DNA from: Candidatus Omnitrophota bacterium
GTDB taxonomy: Bacteria; Omnitrophota; Omnitrophia; Omnitrophales; Aquincolibacteriaceae
Assembly (NCBI GenBank): GCA_035352955.1
Contig: DAOPYQ010000005.1
Coordinates: 109,231-173,230 of the forward strand
Direction: 5' to 3'
DNA: 64,000 bases
Notes under the pieces: model-generated
The model's database searches: none
The model's input: the letters and a program-made list of their open reading frames with translations, nothing else
What the model was told of the DNA's origin: nothing
Translations under genes and position numbers: made by a program
Part shown: in pieces, positions 1 to 64,000 of the stretch
Position numbering within the stretch: the first letter of the stretch is position 1
How the letters are laid out: the number at the start of each line of letters is the position of its first letter

Positions 1-2295
1 GATCGCCGCTTTCACGATGGCGTCGACCGGTTGTTTGATGCCGATATTGAAAACCTTGTAACCGTTGTTCGTAAGGATGATATCCACGAGGTTCTTTCCG
101 ATATCGTGAACGTCGCCTTTAACGGTTGCGAGCACGATACGGCCCCGTTCCTGGCCTTCTTTTTTCTCCATGAAACGTTCGAGATGCGCCACGGCTTTCT
201 TCATAACTTCTGCCGACTGGAGCACGAACGGTAACTGCATCTTGCCCGCGCCGAACAGTTCCCCCACCGTCTTCATGCCCCCAAGCAGGATCTTGTTGAT
301 GATCTCAAGCGGCGGATACTGTTTCCGGGCTTCATCCAGATCCGTTTCGATCCCCTCCGCGTTCCCGTCCAGGATCCGGTGTTTCAGGATGTCCTCGACC
401 GTCCCGGCGGGTCGGCGAACTTCCTGCGAAGCGGGTTCGGAACCCTTTTTGCCTTCAAAATGAGCGATAAACGCCTGGAGCGGATCCTTGCCGTTTTCCC
501 GCTGATTAAAGAGAAGTTTTTCAGCGGCTTCCTGGTCCTCCCGCTGGATCTTGAAAAGCGGCAGGATCTTTTTTGCATGCACGATCGCGGCATCGAGCCC
601 CGCTTCCACCGCTTCATGGAGGAAAACGCTGTTCAGCACCTGCCGTGAAAGCGGCGAAAGCCCGAACGAGATATTGCTGACGCCGAGAATGGCCTGGGCC
701 CCGGGAAGTTCTTTTTTAAGCCAACGGATGCCTTCCAACGTTTCGATCCCGGCATTGCGGAACTCTTCGCTCCCGCTTCCGAGCGTGAAGGTCAGCATGT
801 CGAAAAAGAGATCTTCGGGGCGGATCCCGTACTGTTTTGTGGCGATATCATAGATGCGCGACGCAACACGGACTTTCTCGTCTTTCGTTTTCGCCATGCC
901 TTTTTCGTCGATCACAAGCGCCACGAGCCCCGCGCCGTATTTTTTCGCAAGCTTGCAGATCTTCCGGAGCCGGTCGCCGCCGTCCTCAAGATTGATCGAA
1001 TTGATGATCGCCTTGCCGGCGATCCGCTTGAGTGCTTCCTCGATCACATGCGGCTCTGTCGAATCGATCATCACGGGAACCGTCACGTGCTGATTAAAAC
1101 GCGACACGGATTCGATCATATCCTTGGTTTCGTCACGCCCCACGAACGCCACGCAAAGGTCCACAAGATGCGCGCCCTCTTTTACGGCCTCGCGGGCGAC
1201 GTTCACGATCGCTTCATAATCGTTCCGTTCGAGGAGCTGCTTGAATTTCTTGCTGCCGTTCGCATTCGTTTGCTCGCCCACAAGGAGCGGCGCCGGCCGC
1301 TGACGGTAATTCACCGCGCCATAGAGGCTGGCGCAGGCCGGCTCATGACGCGACGCGCGTTTTTTGGGAACCAGTTTGCCGACCCGTTCGACCACGGCCT
1401 GGAGATGTTCCGGGGCCGTCCCGCAGCACCCGCCCACGATCGAAACTCCGAATTCTTTCACGAACCGTTCGATCTGGTCGGCGAACTCCTTGGGCGTGAG
1501 CTTGTAGTGAGCGACGCCGCCGATATTTTCCGGAAGCCCCGCGTTCGGGAGCACGGAAACCGGTTTGACGGAACTCTCGCACAACGCGCGAATATGCCCG
1601 GCCATTTCCGCGGGACCGGTCGCACAGTTCATGCCGATCACATCAACCGGGAACATCTCGAGCGCTGCGATCACGGCGCTCATGTCCGTCCCGAGCAGCA
1701 TGGTCCCCGTCGATTCAAAAGTGACCTGCGCCATCAGCGGCAACCGCTTCCCGGATTCATGAAAATGTTCTTCCGCGGCGATCAGGGCGATCTTGGTCTG
1801 CAGAAGGTCCTGGCAGGTCTCGATCAGGATAACGTCCACGCCCCCGGCAGTGAGCCCCTTCAACTGTTCTTTATAAGCGGCCTTCAGCTCGTCGAACCCG
1901 ATGTGCCCAAGCGACGGAAGTTTGCTGCCCGGCCCGATGGACCCGACGACGAATCTCGGGTGGTCCGGCGTGGAATACTGATCGGCAACCTCGCGGGCGA
2001 GGCGCGCGGCCTTCTCGTTGAGTTCGACCGCCCGATCCTCGAGACCATACTCGGCCAAAACGATCCGGTTCGAGCCGAACGTATCGGTCTCGATGGCATC
2101 GCACCCGGCTTTGAGAAAACTTTCGTGAACGCTCCGGACCGCATCCGGCTTCGTAATGACAAGGTATTCATTACAGCCGTCCTTGCCGCCGTAGTCCTGC
2201 GCGGTAAGACAAAGCTTCTGAAGATTGGTCCCGAGCGCACCGTCGAAGACAAGGACCTTCTGCTTTAAAATTTCCAGGAATGAAAGATGATTCAT
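1..2295 (-). CDS. metH: cobalamin-dependent methionine synthase, N-terminal ~765 aa; 3' end runs off the window start
   Basis: Reverse-complement translation from the ATG at 2293-2295 reads MNHLSFLEILKQKVLVFDGALGTNLQKLCLTAQDYGGKDGCNEY, a homocysteine S-methyltransferase domain. Around nt 100-200 the same frame gives IVLATVKGDVHDIGKNLVDIILTNNGYKV, the B12-binding DxHxxG motif. The frame stays open to the window edge. The plus-strand ORF 1048..2268 is its antisense artefact. Confidence 0.8.
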   Translation of the reverse strand, partial: MNHLSFLEILKQKVLVFDGALGTNLQKLCLTAQDYGGKDGCNEYLVITKPDAVRSVHESFLKAGCDAIETDTFGSNRIVLAEYGLEDRAVELNEKAARLAREVADQYSTPDHPRFVVGSIGPGSKLPSLGHIGFDELKAAYKEQLKGLTAGGVDVILIETCQDLLQTKIALIAAEEHFHESGKRLPLMAQVTFESTGTMLLGTDMSAVIAALEMFPVDVIGMNCATGPAEMAGHIRALCESSVKPVSVLPNAGLPENIGGVAHYKLTPKEFADQIERFVKEFGVSIVGGCCGTAPEHLQAVVERVGKLVPKKRASRHEPACASLYGAVNYRQRPAPLLVGEQTNANGSKKFKQLLERNDYEAIVNVAREAVKEGAHLVDLCVAFVGRDETKDMIESVSRFNQHVTVPVMIDSTEPHVIEEALKRIAGKAIINSINLEDGGDRLRKICKLAKKYGAGLVALVIDEKGMAKTKDEKVRVASRIYDIATKQYGIRPEDLFFDMLTFTLGSGSEEFRNAGIETLEGIRWLKKELPGAQAILGVSNISFGLSPLSRQVLNSVFLHEAVEAGLDAAIVHAKKILPLFKIQREDQEAAEKLLFNQRENGKDPLQAFIAHFEGKKGSEPASQEVRRPAGTVEDILKHRILDGNAEGIETDLDEARKQYPPLEIINKILLGGMKTVGELFGAGKMQLPFVLQSAEVMKKAVAHLERFMEKKEGQERGRIVLATVKGDVHDIGKNLVDIILTNNGYKVFNIGIKQPVDAIVKAAI

Positions 2296-2528
2296 GGCGG
2301 GTATTCTAACCGAGCAACGCACATCGCGCAACGAACAACGCAAACGCCTCGGGGTCACACCTCATTTTTTGCGAAGGTACGACCCCGATTTTAGGGGGTT
2401 TACGCGGAAGTGGCGGTCTGTCGCTCAGCCGCGGCAATGCGCTCAAGAAAAGCCGCGACGATGGCAATGCCCTGCCCAACCCGAAATGCGGCCGAGGCAG
2501 ACAGGCCAGGCAGGGCTTACCGTATTTT

Positions 2529-5500
2529 TTAAGCCGCCCGCGCGATCGATTCGCGAGCTTTCATTTCAAGGAATTTCTGGACCGCAACGCCCGAGATCAC
2601 AAACCCGCGTCCCGAGGCGTTCATTTCGATCAACTGTTCGATCCCCTGCTGTTCCGAACGGAACAACGCCTTCAAAAGTTCCGCTTTAAGAAGCTCCGGC
2701 TGCCGCAAAAGCTGCGGCTGCCTGGAAATAATATCCGCCAACCGGACCGCCGCGACCACTTCTAGAAGCGCCATATAATCCCGCACCAGCGCATTCCCCG
2801 CCGATTCCCCCGTGATCCTGTAGAAGACCTCGCGGACCATGCTGCCTTTCCCGGAGAAATTCGTCACGAACGGCACGACGGCCTGATCGTTGAGCGGACT
2901 GTACGAACCGTTCGCGGGGATCTGTCTCACGCGAACCCCTTTCGCCAAAAGTTCCGCGGGATTCAATCCGGACAGCCGTCCGCTGATCGCCAATTCATTA
3001 ACGATCGCCCCCCGCGTGTCGATTACTTTCATGAACTGGTTAAGCAGAACCTGCCCACGCTGAACCTCCGCACCCGCCGTCAGATCCAGCCCGATCGCAA
3101 GCCCGCGATCCTTCACATTCTCGAGATTTGCCAAAAGGACTTTTCGTTCCATGGAAATGACCTTCGCCACGGACGGATCGACTGTTTCCGCCATGATGCC
3201 GCTTTTCCCCGTCATCTCCGCGAACGCCGTCGGCACAAAAACATTATTAAAAGCATCCCACAATCTTTTCTCAACCCGCTCGACACCGTCTGAAAGGATC
3301 TCCGCCCTGAAAGCACGAACCGTTTCTACCGCTACTGGTTTCTGTTTTAACACCGTCTCCAGAACTGCGGCATAAACCTGTCTTTTTTCAGCACGCTCAC
3401 GGTCATTTTCCACCGTCGGTCCAACGACCGGCGAACGGACCGGCTCGGGAGTAGCAGCCTGGACAGCGCCGGCGGGGATCTCCCGGACGATCACGGCATC
3501 ATTTCCCTTCCCATGAGAGATCCTCTTTTCAACGACATAGTTTGATTCTGCCCCGGCCAGATCATTTTCAATCCCCTCCAGGCCCTTTTCCCACTTGCCG
3601 GTCAACAAAGTCCCCGCGAAGTAAGCCGCATGCCCCACGATCAAATCATGAGACGAACGAACGAAGGCAAGCTCCACCCGGAAGGTCGATTGCGTCTTTT
3701 TCCGCAACTGGACGATCTCCTCTAGCCGTGCCTTTGCCTGCTGCCTCAGCGACTCGATCTGAGGCACACTGGCCACGTGCGGCATCCGAATTTCGGCGCG
3801 AGAAGGTTTGGCACCCTTTTTTTCCTCAGCAAACGAGGTCTGACCCCTTTTGCTGTTTTCGGCAAGGATCGGCCATGGATTCCGGGCCGGTTCCGCGGGC
3901 ACTTTTTCCCAGGAATCAAGCTTCGGAAGGACCTGCCGGATCGCTTCCACCGGCATATCCGCGGGGATCTCGATCGTGTAATGCACGACCGAAGCCCGCT
4001 GTTGCACTTCCACGGCCTCCGGCCATTCTTTCGTGAGAGCCGCGCACTCTCCCGCATTCAAAACCCGGGACCGGAGGTTTCCGGAAACCGTCCGGGCGTC
4101 CCACCTCAACAAGATCCTCTCCGGCGTAATGTCCAGACGGCAACGGACGGAACGATCCGCCGATTCGATCGCGAGCCGTTCGGCAAGCATCTTCCATCCG
4201 AAGACAGGATCGCTTTCGGGAATCACGTCACCCGCGACACCGGAGCGCTCCAACGCCGTACGCGCCGCCGCGAGCGATTCCGGATAAGGCTTCGCCGGCT
4301 GCAAAAGTGCTTTAGGTTCCGTTAATCCCGTCTTGGGATCGACTTTAAGATGCAGGCTGGACGCCACCATCCGGTTCATCATGTCGGCGCGGACCCGGGT
4401 CCAGTCCATCTGCTCCAACTGGGCCAAGGGCGTCCTGCGGAGTTGATGAATCTCATAGCTCCAGGGCGAGAACTCTCTTCCCACATCCCTGACGCTGGGA
4501 TTCAGCCGCGCGAATTCCGATTCGAGTTCTCTCTCCATCCGGCTGATCTGTCCCTGAGCCGTCAAATACGGCCTGACACTTGATCCAAGATCTTTCAGGG
4601 TCTCCTGACTCTCCCCCAGCAAAACCTTGTTGACCCGTCCCTGGATCTCCTCGGACGAAAGCCAGTGGGAAACGTCTTCTCCCGTCTCTTCGAAGACTTG
4701 CTGCGCTATATCGTGTAGTTTGAAATCGAGCGGTTCATTCGCGATCGCCCGGATCTTGTACAACTCCGGAGGGCTAGGTTCTATTTGATCCGGTTTCGCC
4801 GGATCCATGTTCGCCCAATCCGAGAAATTCAACGCCGCGTCCCGACGCAAGAAAGCAATGTCAGGAGGTTCCATACCCATTTCCTTCGCGCTTTCAACCG
4901 CACACTGGGCTATTTTGTCCCAAGCCGGAAAGACCACGTTGTCGACATAATGCTTTTTAAATTGAACCGGAGTCCATCCGGCCGCTGCGGCGCGTTCGAA
5001 TTCAGCGATAGGATCCATCCTCAAACCGCTCATATCCGCTTCCGCGATCGTCCGAAAGACCGTCTCCCAGAGAGAAACCTGCTCCGGGTGGGTCATGGCG
5101 AGACGGTAGGGAAAGATCATATTCTCGGGCGTAAGCATCGCGTCCACTGCCATCGGGCCGGTCAACCCGGATCCTTTTTGCACAGCAGCGGCGGCAGCCC
5201 GGTATTCCGTATTGATTTGCTGTGTTACAGCATCCTTGAAACTGGAAATAAGACGGACAAGTTCCATTTTCGGGTTACGGGCCGCGACCTCGTCAAATTG
5301 GCGGATCAGCTGTGCGAGGCCCGAGGGCTGCGTCCGTGAAAAAACATTCACGATCGGCGTTTTTCTTGGATCGGAACCCATCGCCTGCATCAAAAGAGAG
5401 CCCAGATTCATGACCGGTCCCAACCCGCTTCCAAGATTTTCAAGGCCCGACGCAAGACTCGCCTCGGTCGCCCCGGCGGGCAACACGTTCGCGGCAGTCG

Positions 5501-8500
5501 CCGCGGCGAGCATCTGCTGCAGAAAATTACGCCTCGGGATCCCAACCCCCTCCCGCATCTCGGAGCGCCGATCTTTCTCTGCCTTGGCATTTTCTTCCTC
5601 TTGCTCGAGAATATTTAAAAAAGGTACCCATCTGGACAATCCTTGTTCGATCCGGTACTTTGAAACATCGAAGCCAAGGACGACGAGTTGCTTCAATAAT
5701 GCAGCCCTCTTTTCGAGGATCTGCGCCTGCATATCGGGATGCGGCCTGCTCATAGACGTCTCATGGAAAAGCCCCACCAAAAATCCCAGGTAAGCGGCCA
5801 GCTCTTCTAAAACCGGTTTCGGGATCACCCGGCTCGAAAGATAAAGCATCATGATTCCGCCATAGCTCAGGGTATCGGCATTGCTCAGAATTTCGATCAC
5901 GGTCCAGGAATAACGCTCGCCGACATGACCGTCCGCAGCGACCACCGCGTATTCGAGCTTCAGATCCTTCAAGAAATTCAACCCCGCCGTCACGAATCCA
6001 TCAGCGAACGCCTTGGCGGTACTGATGTGGAGTTTGCTCCTGACCTTCGCTTTGACGGAAACTTCTCTAGCACCGTCTTCCTCCCGCATCTCCGACCGGC
6101 CGGGGCCGGCAAGAATGGGCCACGGGCTGCGGGCTGTTTCTTCCGGTGTTTTTTTCAATTCCGTCGGTGCCGACGAAATCGACCGAACTTCCGTCTTTTC
6201 AACCGCTCTAAAAACCGGCCGTGCAGGCTTGGCAGAGACCGGCACAAAGCCCTTCGTTTCGCGCGACGCTTTACCGGCATAAAGATCATAGCGCCGGAAA
6301 AGGCTCTTAAGCACTGTCCGTTGGTCGATGGTCAGGTCCGGCGGCGCTTTGAAACTGGACCGGAGTCTTTTGACCACGACCGAGATCTCGAGTTGAGGGT
6401 CCGCCTCGATCTTCGCCAGAAGTTCCGGATTTGAGTCGACCTCTTCGAGGATCGTCCGGATCCGCTCAAAATACGGCCGGCCCATTTCCACGAGCTTCTG
6501 CCGTTTTTGCAGTTCATGCTCGCTCTTGCCAGCCGACGGGACATTTTTCTTGAGGTTCCGGTCATACGCCCGGATCACCTCGACAAGCGACTGAAGAAAA
6601 CCAATATTAATATAAGGTTTATGACGTTTCCGGTAATATTCCAGGCTCTTGTGAGCAATCTCATAGATAACAGACGCCGCCCCGTGCGGCCCGTGCTGCG
6701 CGTATCGGGACTCCATATCCTCAAGGACGCGAACGAATTCCTCGAACCGCTCCGCCATCATCCAAATATTCTCTCCTCTCCTGTCCGTCGCGCTGAACGG
6801 CGGGTGCCATACGCCGCCTTCCCGTCTTTCCGGACGAACTGGACTGGACTTACCGACTACGGACTGTTCCGATATTGATGTTTCGATCTCAGACAGGATA
6901 GCTTCCATTTTTTCTTGAAATTCCAGCGTCGCCTTCTGATAGTTCCGGAACGGCTCCTGCGTTGCGCTGTCCAGTTTATCTTTCACGAACTGCGCCATGA
7001 GCTTCAGTGTAGGTGACGTTTGAAAGCCATCCCCCGAAAGCACCGCGTCAGCCCAAGCTCGAAGCGTTTGCTTCTCCTTCCCGCTCCCGAACTCCTGGTC
7101 CGGGGCAAAGATCATTTCGATCTTTTCTTTAAGTTTGGCCATATCAAAGCGAATATCGCGCAAGCACATTTCTACCGTTTCACGGTCACCGGTTCGCAGG
7201 GAACGAAACAACGTTGCCTGGGCACCGCGAATATACGTCCCGTGACTTTTAAAAAAGTGAACCACACCGTCATCTGCCATGGACTTTCCGACAAGCTTTT
7301 CAAGCTCCTGTAGGAGCGCATCATGGGCTGCAGCGAAAATATCACATTGTTCCAAGACCCGAGTGGCCATCATCCTCAAATTCATCTCCCGCATTTCAGA
7401 TCGGACGTGGTCGTCAGAACCACGCCGAAGCTGTGCCGACGCGCCGCGCTTCTCAGCAGTCCCTGTGGGATTGGGAGTCGATGCGGAGCGGACGGGACCT
7501 TCCTCTGTCCCGCCGCGACTGTACCCAGCTTGACCAAAGCTGGGTGCAGAGCTTCCGGAAGACAAGGAATGAGCTTCGGCCGCCGGCGACCGGATTGAAG
7601 CAACCTCACGAATGCTTTCAAGTTCTCGTTTTAATTTCACAAAGTGGTCGCGTAACGCGAGGATCCAATCACGGTGGTTCTTGAGGATCGAAGCCAACTC
7701 GGCCTGTCCCCTTGGGTCCTTAAGGTAGTCGCATAATTCTCCCGATAGCTTTGAAAACGCCGCCTTTCCGTCAACCTCTTTCTCAAGCGTCTTCAGAAGT
7801 TTTTGCCGCTCAGGATCTTCCCGGAGGAAGGCGTCCAGGAATCGAACGCCCATCCCCATCTCAACGATACCTTTTTCCAAACTCAAGTCGTCGGGCGCAG
7901 GATGTTTTAGCTGCAAGTAAATAGACGAAAGGACATTGCTTACCCCTCCCATCAGCTCACGCCGTAGAGAAGTCTTTTGAAATCTCGCATCGGCAAGGAT
8001 ACCAACCGGATTATCCAAGGCTGCCAGAATGTCCTCCGGCGATCCCCCTTCGGATCTCACGGACACCGGCTGTTCCGGTACCTCCCGCAATTCGGAGCGT
8101 CCTGTCTTCAATTCGTGCGCGGGCGCACGTTTCTCCTCGCGCGCCGATGGCTGCGTTTGAGCGGGATCGCCTCCAATATGCTGGAAATTGAGAGGGATAT
8201 CGCCATAGGATGTTTTCAGACGCTTGGCCCAGTCCGTCTCGCGTGCCCCGAGTACCAGCGTCGCTCCGGTCTGCTTGGCAAAAAGCACAAGCGCCGTTTT
8301 CAGGATCTCCAGGAGGGTGCGATTGGAACCATAAAGATCGTCGACAACAACAACGCTGTTTTTTCCAGCTGCGACAGCGTCGATTGTTCCACTCAAGAAA
8401 TCGAGCACCGCTTGGAAGAAACTAACCCCGGCTCGATCGCTAAGGCCCTCAAAAAGCATGGTGTTGACCTCCGCGGAATCAAACCGGCTCCCCATCTTGA

Positions 8501-11500
8501 TACGCCTTACCGGCACAAAGAAACCGCGCCGGGCCCAAGGGATCGTTTTCTTAAAAAGCTTCAGGACCGCGCGAAGGTCGTCCATATTCTCCGCGGTCAC
8601 GATATTCGCCTCCCCGCCGCGCAGTTTTAATTGAATGACCCTCGGCGACGATTCTCCGGCCTTCGGCGGAAGCTCTGCTTCGATCTCAACGGAGTTTTCG
8701 TCATCGCTTTTTTCGGGCATCGCATAACCCAGCTCCGTGACCGCCAGAGCCACGCCATTCAAGATATCCAGATCGCGCAACGCCTTTTGGCAATTGGATT
8801 TGATCTCATCTGCAAAATAAGGCTCCTCTTCGTCCGGAATTTCTATTTCCGGGAAGAACCGGTTAACACCAAGTTTCTGCGAAATATCGCGAAGATCCTT
8901 CAATCGCTTCAGGATCTCCCTACCATCCGCCAACGATTCGATGGGGGTGGGCCTACGGCTCTGTTTTGAAAGGTCATCTTTTTTAAGTAATATAAAATGG
9001 TCATCTTTTTTGAGCAATGCCATGAACTCCCCGAGCTTGCGACGAAGCTCTTTCATGGCGGGAAGCCCCATTTTTCCCCGGAACGCTTGTACTTGTTCGA
9101 TCAACTCCTTAACCTTGATGTTCCTATAACGCTGGGCCGATAAGTACGCAATCCCGCCGAAAAAGGGGTCCTCGAAAGGCGAACCGAATCTCTCAGGACT
9201 GTAACTGTGAAAAGCAAAGTAACTTTCAGGAATGATCCCGTGGCCATGTAAAAGCGAATAGAATTTCGCGTCCGATTCACCACCGGGATCGAACCGGTTC
9301 CCTTGGGGCCTGATCTCCGGCAACGGCCCGGCTTTTCCGTTTTGCACAAAATCACGAGCCGCATCGAAAATAGCCTGAAACTGTCCGTTATCTTTCAACA
9401 CCTCGCGCGCTTCCAGGATGGAATGATCGCGGACATCCGCATCCCCCGCCTGATAAGGCCCCTTCGTGTAAAAGAATTTCAATTCACCCTGTTTATCAAC
9501 CGAGGTCAGCATTTTTTCCGCTCGGACAGGATTGTCAAATTCCTGCCGAAGCGATCCTTGCGCACTGGGCGCAAGGGCCGCCCGGACCTTCGCAGAAACC
9601 GAAGGATCGGCGAGCAATTGATCGACCGCTTCATGATGATGCGTCGCCGTGATCACGGAAGCACCCATTTCGATCGCTTTTTTGGAGCCTTGAAGAAACG
9701 CTTCTTCCGTCGCAAAAACTTCGTCGTGGATGAATAACGTATTGCGGCTCGCGTTATTGAGCCCGGCATCTTCGCCGGGACCGCGCGCGACAATATCCTC
9801 AAACCAGCTCGTCTCCAGAGGCGAAGGCACATACATCCCGAGACGCGCCATCACGGCGTACAGGGCGGCCCCCTTCAACAGAGTGGATTTCCCGGAGGCG
9901 TTGGGGCCCAACAAAGCCAGGAACGGCTTTTCGTTGGAAAGACGAAGATCATTGGGAACAAGTTCCGCCTTCACTTTAGCCGCATCTTCTCCCCGCTCCT
10001 CACCATCTTTAAGGCCAAGATAGGGATAAGTCAGCTGCGGCGCGTGGAAAGATCCCGGCTCGTCGATAAAAACCGGCCGTTGCCAGTTCTTCCGAACGGC
10101 CAGATCCGCCATGATCCAATAGAAATAAAGCTCGTCCGTGAAATTCTTGAGAAGAACTTCCATATCCGAATCGTTCTCAAGCGGTTCTGCCGCGAGCAGT
10201 TGCCCGAAACGGGTCCTGATGCGTTGATAGGCCGGCCCATCGAGTCCTTGCAGTAGGTTCCGGTTGTCGCGAATAACTTTCAGGACATCTTTCACATGAG
10301 ATTTATATCTGTTGTCAGGGAACTCTTCCCTATGCCTACCATATCTCCGCTTCGCGTTTAGGAACGGACGCGCGAAATAAAGATCTGTCAAAAAAGCCTG
10401 AAAGCGTTCGGAAAATTGCCGGTCAGAGCGGACTTTCCCTGCCATTTCTTCAATGGCGTCCAACCGTTCGAGCACCCGTTCGTGGCCCGGAAGCCGCTCG
10501 CTCGTGAGCATCTCGACATAACGGTAGAACGGATAACGGTATACTACTTCCCAATGTTCGATATCGGGATCGAGCGCTTTGACCCACTTTGAGAATTTGA
10601 TCCCAAGGAACTTCAAGAGACCGGAGGCCACCTTCTTCGCCAAAACAGGCTCGCCCGGTTTCGGGCTTTCCCGCATCTCAGAGCGAACGGTAGAAAGTTC
10701 TGCTGGGGTCTGAAGTTGAGAGATCAGGTCGCGGCTTTCGTAGACTCTATCCTGGCGCCAGACAAGTTCATCCTTGCGCCGATACAATTCCGTTTCCTGC
10801 TTGCGGAGTTCTTCAAGCACTCGCTCCTCGCGTTCCGCGGGATCCGCGCCACCGGCCCATTCCCAGAACCCGCGGTCTTTCAACGTGTAGACGCTGACGC
10901 CGGGCTCTTCAAGAAGCCTGATCCGCTCCCAAAGCGCCGAAAGTTCTTTCGCGAGAGAATCCAGCCCCTGTTTCACCAGTGACTCTTCGCGGTCGAGTTC
11001 TGAATTGAGCTGTTTGGCGTTGAAGGTTTCTCCTCTCTTTGCCCGCTCCTGCAGAGAATGCGGCCAATTCTGCGAGATTTGGAAAAAGCCCATAACCTTA
11101 TCAATAACATCGGGATTTACCTTCGAGAATTCCGCGAACCGTTCTATAGACAGTTCCGGACCGAGCAATCTCTGAACATGCCCGCGCTTTTGAATAAAAG
11201 CTCGAGCATCCCTGAAAATATGCGGTACCATTTCATCAAACAGCCGCCAGTCAAAACGTTGGATCCCAAAATAATCGTCGATCTGTCCCTGAAGTTCATT
11301 CACAAAGTCAAAACTGGCCTCCATGACACCCGGACCCATTCCGGAGAATCTGGAAACAATGTCACCAAGCGAGGCGGGACCGGAGAGCATTCCTTGAAGC
11401 ATGAATCCGCCAAACATCTGCATAAACCCGCGACGGCCCATCATGAGCCTGAGAGAATCCGCGGCAAAATCCTTGAGCCGGAGGATAGAGTCAACCGTCT

Positions 11501-14500
11501 CGCCCGTTTTCCTGCGAGATGTCCCGTAATTATCTTGCAGGGTTTCAAACACGAACGCCGCATTGGCTCCCTTGTAATCCCGGCAACGGTCGAAGAAGAT
11601 ATTCACGAGCTCTTCCCAGGTCAGCACTCCCGTCTTCTCCTTCTTTTTCCGTCCCTCCTCCATCGCCGTACGCGCTGCTTGATCGATCATCTTCTCGATC
11701 TCAAAAGAGACCGCCCCGTTTCCAACCGCGGAGGTTGGAAATGGTTCCCGCATCTCGGATCGGACGTGGTCATCAGGACCACGCCGAAGCTGTGCCGACG
11801 CAATAGGCGTCGGTGCGGAGCGCTTAAGATCCAGGATGTTCAAACGGTTGATCGTCATTCCAAAACGAAGATCCGTACTCTTTCTAACGGAGACCTCAAC
11901 TCCGCCTCGCGCGGCCAACCGGGTGATCTCACCAATGGCTGTTTCATCTTTCACCGCAAGATTGGAGAGGATCATGGTCGCCCGGTCCTTCATCGTATCG
12001 GTGATCTTTTTGATAAATGCCGCTTTCTGACTCTCCGGCACCGCGTCAAAAACATTGAGCAGCACATAGAAGCTATACGCGTTTTCGGGCAATTCTTCCT
12101 TTTCGAGAGAACGGAGCGTATCCGTAAAATGAATCCGATCGCCCACAAGGTCCTGACCAAAACGTCTTTGAATTCTTTCGACCGTCATCCGGTTCATCAA
12201 CTTGAGAACCTGGACATGGGAGGGATTCGGCTGGTTGATATCGACATGACTTTGATTCAAAGCGAACGGCGTCACGAATGCGTCTTCTACGCTGATCCCG
12301 ACCGCCAGCACGCGGTCTTCCGGCCCGGGACGAAGCGAATCGATGAACTCCGCAGCGCGAACCGCCTCTTCCGGCATCGATAGCTCGCGATAAACTTGCC
12401 CCGCCGTCATTTCACTCATCCCCCGCCGTTCCGCGCGATCATCCTCACCCACTTCGGAGACCGGGTCTCCGAAGCGGTCTCGGGCGCGGAGGACCGACTC
12501 GATCCCCTCATCGAGTTCGCGGACCTCCATGGCGAGAAGGTTTCTCTTGTGCTTCACGGCATCCTTCCTCCGATAGAAGTCCCTGCCCCATTTTCCGCGG
12601 AAAAAAACGCTTGCGTCGGAAATCGCGGAGCCCCGGTCCTTAAAAACACGCCGCAGAAAATCCATGTAGGGATCCTCCCCGGGACGATCCGCCCATCGGC
12701 TGAGAATCCGGAGGCTCGTTTTGTAAACGGGCAGCGGATTTTTTAGCGCGATCTCCAGCGCGGTCACAAGCATCCGTCCAAGCAGTTCCCCCGCCGCCTG
12801 TTTCCGCGGGCGATCGGTCTCCGCAGCGGCCACTTTGTCGGCATCCCGCACGAGGATCGAAACGATCCAGCTAAAAAGACCGGCGTCCCCGACCGAAAGG
12901 AAGAACCGGGCCACAAACCAGAAATTGCGCCGGATCTCCGGATCATCGAGATGCCCCATGATCACCTGGACCGGCGCGTAGATCCGCCGGGCATCTTTCG
13001 CGAACCGTCCGGCCTCGCCATACTTCTTCTTCCGCCTGCCCTCGGCATCTTTCTGGCGCTTCAAAAACTCCCGTATCACGGCAACGGCCTCATCCTTCCC
13101 GGTTTGGGCCACCCGCATAAACCCCTTGATCTCGTCGAAATATTTTTTATATTCCGGAGAACTGGCTTTTTTGTCGAGATCTACTTCGGCCTCATCTTCC
13201 TTCGAGAGCCCCTTTTCGCCGCGCCCTGTGCTGCGGCGCTCCGCGCGGTTAGCCACGGCTTCGCGCACCGAAGGCGGCATGATCGCCAGAAGCCCGAAAA
13301 CAACATCCTTCCCGTCGAATGAAAGAATCAACTGCCCGGGATCCCTCAGCCATCCGAAAGCCGCTCTGTCATCGTCAAGAGAAAGGTAAACAAATTCGAA
13401 AAAAAGGATCTTCAGGTCGTCCGAGGCGGCGGGACGGGTAGCCAGAGCGACGTCAAACGCCCGTCCCCGCGCCGCGGCATGGGACATCTCGCGATCCAGA
13501 AAGCGAAAGCGGCAATATTTCACGTGATAAACCTTCAGAAGCTCCAGAAGCCCTTCCGCAAGAGCGAACCTCTTTTCGATCTCGGCCAACGCCCGGTCGA
13601 TCTTTTCCCGGTTCCGGCGGACCGCCACAACAGGCCCCCGTTCCTTATCATGGGACAAGCGCACCAATTCTCTCGCAAGATCGTGGATCGGGACAATCTC
13701 GGGCTCGGAGATAAGCCAGGAAAATGAGGAAAGCCACCATGCGTTGGTCGAAAACTGCTGGTACTTTTTCTCCTCTGAAAGTTCCTGCCGCAGAAGATCG
13801 ATCTTCTCGCGGATCTCCTTGTTTCTCTTGGCGGCAAGTTCCAGCATGTCCCTCGCCCGGACCGACCTCACGCGTTCGACGATCCAGCGAACGTCCGGAT
13901 GTTCTTTCATCCGGGCAAATTCCGTTTCATAAACATGAAGTTGCTTCCGGAACAGATTCCACCAGGTTTCCGACTGCCACGGTTTTTGGGTCGGCCCGCG
14001 CCACACGAACCACGGCTTTTTCGGGTCCTTCTCATGAGCGTACTCCGCGACGCCCGCCTGAAGCGGCACGTAAAGAACATTGCGAAGTTCGCTTCCGGAT
14101 CTTTTTTCCATCGCCGGACGCCCCGCACCCGGTCCCTGCTGGCGAAGCTCGTGACGGCCCCTCACATTCCTCCAGGGATCATGAACCGGCGTCTTGGCTG
14201 CCAAAGCCCGCGCTCTCAGGAACTGATCCATACCGGACCAGGACTCGGGACGAATTTCCCCGAGCAATCCTCGCAGTTTTCCTAAAAACGGTTTCGGATA
14301 AACTTCGACGATATCGGGAATAGACGGATTTTCTGTCGCAAAAAGACGCCCGGGAGAGTCGCCGCTAAAAAAAACGCATCGATACCCCCCGATATCTCCG
14401 TAAGGCTTGACCTCAACCTTGACCCTCGTTTGGCCGCTGGCGGGATCTTTGAAAAAAACGTGCCACACAGCGTCATCCCTGGTTTCAGGCATCCTTGCAT

Positions 14501-17500
14501 CGTTCACCTCAAGCTTCATGCCCTTGGCGGACGCCACTTTTTCAAACTCCATACGGGGTTCCTTGGGCAAAGGTTTATTGCCAAGCTGGTGTTCCCACTC
14601 TTTTCTCCTATTCACCCGGTCCTCCCAGGCCCGATCAAGCGCGAACAAGACCACGAAAAACGAGGAAAGAAACGATACCTGCCGCACAAATTCCAGCGTG
14701 ACGTGCGGAAGCCTGAAATGCCCTTCCATGTAGACCCAAAAGGGATACCCGAACATGTACAACGCCGCAATGCCGCCGAGGATCAGGCAGGACTTGATCC
14801 AGATACTGCCGGTGCGCGAAGACGCACTAACGGAACCCTCCGGACCTCCCTGCCGAAGTTCCATGCGAGCAAGCGTTCCGAACATCGCGTTAACCTTCTT
14901 TTCCGCATCCCTGGCGTTCTCATAATCCGGCGACGGGACCAATAGCTGGGCCTGCAGGGCCTTTTTGATGATGGTCTCGACGTAGGAAGGCTCCCCTTTT
15001 TTGGAGCTAAACACCATTCGGAAATAATCTTTCGAAACCTGCCGCGGAAGCCCCCGTCTCCGGCCATCCGATCCGAACACGTCTTTGATATCGGAAACCG
15101 GAAAAGCCCTCCCGCTCAAAAGGATCGCCAGTTCATTGAGAAAATCGTCCCACCGGCGAAGGCGAAGGAGGGCAAGGACAAAAACAAGTTGTTGCCCGGA
15201 GATCATCTGGGTGTCCGGAGTGTAAAGCTGGATCCCTGTCAGAGCCCGCGCCATCCACCCAAGGACTTCTCCCGTTTGCGCATGAAGCCCCATCGCTTCC
15301 AGACGGAGCAGGAGCGCCCGGCATTTATTGAACGCATTCCAATAGGCGAGCGATCTTTCCTCGACACCAACCACCGCCGCCGCCATCCGCAGATCGCGTT
15401 CCGTCATCTCCAGTTCATCGATCACGCGTTTTCTCAGGGACTTGTAACGGAGGATGATCTGCTTTTTCATTATTTGGGCAAGATGGGCCCGGTAAACTTC
15501 CGCTTTCATCAACCCGGCGCTGTTTTTCTCGAATTCCTTGAAGAAATCAAGATTGATCTGCTGCCGCGCGGCTTCAGTCGCCTTAAAAATATAGTCCGGG
15601 TCCTTCCCGCGGTATCTTTCGAGCATCCGCCGGTGCTGGATCACCCATCGCTGTCCCGTGCGCAGCGAAACCGCGAGCTTTTTGATATCCTCCGGATTCT
15701 TTTCGTCCAAGGAATCCAGATAAGCGCTCGTATAATTGAACGCGTTGATCTGACGTTCGCTCTGAAGGACCCGGGCGACATTCCGTCCGGCATCCGCGAT
15801 AAAAAACGGCAGTGTCGCCTCACAAACCAGCACCACGGCATACTTGTCGAAATGCTCCATATCCGCCCGCAGTTCTTCATCGTGCAACTTGTCGGCCTGA
15901 GCTACCAGCAGATCGCGCGCCGCCCGGATCTTCCGGATCCAGGAAGGATCCATGGGAAGATTCGGATTTGTTTTATCCGCCATCGCATCATGCATGGCCT
16001 TGTATTTCGCGACCGCCGACGGACTCCCGAATGCAATCCCCTTATTGGCAAGGCGGCCCGTAGCCTCTGCGCGCGTATGGTAAGAAACATCCTTCCGCGC
16101 GATCTCAAGCGGAGGCTGGAGCGCCATGATCAAGGCATAGAACCTGGAAAAACAGACCTCCAGATCGGTGCTGAGAAAGAAGAGCATCAACCCGTAAAAG
16201 TCGGCGGAGGCCTTGGCCGTTCCCGGCCCCCGTTTGATCCCCACAAGAAGCTTGCCCAGCTGCGGGTCCCAATGGCCCAACCTCCGGCGCAACGATTCGA
16301 CGCCCTCTTTTTTAAGGATGTCCCTACAGAAATCAATGAAGGGCCCGGTCCCGCTAAAATCACCGGCGATGCGTTCGAAAAAAAGCTCGAAAAGCGGTTT
16401 GTAAAACACCTCCCCGTATAAAGAAGGATGGTCCATGATCACGGAAAGGAACGATTCTTCGCCCGAGGAACCGCCTTCTCTCAGGGAATTCTTGAAACGA
16501 AAAATAAAATTCCAAAGGTCCTCCGCCGCATGAACCGCCTTGGCCGTTTCATCGGGAAAGTGAACCGCGCCGTGAACATTTTCATAAGCCTGCAAGGTCT
16601 GCCGGAGATAAACGTCGATTTTTTCGATCAATCTTTTAATATCAAGGATTGCGGCCCGTTCCGTCCCGCCCCGGGAAAGATCTTCAAGAAAAGGCGCGAA
16701 TTCTTTTTTCACTTCCCCCCAGTCTTTCAAAAACCCCTTGAGATCCTCGATCCGGCTGTTCCGCAGAAAGAGCGTGAAAAAGATCGTGACATCCTGCAAC
16801 GACTCCCGGATCTTTAACGGATCACTGTTCCCCCGGGGCTTCAGATCACCCAAAAGCCTCGAAATCTCCTGGATCTGATCTTCAAGCCAGTCTAATTTCA
16901 TCTGCTCCGGGGATTGATACTCTCGCCTTTCCTTCAGCCGACCGGAAGTCCGGACCTCCGCGCGGCTCTCTCTTCGGGACTCGCTTTCCGCCGCCTTTGC
17001 GTAGGCCACGGAAACTTCTTGGGCGGTAGGAAGCGGCCCCTGTTTCTTTTCATGATCCGTCTTTATCGAAACCAGGGCAGCCTCAAGCGCCTGAAACCTT
17101 TGCCACGCCTGACCGATCTTTTCGATGAAAGCGTTACGGTTGGCTTCCGCTTCAGGGGCTTCAAACAAGACCTCGTAAATAAAATATTCCGCCTGCTGAA
17201 CACGGTCGAGCGCCGTCTCCTTCGTCGCGCCCGCTCCGGGATGAGGCACATTCACGGGCGTATGGATCCCGTGCTTCGCAAGCGCCTCCGCGATTTCTCC
17301 GTGCGACTCCAGGATCTCCCGGATCGCTTCCCAGGCGATCAGCGAGATCCGGAGGTCCACGCCGTTCCTGGTCTGGGCATACTCCGACATCGATTCGCTC
17401 AGGATCGTGGCCGGACCCCGGACATTGTGCGATACCCATGCCTCCCAACTGACCGGTTCAACCGTTTGGTACGAAGTCCCGTCGAGTCTCTTTTTTGCGA

Positions 17501-20500
17501 CCTTGCCCCACACCGTTTCCCGGCTCAGCGGGGTCAACTCCGCGAGCGGGACAAAGACCGCCCCAAAGTCACCCAGGAACTTCTCAAAATCAAGATAAGC
17601 CTCGATCGCAGCCGCGATCTTGGGCCAGGCGTTATAAATATCGAGAACGGCTTGCTTGAATTTTTCATAGTCGTTCCCCGGAAACGCACGGTCGGAATTA
17701 AACGCGAGATTCATAAGGTACGGGGTCAGGTCCCCGTAAGGCACGATGTCGGTTTCGCGGTACTTCTGCAAAACGGAGGCGCGTGACCTGAAATCCAGAT
17801 TCAAAACGTCCCGGAGCCTGGGCTCAACCTCGGTCTGTTTCTTGCGGATCGCGTCAAAATCTTCCCGTATATCCGCAAGCGTCTGTGATTTTGTTTTGGG
17901 CGACAAATATTCCAGCTCCTGCAACGCATAAAAGATCCTGTTTGTCCGGCTCGAATAGGTCCCCTTCCCGTGTTCCCAAAAAAGATCTCCCACATCCGGG
18001 AAAAACACCTTGCCGTCTTTTTCGGAAAGAACATCCCCACGGATACCGCTCAGGGCGCGGATCCGTTTCATTAATTCCACAAGATAATCCCACGCGCCTG
18101 AGGCTCGTTTAAAAAGGTCCGGCTCGTTCCAGTCCGGTTCGAGAATGAGCTCCGCGGATCGAAGTTCAGCCCTGTCGAGATCCGGTTTTAGATTGCCCAA
18201 CTCGAAAGCTTTGCTTTCTCCGGTGGCCGGAAAGTTGACCGGGGTCTCTGGTCTCTGGTCTGCGGTCTTAGTTTTCAACCGGTTCATGTGATGATGAAGA
18301 GCGACGTCGAAACTCTGGCGGACGAGGCGAACGTTCTTTATCGCCCCAACGCCAGGATCCGTCGCCACAGCTGAGGCAAGCTCGTCTTCCAGAACTTTGC
18401 GAGTCCCTCTCACCGCATCCGCAAAATCATCCGCATAGGCTGCTCCGTCGATCTTCGCAAGTAATGCTGGAAGGGTTGCCGACGATTGAATCTTCGCAAA
18501 CAGCTCGCTCACCCTCGGATAGAGAAGCGCTCCTTTTTTATCCTTTTCCCTCGCAAGGGCCGAGATGTGTCTCTCCATCCAAACGGCGAACGGCCGGACG
18601 GCGGGTGAAATGGCGGCGTGCTCTTTCTTTACGGGAACGAACGCGAACGCCTCGACCTCGACAAGCCAGTTCGGCCGGCACACGTCCCCGATAACATAAA
18701 TGATGGGAATATCGGGGAATTTCTTATCCACCGCTTCCTGGATAGCCGCCGCATCTTCGGGCCGTTTGATATAGACGCGCAGCTGCGGGATATCCTTGAG
18801 GTCGCCCATGCGCTGCGTGAGCATCATCCGCACGCTGTCGATCATGTAGAGGGTTTGACGGACCGGATCGCCGATGTACATCTCGGCCTGGCCCTTGGTC
18901 GAGGCCGTGCCGGAGATCAGGACCATTTCGTAACCGGGAGTCACAACCGACATCGCACGCGACCAAAGCGGCGGCTTTTTGGTCTCAAGCGCCTTTTCCT
19001 GAACAACGATCGTATATTCATCGGGGTTCATCTGCCGTGCGCTTTCAAGGCGGAGCGCGTGGACGTTGCTTTTTTTTGCGACAAAGGCGAGCGCCTCCAT
19101 CACGATAGAACCGCTCTTGTCACGTAGCGTCCCGATCCCGGTCGACGCGGGAGGTTTGCCCAGATTTCCACCTTTGATCAGCCCTTCCCCGAACGGGATC
19201 GATTTCCCGTTCATCGAGGTCATAAAGTAATCGTAGCGCGGATTATTGATTCCCCACTGGTAGTTCCATTTTCCCTCGGCATCGTAATCAACGATATGGT
19301 CCTGGTAGAACCAGGTGCGGAGCACTTGCCGGTAATCGAGAACAAAATCGGGGCCGACTTTATCAAGTTGCTTCAGCTTGGCTTCGGCTTTCTTCAATTC
19401 AAGGTAGGTCTTTTCGAGGACATTCCAACCGCGGTCGTAAGTTTTGGTGATCGAAGGATCGGGTGTGATGCCGCCGACATAAACCTGGAACAGATCCGCA
19501 TCCTCGAGGATCGCGCTGTGTTCGCTGATGCGGAGCACCTGGTTCGGCTCAGGGACATATCGACTTTCGTCATCCTGAGCGGAGCGAAGGATCTGAGATT
19601 CTTCACTCTCTCCACGTCGGGGCTCAGAATGACGGGACGAACCCATCGCCACGATCTCGACTGTGAACATGCTTCCGTCAGCAGGAGTTTGTTCGAGATA
19701 CGTCGTGACCGGAGGCTCGACGCCCGTGCCGTAATATTCCCGCAGGGCTTTTTTGATCTTTTCGCGGTCCGCGTCCGTGATATCCCCGAACGAGATCACC
19801 TGTTTGAAGATGTCATCCTTCCTGATCTTCTGTTCCGCGATCAAACGGTCAAGATGCCCGATAACGCTTGCGATCTGTTCCTCCGCCGTCTTCCCTTCCG
19901 ACGGCATCACGGAGAAAAACACCTGCCGTTTCCCGTTCCCGAGTTCCACCGCCTTGGCGCGCGGCTCCATTTTGAGAAGTTCTTCATTGATCGCCTCACG
20001 GGACAGCAGAACCTCAGAGGCCACCCCGGTCGCGATCGCTGCGCCGGAAGACCGGACAGGTTCGCTGTTTCGAATTTCCGCCCGAGCCGGGATATCCTGC
20101 CGGGCAAGATCGTCGAGAGTCGGGACCACCGGAAGATCCTTTTTTTCGAAGCCCTGTGAAAAAGCACTCTGAAGGTCCTGTTGTGTCTTCGGGTCAAGCG
20201 AAAGGTCCTTCGGGAATCCGTGACGGACAAGGAAACGCGCGAGCCTCACCGCGTCAGCGTAAACCTTCCGGTAGTCCTGCGCCACGAGATGCTTCCCGGA
20301 TAAAATGGGCGTCAGAGAAAGCTTCTGTCCCGACTCGCCCGGAGAGACGATCCCCGCCAGGACGCCAAACCCATACTTGGGCGTTTTAATATCGGTATGG
20401 AGTCTGATCTTGTCGATCAGCGCGTGCTCCGGCCGGTACATCTGCGGGGAAGTTCCGATCGTAAGCGTGTCCCCCGCCACCCGCGCATTAAAAATAAATG

Positions 20501-23500
20501 TTCCGTTCCCGGCGGTCATCCCCCCGAGCGTCTTTTGGATCGCCTCGTCCCCCACAAGAGCTTTGTCCTGGTCATAGACCCGGACCTTCCGGAATCCGCC
20601 CCGAAGATCTGCGCTCCGCCACAGGCCGGGGATCTGCAGGAAAAGAGAGATCACGGCATCCACTTTGCTCGCGGGAGTCACCGTACTTTCCTCGGGAGAT
20701 CCGATCCAGACATCCACGACCTCGACAACTTTTCTTCCAAATTTTCGCAGCCGGCTAAGAAGGTCCGTATCAAACGCAAAATCGACCGTGAAATCCGGGT
20801 CCAGGTTCCAGTCCTCGTCGACGGGTTGGATCTCGTCGAGGGCTTCGCGCGTGAACGCCTTGAATCCCTGCTGAGTGTCACGAATACGCCAGAAACCGAG
20901 AAGGACCTTCGTCAGCATGTTATAGATAAAACTGCCTCGCCGTTCCTCATCAAGGCGCCCGTAAACGATCGCTCCCTTGCGCCACCGCGAACCGATGGCG
21001 GCATCCGCTTCCCCGGAAGCAAGCTTCTCCAGCAAAAGCCCGGATTCCGCGAGCGACACGGCACGATCCATGTCCGTGAATATGAAATACTGTTTTAACG
21101 CCTTCAGGATTTCCATGAGCTTGCGGAACGCAAGGACAATCCCGCTCCCTTTTTTTCCGCCGATACCGTCGTTCTGGTCCTTATTCACGAACCAGACCTG
21201 CACCTGCCCGGACTTCAGCTTCTGGGGAAACATGTCCTTGAGGATCTCGAGCGCGACCTGGCCGGAGCTCTTTTCGCTCTTGATCTTTGGCTGCGGGACG
21301 TCCCCTTCAAGTTTTTTACTCTGGAGGAATCCGAGAACTTTTTTAAGCAACGGCCGGACCCAAAAAGTCAGGAAGGCTTTGTACCACTTCAAGAGAAAAG
21401 AGCCTTCTTTTCTCTCCGGCAAAAGGTTGAACCTCAGTTCGTCCGCCGGATTGCTCAGATCCATGGAGCGCTCGCCGTCATCGGCCAGCAAAAGAACGTA
21501 CCGGACATTCGAATTGACGGAAAAAAGTTCGTCAAGCTCCCGGATCTTCCAGACAAGCGCGTCCTCGCCGTTCGGATTCTTTTCCGCCGAGAACGGCCGC
21601 AGGCGGTTCTGTTCCCCGTACATCGAAACGGCAATGCCGACCTCGATGGGGTCGCCGGTGCGCGGCAAGCGGTAAACCGCCAGGAAAGACCGGATCAGCC
21701 GTTCGGCTTCCGGCAAAAGATCATGGAGCTCGGCGTCCTGCGCGAGCATGCCGTCCAGCATCGCGGCGCTCTCATCAGCACGGGGACCTTTGAGAAGCGT
21801 CGAAAGCGCGGCCGAGATCACCGCCATGCGGTCTCTGGCCTTCTTCGTATCAAGCGGCCCGAGCCGGTCGGCGTGCCAATTCATCCTGAGGAAAAGCCCT
21901 GAGGCCAGCCGGTCGACCTCCCCAAGATAGCCGTCGCGCAGCGGGTTGTCCTTGATCCCGTTCTCGAGCATCTGCGAATCGGGCATGGCTTTTTCCATCA
22001 AATCAAGCGCGCCCTTCAAAATCGCGCGGGGCCGTTCGCCCTTGGCAAGGATTTCCACTTCTTCGTCATACCGGATCCCGAGCGACGCAAGCTGATTTGC
22101 GGAAGACATCATTTTCATCCCGCTGTCCCCTTTCCGGATAAAAAGATGGACCCCGGTTTTCGCCGTTATTTCCGACGCCAGATCGGCAAGGATCTTGCTC
22201 GGCCGGATATGGATATCATTTCCGTTCAAGACATGAAACGTCCGGCGCATCTCCGGCCAATTTTCTTCCAGGATCCCCCCGCCGAAAATGACCTGCGGAA
22301 ACCGGGGCGGGACCTCCGGCGTCCGGAGCTCGGAACGAGGGGTGACACGGAAAAACGTCTGGGGGGGGAATGTGAACCGGACCGTCGTCTTGTGCCCTCC
22401 GGTTCCCGGCGGCAAAAATTCCATTTTTCCGCCATGACCTTCGACCACGGCACGAACAAGGGCGATCCCTCCCCCATGAGATTTAAAACCAGCTCTCGGA
22501 AAAATGCCTTCTTTGACAGAATTCGGAACGATCGTAAATCGGCCCGCCGCGTCGATAACCTTGGAAATCCCCACGCCATCGTCATAAACTTCCCATAGGC
22601 CATCCCCATTTTCTGCTTTGCCCGCGCGAAATCCGATCAGACCCTGCTGACCGGCCTGAGCCTGGGCATTCAGCCCGTTGGCCGCCATCTCCCGAACGAT
22701 CCTGAGAGGCGTCCATTCACGGGTAAGCGCATCAGCTAAAATGATCTTCGCCATGGAATCTTCTTCCTCGTCCGGCAAAAGATCGGAAAGAGCTTTCCTC
22801 AGGCCGTCGTCAGACCATCTTTTTGTCCAAAAAACATTAAACTCCGTCTGGGTCTTCGCCACGAATTCATCGAGAAGTTTCGATAAACTTTCTTCCGTAT
22901 CCTGCAAGGTCGGCGCCGGCCGTGGCGATACCGTCTGATAGATCACTTCTTTCATTTCAACGGGGGGCTCTGCCTTTTTCCAGGGGACTTGCGGCCCGAG
23001 CTCTTCCAGTTTTGCTTCGACCTTTTCAAGAGATTGGAACGTAAACTTTTCTTGGGCACGGCCCTTCCCCTGCGTTGAAAGAACGAACTTTGTGCCCCAG
23101 AAGCCCCCGCGGGAAATGTCGATTTTGATCACAAACTCTTTTGCCGACCCCATCGACAACCGGAAAGGATCCTCGGGATTCCCTTTCTTCCTCTTCGTTT
23201 TGGCATCCTCGGGATCCTCCTGTTCACCGTCCCTCACCTTAGATTTTTCAATCGCGATTTCCTCGGGATCCTGCGAAGCTTTCCCCGTGAATTTAGCGAT
23301 ATGGGCATAATCAGGATGCACCGAAAGAAAAGAGAAAAGACCGGCCGCTTCGCTCTGGAACCCGGTGTTCAGCGTTATTTTGTAGACGTCCGTCAGCTGC
23401 CGGTCCGCCGCAGCGCCAAGCACGGAGCGAACGGATTCTTCATTCCCAAACCATTTCCAGAACCGCTTTGAGAGATCGGCTAGCGCTTCGGTCCACGAAA

Positions 23501-26500
23501 CCTCGGGCTGGGCCATTCCGGCCGAGAGGATCTTTTCAGTGCGGGCGCGATAATCTCTCATCATCTCCCGGCCCCGTGGCGTGTGCGCATAGACCTGTTC
23601 GGCCATCTCCATGGTAAGGATTTCGCCGATGATGTCGGCGATCCCCTCAAGCGACTCCTTCTCATGGGACCCTCTAACAAGGACTTTCACAATAGCCCCG
23701 GGGTCCGTGTTCAGATTAACCATTTCGGTGGTTTGTGCGATACCGATCTTTTTATGGGTCACCGGATCGACCAGCTGAACCTCGATGCCCGAAGGAGCGA
23801 ATACTGTTTCCCCAAGTTCTTTCAGCAGACCCGCCGCCGGCGGCATATGCCACCCCTCGGGCCCGACGGTAAAATCCCGCGCGATCTCGCGCTTTTCCGC
23901 GCGATCAGCCCCCGCCCCGGTTTCAAGACCCGGTTTTGACACGAGGGAATCTCGCTTTTCTTTCCGCGTATCCCAAAGATCTTTCGGCCAGAGTTTCAGA
24001 ACGCCCTCTTCCGGAGCCTCAAGGTAAAACCCGTCAGGCATCGTGGGCCAGACTTTTTCAGCCCCCACCATCCGGCGTAACAACCTGCTTACATCCTTCC
24101 TCGCAAAGTTGATCTTTCCGGACGTTCCCACTTGCAGGTTCACGGCCAGCGCCACCATGAGCCCCATCAATTGGGAAGTTTTAGTTTCACGGAAGCCGTA
24201 TAAACCCGCCTTTTCTCCGTTCTGGATCAGGAGCCGGTCGCGGGCGGTCCTCCATTTTTCTGAAAAAACGTCCAGACGCATGACGCTAATATACGGATGT
24301 CTTTCCGCTGCCGGCAACATCACAAGGGGCTTCCCCTCAAATTTCTTACGAAGCCCCGGCGGTAGCACAAGCACCGAATCCTTTGTGAGACGCACGAAAC
24401 CCTCCGTAGCCGGTGCGGCTTCCGGGAGCCGCTGAGACACCGCATCCGGGATCTCCTTGGAAACGGTTGTCTTCGCCGCCAACGATGCCGCTTCTAATTT
24501 TGCCGCAGCCTTCGGATCGATTTCACGGAGCCGGGCAATAAATTCCTCCCGGGTGCCGGGCTCCCCGAGCACCATCCATCCTAAAGCGATCTTTTCCTCA
24601 TCCGACAGCGGTCTCGACGCACGGACCTCCGAGCGGCCGAGCGCCCGGGGGTTTTTCACAGCGGCCAAAGCATTCCCCATCACCGTCTTTTCTTCGAACG
24701 GGACGCCCTGGATGAGGTCCCGGAAATCCCGGAAGAACTTCTGCCCGAGATGCATCATCGAGAACCGCGCGACCTTTCCGCGATAATCGCCGCCCAGGGC
24801 CCACGGCTCATAACGGATCGCGTTCTCGTCCAAAGCCCGTTCCGCCAGGCCGATATGCTTATCCGTCAGAAGCGTCAACGCCCGTCCGACGATCTCACCG
24901 GCCCCATCGTATTGGTAAGTCTTACGGAACTCGAGCCATTCGGTCTGGAGATCGTCCAGGTAACGGGCGTTCTCCGGGTCCGCCTCGAGACCTTTGAGAA
25001 GCGCGGGTCCATTCACATCGCTGACAGGATCACGGCGGTAACCTTTCCCATCGGGATCGCTCCATAATCCGATCCCCGTCCTTATGAACTCCTCTTTTCC
25101 GGTGCGCATGAGGATCTTCAAGGCTTCGGTATCCGTGATCGAAGCGATCCTGCCTTTTCCATCCTTCTTGAACGCCTTGGATTCAAGCCAAAGGAGATAC
25201 CCCTGATCAACGGGATTGGCCGCATAAAGGTTCAGCATCATCATCTCGCGGACGCCCGCGAAATAATCCCGGGGCAATGCCTTGAGGATTCCGAAGACCT
25301 TTTCGAACCTTTCACGGCCCTTCAAATAAGGAATGGCATCCACCGCGGCGCGAAGTTCTTCCGCAAGTCTGAAATAGAATTGCCCGCTTTTCAGGCTGTC
25401 TTGGCCATCTTCCAGGAGACGCGCGACAAGATCCATCGCTCTTTCATCGCCGAGTTCCGCGAGCGCGAGCAGTGCCGGTGGCATGATGGCCGCTTTGTTG
25501 CCGGCATGCCCGTTCAATTCGCTCCCGTCCCAATAAAGGACCGAACGCTGGTAATCCGCGTCAAAATCAACGGCTTTCCAGAGGACTTTCGTCGTCTTCG
25601 CATCCGAGATCCCGGAGATCCCAAGCGCCTCGATGGCTCTCGCCTTGATCCACCAATAGGTCGTCGCCTCCGGACCCGCTAGTTGCAGAAGCCGCTCATA
25701 GATGCGTTTGTCTTTTTTTGCCAGTTGACCGAGGCTTTTCGTGACCGTTTCGCCCAACTCGGCGAATGGCCGGTAAGCATCATCAAAACGCTGTTCTTTA
25801 TCCTGCGCGGCCCGCCATCCGGCGTTGGGGGAAAATCCGAGCAGCTCAAAGAGCCACGGCGCGTACTCCGCAAGCCCTTGCTCCCCCGCCATTTCGGCCG
25901 ACATCTTGATGAGCGGAATGGCCCATTGCACCGCCTGATCGCTGTAATAACTGCGAGAAAGCCCCTTCGGGATGATCTCAAACCAGTCGGAATCGAAGAC
26001 CCCGAACTTGTCCATGCCGTATTCCCTGGAAAGCGGCATGAAGGTCTCGATAATGAACTTCGCGACCTCCGGACGCGCCGGCATCAAAGCGCGGAGAGCG
26101 TAAAGGATCGGATCGCCATGGGCCTCGATGCTCGACATCTCCCGGCACATGAGAAGGAGCCGCATGAGCCGGAGGACCTCTTTGTAGATCTTCTGCCGGG
26201 GGACGGCGGGATTCAGACGCTCGGAGATCTTATCGAGATATTGTCCGAGACGGTTCATCCGGTTCAGGACCATCCGCTCAAGGCCCGCCTGTTTCGCGAT
26301 CTCTTTTTTGGGAAGATGCAGCGTAATGACCGTTCCGGGGACCAGCGTCTTGAAAACCCTGACGACTTGCGCGGAAAGAGGCATAAGTCCCGAGGCGCCC
26401 TCCAACAGCGCCCTTCCCCCCGGGGTCTCGCCTTCCGCTTTACGCGCGTCAAAGGCCTTGCGGCTTTCCCAGGAAATAATATATTTCTCGTGATTGGAAC

Positions 26501-29500
26501 TCCGGATAGCTTCTTCCACTTCGGCGGCCTCCCAAACCCCTGGCACGAACATGTCGATCAGGAACTCATCCTTCTTTTCACGCACGGAAAACTCCGCCTT
26601 ATTGGGAAAGGAATGGCTGACCGGGGAATAACGCTTGAAATAGATCGAGGCCAAGGCCGATACAAGCCCCTCGGTCAGATGGTAGTGGCCCACCGCTCCA
26701 AGCACCATGGTCAGGTCCGCGGATTCGGGGAACGGTCGGTGGACCTTCCCCCAAGTCGGTTCGATCTTGAGGATCCAGTCGAAGGGAGAGGCTTTCAGCG
26801 GGTGCGGATCCATGAAGTTATATTCAACATTCTGATGGAACTCATCGAACTGCTCGCGGAACTTTCTCCAGCAGTAGCCGAACGGGTCCCGCATGAACTC
26901 GTCGTATTCCGCGTACTCGGGATTATCGGGATCAAAAAAATCGTCAAACTCGGGGTTCCCCGTCGGATTGAAATCCGATGTACGCTTCCCCTTGTCGATA
27001 CCCTCACGGTCAAAACGCTCGCGGCGTTCCGGATCTCCCAGGATCTCGTAGGCGCGGGCGGCCTCCTTGAATTTTTCCGCGGCTTCGGCATCCCCGGGAT
27101 GCTTGTCCGGATGATACTGCATGGCTTTAGCACGATAGGCCCTCTTGATATCCGTTGCCGTCGCGTCCCTCGCGACCCCGAGGACCACGTAGGGGTCCCC
27201 CTCCCCGGTCCTCATCTCCGAACGGGCGGTCATGGGTTGGGCGTCGGCTTTCACGATGATGGCGCGGAAATCGTTGGAGTAAACTTTCACCGGTTCTTTA
27301 CTGGCAAAAAGCATTTCGTCCTGAAGAGGCTGCCCCAGCGCCTGCCGCGCCCGATCTTCCGAAGAAATAACTTTCTCGAATGCAAGTTTGGGAGGATGCC
27401 TGAGACTATAGCGATACAACGAAAGTTCCGGCATTCCGAAAACCACCGTCCCCCCTTCACGAAAATTAATCCCGTGATGATAGATCCGGGAAGCGAATCC
27501 TAAACTGATAAGGACAGGTTTGTGCCAGAGGTCTACAAGATCACCTCCGGTAGCTATGATCGCATGGTTCGGATCGACCCCATACCGGCGAAGGAACGCG
27601 TCCACGTCCAGCGCTCTGAACTTAAGCCTCTCGATGGCCTCGCCCTTAATGCTCTCCAGGTCGGAGGTATTGACCGGACCCACGATCCTTCCCGTAAAAC
27701 CCTCCGGCTTGGTACGCCCGATCGAGATCGGGATCCGGCAAAGAACATCTTCTTCCCGGAACTCCGGAAGAGGCTGATAGGTTTTTGAAAAATTCCCCGT
27801 GATCGGCCGGGATTGAACGACGGACAACTCCTCGTCTTTAAAGGCGAATTCCACATCCACGGGAAATCCGAGCGCCTCCTCGATCCCTACGACCACGGTC
27901 CTAAGTTTTTCGATCTCTTCCTTATTCAAAGGAGATAGATGTTTCGTCCTGTTCGCATCGACGATCGCAGACGTATGCTCGTCCCAAGTCTTGTTGATGA
28001 GTTCACGGATTGTCTGATCGGCGAACGAACCTTCTATTCGCAGATCCAATCCGCGCCATTGCATGCCCGCCCGGGGATTATGATTCCGGTCGTAACCTTG
28101 ATAGACCGCTTCGACCTTGCCCGTCTGGCGATCAAGATCGATAATGACATTCCTGCTTCCTGAAACCGCGTACCGTCCCTCGCCCACAACTGCCTCAATC
28201 GCCACATGCCCTTCCAGGTTCGAGAACGCGATCCCGGATTTTTCCGCCCAGATGTAATCCTGAAGAAAAACCGAATAAGCGACATTCTGGTACCGGTCTG
28301 TCACGGTATCGTGGGGCGACTGGAGGCTCGCATGCAAAGCCCAGAACTCCCGTGAGGGATCCGTCTCCCGGCTGATCCCGAAACCCGCCCAGCTCTGTTC
28401 AAAAGAGTCTTCCCCCTGGCGAGAAGAACGCCAGATCCTGAGCCTTCCCAACATCCGGGTCTTTTCGGCCCATGCCTGCCTAAGCTCTAAGGGAAGACTC
28501 TTGTAAAAGAGAAAATTCTCTACAGCATTTATAAAAGCAAGTTCCGCCTGATCAAAGGCAATACCGGATAGCAAGAGATCCTTTTCGTTCTTGCTATTTT
28601 TATACCTGAGAATATCCGGCGTTTCCCGGAGCCCGACAAAGAAATCTGTCCACTCCGCTTCCGTCCCGAAATTCAGGAAGGGTCTAAGATCGGTTTGTAA
28701 GACCCCCCGGATGGCTGAGCGAATTTTAGATTCATCCCCGGCAAGCTCACCGAAGACATCAGCAAAAAGAATGGAGGTCAAGTTTGGAACACCATAGAAT
28801 CCATCCTTCCTCGCTTTTTCAATAAGCCCCTGATTGATCTCTCTTTGTAGTTTTGAAAAGATGGCTCCAGGATTCATGCTTTTGTAACGTTCGTCGATCT
28901 CCCGTAGCAATTTTTCTTCAAAGAGCACGAACTTCGGGATCTTGAAACCGAGTTTTTCCGGAAGTCCCAGTTCCTGAAGAATCAAAAGCCATGCGGCCTT
29001 ACCGCCCCACAGTTTATTCAGTTCCGCGAACCGCGCCTTCACCGCTTCCGGACTCGCCCCTTCTCTCAGTTCCGAACGCGCGGATTCGGTCGATAGCGGA
29101 ATGGCGGCCAACATCGCGATCGTCCGAGTCCCGGGTTTTCCGGGAATATCTCTGCCGAGCCATCTGAGGTTTTCAAGCGTGGCGGCATCCAAAAGGACAG
29201 CCTCCGGAAAACCGTTTTCGATCAATACCCGCGCCACCGTGATCAGCTGGTCCCGGAACTGTGTTTTCTCGGCTTCATTCAAATCGGCACGTAACTTATA
29301 AACTATCGTCATGTTCTGGTCGGGCGCCGATGAGACGAACCCGAAAAGCGTTTTCCAGGAAGAACGTGGATCCCTGATATCAGAATGGGCTCCCACCCCA
29401 TTCATGATCGTCCCAAGATGTAAAACCCCTTCTTCGATCGCAACGTTAAAAAGAAGGCCTCCTCGCGCCACCTCGGCAACCTTGGCGCGAAATTCCGTCG

Positions 29501-32500
29501 CCGTTGCCGGTTTTCCATTGACCACAAAACCATTGACCGAAGACAACCGAAGGCCTTTTTGATCACATGCCGCGCGAATGCGTTCCTGGATACCGGGCAT
29601 CGCCTGTTCGATCTTGGCCCGGATCCCGGCATAAGGCTCGGCCGGCGGCGCGGGATAATCTTTCTCCGTATCAAAATCAAGGCCCGTGCTTCCGAGGATC
29701 AGCTGGATTTTTTTCGGATCGATCCGGAAAGTCTTCTGGATAAATTCACCGTGATGCCGTTGGGCGACCAAAATGAGGTCCGCCCAATCGACAAGTTCCT
29801 GGTCGATCTGTCGGCCTTCGCGGTTACGAAGAACGGGATGCCGTTCCCAGACCGGCGCTCCCAGCCCGAGCCTCGGCCGGACAAGCTGTGCGAGCGTCAT
29901 CTCATCCGCCCGGATCCCGGCGGAACGAACGCTGACTTTATCTTTAAGCTCCGCGGGCAACGCCTGCGCGATCAGATGCGCCGCCAGCGGCGACCGCTCC
30001 CGGTTCGCGTTGCAGACCGTGAGAACATTCAACTTTCCTTTCACGGTTGCGGCTAACGCTTTTTCGATCTCTCCTAATCGAACCTTATTCGTTAACTTCG
30101 CCGGAGTGATCCGCTCTCGCCCGTCTTTTGAATCCCTCCGCAACTCGGAACGGAGGGAGATGCCTTCTGCCCTGGCGATCGTTCTAATCCGGGCATGCAT
30201 AGCCTCCACATCCTTGGACGGCGGAGCCCCATGCTTCTTGCGGGCCCGAGACCTCGGGGCAACAAACCATTCGCCATAATCGGAAAGATCATAAGTCTGT
30301 TCGCGGAGGATCTCCTCCCCAAGGGAGAGAAGCTTCCACCAGGCGCCATCAAACGTTCTCTGAAAAAAATCGACGGCCAAAATATCTTCCGGACTCGTCC
30401 CGGCCAGGATTTTCTGAAGTGTCTCAATCCCGAAAGCGGAAGCTGGGGCTGTAAAAAAATCGCTCTGCCTGAAATGTTCCCCGATCGAACGCGAGATCAA
30501 GGCGTAAACATTTCGCGAGTAATTATCCCCGGGATCATTAAAGGGGGTCCGCGCCACCTTCCCGTTATAATCCGCGATCAGGGCCGCGATCGCGGGAGGA
30601 TCTTCCGCGGCGGCAAGAAAAGCCCTGGCGGCATCCGTTTTCCCCTTTCCCTTCCTGGCCTCCTTGAGAGCCCCCTGAAAGGTCTTTTCGATCTTCCGGA
30701 ACCAGTCATAACGGGCAAAAAACCAGCGCACCGCAAAAATCCGGTGCTCTCTTTGAAGTTCCGCCGTCTTGGTTGCGTAACGCTCAAAAAGCGCTGCCGG
30801 ATTGTCAGCTCCCCCGACATTCAACTCTTCGATCCGCAAGGCCATATCGATCAGACGGGCGAAGGCATCCGGAGACACGTTGAAATCTCCGTCACTCCGG
30901 CCCGCGAACGGACTCAGGGCAAATTCTTTTAAACCGTCCGTGATCATCACGGTCTTCCGATCCTGCTGCTCGCTGTCGGCGCGGACGAAAATCCGTGTCT
31001 GATCGAGCTGAAGACCATAAAAACCGGCGACTTGCTTCCAAGCCTCATCTATTTTCCGGAACCAATGCGCAAGGGACTGCGTTGCTTTCAGAGCATCGGA
31101 TTGGACCATAAACTCATCGAAATCAGTACGGGAGAAAGACGCTCTCGCCTCCCTGCGCACATCGACCCGTTCAAGACTTCGCGGAAGGAAAACTTCTTTG
31201 GGGTTTAGGGGATAGGGTTTAGGGGATAGATCTGTTTTTGCCAAGGTTGCTTTTCTATACCCTATACCCTCCACCCTATCCGCCAAAAAGTTTTCAGGCA
31301 CGCGCGCGCCCTCCCACATCGGAACAGCATACGGCGTCTGGTTGGCCGGTTGGCCGAGGAGCTTCGCGATATGGGCTTCGCTCAATTGACCGTTCTTGCT
31401 GAGAAACTGGAGTTTCCCGATGAACCGCTCAAGTATGGCGCTCCACTTTTCTTTGAGACCCTGGAATTCGGGCGACTGTTCCGCCGCGCACTGATCGATG
31501 TAACGGGTATATTTTGCATGGTCCGCAACGCGGCCCGAGGCGGCAAGATCACGAATCACTTCGTCGCGCCACTCTTTCAGGACCGAGCCACGGGCCACGG
31601 GCCACGGGCCACGACTTGTTTGCACGTCCGTTGCCAGCTTATCGCTCGTGGCGCGAGCGAAGGCGTCATAAAGATCGATCCGGCCGTCGCGCGGGCGGAA
31701 ATATTTCGCCCAGGAAACCTTGCCTCGCATGTGATCGAGATAGCGGCCGTCCTGCGGGACTTCTTTCATCGCGGGAGACACGACCGCGTACGGAATGCCT
31801 TGTGCTTTTAACTTTGACGCGAGGCCTGAGGTGTGGAAGCCGCCGGCAACGAAAATAACGGGGGAAGGATGGAGGATGAAGGATGGAGCTTTCACAAAAC
31901 TTTCGAGCTTGTTTAAAAAAACGGCTTCGCGATTCAGCGCAATTTTGTAGAAATCGAAAAAATCCGCCACGCGCGGTGAGCCTAAAAGAGCATTCATCTT
32001 TTGACTCATTTCACGGATCTCTTGATTTTTCACTCCATCCGCCATCCGCCATCCGCCATCCGGCTGAAAAGACTGCCATTCCTCCCTGCTCAATTCAAAC
32101 TTTATCAGCTTCTCCATGAGCCGTAAGCGCTCGTCCAATTCCGAAACAGCTTTCGCCTCCGCCGTCGTGAAAAGATTGGCCCGCACGGTTGCGAGAAACG
32201 CGTCGAATTCTTTCATGAAGGCCGGGCCTCTGAGATTTACGAGCTTTTCGTGGCGGGCAATTACCTGGGCCAATTGGGGAGAAATTTTGAAAGAACCGTC
32301 ATCCTGAGGCAAAGCCGAAGGATCTCTTTTTTGAGATTCTTCGCCCTTCGGGCTCAGAATGACGGCCTCATTTTTTAAAAACAGCGTTAGCTCGTACGCC
32401 AGCGCGCCTTTACTCATCCGGCCGGTGCGGGAGGCCTGCTTGAGGGCATTGAGCTTTGCCTTTGCGGGTCCGTCCTTCACGGCTTTTTCCGTCTGAATCG

Positions 32501-33437
32501 CCAATGCTTTGATCTCCCGATCGAGTTCCGGGCTCAACCCCTTCTTTTCCTGCTCGATCGTCATGAACAACGCGTTGAGCGTTGCGCCTTGCGCGTTGCG
32601 CCCGGAATACCCCGAAAGATATTCCAGAAAAGCCGTCAACTTGGCGGGATCTGCCTGCCATTCCGAAAACCGCCGGTCGAATTCTAACGCCTCCGCAGAA
32701 TAATATTTTTCCTTCAGCTTTTGCAGTTCCTCTTTGAATTTTGAACTTTGAACATTGAACTCGGCCTGTCGCCCAAGACCGAAAAGGAACGCATGAACGC
32801 CCTCCTCGTAAAGCCTCCAGTCCTCGATCCCGACGAATTCGGCTTTCCCCTGCATGAGCACGCTCGCCGCGGCCACCCCGGAAAGTTCGCCGGTCGCGAG
32901 ATAATCGTCAAAGACCGCCTTGCGTTTTTCCGCGTCGGGGAACATCCGGAAAAGCGTCGGGTCAAGCTTCCCTTCCGCGCCTTCCAAAGCGACGGTCCCG
33001 ACGCCGTATTTTTCCTGGAAATATTCGATCAGCTTCGCGAGGGAGCGTTGGGCGTCCGGGATCGAATGGGCATCTTGAATTAAAATTACAAACTTCCCGG
33101 ATGAAGGAGGAAGGATGACGGATGACGAAAAACCGCTCTTAAATTTACCATCATTTGACATCCTCTTTCCGACATCCATTTCCTGGATGGTTCCCAGTTC
33201 GGGAGGGACGACAAGCTCCTGCACATTTCCGCGTGAAGCGGAGGCCGAGGCAAGAAGGCTGGTGTCGTTCCCTCCCTGAACATGGGAGACATTGATCGAT
33301 TGGGCGAGTCCTTGTGCGGGAAAAGAAAGCAGGTCCGAGCAGAGAAAAGCCATCACCGTGAGCACACTAATGGCCCTTATTTTAAACGAAAAGCTGGAAG
33401 GAAAACTCCTCTTGTGTAGAGATGTTTTTGGGTTCAT
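2529..33437 (-). CDS. giant 10,302-aa secreted or membrane multi-domain protein (mosaic of enzymatic domains)
   Basis: Single uninterrupted ORF of 30,909 bp in the six-frame track. N-terminus [47 protein letters not shown] is a Sec-type signal peptide. Several domains are recognisable from sequence and are listed as separate features. Domain positions were checked against the DNA at five anchor points and the residue count closes exactly at 10,302. Stop TAA at 2529-2531. Confidence 0.85.
5457..5534 (-). other. internal twin-arginine (Tat)-like signal motif (aa 9302-9327), directly after an RSEMRE linker
   Basis: [37 protein letters not shown] has RRxFL, then an Ala-rich hydrophobic stretch, then an AxA-like site. 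This is a textbook Tat leader architecture, but it lies ~9,300 residues into the ORF. Confidence 0.35.
7386..7436. repeat. 51-bp intragenic repeat copy B, encoding linker [17 protein letters not shown] (aa 8668-8684)
   Basis: See copy A. Further peptide-level copies of RSEMRE/RSEMRT start at aa 2072 (before the J-domain), 7585, 9115 and 9291, at roughly nt 27210-27227, 10668-10685, 6078-6131 and 5550-5567. Confidence 0.8.
9603..9950 (-). other. MutS domain-V-like ABC ATPase (aa ~7830-7945)
   Basis: [45 protein letters not shown]...[38 protein letters not shown] aligns with the MutS Walker A region (ITGPNMGGKSTYMRQ.AL..LMA.IGSYVPA) and the THYFEL region. The Walker B / signature segment is degenerate. 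DNA check: LALLGPNAS at ~9880-9917. Confidence 0.55.
11745..11795. repeat. 51-bp intragenic repeat copy A, encoding linker [17 protein letters not shown] (aa 7215-7231)
   Basis: Plus strand catctcggatcggacgtggtcatcaggaccacgccgaagctgtgccgacgc versus copy B catttcagatcggacgtggtcgtcagaaccacgccgaagctgtgccgacgc. About 46 of 51 nt are identical, while the flanking DNA is unrelated. Confidence 0.8.
14628..14807 (-). other. internal transmembrane hairpin (two predicted TM helices, aa ~6211-6270)
   Basis: [27 protein letters not shown] and [26 protein letters not shown] are two ~22-residue hydrophobic stretches inside an otherwise hydrophilic protein. Confidence 0.5.
18633..19940 (-). other. two RidA/YjgF (endoribonuclease L-PSP)-like domains (aa ~4501-4599 and ~4830-4934)
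   Basis: C-terminal signatures ...[51 protein letters not shown] and ...[53 protein letters not shown] resemble the RidA PAR..V.V..LP....VEIE.IA motif. Confidence 0.45.
20688..21650 (-). other. family-2 glycosyltransferase (DPM1/GtrB-like) domain with an internal insertion (aa ~3930-4250)
   Basis: [17 protein letters not shown]...[16 protein letters not shown]...[14 protein letters not shown]...DAAIGSRW gives the typical GT2 fold signatures (DDGS-like and DxD motifs). Confidence 0.6.
21993..22244 (-). other. HPr-like phosphocarrier domain (aa ~3732-3815), directly C-terminal to the GHKL ATPase
   Basis: [81 protein letters not shown] aligns with E. coli HPr ([27 protein letters not shown]...KSASAKSLFKLQTLGL..G..V.ISAEGEDEQKAVEHLVKLM). 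The active-site His (H15 equivalent, in DIHIRPS) and the Ser46-region serines are present. Confidence 0.6.
22353..22760 (-). other. GHKL / HATPase_c histidine-kinase-like ATPase domain (aa ~3560-3695)
   Basis: [27 protein letters not shown]...[38 protein letters not shown] shows the G1 (DxGxG), G2 (GGxGLGL-like) and G3 (GTG) boxes. Checked on DNA at 22380-22382. Confidence 0.65.
26997..27197 (-). other. DnaJ J-domain (aa 2081-2147), preceded by linker ARSEMRT
   Basis: [66 protein letters not shown] carries the HPD motif and aligns with E. coli DnaJ residues 4-68. DNA check: gacccctacgtg at 27186-27197. Confidence 0.8.
27408..28226 (-). other. PEP-utilising / pyruvate phosphate dikinase N-terminal (PPDK_N) ATP-grasp-like domain (aa ~1738-2010)
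   Basis: [21 protein letters not shown] resembles the PPDK_N / PEP synthase nucleotide-binding motif (DIEWAI..GKLYILQARPET). The segment after it, [17 protein letters not shown]...[13 protein letters not shown], weakly resembles a mobile domain but lacks the canonical GGxTSHAAI phospho-His motif. Confidence 0.5.
29538..30035 (-). other. low-molecular-weight protein tyrosine phosphatase domain (giant protein aa ~1135-1300)
   Basis: P-loop [21 protein letters not shown] matches the LMW-PTP CX5R(S/T) signature V-C-x-x-N-x-x-R-S. The C codon was checked on the DNA at 30012-30014. Confidence 0.7.
31588..31613. repeat. heptanucleotide tandem repeat (ccacggg x3.7) inside the 5' part of the giant CDS
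   Basis: Plus strand gccacgggccacgggccacgggccacg. The sense strand encodes RGPWPVARG (aa ~608-616). The 21-nt core keeps the frame, but a +/-1 unit change would shift it. Confidence 0.6.
32035..32062. repeat. heptanucleotide tandem repeat (ccatccg x4) inside the 5' part of the giant CDS
   Basis: Plus strand ccatccgccatccgccatccgccatccgg. The sense strand ggatggcggatggcggatggcggatgga encodes [10 protein letters not shown] (aa ~459-468). Confidence 0.6.
33303..33437 (-). other. predicted Sec signal peptide of giant protein (aa 1-45)
   Basis: Basic n-region (KR), hydrophobic core [12 protein letters not shown], then AQGLA|QS, which looks like a signal-peptidase site. Confidence 0.55.
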
Positions 33438-33605
33438 TTGCCTCGGCCTGGCGTTTATTTTTTAATACTTATGAAAAGGTAACATATATGCGCCAATTCG
33501 CAAGGCCTGTAGAGGGAAAAATACGGTTTTTTCGATGAAAATTCGCGATTTTTTTGCGGAAAAAATCTGCTAGAAAACGCTATAAGATGCTTTCGGAAGG
33601 CGGCG
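33438..33605 (-). promoter_or_regulatory. AT-rich intergenic region upstream of the giant gene (putative promoter and RBS)
   Basis: 168 bp between the uvrC stop and the giant-gene ATG. It is AT-rich (tattaaaaaataaacgcc on the sense strand) and has GAGG 3-4 nt before the ATG. No convincing -35/-10 pair could be placed by eye. Confidence 0.3.
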
Positions 33606-35105
33606 CTATTTCTTTTGCTCTTTGAAGTAATTTATAACATTCTCTGCCGCCTTTACATCCATCCCTGCCAGACTTGAAATGTCATCGACCGAAGCATTTT
33701 TCAGGGCCTCAATGGACTCAAAATGCCGCAAGAGCATTCGCTTGCGTTGCGCCCCGATCCCGGGGATCCCGTCCAGGACCGAACGCTCCAACCCGCGGAT
33801 TTTCAGAGTGCGGTGGTACGTGATCGCAAAACGGTGCGCTTCATCCCTCACTTTCTGAAGAAGATACATGGCCGGGGAATCAACCGGCAGAAGGATTTCA
33901 TGTCCGAATTTCGGAGAATAGACCTTTTCAAAGCGCTTCGCGATGGAGATCAACTCGATATTTTCCATCGCTTCTTTCCGGAGGACCTTGAGAGCGGTAT
34001 TCAAATGCCCCTTTCCGCCGTCGATCATGATCAGGTCCGGAACAAACGTTTCGCGGCCATCCTTAATGCCGCGAAGCATCCGGGTCAGAGCTTCTGCAAG
34101 CATGGCGTAATCATTGATCGCGGAAACACCCCGGATCTTGTAGCGCCGGTAACCGAGCTTATCCGAAAGTTCCCGGTAAAAAAACACCCGGGACGCCACC
34201 GCTTCATCCCCCTGAATATTCGAAACATCGAAACAGGCGATCCTCGCCGGCAACCGGTCCATCCTGAGGATCTGTTTAAGCTCCAGCGTCGCCGAAAGTC
34301 CGACGCCAAGTTCGGGACGCCTCGGCAGGAACCGCTTTCTGCGAAGTTGCCCGAGCGCCTCGATCTGTTCCTTGAAGAACTGCGCATCCTCAAAGCGAAG
34401 CTCCCGGCTCGCCTGCCGCATCCGGTCGGTGAGATATTCCATAAAGCTTTTTTTGCCTCCGCCGAGAAACCTCCGGACCTCCCCGATCAGGCGGTCGTAG
34501 ACCCCCTTCACGTCCGGTTTGATACACGGCGCAAGACACTGGCCGATGTGATAATAAAGACAGGCCGTTTTAGGCAACGCCTGACATTTGCGGACCGGAA
34601 AAAGGCTATTGATCAGGTTCACGGCCTGCCGCAGCAACCGGGAATCCGTATACGGACCATAGTAATACGCGGCGGGGCCGGACCGCTGACGCGTGATCGA
34701 AAGCCTGGGGAATTTCTCGCGGGTGATCTTGAGGAGCGGAAAACTTTTGTCGTCCTTGAGCTCCTGGTTGTATTTGGGCCGGTATTTCCGGATCAGGTGG
34801 GCTTCAAGGAGCAGCGCGTCGACTTCAGTCGGGGTATCGATGTGATCGATCCCGCAAACTTGTTCCATCAGGACGGCGACCTTCGGAAGCCGCCCCCGGT
34901 TGACGAGGTAGGAACCGACCCTTTTCCTGAGGGCCTTCGCCTTCCCGATATAAAGGATCGTGCCGGCCGCGTCCTTCATCAGGTAGACGCCGGAGGTTAG
35001 CGGCAACTTCTCAACTATCCGCCGCAAGACTTCCTTTTGAGAACCGGATGACGGAGGGCGGATGACGGAAGATGTTGGAGTTTTTCGCTTTACGCCATCC
35101 TCCAT
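33606..35105 (-). CDS. uvrC: excinuclease ABC subunit C
   Basis: GIY-YIG motif GVYLMKDAAGTILYIGKAKALRKRVGSYL, UvrC-type central region, and C-terminal HhH GIPGIGAQRKRMLLRHF. The N-terminal 25 aa (MEDGVKRKTPTSSVIRPPSSGS) is encoded by a GGATG-type repeat array. The ATG is preceded by GGAGGatgaagg. Confidence 0.8.
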   Translation of the reverse strand: MEDGVKRKTPTSSVIRPPSSGSQKEVLRRIVEKLPLTSGVYLMKDAAGTILYIGKAKALRKRVGSYLVNRGRLPKVAVLMEQVCGIDHIDTPTEVDALLLEAHLIRKYRPKYNQELKDDKSFPLLKITREKFPRLSITRQRSGPAAYYYGPYTDSRLLRQAVNLINSLFPVRKCQALPKTACLYYHIGQCLAPCIKPDVKGVYDRLIGEVRRFLGGGKKSFMEYLTDRMRQASRELRFEDAQFFKEQIEALGQLRRKRFLPRRPELGVGLSATLELKQILRMDRLPARIACFDVSNIQGDEAVASRVFFYRELSDKLGYRRYKIRGVSAINDYAMLAEALTRMLRGIKDGRETFVPDLIMIDGGKGHLNTALKVLRKEAMENIELISIAKRFEKVYSPKFGHEILLPVDSPAMYLLQKVRDEAHRFAITYHRTLKIRGLERSVLDGIPGIGAQRKRMLLRHFESIEALKNASVDDISSLAGMDVKAAENVINYFKEQKK

Positions 35106-35126
35106 CCTTCATCCTCCATCCGGTTT

Positions 35127-36968
35127 TTATGCGCCATCCACAAGCTTTTCGGTGTTCACCAGATCGGCCGCGGGCTTGCGGCGCTTGTGGAACCAATCGA
35201 ACGCTTCCTTGACCTCGGGAACCCGGCAAACGAAACACAAACCAAGATACGCAACCGTCGCAACCAAAATGCTTCCGAACACCTGGATCAGCTGAACCTT
35301 CGTGCCGGCCCCGGGAAACCAGTGTTTAAAGAGCTCCCAACTGGCGTAGCAAACGACGCCCATCGCCACCGAAGCGAGAAGGATCCGCAGAAAAGAGAAC
35401 GCCACTTCACGGAACGGAAACTCCCCGACTTTTTTCGGATAATAATAAACGAGCTGTGCGAACTGAAAGATCCCCGAGATCGAGGTCGCGATCGCAAGCC
35501 CCGCCTCCTTGAACGGCACCATCAAGATCAGGTTCAGGATGATGTTGGAGAAAAGCGAGATAATGGAGGTCCGCATCGGGGTCTTCGAATCATGCGCCGC
35601 GTAAAAACCGCTGTTCATGATCTTTTGCCCCGCGAACGCGAAAAGGCCGATCGTGTAACCCAACAGAACGGCCGCACTCCGTGCCGTGGAAGCCGCGTCA
35701 AATTCCCCCCGTTCGAACAACGCGCGGATGATCGGCTCGCGAAGCACGATCAGACCGACCGAGGACGGAAGGATGATAAAAAAGATGCTCCGGAGCGCAA
35801 ACGACAGCGTTTTTCGGGACGCCTCCTTCTCCCCTCTCGCGATCTGCTGGCTCATCATCGGAAGGAGCGCCGTCCCCATGGCGAGCGCGAAGATCCCGAG
35901 CGGGAATTGCATCAGCCGGTTTCCATACCAAAGACTTGAGTTCGCGCCAGGCCCAATCATCATGCCGAGCGTCATGTCGACCGTGATATTGATCTGCACG
36001 ACCGCAAAGCTCAGCGTGACCGGCAACAACAGGCGCCAAACCTTTTTGAGCGATTCGCACCCGATGTCCCAGATCCACCGGAAACGGAAACCGATCCTTA
36101 GCAGCGGCGGAACCTCGACGGCCACGTGCAGGAACCCGGCAAAAAGGATTAAATACGAAAGCCAGCGGATCTTTTCAACATAACCGCCGGCCGCCCACGC
36201 AGGCACCCAGAGCACGCCGGCGATCCAGACCAGGTCAAGGATCGGACCCCCGAGCGACGGCGCAAAAAAGTGACGGTGGCTGTTCAGGACACCCATCCCG
36301 ATCGCGTAAAGGGAAATGAACCAGAGGTACGGAAAAAGGATCCTGGAAAGATCAAGCGTCAAAAGGTAGGTCTGCGAATGCCCCCCGATCCCGAGAAGAA
36401 TCCCCAAAAGTCCTTCCACCGCAAGAACGAACGCAAAAAGCGCGCAGGCCAGGAACGTCAGGGTAACATTGGTAAAACGAAACGCCTCTTCTTTGCTCAC
36501 CTTCGCCGAGAGTTCGTTATAGACCGGAATGAAGGCGCTGGTGAGTCCGCCCTCCCCGACGATCCTCCGGAAAAGGTTCGGGAGCATGAATGCGTAGAGG
36601 AAAGCGTCCCATTGCCAGCTCGTCCCGAAGGTTTTGGCGCTCACGATGTCCCGGAAAAGGCCGAGGATCCGGCCGACCAGGGTCATAATCCCCACGACCG
36701 CCGCCGCCTTCACCAGGTGCCGCTTCCCCGAGGCGTGAGCGTGGGGAACCTCGTTGACACGAGAAGCACCCCGTGTTACATTACCGCCACTTTTGTCACC
36801 CATAGGAGTCATTGACATGCCGAATATTCCTTCTGCTGCAAAACGTATACGAAGCGACGCGAAGAAACGCGCCAAGAACCAGGCTGTGATCTCCGAGCTC
36901 AAGTCGATGGGCAAGAAATTGACCCAGTTGGCCGCCGAGCCGGAAAAAGCCAAGGCCTTTGCCGCCAC
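35127..36968 (-). CDS. murJ: lipid II flippase MurJ (MviN). The start is uncertain; the true start is probably a GTG near 36713.
   Basis: VGIMTLVGRILGLFRDIVSAKTFGTSWQWDAFLYAFMLPNLFRRIVGEGGLTSAFIPVYN matches the MurJ N-terminal consensus, and the protein is multi-TM throughout. The annotated ORF start would overlap the divergent rpsT start at 36817. Confidence 0.75.
   Translation of the reverse strand: MAAKALAFSGSAANWVNFLPIDLSSEITAWFLARFFASLRIRFAAEGIFGMSMTPMGDKSGGNVTRGASRVNEVPHAHASGKRHLVKAAAVVGIMTLVGRILGLFRDIVSAKTFGTSWQWDAFLYAFMLPNLFRRIVGEGGLTSAFIPVYNELSAKVSKEEAFRFTNVTLTFLACALFAFVLAVEGLLGILLGIGGHSQTYLLTLDLSRILFPYLWFISLYAIGMGVLNSHRHFFAPSLGGPILDLVWIAGVLWVPAWAAGGYVEKIRWLSYLILFAGFLHVAVEVPPLLRIGFRFRWIWDIGCESLKKVWRLLLPVTLSFAVVQINITVDMTLGMMIGPGANSSLWYGNRLMQFPLGIFALAMGTALLPMMSQQIARGEKEASRKTLSFALRSIFFIILPSSVGLIVLREPIIRALFERGEFDAASTARSAAVLLGYTIGLFAFAGQKIMNSGFYAAHDSKTPMRTSIISLFSNIILNLILMVPFKEAGLAIATSISGIFQFAQLVYYYPKKVGEFPFREVAFSFLRILLASVAMGVVCYASWELFKHWFPGAGTKVQLIQVFGSILVATVAYLGLCFVCRVPEVKEAFDWFHKRRKPAADLVNTEKLVDGA
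36757..36790 (+). promoter_or_regulatory. putative sigma-70-type promoter of rpsT
   Basis: TTGACA, then 16-17 nt (cgagaagcaccccgtgt), then TACATT, about 25 nt upstream of GGAG-N8-ATG of rpsT. Confidence 0.4.
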
Positions 36969-37077
36969 TCTCGTCTCCCGCTACGACCGGGCTGTTTCTT
37001 CCGGCGTGATCCCCCGCGGCCGTGCCGACCGCAAGAAATCCCGGATCGCGACGTTCCTCGCAAAAATCAAAAAGTAA
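36817..37077 (+). CDS. rpsT: 30S ribosomal protein S20
   Basis: MPNIPSAAKRIRSDAKKRAKNQAVISELKS... is the classic S20 N-terminus. SD GGAG 8 nt upstream. The ORF-track start at 36754 is an upstream in-frame extension. Confidence 0.85.
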   Translation: MPNIPSAAKRIRSDAKKRAKNQAVISELKSMGKKLTQLAAEPEKAKAFAATLVSRYDRAVSSGVIPRGRADRKKSRIATFLAKIKK

Positions 37078-37096
37078 TTCTTTTTCGCACAACGTT

Positions 37097-37145
37097 CAAC
37101 GCGCAACGCACAACAGGATCTCCGGATTCGTGGCGTTGCGCGTTG
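37097..37145 (+). terminator. putative stem-loop downstream of rpsT (13-bp stem, 23-nt loop; no U-tract)
   Basis: caacgcgcaacgc ... gcgttgcgcgttg is a perfect 13-bp inverted repeat starting 20 nt after the rpsT stop. With no T-run, intrinsic-terminator function is uncertain. Confidence 0.3.
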
Positions 37146-37168
37146 TACTTTGCGCACCCACCCCTTCC

Positions 37169-38149
37169 TCAAGCGCTATAACGCAAAAGCCACGCCTCGA
37201 CGGCCGCCATTCCTTCCACTTGTCCGGTCTTCGCCTTTTTGTCGATCTGATAAAGCGCCTCGATCGCCGATTCTAGCACCTTCACCGGGAACTTCCTAAG
37301 CGCCGCCATCCTCGACGGAGGCATTTTGCAGCGGGAACAAACGTCTCTCTCCGAAGCGCCTCTTTCCAAGAGGAACGCGGCCTGCCACAACTGCCGCAGC
37401 TGCCAGTGCAGGATCCCCACCAGCGAGATCAAGTCAGCCTCGTAAAAATCCATCAGATCCCGGAAAACCTTGAGGATCCTGGCCCGGTCGCGCGCCAGGA
37501 ACGCGTTCGTCAGCTTGAACACGTCCATCTCGGTCCAATTCTCTTCGAACCGGGCCACCATCGCTTCATCGATCACGGACTTTTCATCGGCAAACTGGGC
37601 CAGACGATCCAGCATGCTGTCCAGAAAAACAACGGCGTCTCCGCACATCTCGAGCAGCCGCGCCTTGGCGCCCGGCGTGATCGTTTTTTTTGCTCCGGCA
37701 AGTTTTTGCTGGATAAACGCCGCGCCGGCGGTCCGCGTTTCTTCCTTCGCGAGCGCGAGTACCTGCCCGTAAGATTTTACGAGCTTTGCCAACCCGGTTA
37801 CGGCCTTTGCTTCCTCCGTCTCGAAAACAAGGACCGTTTGAGGCGAAGGCTTTTGAAGGTAGGCCTCCAAAACCGCAAGGTCCTGCTCTTTCAGAAGATC
37901 CGCGCCCTGGACATACAGGATCTGGCCCTCGGAAAGGAACGGCAGCGTTCTCGCGGTCGCGAGAACGGTTTCAAGGGGCGTTTCCTCAAGACGGAAGCTC
38001 TGGCGGGCAAACGACCCGCCGGCCTTTTTCTCGGTTTCGGCAGCGATCGCCTTGCTTTTTTGAGCGCGGAGAAAAGAGTCGCCGATCAGAAGATGGAGAT
38101 TACTTTTCACGGCAACCGGAACGCTGGAACGATCACCAGTCTTCGACAA
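37169..38149 (-). CDS. holA: DNA polymerase III delta subunit
   Basis: N-terminal NLHLLIGDSFL (the LYLLYGEE-type motif) and overall HolA-like helical architecture. It follows an LptE-like lipoprotein gene, the conserved rlpB-holA arrangement. Confidence 0.65.
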   Translation of the reverse strand: MSKTGDRSSVPVAVKSNLHLLIGDSFLRAQKSKAIAAETEKKAGGSFARQSFRLEETPLETVLATARTLPFLSEGQILYVQGADLLKEQDLAVLEAYLQKPSPQTVLVFETEEAKAVTGLAKLVKSYGQVLALAKEETRTAGAAFIQQKLAGAKKTITPGAKARLLEMCGDAVVFLDSMLDRLAQFADEKSVIDEAMVARFEENWTEMDVFKLTNAFLARDRARILKVFRDLMDFYEADLISLVGILHWQLRQLWQAAFLLERGASERDVCSRCKMPPSRMAALRKFPVKVLESAIEALYQIDKKAKTGQVEGMAAVEAWLLRYSA

Positions 38150-38657
38150 TGCGGTTCACGATATTGTCGGCCAGCTTCGCCGCGGCGTCGAGCGACGCCT
38201 TCTGTTCCCCGAGCGAAGTGACATCGGTCACGTAGTATTCGTTATCCCCGGTGAAATTCGGCTCTTCCCAGATCACATCACCGGTCTTGTTGTCGACAAG
38301 CTTCAGGTGCACCACGATGAAAAGGCGGTATTCCTGTACGGACTCGAGCTGGGTAAAACGCAAACCTTCCTGCTCGTACGCCAAAAGATCGGTCTTGAGG
38401 ACCGCATCGGCCTTTTCCTTTTCCACGACTTTGAGGTTCCCGTCCTGGTGAAGTCTCTGGATCACGGCGTTCGTGATATCCATTTCGATCCCCTGCTGGT
38501 AGGCGTAAACCTCTTCCACGGGAATCTTGTTCTTGACGGTCTCGACAAAGATCGTCTTGATGTTCCTGGGAAGAACGGTCTTGCGGGTATAACCGCACCC
38601 ACCCGTTCCGATCACCACCACCAACGCTAGGATCCCCGCAACGCCAATTTTTTTCAT
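38133..38657 (-). CDS. lptE: LPS-assembly lipoprotein LptE-like. The start is taken at MKKIGVAG; the ORF extends to 38675.
   Basis: Signal peptide plus lipobox GTGGC|GY. The ~160-aa mature domain has the size and position (directly upstream of holA) expected of LptE/RlpB. Sequence similarity is weak, so the call rests mostly on context. Confidence 0.45.
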   Translation of the reverse strand: MKKIGVAGILALVVVIGTGGCGYTRKTVLPRNIKTIFVETVKNKIPVEEVYAYQQGIEMDITNAVIQRLHQDGNLKVVEKEKADAVLKTDLLAYEQEGLRFTQLESVQEYRLFIVVHLKLVDNKTGDVIWEEPNFTGDNEYYVTDVTSLGEQKASLDAAAKLADNIVNRIVEDW

Positions 38658-38677
38658 CTGTGCCGCTCCGATCATCT

Positions 38678-41600
38678 TTAAACCTTGCTGAAACGTTCTT
38701 TTTCTTTGGAAAGAAAGTTGTCGCGCGTCTCGAGGTCCTTGAGACGTTGTCTCATCCGTTCCTTTTCCGTCACGAGGTCCTGATACATGGCCTTCGACTT
38801 GATCGTCGGAAGGACCCGGTCGGTTTCGTGGATGCGTTTTTCGAGGATCATCTTTTCCTGGATTTCGATCGCAAGCTCCTCATCGATGACCTTCACAAGT
38901 CCGGACTTCACTTCTGCAAGTTCGCGGTATTTCTTGGTGCCTTCTACGTCCGTAGGCGACACTTCCTTCGGGATATCCCCAAGGGCGATGCCCTGCTCCT
39001 GGACATAGATGCTATAGGAGATCTCAAGCTCTTCCTGGATCCGGACGACCTCTTCGCGAAGCGCCTTTTCATCGGGAACCACCTCAGCCTTGTTCTTTTT
39101 CTTGGGGCTCGCACTCAGGAGATCTTTCGAGGACGTTTCCGCGGTTGTCTCCTGCGGTGTGGCCTCGGACGGAGTCGCCGCCGGCGGGGTCGGCTTTGGG
39201 GTCTTTTCCTGGATCATAACCTCAACGGCCGTCTGCTGTTTCTTCAGCCCATCAAGCTCGCGCGTCTGCTGGTCCAAACGGTTAAGAAGGACTTCCTTGC
39301 GATCTTTCTTCGGGATCACCCGGCGCGCGCTCTGGACGGCTTCCTCAATAAAAGCGTACGGAACCTTTACAAAAGAACTCCGGAACTTCATCCCGCCTGC
39401 CAGGGACGCCTTCGCGTTAAGGATTTCGAGTTCTTTTTCGAATTTTGCGATCTCCTGCTCCTGGGCCTGAATCATCAGGCTTTCCAGTTCGATCTCTTCT
39501 TTCAGCTGTTTGGCTTTCGCGACCGATCCGGCTTCCGCCGCGGTTTTTCCGGCAGACTTGGTCAGCTCAACATCCTCGTTGGGAAGCCCGAAAAGGAACG
39601 ATTTGGCAAGATAAAGGGTCCCCGTAACGGGTTTCGCCACGGTCGTGAGGACTGGATTTTTCCCTTCCGTAGGATGGAGGGTCGCGTCAAGCTCCGCGAG
39701 AAGTTTCTGGACATGTTTGCGACGGTCCTCAATATCCTGATAGCGCCGGCGCATATCTTTCTCGGTCTTTTTGATTTCCTTGCGAAGTTTCCGGCCGTCG
39801 ACCTGTTTTTCCTGATCCAGGGAACGCATCATTTCCTGCTGCTCCCTCCGCGCCAACTCCTTGTCAAAAGCGGTCGAAAGAGTGTCGACAATGTTCTGCT
39901 GGGTCGCGATCTTCTCGTTGAGATGCATCTTGAGCTGGAGAAGTTCTTCGAGTTTTTTGTTCTGCAAGTCCCCGGCTCCCGGCCCCGACAGAGCCTCCGG
40001 CGCGGCGACGGGCGAGCGGCTATCCAGGAGGGCTTCTAGCTCCTGCTCCGCCAATTTTCCAAAATGTTTCTCGTAAAGTGCCATAGCGGTATCCAGTTTT
40101 CCCTGAAGTCCCTCGATCTCCTTCAACCTGGCAATGAGCTTCGGATCCGTGGGTTTGGCAAGTCCTTCCGCCACTTTCCCGCGAAGACGTTTACGTGCCA
40201 CCCCGGTCTCGGAAACCTGGGGCGTAAGCTCCCCTGCCAGCTCACTATAACGTTTGTAGAGCTTTTCCTTTTTCTGGAAAATCTCCTTCTTTTTGCGCGA
40301 AAGTTTGTAGAGACCTTTTTCGTCCATCTTCCGGATCTTTTCGAGCGGCGTTTCGGGGAGGATCGAGAACGGAATCAGGCCTTCATAAAATTTCTGATCG
40401 GGAACGCCGAGTTCGGAACGCCAGGTGGCCAAACGGTCCTTTTCTTCGGCCAACGCGTCACGCTCCGCTTCGAGCGAAGCCTGCCAACGCGCAATCGCCT
40501 TCTGAAAATCCGGCGAGGTGTTGTTTTTGTAGCGTTTCTTTTTTCGTTCGAGGTCCTTGAACCGTTCATTAAGCTCATTCTCACGACGGCGGAGGTCCTG
40601 TTTGCGCCGGTCAAGGCTCTCGGCCTTGTTCTTGTCGATTGACTTCATCCGCTTTTTGAGCGCATCGATCTCTTTCTTGAGCTGCGCGCGTTCGGCCTTT
40701 TTTTCCTTCCCCAGCGCATGGTATTTCTCCTCAAGCGCGTTGATCTCTTTCTGAAGCTCCTCCGACTTGGCATTCAGGTATTTGACGGGCTCCTCAAGGG
40801 CCCGGAGCTTTTCGGCCGCCTTCTGCCCCCACCCTGTCTGCGGGTAGCGTCGTGCGGTATCGCGGTAGTAGATCAGCGAACTCTCGAGATAATTCTCTTT
40901 TTCATAATAAAGACCGATGCGGTAATTCTTCTCGGCATTGATCTCGTCGACCTGCTGACGGATCTTTGCGGCCTTTTCGGCATCGGCCGACTGCGGATAA
41001 CGCTGCAAGTATCCCTGCGCCTGGCGGGACGCCTCATCAAGCGCCGTTTGATCGCGGTCTTTGCCGGCGGTCTTCGCGTAAGCGGTTTGGGCGATCTGCA
41101 AACGGGCTTCCTGAACCAACGGACTCTGCGGGTACTGGTCGATCAAACCCTGAAAAGCCTCCACCGCTTCGTCATACTTATTGGACTTCTGATAGGCCAA
41201 ACCCAAGCTGAACTGAGCCTTATCGCCGAACGCGCCGTAGGGTGCGGATTCCACGACCTGTTTGAACACTTCGATCGCGAGAGGCAGCGAAGGGCGGATC
41301 TCCAACCCCAGGACCTTCCCTTTTTTCTTGCCGGAAAGGAACGTCTCGCCGATCAGAAATTCACGCTCGACCACCTCTTCGAAACGTTCGCTCTGCGGAT
41401 AGGATTTGACAAGCGACTGGTAAGTCTTGTGCGCTTTCACGAGGTCGCCCTGCTCTTCAAAAATAGTGCCCAGGCGGTATTCGGATTCGGCGGCGACACG
41501 GGACTTGGGGTATTTTTTGAGGATGATTTCGAACTGCTCGACGGCTTTATCGAGCTTCTTTTCTTTGTAAAAATCGAGGGCGCCGTCGAAAATTTCGTCG

Positions 41601-41731
41601 GCATCAGCCTGGGTGTTCTCTTCCGTATTGATGAACTTGCCCTGTTCGGGCGACCAGACCCAATCCGCCGAAACAAAGGAATGCGGCAGAAGTAATATCG
41701 AAATGAAGGCAAAAACCTTCCAAATTCTCAT
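38678..41731 (-). CDS. BamD/YfiO-like TPR lipoprotein fused to a ~700-aa coiled-coil extension (1017 aa)
   Basis: Signal peptide. The first ~300 aa contain TPR-like repeats (NYRIGLYYEKENYLESSLIYYRDTARRYPQT and similar) as in BamD. The remainder is highly charged heptad-like sequence (EELQKEINALEEKYHALGKEKKAERAQLKKEIDALKKRMK...). Confidence 0.5.
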   Translation of the reverse strand: MRIWKVFAFISILLLPHSFVSADWVWSPEQGKFINTEENTQADADEIFDGALDFYKEKKLDKAVEQFEIILKKYPKSRVAAESEYRLGTIFEEQGDLVKAHKTYQSLVKSYPQSERFEEVVEREFLIGETFLSGKKKGKVLGLEIRPSLPLAIEVFKQVVESAPYGAFGDKAQFSLGLAYQKSNKYDEAVEAFQGLIDQYPQSPLVQEARLQIAQTAYAKTAGKDRDQTALDEASRQAQGYLQRYPQSADAEKAAKIRQQVDEINAEKNYRIGLYYEKENYLESSLIYYRDTARRYPQTGWGQKAAEKLRALEEPVKYLNAKSEELQKEINALEEKYHALGKEKKAERAQLKKEIDALKKRMKSIDKNKAESLDRRKQDLRRRENELNERFKDLERKKKRYKNNTSPDFQKAIARWQASLEAERDALAEEKDRLATWRSELGVPDQKFYEGLIPFSILPETPLEKIRKMDEKGLYKLSRKKKEIFQKKEKLYKRYSELAGELTPQVSETGVARKRLRGKVAEGLAKPTDPKLIARLKEIEGLQGKLDTAMALYEKHFGKLAEQELEALLDSRSPVAAPEALSGPGAGDLQNKKLEELLQLKMHLNEKIATQQNIVDTLSTAFDKELARREQQEMMRSLDQEKQVDGRKLRKEIKKTEKDMRRRYQDIEDRRKHVQKLLAELDATLHPTEGKNPVLTTVAKPVTGTLYLAKSFLFGLPNEDVELTKSAGKTAAEAGSVAKAKQLKEEIELESLMIQAQEQEIAKFEKELEILNAKASLAGGMKFRSSFVKVPYAFIEEAVQSARRVIPKKDRKEVLLNRLDQQTRELDGLKKQQTAVEVMIQEKTPKPTPPAATPSEATPQETTAETSSKDLLSASPKKKNKAEVVPDEKALREEVVRIQEELEISYSIYVQEQGIALGDIPKEVSPTDVEGTKKYRELAEVKSGLVKVIDEELAIEIQEKMILEKRIHETDRVLPTIKSKAMYQDLVTEKERMRQRLKDLETRDNFLSKEKERFSKV

Positions 41732-41816
41732 AAGTCGTTTACAATCTTCGGGTTACGGAAATTTGCGAGGTGCGTAATATATCACGCGCCAAGAAAAACT
41801 GTCAATAGAAATACCC

Positions 41817-44171
41817 TTAAGAGAACGATAAAAATCCCAATTTGCCACGAAGGAACGATTCAAGCTCCAGAACCGTTCCGTTTTCTCTGAAACTAAGCGC
41901 TCCCGTAGTTTTCAGATCAAGAAACGTCACGTCCTCGCGGTTTAAAAAACCGGCAAGGTCCGGCTGCGGCTCCGGAAAAACCGCAAGAAGCGGACGCGTT
42001 CGCCTGATCCATTCGCGGAATTCGCCAGGCACCGATCTCCCTTCCGGAGGGAGAAAGACCGCGTGAACGTCCCCATCCCGCGGAACCGCAATCAATTGTT
42101 TAAAAAGTTCGGAATCCAGTTTTGAGATCAACATCACGCGCCACGGACCCGACAGGATCTTCACCGCCATCCCCGAACGGCTCTGGGCGACCACCTCAAT
42201 TGACGCTTTCCCCATCACCGCTCGGTCTCCCGGACGAACGCTCCTCGCCTTTCCGGGAAAAGAACGAAGGATTCCCCAGAAGATCCCGGGGACCGGTGAA
42301 AACGCCCCGGAATAAAGCAGAAAACGCACCGGAAAATCTCTCATCACGGATTGCAACCCTCCCGTACGACTTTGATAAAGATCGGTCAGAAGGATCCCCT
42401 CGAGACTCCGGATGCCGCGGCTGCGGAGATACGGCGCGACGAGCCACTCTCCCTGGTTCGACGGAAAATTTCTCCCCGTATTGATCAGCCAGTGGGCCCC
42501 GTTCGAAAAACGGGCGTGCGCAATCTGGTTCTTTCCCCCGGAGAGGAGCGTCAGGTAAAACCCTTCCGGGCCTAAGGGCCTGAAGAAAGAAACGGTCAGA
42601 GCAAACCAAGCAATGAACACCGCCCCCGTCACCGCCTTTTTTCCTGCAAATTTGAATTTTCTCAAGATCAGAAGACACGCCATGCTTGCGAAATAAAAAA
42701 CCATAAGAAGAAGCGTCGGCTTTTCCAGGAACCAGTATCCCCATCGCCAGATGGAGAGTGCCTTCACCCAAGCAAGCCCCATGGTGAGGAACCAGGAAGA
42801 GAACAGAACGAGCGCCGAATTCAGAAACGGTACCCAACAAAAAAGGAGTGTGAAAAGCCCCGTAAAAAGCGCCGCGTCAAAGACCGGGATGGCCACAAGG
42901 TTTGCGAGGACGCTAATCGGAGAAAAGACGTTAAAGTAATAGATCACCAGCGGAAAGGTTCCTGCGAGAACGGCCATGCTTGACCCGATCGAAAGCGATG
43001 CGATATCCAACCGCCTCGTGAGAGGAACGATCAGAATAAGTGAAAAAACGGACAGAAACGACAGCTGGAACCCGATGTTCCAAAGACTGCCGGGATCCCA
43101 CAGGACGAGTAAAAAGAACGCGAAACAAAGGGCATTCAAAAGATTGGAAGGCCGGCCGGCAAGCGTTCCGAGAAGCGCCAGGATCGCACAATACCCCGCT
43201 CGCTGGACCGGCAAACCCGCCCCCGCAAGCCCCACATAGGCACCCACGATGAAGATCGTCATCATGACCGATGCGCGGCGCGGCAGCCTAAAGAGAAGAA
43301 AGACCAGAAAAAAACTGCCCGCGATCATGGTAATGTTGAGCCCGCTGATCGCAAGAAGATGGACCGTGCCGGTCTTCATGAACTGATCACGCACCTCCGG
43401 AGCGACATCGGTCCGGACCCCGATCACAAGCGCTTTCATGATCGCAGCATGCGCGGGGAGATAAAGCCGGTCGATCAAAACAGCGATCTTCTCCCGCGCG
43501 CCGGCGATCCCGCGAACAAAGACCGGAACCCGTTCCACTGCCAGCCGCCGGACACTTCTGGCCCCAAGCGTCTGGAACACGACACGGATATCCTTTTGCT
43601 CGAGAAATCCGGCATAATCGAACTCCCCGGGATTCAGCGCCTTGTGAGGGATCTCCAACTTCCCGTAAAGGGAGAGCTCGTCCCCCGTTTCCGGAACAAA
43701 GGAAGGCTGGAGCAAAAACGTTTGGACGTTCCCGGTAACCCTGAAGGTCCGCCGCCGGCCTTTTTCATTTTTTGACAAGGTCCGGGCAGTCAATATCAAA
43801 GACACGGTGACTTTTTTCCCTCGCGCTTTGAGCTCCGGGAGCGAACTCACGACCCCGGTAAGTTTCACGCGCTCCTCACCCGCAAAATTCCATACCGCAT
43901 CCGGCCATTGCCGCCCATCCCGTTGCGCCCACAGAGATCCCGCCGAGGCCATCACGACCAAAAACAATGGCAGGGATATTTTCCGCCCGCGGAAGATCAG
44001 AAGGAGGATCATCCCCGCGCCGAAAATCCCGAGCAAGAACCCGCAGGACACCGTAACGTATTTCTCGAAAATGATCCCGGAGGTAAAACCCGCAGCGATC
44101 CAGAGAAACGGCAATCTCATAATATGGTTATTATACACCATTATTATGATTAAAAACGAACTGCTAAACAC
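41817..44171 (-). CDS. comEC: ComEC/Rec2-family DNA internalisation channel protein
   Basis: Multi-TM protein with the ComEC competence core (FLLVLWDPGSLWNIGFQLSFLSVFSLILIVPL). The C-terminal region is a degenerate metallo-beta-lactamase-like domain. The start may be the internal Met at ~44120. Confidence 0.65.
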   Translation of the reverse strand: MFSSSFLIIIMVYNNHIMRLPFLWIAAGFTSGIIFEKYVTVSCGFLLGIFGAGMILLLIFRGRKISLPLFLVVMASAGSLWAQRDGRQWPDAVWNFAGEERVKLTGVVSSLPELKARGKKVTVSLILTARTLSKNEKGRRRTFRVTGNVQTFLLQPSFVPETGDELSLYGKLEIPHKALNPGEFDYAGFLEQKDIRVVFQTLGARSVRRLAVERVPVFVRGIAGAREKIAVLIDRLYLPAHAAIMKALVIGVRTDVAPEVRDQFMKTGTVHLLAISGLNITMIAGSFFLVFLLFRLPRRASVMMTIFIVGAYVGLAGAGLPVQRAGYCAILALLGTLAGRPSNLLNALCFAFFLLVLWDPGSLWNIGFQLSFLSVFSLILIVPLTRRLDIASLSIGSSMAVLAGTFPLVIYYFNVFSPISVLANLVAIPVFDAALFTGLFTLLFCWVPFLNSALVLFSSWFLTMGLAWVKALSIWRWGYWFLEKPTLLLMVFYFASMACLLILRKFKFAGKKAVTGAVFIAWFALTVSFFRPLGPEGFYLTLLSGGKNQIAHARFSNGAHWLINTGRNFPSNQGEWLVAPYLRSRGIRSLEGILLTDLYQSRTGGLQSVMRDFPVRFLLYSGAFSPVPGIFWGILRSFPGKARSVRPGDRAVMGKASIEVVAQSRSGMAVKILSGPWRVMLISKLDSELFKQLIAVPRDGDVHAVFLPPEGRSVPGEFREWIRRTRPLLAVFPEPQPDLAGFLNREDVTFLDLKTTGALSFRENGTVLELESFLRGKLGFLSFS

Positions 44172-44229
44172 TAAAAATGACGCCTCTCACAGAAGGAATT
44201 ATAAAAAAACATTTCAGGAAGGATGGAGA

Positions 44230-44781
44230 TCAATGAAGCGTAAGAAGGACTTCTTTTCCCTGAACGTCGAGACGGACCAAGTCTTTCCCCACACTCTTAA
44301 CAAAAGCCTTTCCGGAGAGAACATCCCCCTCGCCCACGATCCTGCCGTCAATGATCGCGACACTTCGGGGACCCAAATTCGTGATCCCCGTCAGGCGGAA
44401 CGAAACCTTAACGAAGGTGTTCTGGAAAACCTGAGGCCTCGGCGCCGAAACTGCAACTGGAGCCGGAACAGACGCGGGGGCCGGAGCAGGAATCACCGCC
44501 ACAGCTTCACGGAGAACAGGGCGCGGAGGCACCGGACTCTTTCGAACCGAATCCATGGAATAAAAAATAATCCCCGCGAGCAAAATACAGGCGCACCCGA
44601 CGCCGGCGATCCAGTAAAATTTTTGGCGCCTCGAATAGGCTTGCTGGACGCGTGTGAGCTCCTGCTCAAGTTGTCCCCCCATCGGATCACGCTGCCACGG
44701 TTTCGGAGCAGACGGCGTAACACGGATAAGCGTTTCCTGGGCACGGTTCGTTTTATCAAGCGCCTGCTGGATCAGACTCAC
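44230..44781 (-). CDS. GspB/ExeB-like membrane protein (partner of ExeA)
   Basis: 183 aa with one TM helix (FYWIAGVGCACILLAGIIFYS) and a Pro/Ala-rich periplasmic part. Its start overlaps the upstream ExeA-like gene's stop by 4 nt (ATGA). Confidence 0.4.
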   Translation of the reverse strand: MSLIQQALDKTNRAQETLIRVTPSAPKPWQRDPMGGQLEQELTRVQQAYSRRQKFYWIAGVGCACILLAGIIFYSMDSVRKSPVPPRPVLREAVAVIPAPAPASVPAPVAVSAPRPQVFQNTFVKVSFRLTGITNLGPRSVAIIDGRIVGEGDVLSGKAFVKSVGKDLVRLDVQGKEVLLTLH

Positions 44782-45587
44782 GCGGCCACTCCTTGAAGAT
44801 CGGCTTCCGCGAACTCCACCATTTCCGCGCTGATATCAAGGGAATTCCGGATAAAGGCCGCGAGCATGGCGCGGTCCGCGAGAATATTGATAACGCGCGG
44901 GATCCCCGACGAGAGCTCATAAATGCGCTTCACCGCATCGAGACCAAAAAAGTCGCGCGCCGCACCCGCCACATGGAGTCGATGGCTGAGATACTGCCCG
45001 ATCTCTTCGAGACTGAGCTCGGGGAGATGGCACCGCACCGCGACCCGCTGCTTCAACTGCTTCAGGTCCTTGCGATTCAAAAGGTCATGGAGCTCCGGCT
45101 GCCCCATCAGGATGATCTGCAAAAGCTTTTGCGTGGTGGTCTCAAGATTCGAAAGAAGACGGATCTGCTCAAGCGCCCTGGGCGGCAACAGCTGCGCCTC
45201 ATCAATGATCACGACGGCGTTGAATCCTTTCGCGCTCTCATCGAGAAGGAACCGGTTTAATACGTCGAAATAGTCCTTGCGCCTGCGAGCCTTCGGCTGA
45301 AGGCCAAAATCCTCGACCACTACTTGCAGAAGCTCCATCTCCGAAAGCTTGGGATTAAAGACCAAAGAGCTGTGAACGTTCTCGCCCAGCTGTTGCAAGA
45401 ACATCCGTGAGAGGGTCGTCTTGCCGGCACCGATCTCCCCGGTGATCTGAATGAAACCGCTCCGCCGCTGAAGCCCGTAGTGCATGGCAGACAGTGCGGC
45501 CTGGTGGTGGCGGCTCAAATAGACAAAGCGGGGGTCCGGAGTGACATTGAAGGGAGATTCCCGTAATCCAAAAAAAGGTTCGTACAT
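44778..45587 (-). CDS. ExeA/GspA-family AAA+ ATPase (secretin-assembly helper; AAA_22-like)
   Basis: PFNVTPDPRFVYLSRHHQAALSAMHYGLQRRSGFIQITGEIGAGKTTLSRMF gives Walker A GxxGxGKT, and VVIIDEAQLL gives Walker B. Domain order is typical of ExeA/MshM. Confidence 0.6.
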   Translation of the reverse strand: MYEPFFGLRESPFNVTPDPRFVYLSRHHQAALSAMHYGLQRRSGFIQITGEIGAGKTTLSRMFLQQLGENVHSSLVFNPKLSEMELLQVVVEDFGLQPKARRRKDYFDVLNRFLLDESAKGFNAVVIIDEAQLLPPRALEQIRLLSNLETTTQKLLQIILMGQPELHDLLNRKDLKQLKQRVAVRCHLPELSLEEIGQYLSHRLHVAGAARDFFGLDAVKRIYELSSGIPRVINILADRAMLAAFIRNSLDISAEMVEFAEADLQGVAA

Positions 45588-45679
45588 CGCGTTCCCTCGT
45601 GAAAGTGCGGTGCTTTCTCTCTTAGATGAACGGCAGATGCGGAAGGAATCTTAAGGAGGGTTTTGGAAAAACGAAGACG

Positions 45680-47725
45680 CTAATCTTTGGAGAAAGTAAA
45701 CTCCAGGATCCGGCCGTCTTTGCGGGCGATATGGATATCCAGCGGATGGCGCCGTTCTCTCGAATAAACGGTCTTCCCTCCCGCCATCAGGTCACGGGCG
45801 GTCATTTTCCCCGAAATCTTCTCCAGGGCCGGAAGACAGATCATGGCGCTCTTATCCTCGTTCCCGTTGTTGACGACGACGAGATAATACCGTTTCCCGC
45901 GGCGGAAAAGTGCCGTTTTCACGTCCTTGGTGAGAGAATAACTGACCAGACAGACCTTGAGATGCTTCAGAACCGCCAGGACAAGGTCCGGCGTCGGTTC
46001 CATCCCGAGATGCACGATCCGGCCCTTGCCGACCTTTTTGATGTAGCCGACCGTCTGCGTGCCGTAAGAACCGAGGTTCACCCGGATCTTCTCGCACCCC
46101 TGGCCCCTGAAAATGTAAACCGAACTTGTCACCGGCACCGGTTCATCGGTTTTGTTTAGAGAGATCTTGAACTGCCGCTTAAATTCGAAGAGCGTCCGCT
46201 CCGGTTCCTCGAACCCGATGACCTGGTAAGGCTCGAAGTTATCGTTCTTCCTCGGGAACGACCGGAACGCCACAAGCGTCCCTCCCTGTTCGACGTACCG
46301 GCGAAGATTCTGATGGGCCTCCTTGGTAAGCCACTGGTTCCCGGAGTAAAAGAGAACCTCCTTTTGCGGGACGGGATACCGGGGATCACAAACATCATAA
46401 TCCACATCCGCCTGATACAGCGCGACCAGGATCGGGCTGTTGTGCGTCAGCGTCCGCGCGGCGTGCTGGATCGGGTTGAACGTGACCGCGATCTCGGTGA
46501 GTTTGGTCAGGGACGGCGGATTCAGCTGTTTGAACGCAGAAACGATCTGTTTAAAAACGTCGTAGAGCTCTCCGCGCACGCGGCCCCATTCATTGATCGG
46601 CGACATGTACCAGTTGTCGCGGTTCACGAGCATGTACCAGTTCCATCCTTTGACGCCCGCGAGAAACGCCGAAAGACAGATCATCCGGTAATGGTTCGGC
46701 GTGAGCACGCTGGTCTCGTAATGCCGGCCGTGCCAGATCCCGGACTGGAATTCCGCGATAAAAGGAAGCTTGGAAACGCTCGCGAGGTAACGGATCTTGT
46801 CGCAGAGCTTCCGGTGCTCGAACGCGTCTTCCGCGAGTTCATTGGAAGGATAAAGGTCCAGACCGATCAGGTCCGAGACCTTCTGAAATTCCACCCAATC
46901 ATGCGCATAAAAGAACGGGTATGTATTAAGGTAGACCGGGATATCGATCCCGAGATCCCGATAAGCCTGGATGCTCCATTTCGCGCATTGCGCGGAGTAG
47001 CGGTACTTGAACTTGAAGTAATCGAGATGGCGCTTAAGCTCCCGGTCACCCTTGAGCGGAAGCCCCATCTCCCCGGGAAGCATCGTCGCGATAAAAGGCG
47101 AAGCTTCGCGGAACGACCCGTAGTGCGTGTCCCAAGCCTCGTTCAGCGCCTGAAGATCCCCCTTGTACAGGTCCTTGATGAAATCCTGAAAAAGGCCGGG
47201 CTTGGCCGAAAGACCGTACTGGTGACCGAACACATCCGGCCAGGGATCGATCTCATTGTCCGCCTGCAGCAGGATAATATGGCCGCTTTTCCGGGAAGCA
47301 AGGTACGGTTTAAAAACCTTCGTCACCTGCCTGAGATACTCCGCGGCATACGCCAGAAACTTCGGATGAAGGCGGTGGTATTTATAAGCATAATCGGGAA
47401 CACCGTCGTGGGGCCACTCGCTGTAGATGTACGGCCCGGGCCGGATGATAAGCCAAAAACCTTCCTTGCGGGTCAGGTTAAGAAAGCCCTTGAGATTACG
47501 GGCCTCGTCCGTCTTTCCCGTAAAATCAAAATGGCCGCGCTTGTACTCATGAAAATCCCACGGCACGTACGTGGAGATAATGCTAATCCCCATCTCCCTG
47601 ACTTTGCCGAGAACTTCTTTCCAGTAATGCGGATTGAGACGCCAGTAGTGGACTTCCCCGGAGATAAGAGGAATTTCTTTTTTGCCGACCAGGATCTTTT
47701 GACCTTTGATCTCGACTTTAGGCAT
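45680..47725 (-). CDS. glycoside hydrolase family 35 (beta-galactosidase-like)
   Basis: [70 protein letters not shown]...[22 protein letters not shown] matches the GH35 N-terminal TIM-barrel signature. The ORF-track N-terminal 120 aa are an over-extension into leuS. The ATG overlaps the leuS stop (ATGCCTAA). Confidence 0.6.
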
Positions 47726-50201
47726 CCGCCACCACAAGGTTGATCGTGCGCCCCGGAATGATAATGACCTTTTTGAGGACCTTTCCCTCGAGACATTCCC
47801 TGACGCGGGGCTGCTCCAGCGCCTGCTGTTTGATCGCTTCTTCGCTCTGTCCATGAGAAACGACCATTTTGGCACGAACTTTACCCGCAACAAGAACCGC
47901 CATCTCGACCTGGTCCTCCACAAGATACTTTTCATCGAACTGAGGCCAGGCCTCGTAGGCAAGGGTCTTCTCGTGTCCGAGACGGCTCCAGAGTTCCTCT
48001 GCCAGATGCGGAGCGAAGGGCGCGAGCAGCAGCAGGAATTTTTCGAGAACTTCCCGCGCATGATCGGAATGCGGAGAAACTTCATTCACGAAGATCATGA
48101 GAGCCGAGATCGCGGTATTGAATCGCATCGCCTCCATGTCCTCCGTCACCTTCTTCACCGCCTGATGCAAGGCCTTCAACTCAATGGCGGTCGCCGGACG
48201 ATCGAGAACATTCGCATGAAGCTTGTCCTCCCTGTCGATGAAAAGCCTCCAGGCACGTCCGAGGAATCGGTACACGCCCTCCACGCCGGCGGTAGACCAG
48301 GGTTTCACCATCTCAAGCGGCCCCATGAACATTTCGTACAGGCGGAACGCATCCGCACCGTACTGCCGGACAACATCGTCGGGATTGACCACATTCCCGC
48401 GGGACTTGGACATTTTCTGGTTGTCTTCACCAAGGATCATCCCCTGGTTGACGAGCTTCTTAAAAGGTTCTTTCGTTGAAACGTGCCCGAGATCGAACAA
48501 GACCTTGTGCCAGAAACGGGAGTAAAGAAGATGCAGGACCGCGTGTTCCGCGCCCCCCACATAAAGATCGACCGGCATCCAGTATTTTTCCTTGTCCTTC
48601 GCGACAAATGCCCGACCGTTCTTCGGGTCCATGTACCGAAGATAGTACCAGCACGACCCCGCCCACTGCGGCATCGTGTTGGTCTCGCGCTTGCCAGCCG
48701 CGCCGCATTTCGGGCATTTGCAATTCACCCAATCCACAGCCTTGGCGAGCGGCGGCTCGGCGGATTCCAACGGTTTGTAATCCGTCATCTCGGGAAGCCT
48801 GAGCGGAAGTTCGCTTTCCGGAACCGGAACCGTTCCGCAGGTTTTGCAATGCACGATCGGGATCGGTTCGCCCCAGTAACGCTGCCGTGAAAAAAGCCAG
48901 TCACGGAGCTTGTACTGCACGCTCCCCTTGCCGAGGCCTTTTTGTTCCAGCCACGCCGTAATCCTCTTTTTCGCCTCGGGAGTGGCAAGTCCCGTGATCG
49001 AAACTTCGGACCCTGTCGAATTCACGGAAATGCCGTCCTCCACAAATCCCTTCCAATCGATCTTCGGATCCTCCGGCTGGACAACCTGGATCACGGGAAG
49101 ATCGAACTTCTCGGCAAATTCGAAATCGCGGGTGTCATGCGCCGGCACGGCCATGATCGCGCCGGTGCCGTAACCCATCATCACGTAATCCGAGGTCCAG
49201 ACCGGGATCTTCTGTCCGTTGACGGGATTGACCGCATGGGCCCCCGTAAAAACCCCGGTTTTTTCTTTTTCAAGTTGGGTGCGTTCGAGCTCGCTCTTCC
49301 TCGAAGCCCGGAGGCAATAATCCGTGACCTCCTTTTTCCGGTCCGGAGTCGTGAGCTTCACAACAAAAGGATGCTCCGGCGAAACGACCATGTAGGTCGC
49401 GCCAAAAAGTGTGTCGGGCCTCGTGGTAAAAACGCGGAGTTTTTCGCCCTGTGCGGGGCCGTCCGCGACCGCGAAATCAACTTCCGCGCCTTCGCTGCGG
49501 CCGATCCAGTTCCGCTGCATCTCCTTGATCGCTTCCGACCAGTCGACGAGCTCGAGGTCTTTTAAAAGTCGTTCCGCATAAGCCGTGATCTTCAGGACCC
49601 ACTGCCGAAGCGGCCGGCGGTAAACGTTTTTATGCCCCTTGCGATCGCAGGTGCCGTCCGCGCCGACTTCTTCATTCGCAAGCACCGCTTTGCATCCGTC
49701 GCACCACCACACCGGAACTTCAGCTTCATACGCCAGCCCCTGTTTGTAGATCTGGAGAAAGATCCACTGCGTCCATTTGAAATAGTTCGGGTCGGTCGTG
49801 TCGACTTCGCGGTCCCAGTCGTAGCTGAAACCGAGCATCTGGATCTGCCTGCGGAACGTATCGATATTCTTTTTTGTGGTGACGGCCGGATGGGTCCCGG
49901 TGTCGATCGCGTACTGTTCCGCGGGAAGGCCGAACGCGTCCCACCCCATCGGGTGAAGCACGTTGAATCCGCGCATCCGCTTGAAACGGGCAAGGATATC
50001 GGTGGCGGTGTAACCTTCGGGGTGACCGACGTGGAGACCCGCGCCGGAAGGATACGGGAACATATCAAGGATGTAATATTTGGGTTTACCGCCGCAGGGT
50101 TCCCCCGGATCCGGGGAACGGAAGGTCTTATGCTCAAGCCAGTAGGCCTGCCACTTTTTCTCGAACTCATCGAAGGGATACGCTTTGAATCCGCTTGCCA
50201 T
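47718..50201 (-). CDS. leuS: leucyl-tRNA synthetase
   Basis: [27 protein letters not shown]...[22 protein letters not shown] (HIGH)...KMSKSRGN (KMSKS), full LeuS architecture. The ORF-track N-terminal 41 aa are encoded by the duplicated tRNA-flanking repeat and are not real. Confidence 0.9.
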
Positions 50202-50220
50202 ATTTTTTAAATCCCCCGGA

Positions 50221-50309
50221 TCGACTCCCGACCGTAGCCATAAACGCTTTTCTTGATCGTCATGGCGTTGTACCGAATTCTTGGAATTCAGTGCGAGAGG
50301 AGGGAGTCG
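50221..50309. repeat. 89-bp direct repeat copy B (includes a duplicate of the last 18 nt of tRNA-Leu)
   Basis: tcgactcccgaccgtagccataaacgcttttcttgatcgtcatggcgttgtaccgaattcttggaattcagtgcgagaggagggagtcg versus copy A at 50477..50565: 84/89 identical. Confidence 0.7.
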
Positions 50310-50434
50310 GCGCCTTCCGCTCACTTTGTTTCGCTTCAGGTCGGCACTGACACCCCATTAAATTTGAATGGATTGTTAGTGCCGTCCCAACAATCCCTTA
50401 AAAATAATTGTCGGTTGGGGCGGCCACCCGCGCT

Positions 50435-50461
50435 ACAAACATGACAGAAAGTCATGTTTGT
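50435..50461. repeat. perfect 11-bp-stem palindrome (acaaacatgac-agaaa-gtcatgtttgt) inside the 167-bp segment between the direct repeats
   Basis: Seen directly in the sequence; no flanking T-tract on either strand. Confidence 0.6.
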
Positions 50462-50476
50462 AATCAAACGCTCCCT

Positions 50477-50565
50477 TCGACTCCCGACCGTAGCCATAGA
50501 CGATTTCATTGATCGTCATGGCGTTGTACTGAATTCTTGGAATTCAGTGCGAGAGGAGGGAGTCG
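50477..50565. repeat. 89-bp direct repeat copy A (overlaps the genuine 3' end of tRNA-Leu plus 71 nt downstream)
   Basis: See copy B. Confidence 0.7.
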
Positions 50566-50633
50566 AACCCTCATGGTGTTTGAGCACCGCTGGATTTTGA
50601 GTCCAGTACGTCTGCCAGTTCCGTCACTCTCGC
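50548..50633 (-). tRNA. tRNA-Leu (anticodon CAA), type II with long variable arm
   Basis: Reverse complement GCGAGAGTGACGGAACTGGCAGACGTACTGGACTCAAAATCCAGCGGTGCTCAAACACCATGAGGGTTCGACTCCCTCCTCTCGCA. It has a 7-bp acceptor stem, anticodon loop CUCAAAA, T-loop GGTTCGACTCC and discriminator A. CCA is not encoded. Confidence 0.85.
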
Positions 50634-50657
50634 AATTATACCGGAAAGGATAAAAAC

Positions 50658-50730
50658 TGGACCGGAAGGGGATCGAACCCATGACCTCCACAATGCCATT
50701 GTGGCGCTCTCCCAGCTGAGCTACCGGCCC
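50658..50730 (-). tRNA. tRNA-Ala (anticodon GGC)
   Basis: Reverse complement GGGCCGGTAGCTCAGCTGGGAGAGCGCCACAATGGCATTGTGGAGGTCATGGGTTCGATCCCCTTCCGGTCCA. It has the G3:U70 Ala identity pair, anticodon loop AUGGCAU and T-loop GGTTCGATCC. Confidence 0.85.
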
Positions 50731-51219
50731 ACGCAAATTGAAAAAAACAAGCCCGACCTGCGTGAAGAGCGGGTATTCTACTGAAGAAGGCTGGAATTTA
50801 CAAGAAAGGTTTCGAAACACCTTGCAATCACTTTCAAAAAACCTTCCTCTTTTTCGAAATCACAGAAACGTGTGGCCTGCCGGTCAGTTCACCGTTACCG
50901 CTCCCCTTTTAAGAGCACTCACCGGATCCGGCATTCCATGCGCCGGTCAAACAAGGCCCCTCAATCCAGATCTCGCCCTTGCTCACGAGGGCCGCATTGC
51001 CGTTCACGGGCTTCACGGGGAGTGTCAAAGCGTGATTCGTTTTCAGATCCTTTTACTGCCCGTCCGGCGCGGGATAATAGGTCGGAAGCTCCGCTTTGCC
51101 GGCATACGCTAACGGCGGCATCGTCAACAATGCCAGGCCGACCCAAACCGTCCTAAGATCAATCTTCAACATACCGGCCTCCCGTTGGTATTAACTCCCG
51201 CGCAAAGGCACGGATAAAA

Positions 51220-51561
51220 TTAAAAGAAAGTTTCGGGATCGAGCGGAAAACCGTCCTGCTGACCGGGGACCGCGGCAAAAAGAACGTCCCACGCCCCGCA
51301 GGCGTACCGTGTCACGGTCCGGAAAAACCCGTCAAAAAACCCCGCCGTATCGCGGAACAAACGCGGATTGCCGTCATTTTTCTGGTCATATCGCTGGATG
51401 GTGGAAGGAAGTTCCCAGGGAGCTCCGGCAAGATTTTTGACCCCGCGGGTGAGGGTCCTCCCAAGTTGGGTGAGATAGCCCGGTTCCTCGGCCGCAAACG
51501 CCCCGGGAACAGATAAACCCATTGTTAAAACAAGGATCAAAACGCTCATGACACGTCGCAT
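51220..51561 (-). CDS. small secreted protein resembling the exosortase-system-associated TIGR04073 family
   Basis: Signal peptide MRRVMSVLILVLTMGLSVPGAFA. The motif LTRGVKNLAGAPWELPSTI resembles the family's conserved G..N...GW.E.P core. Confidence 0.35.
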   Translation of the reverse strand: MRRVMSVLILVLTMGLSVPGAFAAEEPGYLTQLGRTLTRGVKNLAGAPWELPSTIQRYDQKNDGNPRLFRDTAGFFDGFFRTVTRYACGAWDVLFAAVPGQQDGFPLDPETFF

Positions 51562-51683
51562 CCGGATCTCCTTTTGCCCCCAGGGCATCGCTTCAAAACT
51601 CAAACAAATTTAAAGTTTTATCCCGCCAACGCCGATGACTCTTATGCGTCAAAGGTGAGTCAACCCGTACTGGAGAGTGAACT

Positions 51684-51875
51684 ATGAAATCGGCCTATAT
51701 TTGTCCCGCATGCCAGTGGTCCGGCAGTGAGTCCAATTTCGTTACCAAAATCCTCTCCATCATGTACCGGCCCAAGCACGACAATATCCAGGCCTTCAAG
51801 CAGATCAAATGCCCCAAGTGCCACAATCTCGTAACGATCATCTTCGAGACGCTCGACGGCACGATCGTAAAATAA
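51684..51875 (+). CDS. small zinc-ribbon protein (CPxC...CPKC), hypothetical
   Basis: 63 aa: MKSAYICPACQWSGSESNF...IKCPKCHNLV has two Cys pairs. GGAGAG lies 6 nt upstream of the ATG. Confidence 0.4.
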   Translation: MKSAYICPACQWSGSESNFVTKILSIMYRPKHDNIQAFKQIKCPKCHNLVTIIFETLDGTIVK

Positions 51876-51891
51876 TCTCCGGGGGCTTCCT

Positions 51892-52671
51892 CTATTTTTT
51901 CCTGAACCATCCGAAGTGTGCTAATTTGATCCCAAGCTGGGTGATATACCGGTATAACTCCCGGGACCCGAACAGCTGGTATTCCCTTTCACGCGGAAAC
52001 GTGAGCGAACTGATCGCGCACAATTCATCATCCACCCATCCGGGATGACACATGATCTCGCTCGTTCCCTCCGGGAGCGTAAAAAGAAGGTGTCTCAGGA
52101 CCTCATCGGTCCAGAAGGTGTGAGGATCAAGGTTGCCGTAAAAATGGTCGGTGGTCTTCAGATACTTGTGCGTGGCCCGGACTCCGGGTTCGTTCAGGAT
52201 GCGGGACCAGCGGACCGGAAGACCGTGTTTTTTTACAAGCGCCGCAAGCGCGATAAAAAACGGCATATGATCGTGCATATGGTGATGGACGTCCACGTGC
52301 GTCGGGAGCCTCTTAAAAACCTTTACGAAGCGCTGGAGCTGGGCCTTAAATTCCTCGGAGATTTCCTCAACGGGCGGAAATTTTTTCGCAAGATACTCGG
52401 CCTGCTTTTTGAAACGGCCGTCTTTGCGGATCAGCGACTTCACGAGCGCCTTTTTCGCGACGGGCTCACCCAGCGTGATATTCAAATGCAGCCCGAGACC
52501 CAATTTTTTGCAGGCCAAGACCTCACGAACGACGTCCGGAGCCGTCGAAAGATTGATCATAAACGTCGTGCTGGCAACGATCCCGTTCTGGTGGGCCTTG
52601 AGGATCGCCTCGGTAACCTTCGGCGTCAGATTACAATCATCCGCGTTAACGATCAAAATCTTCTGTTTCAT
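51892..52671 (-). CDS. YdjC/ChbG-family carbohydrate deacetylase
   Basis: MKQKILIVNADDCNLTPKVTEAILKAHQNGIVASTTFMIN matches the YdjC N-terminal signature (LIINADDFG...GIVTSTS.M). Conserved His cluster HVDVHHHMH. Confidence 0.6.
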   Translation of the reverse strand: MKQKILIVNADDCNLTPKVTEAILKAHQNGIVASTTFMINLSTAPDVVREVLACKKLGLGLHLNITLGEPVAKKALVKSLIRKDGRFKKQAEYLAKKFPPVEEISEEFKAQLQRFVKVFKRLPTHVDVHHHMHDHMPFFIALAALVKKHGLPVRWSRILNEPGVRATHKYLKTTDHFYGNLDPHTFWTDEVLRHLLFTLPEGTSEIMCHPGWVDDELCAISSLTFPREREYQLFGSRELYRYITQLGIKLAHFGWFRKK

Positions 52672-52696
52672 GCCCCTGCTTCCGTTCCCGTCCGGT

Positions 52697-53077
52697 TCAC
52701 GGCACCACGATCACAACCGTCGCGATCGCGTACTCCCTTTCATGCGCGAGCGAAAGTTCAATCTGCGCTTTTCCGGGGATCTTCAATATTTTACAGGCCT
52801 GAGGCGTTAACGCGAGGTAAGGCTTCCCCGTCGCCTGCCGTTTGATCTCGATCCCTGAAAGTTTCAACCCTTTCTTTGGCTTTATCTTGAGAGCCTTCAG
52901 CACCGCTTCTTTGGCGGCAAACCGCGCCGCGTAATGCTCGAACCGCATGCGCTTCGAACGGCAGTAGGCCCGCTCGTCCGCGCTAAAAACACGCTCGATA
53001 AATGTCTTTCCCGAACGCCGGATCAACTGCTCCATCCGCGAAACCTTCACAAGATCGACGCCCTGAAAGATCTTCAC
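52697..53077 (-). CDS. acpS: holo-ACP synthase (4'-phosphopantetheinyl transferase). The start is probably a GTG near 53077.
   Basis: VKIFQGVDLVKVSRM...FSADERAYC...RFAAKEAVLKAL...GIEIKRQATGKPYL...ELSLAHEREYAIATVV is the canonical AcpS layout. The ORF-track N-terminal 86 aa are an over-extension. Confidence 0.7.
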   Translation of the reverse strand: MKIFQGVDLVKVSRMEQLIRRSGKTFIERVFSADERAYCRSKRMRFEHYAARFAAKEAVLKALKIKPKKGLKLSGIEIKRQATGKPYLALTPQACKILKIPGKAQIELSLAHEREYAIATVVIVVP

Positions 53078-53087
53078 TCGGGCGACC

Positions 53088-53396
53088 TCAGGAAGACACG
53101 GCGGTGCGGAGGAACCAGTAGACCAGCGCCGCAATAACGGCCACCGAAATGATATAAAAATTATTGAATCGCCAGAAATCCCAGAGTTTTTGACCGAAAG
53201 AAATGGAGGTCCCGACCTTTTTCTTTTTGAGGAGAACGTCGTACTTGAGGTTGAGGACCTCTTCTTTGCGGAAACGGATATAGACCCCGCCGATCTTGTA
53301 GGCGTGAAGGACCCCGTCGCGGATATACTTTTCAATCTCGCTTTGTTCAGCTTCGAGGTAATTCTTCACTTCATCGAAAGTCAGCATATTGTTCAT
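53088..53396 (-). CDS. membrane-anchored excisionase-family HTH (HTH_17) protein
   Basis: LTFDEVKNYLEAEQSEIEKYIRDGVLHAYKIGGVYIRFRKEEV is an excisionase/MerR-type HTH. It is followed by a C-terminal TM helix FYIISVAVIAALVYWFL. Confidence 0.45.
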   Translation of the reverse strand: MNNMLTFDEVKNYLEAEQSEIEKYIRDGVLHAYKIGGVYIRFRKEEVLNLKYDVLLKKKKVGTSISFGQKLWDFWRFNNFYIISVAVIAALVYWFLRTAVSS

Positions 53397-53464
53397 GACA
53401 GATCAAAATCCTCTGGTAGGAACCGGAAAGACCGGAACAGACCGGGCTGCAAAATCGACGAAGG

Positions 53465-54034
53465 TTAGACGCGAGCCCGTTCCTGCTGGATCCACTGGTC
53501 AACCTCAGCCTTGATAAAAATCCAGTTGCCGTTCTCAAAGCGGGCCGGGATCTTCTTGGAGTGCGCCCAATCCTCAATGACCTTGGATTCGACTTCCAGA
53601 TACTGAGCCACATCCTTCAACGTCAGGAACACATCCACGCCGTCCGCCGACGTGGCTCCCTGCATTCCGACATGCCCCTGCAGAACCGCGCCCTCGACCA
53701 TGCTCATCCGGGGCGTCGTCACGTTCCCTTTCAAGGTCGCCGAACCGAGGATTGCAAGGCTCCGGGTCGCCACGATATCACCGGTCACCTTGCCCGCGAT
53801 CACGATGTTGTCACCATGGATATTGGCCGCCACCTTCGCATTCTCACCGATCGTGAGATTGCCGCGGGTATCGAGCTTTCCCTCAAAACTGCCGTTAATG
53901 CGGAGATTCACGGGATCTTTAAACGAAATCGTCCCCTGCATGCTCGCGTCGACATCAAGGATCTTTTCCTGGATCTCATCTTTCTTTTTTTGGGCCATGG
54001 GTTTCGCTCTCCTTTGGGCGTATTTTGAGATCAA
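53465..54034 (-). CDS. bactofilin (CcmA/DUF583) with a C-terminal excisionase-type HTH extension
   Basis: The beta-helical repeats ISFKDPVNLRINGSFEGKLDTRGNLTIGENAKVAANIHGDNIVIAGKVTGDIVATRSLAILGSATLKGNV are typical of bactofilin. The C-terminus DVFLTLKDVAQYLEVESKVIEDWAHSKKIPARFENGNWIFIKAEVDQWI is an HTH_17-like domain. The start may be the Met at ~53998. Confidence 0.6.
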   Translation of the reverse strand: MISKYAQRRAKPMAQKKKDEIQEKILDVDASMQGTISFKDPVNLRINGSFEGKLDTRGNLTIGENAKVAANIHGDNIVIAGKVTGDIVATRSLAILGSATLKGNVTTPRMSMVEGAVLQGHVGMQGATSADGVDVFLTLKDVAQYLEVESKVIEDWAHSKKIPARFENGNWIFIKAEVDQWIQQERARV

Positions 54035-54126
54035 AAATCTGAATCATTATCATGGTTTTGCTGGGGGTTGTCAATGAAACTACCGTCAAAACGGACGACG
54101 AATCGCGGATGGCGCAAACAGGTTTT

Positions 54127-54157
54127 GTCGTCATCCGTCAACCTTCATCCGCCATCC
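54127..54157. repeat. GGATG-type heptamer array (reverse complement ggatggcggatgaaggttgacggatgacgac) in the bactofilin-mnmA intergenic region
   Basis: Member of the dispersed array family also found at 31867-31888, 33097-33127, 35045-35075 and 35100-35121. Confidence 0.5.
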
Positions 54158-54161
54158 AATC

Positions 54162-55244
54162 TCAGAGGATCTCCCCGCCCCCGAGGCAGACGCCGCGCTG
54201 GTAAAAAACCGCGAACTGTCCCGGCGTGACGGCACGCTGAGGTTTGTCGAAAACGATACGGGCCTTGTTCCCGGGACCGGGAAAGAGCTTTCCCGGCGCG
54301 GCAGTCTGGCGATAGCGAACTTTGGCCCGGACGCGAACAGGCTTTCCGGGACGCCTAGAAATAAAATTACACGGCGAAAGGATCACTTCCTTGCTCAGCA
54401 GTCTTTTCTCGTCGTTTGTCACGTTCAGGATATTACGGCGGACATCGAACCCGGCCACGAAGAACGGCCCGCCCGAAAGCCCCAGCCCCTTGCGTTGCCC
54501 GATCGTGTAAAAATGAAGCCCCCGGTGGCGGCCGAGGATCATACCTTTTTCGTCCCGGATATCGCCTTCCTTCTCCCCGAGCTCTGCGGCAAGGAACGCA
54601 TCCATAGAGCTCCCTGCGACGAAACAGAAATCCTGGCTCTGCTTGCGTTTGAGGAAGATCTCGAAACCGAGTTCTTCGGCCATCTGGTAGATCTCTTTTT
54701 TGGTATGGCCGCTCAAAGGAAAAATGATCCGGCTCAGCTGTTCCTGCGAAAGAAAACTCAGGGAATACGTCTGGTCCTTCTCGGAATCTCCGGCGGGAAG
54801 GAGTTCCGCCCTGCCGCTCCGACGGTTCTTCCTGACGCTCGCATAATGGCCCGTCGCAACATGGCGAATCCCGTGGCGGCGCGCCCATTCGAAAAGTTTC
54901 TTGAATTTAAGATGCCGATTGCACATCACGCAGGGATTCGGCGTCCGGTGATCACGGAGTCGCGCGAGAAAATAATCGATGACCTCTTTTTTGAACTCGC
55001 GGGAGACATCGAAAATATGATAAGGAACGCCGAGCTTCCGGCAAACGTCTTTCGCGATTGCGAAAGATTCGGCGCTGCAACAAATATTTTCGCGCAGGCA
55101 GTTACGCGGATCTTCCCATACCGGATATTTGAGAGATACGCCGACGGGGTCCCACCCTTGCGCCTTTAGGAGCACGAGCGCCATAGAAGAATCCACCCCG
55201 CCCGACATTCCGACCACGATGGGTTTCCGTCCGGCTTTTTTCAT
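54162..55244 (-). CDS. mnmA: tRNA-specific 2-thiouridylase
   Basis: PP-loop VVGMSGGVDSSMALVLLKAQGWDPVGVSL, then the catalytic Cys region HRTPNPCVMCNRHLKF. Confidence 0.85.
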   Translation of the reverse strand: MKKAGRKPIVVGMSGGVDSSMALVLLKAQGWDPVGVSLKYPVWEDPRNCLRENICCSAESFAIAKDVCRKLGVPYHIFDVSREFKKEVIDYFLARLRDHRTPNPCVMCNRHLKFKKLFEWARRHGIRHVATGHYASVRKNRRSGRAELLPAGDSEKDQTYSLSFLSQEQLSRIIFPLSGHTKKEIYQMAEELGFEIFLKRKQSQDFCFVAGSSMDAFLAAELGEKEGDIRDEKGMILGRHRGLHFYTIGQRKGLGLSGGPFFVAGFDVRRNILNVTNDEKRLLSKEVILSPCNFISRRPGKPVRVRAKVRYRQTAAPGKLFPGPGNKARIVFDKPQRAVTPGQFAVFYQRGVCLGGGEIL

Positions 55245-55253
55245 GACAACACG

Positions 55254-55949
55254 TCAGGGCCTTCCGAAAAAGTGGTAAAAACCGGAAAGCCGGAGGCTGA
55301 AGGCAAAGTCCGAACCCGACGAGACCGAGATCTTGATACGGCGGAGAAGATAAGGATTCCCCTCATACTTCCGGTCGTGAATATGGCTCGCCGCGCAACC
55401 GTAGACATACCCGGCGCCGCGGACCATCTCGAGGATCTTGTCATTGAAAGATCCCGACGGGTACGAAATGCCGCGCACTTCTTTGCCGAGCCGGTCTTCC
55501 AGGATCTTTTTGGACGCGACGATCGATTCCCAAGCTTCTTTTTCGGGGATATCCCCCAGCGGCTTGTGATAAAGGGTATGGCTGCCGATCTCGAGGCTCG
55601 GCGTCCTGGCCATTTCCTTGAGCATGTCCCAAGTCATGAATCCTTCTTTTCCGACATCCCCCGGCGTCACAAAAAAAGTTCCCGCGAAGCCGTGCCCTTT
55701 CAAGACCGGAAAAACACGTTCGTAATTGTCCTGGTAACCGTCATCGAAGGTCATCGCGACCTTCCGACCGAAAAACCCCTCCTTCCATCCGCTCTTCACG
55801 CACGCCTCAAGCGGGACCGTCCGGAATCCCCGCTCTTTCAAAAAAAGCATCTGCTTCTGAAAAAGCTCCGGAGAGATCGCAAGCTTGTTGCCGGGAAACC
55901 GGGCGGGGTCCAGACTGTGATACGCAAGGACCGGAATGAATTTTTTCAT
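55254..55949 (-). CDS. polysaccharide deacetylase (CE4 / NodB-homology)
   Basis: VLAYHSL...RKVAMTFDDGYQDNYERVFPVLKGHGFAGTFFV are the NodB motifs TFDDG and HGxxxTFF. Confidence 0.7.
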   Translation of the reverse strand: MKKFIPVLAYHSLDPARFPGNKLAISPELFQKQMLFLKERGFRTVPLEACVKSGWKEGFFGRKVAMTFDDGYQDNYERVFPVLKGHGFAGTFFVTPGDVGKEGFMTWDMLKEMARTPSLEIGSHTLYHKPLGDIPEKEAWESIVASKKILEDRLGKEVRGISYPSGSFNDKILEMVRGAGYVYGCAASHIHDRKYEGNPYLLRRIKISVSSGSDFAFSLRLSGFYHFFGRP

Positions 55950-57064
55950 GCCGCTCCTTTCAGGACCTTTTCGTAAACATCCTGGATCTGCCGGTACATA
56001 TTCACCGAGGAATAATCCGCCGCGGCAAGACGCCCGACCCTGGATCTTTCCTCGCGCAAGGCCGGATCATTCTTATACTGAAGGATCCGCCCGGCAAGTT
56101 CAGGGACATTCCCTTCTTCAAAAAGAAGACCGCGCTTCCCGTAGCCCAAAAGCTCCGCGATACCTCCCGAATTGGAACCGATCGCCGGAAGCCCGGCCGT
56201 CATCGCCTCAAGGATCGAAAGCCCGAAGGCCTCAGGCCAAAGATACGGAGCGGCAAAAACATCCGCGGCCTTCAAAGGTTTTTCGGTCTCGGTCACGTTC
56301 CCGAGAAACCGGATCGCGTCTCCGAGGCCAAGCTCCGCCACCCGGTTCTTCAATTTACGCGCGTAGGCTTCGTCCCCCATTCCCGCCACCAAAAGGCGAA
56401 CCTCCGGGAATTCCTTGTGAACGAGCAAAAAGGCCTCGATCAAGATATGGACCCCCTTGACGGGGATCAGTCGGGAAAGCGCAAGCACCACGAAGTGACG
56501 ATCCTCATACCCGTATTCCTTCCGGACGGCCTGCCGGTCCACCTTCTGGATCCGGTGCCGAAGCGCGTCCACATCGATCCCGTTCAACGCCACGATCACC
56601 GGCGGCAAATGTTTTTCGCCAAAGATCTCGTAGAGACCATTCTTCATCGTCTGGGAGATCGCCATAACAGCTCGCCCCCAGCAAGGAAAAAGCCGGCGGC
56701 CGAGACGGTTCTTGTAAAACATGTGCGCCGTGGACACGTATGGCGTTTGGACAAAAAAAGTCGCGGCCGCGGTCAGTACCTGTGCGACCCGCGTGTGGGT
56801 GTGGAGGATGTCGAGACGGTTCTTTTTCAGAAAAGAAACGAGTTTGGGAAGCTGGCCCCAGAGCTTCGGAGAAAGCTCGCTCTTGCACCGCGGCACATCG
56901 GAGATCACCCCGGCGCAACAATCCCTGAAATCCTTGGCACAAACCCCGTCGCTCGCCCAAACGTAAACCTCATGGCCGGCCTTCGTCTGCTCGCGGACGA
57001 GCGTAAGAAGATACGTCGTGATGCCCCCGGTATGGAGGTGCGTCGTTATGTGAAGGATCTTCAA
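55946..57064 (-). CDS. family-4 glycosyltransferase
   Basis: MKILHITTHLHTGGITTYLLTLVREQTKAGHEV, and the C-terminal EAFGLSILEAMTAGLPAIGSNSGGIAEL is the GT4 E-x7-E-like region. Confidence 0.7.
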   Translation of the reverse strand: MKILHITTHLHTGGITTYLLTLVREQTKAGHEVYVWASDGVCAKDFRDCCAGVISDVPRCKSELSPKLWGQLPKLVSFLKKNRLDILHTHTRVAQVLTAAATFFVQTPYVSTAHMFYKNRLGRRLFPCWGRAVMAISQTMKNGLYEIFGEKHLPPVIVALNGIDVDALRHRIQKVDRQAVRKEYGYEDRHFVVLALSRLIPVKGVHILIEAFLLVHKEFPEVRLLVAGMGDEAYARKLKNRVAELGLGDAIRFLGNVTETEKPLKAADVFAAPYLWPEAFGLSILEAMTAGLPAIGSNSGGIAELLGYGKRGLLFEEGNVPELAGRILQYKNDPALREERSRVGRLAAADYSSVNMYRQIQDVYEKVLKGAA

Positions 57065-57149
57065 CCGTTTCCCCCTGGCTTTATCCGTAATGAAAAGGGG
57101 CTTTCCCCCTGTCCGGGGGGCAAGCCCCTTGAAATTATTTTTCCGAACC

Positions 57150-57593
57150 TTAAAACTGAGAAGTGCAATTCGGGCAACGGACCGCCTTGATCGCGACGGT
57201 CGAACAGCAAAACGGGCATTCTTTGGTCGTCGGCGCCGCGGGAGTCCCCGGAGTCGCCGGTTTCTGGAGCCTATTGATCTGCTTGATCAGAATAAAGATG
57301 ACAAACGCCACGATCAGAAAATTGATCACGTTGTTGAGAAACATCCCGTAATTCAACGTCGGCGCGCCTGCCTTCTGGGCTTCCGCGAGAGACACGAAAA
57401 CCTTGTCGGACATATTGAGATACAGGTTCGAGAAATCCACTTTACCGAGCAAAAGCCCGATCGGCGGCATCAAAACGTCATTGACTAGGGAGGTTACGAT
57501 CTTCCCGAACGCGGCACCAATGATCACACCGACCGCCATATCGATCACATTGCCGCGCATCACAAACTGTTTGAATTCATCGAGAATCTTCAT
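57150..57593 (-). CDS. mscL: large-conductance mechanosensitive channel with a C-terminal Cys4 zinc-ribbon tail
   Basis: [55 protein letters not shown] is the MscL N-terminus and TM1. The C-terminus [24 protein letters not shown] replaces the usual helical bundle. The ORF-track N-terminal 36 aa are an over-extension. Confidence 0.8.
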
Positions 57594-57645
57594 CGTTTGG
57601 GTCCCTCCTTGAGTTGAAATTCTCCTTCGAACGTCTACGACGGAA

Positions 57646-58023
57646 CTAATCCAGCCGGACTTTGGAAAGGTCCGCGCCCTTTTCCTGAAGCTTGTTGACA
57701 TAGATCTGGTAACGCTCCAGAAGAGCCGTCGCGTCGACCTGGATCTTGCTGAGACGGTTCTTGATGGATTTTGATTTGTCGCTGAAGATCTCCTTGACCG
57801 GAAGACCTTTCATCTCATCCGTGATCTTCCCGAGCTCGACTTTCTGGGCGCGGACCTCCTTGGCGTAAGCGGCCGCCGTGCTCTCCAGGTCCGCGACCGA
57901 CATCGTCTGGACCTCCTGCTGGATTTTGGCAATGGGTTTCTTGGGATCCACTTTTTTTGAGCACCCCGTCAACGCGGCAACCGTCATGATAAGAGCAAAT
58001 ACTGCGAAATTTCGAACTTTCAT
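57646..58023 (-). CDS. small lipoprotein, hypothetical
   Basis: Signal peptide plus lipobox LTGC|S: [24 protein letters not shown]. Confidence 0.4.
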
Positions 58024-58210
58024 AGCTGACTCCCTTTGGTTGGATCAAAAACGCCTCAAACCCGAAACGGTCCGGGACGCCTGAAGAATCGCTCTCCGCT
58101 TCTCCGGACATTCCCCTCTAGGAAAACCCTCCGGAAAGTTCCAGAGCTGCGGCATCTTAACATGAGCCCCGCTGCCATTGCAAAAAGTTTAACCTAACGG
58201 ATTGTTCCGT

Positions 58211-59080
58211 TTACAATCCACGCATCCCCTCGGGCCGGAGCCGGATCCCTCCGTCGAACGCGGCCTTCAGCGCGGTCAAAAGCGCCGGTTTGTCTTTGGG
58301 AAAGGTTCCCTGAAGCGGCAAATGGTTCGAGGCGTGGTCCGAGCGGAACACCGTGTGTCTGAGTTCAAGTCCTTGAACGATCTCGTAAGCCTCCCGTAAC
58401 AGCTCCCTGGAATTCAATTCGACGAATTCCCCGCGGCGAATTTCATCCGCTAAGGGAGTTCCGGGAATGACCATCAGCGAAAGAAAGGAAAGATACCGGG
58501 GCTGCATCCGGTTCAGGGCTTCGATCGTGCCGCTGACATGCCCCGCAGAATCCCGCTTCCCGCCCAACCCCAGCAGCACAATGACCGAAGAACGGATACC
58601 CGACTGCTCCGCCCGCTGTACCGCCTCGATCATCTCCCCAACGCTCGACGTTTTTCCGCACCGGTCGAGCACGGCCTGGCTGCCGCTTTCCAGCCCCATA
58701 TAGATCAGACTGAGTTTGCGCTGATAAAGCTCCGCCAATCCCGCGTCACTGATCCGTTTAAAATTCGCCCCGTTCGCGTAGCTTGAAACTCGCGCAAGCC
58801 GCGGAAACGACTGTTCCAGTTTTTCAAGAATCGGGATCAGTTTGGAAGGACCGAGCACCAACGCATCGCCGTCCATCAGAAAAACGCGCCGCGTCCCGGG
58901 ATAGCGACGGGCATACCGTTCAATGTCAGAAAAAATTTCCGTGGGGTCTTTGATACGGAAAGGCTTGGTCTTGTAGGCGCCGCAGAAACTGCAGTGGTCC
59001 GCCGAACATCCGAGCGTCACCTGCAGGAGGAAACTTTCCGCTTCCGCGGGAGGTCTTATCACGGGTTCAAGGATCGGCAT
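58211..59080 (-). CDS. radical SAM family protein (cluster motif CX4CX2C)
   Basis: LQVTLGCSADHCSFCGAY (Cys spacing 4 and 2) plus a glycine-rich SAM-binding region MGLESGS. Subfamily not assigned. Confidence 0.65.
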   Translation of the reverse strand: MPILEPVIRPPAEAESFLLQVTLGCSADHCSFCGAYKTKPFRIKDPTEIFSDIERYARRYPGTRRVFLMDGDALVLGPSKLIPILEKLEQSFPRLARVSSYANGANFKRISDAGLAELYQRKLSLIYMGLESGSQAVLDRCGKTSSVGEMIEAVQRAEQSGIRSSVIVLLGLGGKRDSAGHVSGTIEALNRMQPRYLSFLSLMVIPGTPLADEIRRGEFVELNSRELLREAYEIVQGLELRHTVFRSDHASNHLPLQGTFPKDKPALLTALKAAFDGGIRLRPEGMRGL

Positions 59081-59100
59081 GAGGATTCCGTTCGGCCCTT

Positions 59101-60030
59101 TTATTTTTTGACGGCCCAGCGCAGGATCGCGCTTTTGGAACGCGGGTTATCGTAACATTCCTGGGGCGTTGGCCGGATCGCGTCGCGGCCTGTCTCCGAG
59201 TAAATTCCCGCTTCGACGCCTTCGGTAAAAGAAAACACCACTCGATCATCCTCGCCGGAATGAAACGTCAGGACCGCGACCCTGCCCCCGGCGTTAAGAC
59301 AATACGGCAGATTTCTCAGGAACTGATCGAGCGCGGAAAACTCGTCATTGACGGCGATCCGGAGTGCCTGAAAAACCCTCCGGATGGACCGAGTCAGTGA
59401 TTCTTCCGAATACTCGGAAGAAACAGGCGGCAGCGCCTCGCGGATGACCCCCGCGAGCCCGGTCGTGGTCGAGATCCTTTCCCGGGACTGATAGATCGCC
59501 TTCGCGATGGCGCGAGAATAAGGTTCATCCGAATAGAGCCGGAGCATCCCTTCAAGATCTTCTTCCGCAAGCGACCGGATCAGGACCGAAGCGGGCCGGC
59601 CCCGATGAGGGTTGAGCCTGAGATCAAGCGGCCCTTCCGCTTTAAAAGTAAACCCCCGCGAGGGATCATCCAGCTGCATGGAAGAGACTCCGAGATCGGC
59701 CAGGATAAAATCAAAACCCCCGCCCGCATCGGCGAGCAGTTTCGGAACCCCCGCAAAATTGGTCTTTCGGATCACGAGCTCGCTTTCCGAAAAACCCGCT
59801 TCACGGAGCCGCTTCTCGGTGCGCACGATCTCGATCGGATCCACGTCGATCGCGAAAAGGCGCCCGCCCGGACGGATTCTCGCGAGAAGTTCCCTCGCAT
59901 GCCCCCCGTAACCCAACGTCGCGTCAAGACCGGTCTGCCCCGGCTTGGGGCTGAGAACTCGGAGGACTTCTTCCACGCAAACAGGACGATGGGAACCCGC
60001 CGGTGTTTTCCCGCTCTTCAGGACCTTTTC
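59101..60030 (-). CDS. rsmH: 16S rRNA m4C1402 methyltransferase RsmH (MraW). The start is uncertain; the ORF extends to 60309.
   Basis: HRPVCVEEVLRVLSPKPGQTGLDATLGYGGHARELL...FAIDVDP matches RsmH (HIPVLL.E.L.....G.YVD.TFGGGGHS). The ~100-aa upstream in-frame extension overlaps the cupin ORF and is probably not translated. Confidence 0.7.
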   Translation of the reverse strand, partial: EKVLKSGKTPAGSHRPVCVEEVLRVLSPKPGQTGLDATLGYGGHARELLARIRPGGRLFAIDVDPIEIVRTEKRLREAGFSESELVIRKTNFAGVPKLLADAGGGFDFILADLGVSSMQLDDPSRGFTFKAEGPLDLRLNPHRGRPASVLIRSLAEEDLEGMLRLYSDEPYSRAIAKAIYQSRERISTTTGLAGVIREALPPVSSEYSEESLTRSIRRVFQALRIAVNDEFSALDQFLRNLPYCLNAGGRVAVLTFHSGEDDRVVFSFTEGVEAGIYSETGRDAIRPTPQECYDNPRSKSAILRWAVKK

Positions 60031-60178
60031 AACATCGGGGGCGTACTTGGCGGGATCAAGTTCTTTGTATTTTTCCTCAAACCGGCGAGGATGCGTACCT
60101 TTGTAGCGGGGCCGCCGTTTTCGTTGAGGTTCTTGCGGCGTTTTCTCGGGATTTATCAAAGCGATCCGGCCTTTCCCC

Positions 60179-60523
60179 TCAGCCCTCGGCCCAATGAACG
60201 GCCAGCCATACGGTTCTTTGTTTGGGGTGGGTCCAATCCACACGATGGGAGGTTTTTCGCGGAATGAACACATGCTCACCGGCCTTGAGATCGAATTGCT
60301 TCGGAACACCCTTGAATAAAAGACGCGCCCTGCCTTTCAGGACGATCACCCACTCCGCGGCTTTCGAGCAAAGCCATTGCCCCGGCGGGGTCGCCTGCCC
60401 GCGGGAAACAATCCTTTCGATCCTGAGGCCTCTCCCCTTTCGCAGAGTCTGAAAAACCTCACGTCCCCTTGCATCGGGAAGTCCGGAAAAAACATTATGG
60501 ATCTTTACTTTTGGCACAGACAC
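60179..60523 (-). CDS. cupin-domain protein, hypothetical
   Basis: 114 aa with a cupin-like beta-barrel pattern (WVIVLKGRARLLFKG...GEHVFIPRKTSHRVDW). Confidence 0.4.
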   Translation of the reverse strand: MSVPKVKIHNVFSGLPDARGREVFQTLRKGRGLRIERIVSRGQATPPGQWLCSKAAEWVIVLKGRARLLFKGVPKQFDLKAGEHVFIPRKTSHRVDWTHPKQRTVWLAVHWAEG

Positions 60524-60542
60524 CGCCTCCGAGTCATCCTTT

Positions 60543-60908
60543 TCACTGAATAAATAACCGGCGCAGCCAGGAAAGAAAACCTTTGCCCTGGGCTGTGGAA
60601 GGCTCCGGAAAGGATTCCGGGGGAAGTTCGCTTTGCGGTTCCGGACCGCTCCCCGGCTCCGGCGGCGCCTGAAGGTCCTTGAGCAAAACCTCGGCCCGCG
60701 TCCGGTCTTCCGGACGGATATAGACTTTCACCGTGCCCATCAGAGGATTCAGGCCCCCCATGCTTCCCATCGCAAACAAATTCTGCACGCCTTCGTTCTT
60801 GATGAAACAATCGATCTCCGCTGCCTCAAGCGCTGCCCGCACCACCTCGGCCCGCAACGGATCTCCGTCCTCGAAAATCAAAAAGAATTCTTCCGTATCT
60901 TTTGCCAT
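60543..60908 (-). CDS. DUF2007-like small protein, hypothetical
   Basis: N-terminal half resembles the DUF2007 fold pattern (AEVVRAALEAAEIDCFIKNE...). Pro/Glu-rich tail. Confidence 0.3.
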   Translation of the reverse strand: MAKDTEEFFLIFEDGDPLRAEVVRAALEAAEIDCFIKNEGVQNLFAMGSMGGLNPLMGTVKVYIRPEDRTRAEVLLKDLQAPPEPGSGPEPQSELPPESFPEPSTAQGKGFLSWLRRLFIQ

Positions 60909-60909
60909 A

Positions 60910-61299
60910 TTACCTCCTGAGCCCGTACGGGCGACATCCCTTTGGGGCGATCACTTCCGCGGCAAGCGTCAACGCTCCGAGGACCGGGTGCAAATGCTGG
61001 TCGATAAAACCCGGCATGATGATTTTGGAGCTCAACGTGTCATCGACCGAATAAGGTCGATCGCCGAGGGTCGACTTGACCTCCTCGAGTGTCCCGGCCG
61101 CGAGGATCTTTCCGCCGGCAACGGCCACCGCGGTTGCGAACGGATTTTCGCGCTCCATCGTGATGACTTTTGGGGCCGTATAGATCTTGACCGGAGAGGG
61201 CGCCTGCGATACCGCGGCGCCTAAACCCGCGGATTCGGCCGCCAGAACATGTTGGACAAGCGCGCACGACAAAACAAGGACGGCTAACGCACCCATCCC
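60910..61299 (-). pseudogene. truncated amidohydrolase-family N-terminus (signal peptide plus ~90 aa), probable gene remnant
   Basis: MGALAVLVLSCALVQHVLAAESA...AVAVAGGKILAAGTLEEVK...IIMPGFIDQHLHP is an amidohydrolase N-terminal signature. The ORF stops after ~130 aa, where ~500 aa would be expected. Confidence 0.35.
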
Positions 61300-61385
61300 A
61301 TGAGATCTGTTATCCACCCGCATCCTCCCATCGAAATTGAATTCCGCCTCTTCGCAAACGGCAGAACGTTCCCCGCCCTGTTTTT

Positions 61386-61544
61386 CTATTTTTGTTTCAA
61401 CAAAACGGCTCCACCCGCAACGCAAATAATCAACGTGACGTAATTATAAATGTTCCAATAAGCCGCATCATCCAGAACCATTCCCACCACCGTCGCAACC
61501 GCCAAAGCCAGTAATAACGCTCCGAGCATCTGATAAATTTTCAT
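61386..61544 (-). CDS. small two-helix membrane protein, hypothetical
   Basis: MKIYQMLGALLLALAVATVVGMVLDD...VTLIICVAGGAVLL. Confidence 0.25.
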   Translation of the reverse strand: MKIYQMLGALLLALAVATVVGMVLDDAAYWNIYNYVTLIICVAGGAVLLKQK

Positions 61545-61575
61545 ATCCGCCCCCTTTTGGGTTTCTGTTTTTGTC

Positions 61576-61923
61576 TTACGCGCCTTCGACGATCCCGGCC
61601 GCCTTTTCAACACACTCAAGACAGGAGATCTTTTTCAGCGCCTTGATCTCCCGGCATTTAACGGAACCGGCGAAGTCCTGAAAGATCCCGTAAAGTTCAG
61701 CGACCTTGGAAGAACCCAACGCTTCAAGAAGACGTTTGGCCGCATAGATAGCCCCGCAATAACCTTCGGGTGCGCGGCCGCCGCCGAACCCCGCGTAGCT
61801 TTGAAGCTCTTCCACAGAGAGAGGGACCTTCTGCCGAAACGCATACGCCACCGATTCACAGCAGTTCATCTTCCAGGGCCCGGGGCGTTCGAGATAGTTC
61901 TGTCTGGCTTTTTGAACGCTCAT
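61576..61923 (-). CDS. C_GCAxxG_C_C-family putative redox protein
   Basis: MNCCESVAYAF...GYCGAIYAAKRL...ISCLECV matches the NCAQ.V / CGAxxG / C..C pattern of that family. Confidence 0.5.
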   Translation of the reverse strand: MSVQKARQNYLERPGPWKMNCCESVAYAFRQKVPLSVEELQSYAGFGGGRAPEGYCGAIYAAKRLLEALGSSKVAELYGIFQDFAGSVKCREIKALKKISCLECVEKAAGIVEGA

Positions 61924-61989
61924 AAACGTATCCTCCCTTTATATTTGCGACGGACACATGGCCTTCCGGGGTTCCGAACCGGAATAACG

Positions 61990-62709
61990 CTAGAGACTAT
62001 TATGCAACGAATGATGATGGAGCACCAGCCATCGCTGGGCGCTTTGATAATCCGGCATAAGCGCTTTCACTTTCTGCCAGAACCGCTTCGAATGATTCAA
62101 CTCTTCAAGATGGACGACTTCGTGGACAACGACATAATCCACCACCTCCCGGGGCGCCATCATCAACCTCCAACTGAAATTCAAAACCCCTTTCGCGCTG
62201 CAGGACCCCCAACGCCCGGCCGCGTTTGAGATCCCGACCCTGAGGTAACTTGCCCCGGTCAGCCCGGTATAATGGCGGACCCGGGCAGTCAAGAACTCCC
62301 CGGCCCGTTCCCGGTACCAATCCCGGAAAAGCCACTTGGCCAAAGACACGCATCCCTCCCGCAGAAAAAATCCGTTTTCTTTAAAAACGAGCGGCCCATA
62401 GGCCCCCGGAACGACGGAAAGACCGTACGCTTCGCCAAGATACTGGAATTTTTCACCGGAAAAAAAGCGCTTCGGGACCGCGGGAGCGCAATGGGTGCGC
62501 GCGAAATCTTGTTTGCGCAAGATCCAGGGAAGCTTTTGGCGGACCAACTCGTGAACGGTCCCAAGCGGCATCTTGTGGGGAACGCGAACGATCAGGTGGG
62601 CTTCGGAAGTGACTTGGAGCTCTACCGTCCGGCGCCTCGACCGGATGATCTTATGAATCGGATGTGGCTCCACGAGAGCTGAACCTTCCTGTCTTTTGTT
62701 TACCGTCAT
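61990..62709 (-). CDS. YgjP-like metal-dependent hydrolase (DUF45 / M48-like, HExxH)
   Basis: N-terminal RSRRRTVELQVTSEAHLIVRVP and C-terminal VVHEVVHLEELNHSKRFW (HExxH) match DUF45. The start is taken at MTVNKRQ to avoid overlap with yciH. Confidence 0.55.
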   Translation of the reverse strand: MTVNKRQEGSALVEPHPIHKIIRSRRRTVELQVTSEAHLIVRVPHKMPLGTVHELVRQKLPWILRKQDFARTHCAPAVPKRFFSGEKFQYLGEAYGLSVVPGAYGPLVFKENGFFLREGCVSLAKWLFRDWYRERAGEFLTARVRHYTGLTGASYLRVGISNAAGRWGSCSAKGVLNFSWRLMMAPREVVDYVVVHEVVHLEELNHSKRFWQKVKALMPDYQSAQRWLVLHHHSLHNSL

Positions 62710-62747
62710 CTGTTCTTCCGGAAAAATCCTGCGGAATTCCTCCTGTT

Positions 62748-63047
62748 TCAACGCGACTTTTTCAAAAACCATGCCGTGACAAAGTTGACCTGGTCTCCCT
62801 GGATCTCGATCTGTCCGTTCTTGACGGTCCCGCCGGTCCCTAAAAGGGTTTTTAATTCCTTCGCGATGCCTCCGAGCCTTTCCGCGCCGTACGTGTGAAG
62901 ACCGGAGATCACGGTGACGTATTTCCCCATCCTCCGCTCCAGACGGATCTTCGCTTTCGGGCTTGCCGGATTTTCTTTTTTAAGCGGCTGAGGCGCCCTG
63001 TCATCCGGACTGAGCGACCAGCCTTCCCCGCCTGTCATCTTTGCCAT
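62748..63047 (-). CDS. yciH: translation initiation factor SUI1/YciH
   Basis: [53 protein letters not shown] is the SUI1 domain. The ORF-track N-terminal 63 aa are an over-extension. Confidence 0.75.
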
Positions 63048-63064
63048 CGTGGTTCGTCCCTTCT

Positions 63065-63601
63065 TCACTTCATCGCGGAAGGCACCCGGACCGTCCTGCC
63101 GCTTATCATGAAAACATCTTTCCCCCGGTGATGAAGCGTTCGCGGATTTTTCGCTCGCGGGTCGATCCAGGCCCGGACCACTTGCACGATGAATAAATTG
63201 TACCGCTTCGCCATCGTCTGATCGATCACCTTGCATTCAAGGTTCGCATAGCACTCCCCGATCATCGGGGCCTTGACCCGCGAAGCCTTCTCGGGCGTCA
63301 ACCGGAACGTCTTGAATTTATCGACCGTCCGGCCGGAAACATTGCCGCACGCGATCGCCTTTTTCGCCAACCTCGCGGCAGGAATATTGATCACGCATTC
63401 CCGTGTCGCTTTCAAAACATCGAACGTGTAATTCTGGTCGCTGATCACAAGACCCAAAAGCGGCGGATCAAAATCGATCATCGTATGCCACGCCATCGTC
63501 ATAATGTTCGGCCGGCCTTTCAACGCCGTCGAAACCATCAGGAGCGGCCCCGGCCCGATCAAGGTATAAACTTTTTTCAACGGAAAATATTTTTTAGTCA
63601 T
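63065..63601 (-). CDS. flavin reductase-like FMN-binding protein
   Basis: [34 protein letters not shown] and overall size (178 aa) fit the flavin reductase split-barrel family. Confidence 0.55.
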
Positions 63602-64000
63602 CCTTCCCCCTTTGCATTGAACCCGGCAAGCGTTTCGGCCAGCTGTTTGGGGTGCGTGATCATGCTGTCATGCGGCCCGGAGATCATCCTTCGCGACCAA
63701 CGACCGCCCTGCGCCCGCGCATAAGCCTCCTCATGGGATTTCCGGGAGGCTCCGGGGTCCTGGACCTTATTGAGAAGATACGTTTTTGGGATTAAATGAA
63801 CTTTCGGCTCGCTGACAACCAGAGATTCTTCGTAACAGGCGGCCGGAGTCGGCGTCAAAAGCGGTTTGACCCACGCGACATCTTCCGGGTCCGTCACGCC
63901 AAAGACTTCCGGCGAAGGCGGCATCAGGACCTGAACGCTCTTTCCGGCAAACGTGATCGTGCTGACCCTCGCCCGCAGATCCGGCCTGACATCAAAAAAA
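63598..64000 (-). CDS. alpha/beta-hydrolase-like protein, C-terminal part; 5' end off the window
   Basis: C-terminal GPHDSMITHP resembles the catalytic-His region of alpha/beta hydrolases. The frame is open to the window end. Confidence 0.3.
   Translation of the reverse strand, partial: FFDVRPDLRARVSTITFAGKSVQVLMPPSPEVFGVTDPEDVAWVKPLLTPTPAACYEESLVVSEPKVHLIPKTYLLNKVQDPGASRKSHEEAYARAQGGRWSRRMISGPHDSMITHPKQLAETLAGFNAKGEG

Follow-up and report, generated by a model that had tools for sequence, protein, structure and literature searches.

A J-domain cassette, predicted to recruit an Hsp70, inside a 10,302-residue Omnitrophota protein

Described J-proteins and giant proteins closest to the locus

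Class C (type III) J-proteins, among them Escherichia coli DjlA and Mycoplasma TopJ, combine a canonical J-domain with an unrelated, specialised region that specifies client or localisation. TopJ, laid out as an N-terminal J-domain, an acidic/Pro-rich stretch and a long C-terminal region, helps to build a very large structure used for attachment. A J-domain can also travel with an export signal in organisms thought to live on other cells, as in the exported Plasmodium Hsp40s and in the Pseudomonas syringae effector HopI1, a type III substrate of ~50 kDa with a C-terminal J-domain that acts on plant Hsp70; secreted low-molecular-weight phosphotyrosine phosphatases (LMW-PTPs) are further precedents. 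As a works-like comparison only, MARTX-type toxins and viral polyproteins offer shuffled cassettes separated by short linkers that are putative processing sites.

From the same phylum as the locus described here, Omnitrophota giant proteins ('Archaeovorins' and others; bioRxiv 10.1101/2023.11.21.568195, 10.64898/2026.06.07.730766) exceed 10,000 residues and are mosaics of divergent enzyme domains. The Archaeovorin type has numerous TM helices and divergent SecA_DEAD and SecA preprotein-binding domains, and its describers left two questions open: whether the giants work as one chain or are processed into pieces, and to which side of the membrane the enzyme-like domains belong (West-Roberts et al. 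2023, bioRxiv 10.1101/2023.11.21.568195). A catalogue of 916 long proteins has since been compiled (2026 preprint, bioRxiv 10.64898/2026.06.07.730766). In the main texts of both works, J-domains, boundary motifs and cysteine depletion go unmentioned.

The window, by which we mean the whole 64,000-nt stretch analysed, encodes such a giant protein of 10,302 aa (2529–33437, minus strand), flanked by uvrC on the upstream side and by a metH-like gene on the downstream side. JGI Ga0116247_10000081 and NCBI CAYPJP010000004.1, both public records, give the ORF the same length, and its ATG, preceded by GAGG, is the first possible one, an in-frame TAA lying nine codons upstream. No internal repeats were found in the protein. 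An ORF at 1048–2268 (plus strand) overlies the metH-like gene and was dismissed as antisense noise. Shared with the described giants are a pyruvate-phosphate-dikinase-type domain, HATPase_c, the signal-peptide-plus-TM class and the localisation paradox; unlike Archaeovorins, the window protein has only about four hydrophobic segments and none of its segments matches the SecA family (SecA_DEAD) at E ≤ 0.1.

A J-domain heading a helical cassette

The segment at 27009–27197 (minus strand; aa 2081–2143) encodes a J-domain, predicted to recruit an Hsp70. It lies in a region (26997–27227, minus strand; aa 2071–2147) for which a preliminary description had claimed a canonical J-domain set off by an RSEMRT linker; the RSEMR motif occupies aa 2072–2076 (27210–27224, minus strand) and the J-domain begins four residues on. 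PF00226 matches over its full length (positions 1–63 of 63) with 82.1 bits (E 3e-23), and with 84.1 bits in a scan restricted to the module, about three-fold over the gathering cut-off of 27.8 bits. The HPD tripeptide (aa 2109–2111; codons CAT CCG GAC, read at 27105–27113) is intact. The canonical assignment holds, the profile score clearing the HMM threshold on which it had been made to depend. Among solved J-domains, 55 match at E < 1e-6, including that of E. coli DnaJ (5nro_B, 1xbl). In a gapless alignment with the latter the two J-domains are 47% identical, HPD falls on H33-P34-D35, the basic helix II positions R22/K23/K26 become K/R/R and F47/K48 are unchanged; with an Omnitrophota DnaJ, again without gaps, identity is 62%. 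A single-sequence AF2 model places helices at module residues 18–31, 41–58 and 60–76, at a pLDDT of only 65–74. A protein database search with the J-domain and its flanks returned only ordinary DnaJ proteins, all matched via the J-domain, and no lead came from the taxonomy of the DnaJ J-domains closest to it.

The J-domain opens a cassette of ~860 aa that continues with a D/F-rich, G/F-like linker (aa 2144–2200; 26838–27008, minus strand) and a helical, HEAT-like body (aa 2201–2934; 24636–26837, minus strand) and ends at a second motif, RSEVR (aa 2935–2939; 24621–24635, minus strand). The first two parts resemble class A and B proteins (DnaJ, CbpA, DNAJB1/Sis1): the J-domain is 47–67% identical to theirs, the D/F-rich segment aligns with their G/F regions, and BLAST alignments to class A DnaJ run 40–60 residues beyond the J-domain into those regions. 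The linker also contains an NPxFDxFF-like sequence, possibly akin to helix V, a regulatory element in class B proteins. Unlike class A DnaJ, the cassette has neither zinc finger (PF00684) nor DnaJ C-terminal domain (PF01556), the linker glycines are mostly replaced by Asp or Pro, and the class A equivalog TIGR02349 is matched at positions 3–91 only, with 86.6 bits against a cut-off of 377.2. In layout the cassette resembles class C proteins. The TopJ model matches it at the J-plus-linker level with 77 bits over profile positions 6–95, far below its NCBIfam cut-off of 300, and DjlA gives 24 bits, likewise far below 162. It differs from these proteins in being an internal part of a 10,302-aa ORF, with no gene of its own, and in having a helical body without a detectable J-bearing relative.

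The body contains a HEAT-like repeat region (aa 2564–2629), HEAT_2 scoring 26.3 bits in the window cassette (cut-off 27.7) and 31.4 bits in its copy in another giant protein, L001. The whole cassette is modelled as all-helical by single-sequence AF2, at low confidence (pLDDT 41). Searched alone, the linker had no significant PDB sequence match; the region after the J-domain found nothing among 5.8 billion clusters and, among 1.84 billion representatives, five weak relatives, all via the HEAT region and none with a J-domain or the motif. A metagenome scan with a two-sequence cassette alignment keyed on short D/F patterns, and all its hits were small, unrelated J-proteins.

Boundary motifs and exchange of the cassette

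RSEMR is one of 15 sites of the motif R-[SAT]-E-[MVLI]-R in the giant protein, against 0.25 expected. The sites sit in Pro-rich, aromatic-poor inter-domain linkers at module edges. Their codons differ, which excludes a DNA-level repeat as the origin of the motif. The resemblance to the R(S/T)ELR string of PL7 alginate lyases was set aside as coincidence, given the linker positions, the 15 recurrences and the lack of a detected lyase domain.

L001, an otherwise unrelated giant protein from another Omnitrophota metagenome-assembled genome, carries the same cassette at 57% identity, also bounded by motifs. Its J-domain (PF00226, 90.7 bits; HPD conserved) starts four residues past RAEVR, just as that of the window protein forms residues 5–67 of its own inter-motif segment. 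Identity between the two proteins is 17% before RSEMR and 60% after it (60% for the J-domain and 74% for the linker, the most conserved part of the cassette), and the homology ends at aa 2928, seven residues short of the next motif. The discrete cassette of the preliminary description is therefore borne out at its upstream edge to the residue. Since J-domain and linker are conserved between giants that share nothing else, selection appears to act on the cassette as a unit. At the level of sequence comparison, these data establish the J cassette as a self-contained module inside a modular giant protein, and as one exchanged between giant proteins. In a third genome, the syntenic giant gene has only the N-terminal head in common with the window protein.

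That head (aa 47–1095; 30153–33299, minus strand) has invariant QDxH...EG...GGFH columns and homologues at 43–53% identity in Omnitrophota and 22–32% in more distant members, Elusimicrobia included. It was modelled by AF2 with an alignment at pLDDT 68.6, and had neither a significant PDB fold match nor a Pfam match. A TIKI/ChaN/TraB-like hydrolase was considered for it and rejected: none of 10 head homologues matches PF04187 or PF01963 at E ≤ 1, and ChaN (2g5g) ranked 33rd in Foldseek, with E 3.4.

Export signature, enzyme modules and the working site

The N-terminus of the giant protein (aa 1–46; 33300–33437, minus strand) looks like a Sec signal peptide. By inspection it has a charge of +5, a 12-residue hydrophobic core, then Pro, then G-L-A|Q(S), set against the usual features of SPase I substrates (positive n-region, hydrophobic core of 10–15 residues, small residues at −3/−1, polar c-region). 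The pattern is kept in seven head homologues (P0131–P0137); the five closest, from Omnitrophota, have an AXA site, two further ones T-A-A or N-A-A, and two Elusimicrobia head homologues have an Arg-rich stretch after the helix instead. Cysteine makes up 0.22% of the residues in the window protein and in the two giants related to it, a low content resembling that of an exported BamD-like protein (0%); for 18 neighbouring genes the figure is 0.97%.

The internal TM hairpin anticipated in the preliminary description corresponds to a hydrophobic hairpin at aa 6212–6235 and 6246–6267 (14637–14804, minus strand). It lies in a module of 232 aa whose edges carry RMELR and RHELR, looser variants of the motif. 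It belongs to the few candidate hydrophobic segments of the protein, of which a shuffled sequence has more. There is no TM-grade segment between the N-terminus and the J-domain, and aa 41–5866 are free of hydrophobic segments altogether, so that by the positive-inside rule an uncleaved chain would hold the J-domain outside the cytoplasm. Relatives are built differently: L012, P0131 and P0133 have a polytopic membrane module directly after the head, whereas the window protein goes without one for ~6,100 residues. Judged from predicted features, module order across relatives seems inconsistent with one fixed single-chain topology.

The enzyme-like modules point the other way. An LMW-PTP domain (aa 1138–1248; 29694–30026, minus strand) has an intact C-X5-R-S and is followed by PPDK_N, the ATP-grasp domain of a PEP-utilising enzyme (aa 1637–1888; 27774–28529, minus strand). 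Beyond the J cassette lie HATPase_c (aa 3579–3693), RSELR (aa 3701) and HPr with its His present (aa 3731–3815; together 21993–22703, minus strand), and a MutS-like P-loop was also detected as a module. In L001, a radical-SAM module keeps an intact CxxxCxxC, three of that protein's eight cysteines. By their domain matches the neighbouring modules are thus of cytoplasmic type with their catalytic residues kept, and the recognisable ones need ATP, PEP or SAM, which argues against a periplasmic working site. Of the Sec export previously claimed for this protein, then, the conserved signal-like start with its AXA site and the four-fold cysteine depletion stand, while every recognisable module, with its catalytic cysteines kept, speaks for the cytoplasm.

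A periplasmic or surface-exposed J-domain independent of Hsp70, in a compartment that has neither Hsp70 nor ATP, either as a structural or binding element or as what is left, in decay, of the 5′ end of a captured dnaJ gene, would satisfy standard topology rules and the cysteine depletion. We consider it very improbable. A remnant would be expected to lose its HPD first, yet here HPD and basic helix II are intact, the Pfam score is high, the J-domain is 60% identical across two lineages with an adjacent linker that is higher still, and the other modules likewise keep their catalytic residues.

Export and a functional J-domain can be reconciled in another way. DnaK and DnaJ can stand in for SecB in E. 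coli export, and the J-domain might similarly recruit DnaK in cis to keep ~6,000 residues unfolded and Sec-competent before being exported itself, a sub-case of action on the cell's own DnaK that involves no cleavage. Such a holdase role would account for signal peptide, cysteine depletion and J-domain together, but a single J-domain at aa 2081 is poor provision for a chain of 10,302 aa, the enzyme modules, whose active sites are intact, would still be left lacking cofactors, and a large conserved helical body is superfluous for a simple holdase tag; we regard it as improbable.

The same N-terminus, the absence of a TM segment ahead of the J-domain and a chain-wide cysteine depletion that spares only catalytic residues, as expected of unfolded translocation, would also suit a delivered effector. 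After Sec and a further route, modules (perhaps freed at R-S-E-x-R) would enter prey or host, where the J cassette would hijack the resident DnaK or Hsp70 in the manner of HopI1 and the LMW-PTP, HPr-like and ATPase modules would serve as co-effectors. Omnitrophota are discussed as predators or parasites and their giant proteins have been proposed to act on prey; cassette content varies sharply between syntenic or related giants, as effector repertoires do, and a target cytoplasm would supply ATP to cytoplasm-type enzymes. Against this, delivery is conjecture here, the signal being Sec-like and the case for export a sequence pattern; no domain for secretion, translocation or pore formation was recognised anywhere in the protein (RTX, CPD, autotransporter and SecA_DEAD all gave no hit), the radical-SAM module of L001 would need Fe-S loading after delivery, and the J-domain is of the ordinary bacterial class A type, with no hint of a foreign target. 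We think delivery unlikely, if less so than the two preceding explanations.

The producer's own DnaK and the meaning of the cassette

The reading we favour, with a probability of roughly 0.5, is that the J cassette acts on the producer's own DnaK in the producer's cytoplasm; we infer DnaK as partner, and likewise the client, the compartment and any cleavage. The cassette would behave as a class C J-protein: through the HPD loop and the basic helix II it would dock on ATP-bound bacterial DnaK and trigger hydrolysis. The helical body would select the client, for which the likeliest candidates are the giant protein and its sister modules, and the service rendered might be to fold, hold or assemble a chain whose synthesis must take many minutes. 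Counting against a cytoplasmic site are the low cysteine and an N-terminus with every sequence hallmark of a cleavable Sec signal, conserved across homologues. Given that start and the lack of a TM segment before the J-domain, cytoplasmic action requires one of two things. Either cutting at the motifs frees the modules from one another, so that the J-domain would start four residues behind a new N-terminus, much as it does in free DnaJ proteins, or the J-domain acts before export or while the chain is still being made. The 2026 preprint (bioRxiv 10.64898/2026.06.07.730766) assigns comparable regulatory and metabolic content in long proteins of Omnitrophota to the cytoplasmic face.

A cassette set free by cleavage at the motifs would be a third route beyond the two of the preliminary description, a cytoplasm-facing segment and delivery to another cell.

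We also speculate, tentatively and at well below even odds, that the giant ORF encodes a bacterial polyprotein, equivalent to an operon merged into a single reading frame, with R-[SA]-E-x-R as cut sites or at least as cassette recombination joints. Unlike MARTX toxins, the window protein gave no RTX repeats, cysteine-protease domain (CPD), type I signal, autotransporter or recognised protease in profile scans, and the sequences examined showed no protease, cleavage product or DnaK gene. If the polyprotein idea is true, ~16–18 separate proteins would be released and sorted individually by compartment: outward for the head, to the membrane for the hairpin module, and to the cytoplasm for the enzyme modules and a co-chaperone bearing its J-domain at the N-terminus. 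This would account for the impossible-looking predicted topologies of Omnitrophota giants and for their free cassette order, and the J cassette would serve specifically to bring DnaK to the released proteins for their folding or assembly.

The partner of a J-domain, Hsp70 with ATP, exists only in a cytoplasm; locating the J cassette would therefore fix the topology of ~6,000 residues. The over-represented motif coincides with the edges of an exchanged cassette and so supplies candidate cleavage or recombination points that can be sought in proteomes and across the 916 catalogued proteins. For chaperone biology, the predicted gain is a J-protein that exists solely as an internal cassette of a giant gene.

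The J-domain and the giant gene that carries it

The segment at 26997-27227 (-), aa 2071-2147 of the giant protein, passes every sequence test for a J-domain. In a Pfam scan PF00226 (DnaJ) covers aa 2081-2143 at full profile length (E 3e-23) and, since the domain clears the HMM threshold (82.1 bits against a cut-off of 27.8), the canonical HPD J-domain of the preliminary description is confirmed. The module scanned alone reaches 84.1 bits, its HPD lies at aa 2109-2111 (27105-27113), and 55 solved J-domains match it at E<1e-6. Ungapped alignments give 62% identity to one Omnitrophota DnaJ and 47% to E. coli DnaJ; in the latter alignment the helix II basic positions R22, K23 and K26 correspond to K, R and R, and F47/K48 (E. 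coli numbering) are unchanged.

The surrounding ORF, 2529..33437 (-), is a single unbroken frame of 10,302 codons whose earliest possible start is the ATG at 33437 and whose GC content is uniform along its length. A JGI contig of 178 kb and an NCBI MAG contig of 160 kb each bear a call for the same gene, again of 10,302 aa. It lies among ordinary genes of the chromosome, with comEC, a BamD/TPR protein, lptE, holA, murJ and uvrC on its upstream side and a metH-like gene on the downstream side; leuS, mnmA, rsmH and others lie at greater distance. Records labelled Candidatus Omnitrophota bacterium contain identical UvrC and MnmA sequences. The open frame at 1-2361 (-), of at least 787 aa, extends past the window start; by eye it shows methionine-synthase-like traits, its N-terminus being similar to a homocysteine S-methyltransferase domain and its GDVHDIGKN to the B12-binding motif. 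A 406-aa ORF at 1048-2268 (+) has no family match and looks like antisense noise. At 44230-45587 (-), between a GH35/GH42-type glycosidase and comEC, an AAA_22 ATPase of 269 aa is encoded together with an ORF of 183 aa that overlaps it. Secretion-associated ExeA-like ATPases are among the AAA_22 proteins, and this one is possibly relevant to export.

The giant protein belongs to the Omnitrophota giant-protein class described in two preprints (West-Roberts et al. 2023, bioRxiv 10.1101/2023.11.21.568195; 10.64898/2026.06.07.730766). It differs from the Archaeovorins of the former, for which SecA_DEAD domains and many TM helices are reported, in having neither. The main text of both preprints makes no mention of DnaJ or J-domains, and one supplement has no DnaJ entry.

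The J cassette and its boundary motif

Among species-representative genomes the sequence flanking the J-domain has only one relative, a 3,637-aa ORF fragment (L001) on a contig of Omnitrophica bacterium RIFOXYB12_FULL_50_7, with a J-domain (90.7 bits) at the equivalent place. The alignment with it, at 57% identity, is confined to aa 2048-2928 of the 10,302 residues, and the other domains of L001 (radical SAM, HATPase_c, a methyltransferase and HATPase_c_2) are unlike those of the window protein. Because identity, 17% over the 23 aligned residues preceding RSEMR, rises after this motif and stays high through the J-domain (60%), a D/F-rich linker (74%) and some 730 further residues (50-63%), we delimit the cassette as J-domain, linker and helical body. 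The linker (26838-27008 (-), aa 2144-2200) is its best conserved part; BLAST aligns it with the G/F regions of class A DnaJ proteins, and by itself it has no significant sequence match in PDB. Its NPEFDDFF is reminiscent of 'helix V', a regulatory G/F element in class B J-proteins. The body is predicted to be all-helical, with a HEAT-like repeat signal of 26.3 bits (31.4 in the L001 copy; cut-off 27.7), and is very rare: no match was found in 5.8 billion protein clusters, and none of five weak matches in 1.84 billion representatives has a J-domain.

Identity as a class A or B DnaJ was rejected, there being no zinc finger and no C-terminal domain (TIGR02349 86.6 bits, cut-off 377). By analogy the cassette would work like class C J-proteins, among which Mycoplasma TopJ comes closest in layout, at the J-plus-linker level only (77 bits, cut-off 300). 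We read it as a class C J-protein built into a giant gene, with a motif on either side.

The giant protein has 15 copies of the motif, R-[SAT]-E-[MVLI]-R (all (-) strand; aa 1096, 1454, 2072, 2935, 3701, 4452, 5089, 5492, 7226, 7585, 8447, 8679, 9114, 9291 and 9880) compared with 0.25 +/- 0.53 in residue shuffles. Looser variants lie at aa 6191, 6428 and 9081 (-), permuted versions are absent from the protein, and RSEMR, with six copies, is its commonest 5-mer. The copies use differing codons, and therefore selection acts on the peptide and they are not a DNA repeat. They fall between recognised domains, in linkers at domain edges enriched 1.7x in Pro and poor in aromatic residues: ahead of LMW-PTP, between HATPase_c and HPr, four residues ahead of the J-domain and, as RSEVR at aa 2935, seven residues past the end of the shared cassette. 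L001 has ten copies, with RAEVR four residues ahead of its J-domain and RSELR 877 residues further on; the corresponding spacing in the giant protein is 863. The earlier proposal that an RSEMRT linker marks a discrete cassette is thereby supported. The neighbouring proteins, some 8,300 residues in all, have no copy. We regard the motif as a candidate cleavage or recombination joint. The main text of either preprint (10.1101/2023.11.21.568195, 10.64898/2026.06.07.730766) mentions neither a boundary motif nor linkers, polyproteins or cysteine content, and West-Roberts et al. (bioRxiv 10.1101/2023.11.21.568195) state lack of information on cleavage points as a limitation.

The head family and the modules behind it

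The head of the giant protein (30153-33437 (-), aa 1-1095) defines a family found in Omnitrophota and Elusimicrobia, with an unusually well conserved, signal-peptide-like N-terminus (..AISLFTVIVFLCSDFLSFPxQALAQ) and invariant QDxH, EG and GGFH columns; it belongs to no Pfam family, and its AF2 model (pLDDT 68.6) gives no significant fold match in PDB. The locus L012 (ENA ERZ27245625 k141_932371, 10001-21383) is syntenic (comEC...murJ-uvrC-giant), its giant being called as 460 + 9,158 aa in different reading frames with a 61-nt overlap. It has only the head (aa 1-707) in common with the window protein, followed immediately by a membrane module of five to six helices, and therefore cassette content is hypervariable at a fixed chromosomal site. 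No J-domain was found within the 3,353 residues available. The variant R[ST]ETR/RAENR occurs there four times (0.6 expected), two copies bracketing the membrane module. The strict motif stands downstream of the head in the homologues P0131 and P0133, the latter running head, RSELR, MarC membrane module, and three copies lie in a 1,236-aa ORF of another relative, L013. Since relatives share the head and differ behind it, the head is the constant part and the following cassettes are exchangeable; the J-domain is real, conserved and belongs to such a cassette.

In both L012 (~11293-11389) and L013 (~11658-11724; 562+1236 aa, 32-nt overlap) the head region is split between two overlapping gene calls. 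Past each split, homology to the window protein carries on in another frame, the break position differing between the two; either assembly errors or genuine frameshifts could account for this.

Other modules of the window protein include two HPr-like domains, one degenerate and below cut-off (23628-23861 (-), aa 3193-3270, 17.8 bits) and one at 21993-22247 (-) (aa 3731-3815, 30-42 bits), which together with PPDK_N look like a PEP-phosphotransfer theme. Behind an Elusimicrobia head homologue there are large ORFs, one with PEP-utilizers_C. Further along are a FkbO/chorismatase- or RidA-like domain (18645-19157 (-), aa 4761-4931; PDB 5ag3, E 5e-8) and a fragment of a MutS-type P-loop ATPase (9777-10139 (-), aa ~7766-7886; NCBIfam 48.9 bits, far below cut-off).

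Export and the site of action

That the protein is Sec-exported, as first described, is plausible from its sequence pattern. At the N-terminus an n-region of charge +5 is followed by a hydrophobic core of 12 residues, Pro and G-L-A|Q-S; homologues of the ~700-aa head show this pattern again, AXA included. From aa 41 to ~5866 no TM-grade segment appears in a hydrophobicity scan, and the four hydrophobic candidates of the whole protein (the N-terminus, 6212-6235, 6246-6267 and 6845-6863) are fewer than in shuffled sequence. Cysteine is depleted in the giants of the window (2529-33437 (-); 0.22%), L001 (3-10913; 0.22%) and L012 (11323-21383; 0.21%) compared with 0.97% in 18 neighbouring genes, and the exported BamD-like protein has none. 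Other features speak against a working site outside the cytoplasm. Past the N-terminal helix, two head homologues from Elusimicrobia have an Arg-rich stretch, from which the opposite orientation would be predicted. All recognisable modules are cytoplasm-type and cofactor-dependent: LMW-PTP (intact C-X5-R-S), PPDK_N, HATPase_c, HPr (histidine present), the FkbO/RidA-like domain and the MutS-like P-loop. Retained cysteines include catalytic ones, LMW-PTP C1142 and the intact CxxxCxxC of the L001 radical-SAM module (3/8 of that protein's cysteines). Membrane modules occupy different positions in different giant proteins, which a single chain of one fixed topology would hardly explain. The reading based on export is a plausible hypothesis, and we favour another.

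At the level of sequence, the J-domain carries all determinants for Hsp70 interaction, conserved as a unit with the D/F linker and the large helical body. It would recruit ATP-bound DnaK and trigger hydrolysis, the client being supplied by the body. HPD and linker conservation disfavours a periplasmic or surface-located cassette, Hsp70-independent or vestigial, which we consider very improbable. The signal peptide, cysteine depletion, turnover of cassettes and a predatory lifestyle, as has been discussed for this phylum, would all fit a delivered effector acting on a foreign Hsp70, but no delivery machinery is recognisable in the giant protein and we find this unlikely.

Work in the producer cytoplasm, to which we assign a probability of about 0.5, agrees with the kinds of enzyme present and with their intact active sites. 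It would need either that the protein be processed at the motifs or that the J-domain act prior to export; its sub-case of a cis export-holdase, weighed separately, seems rather improbable. After processing, the J-domain would stand four residues behind a new N-terminus, its normal position in free J-proteins.
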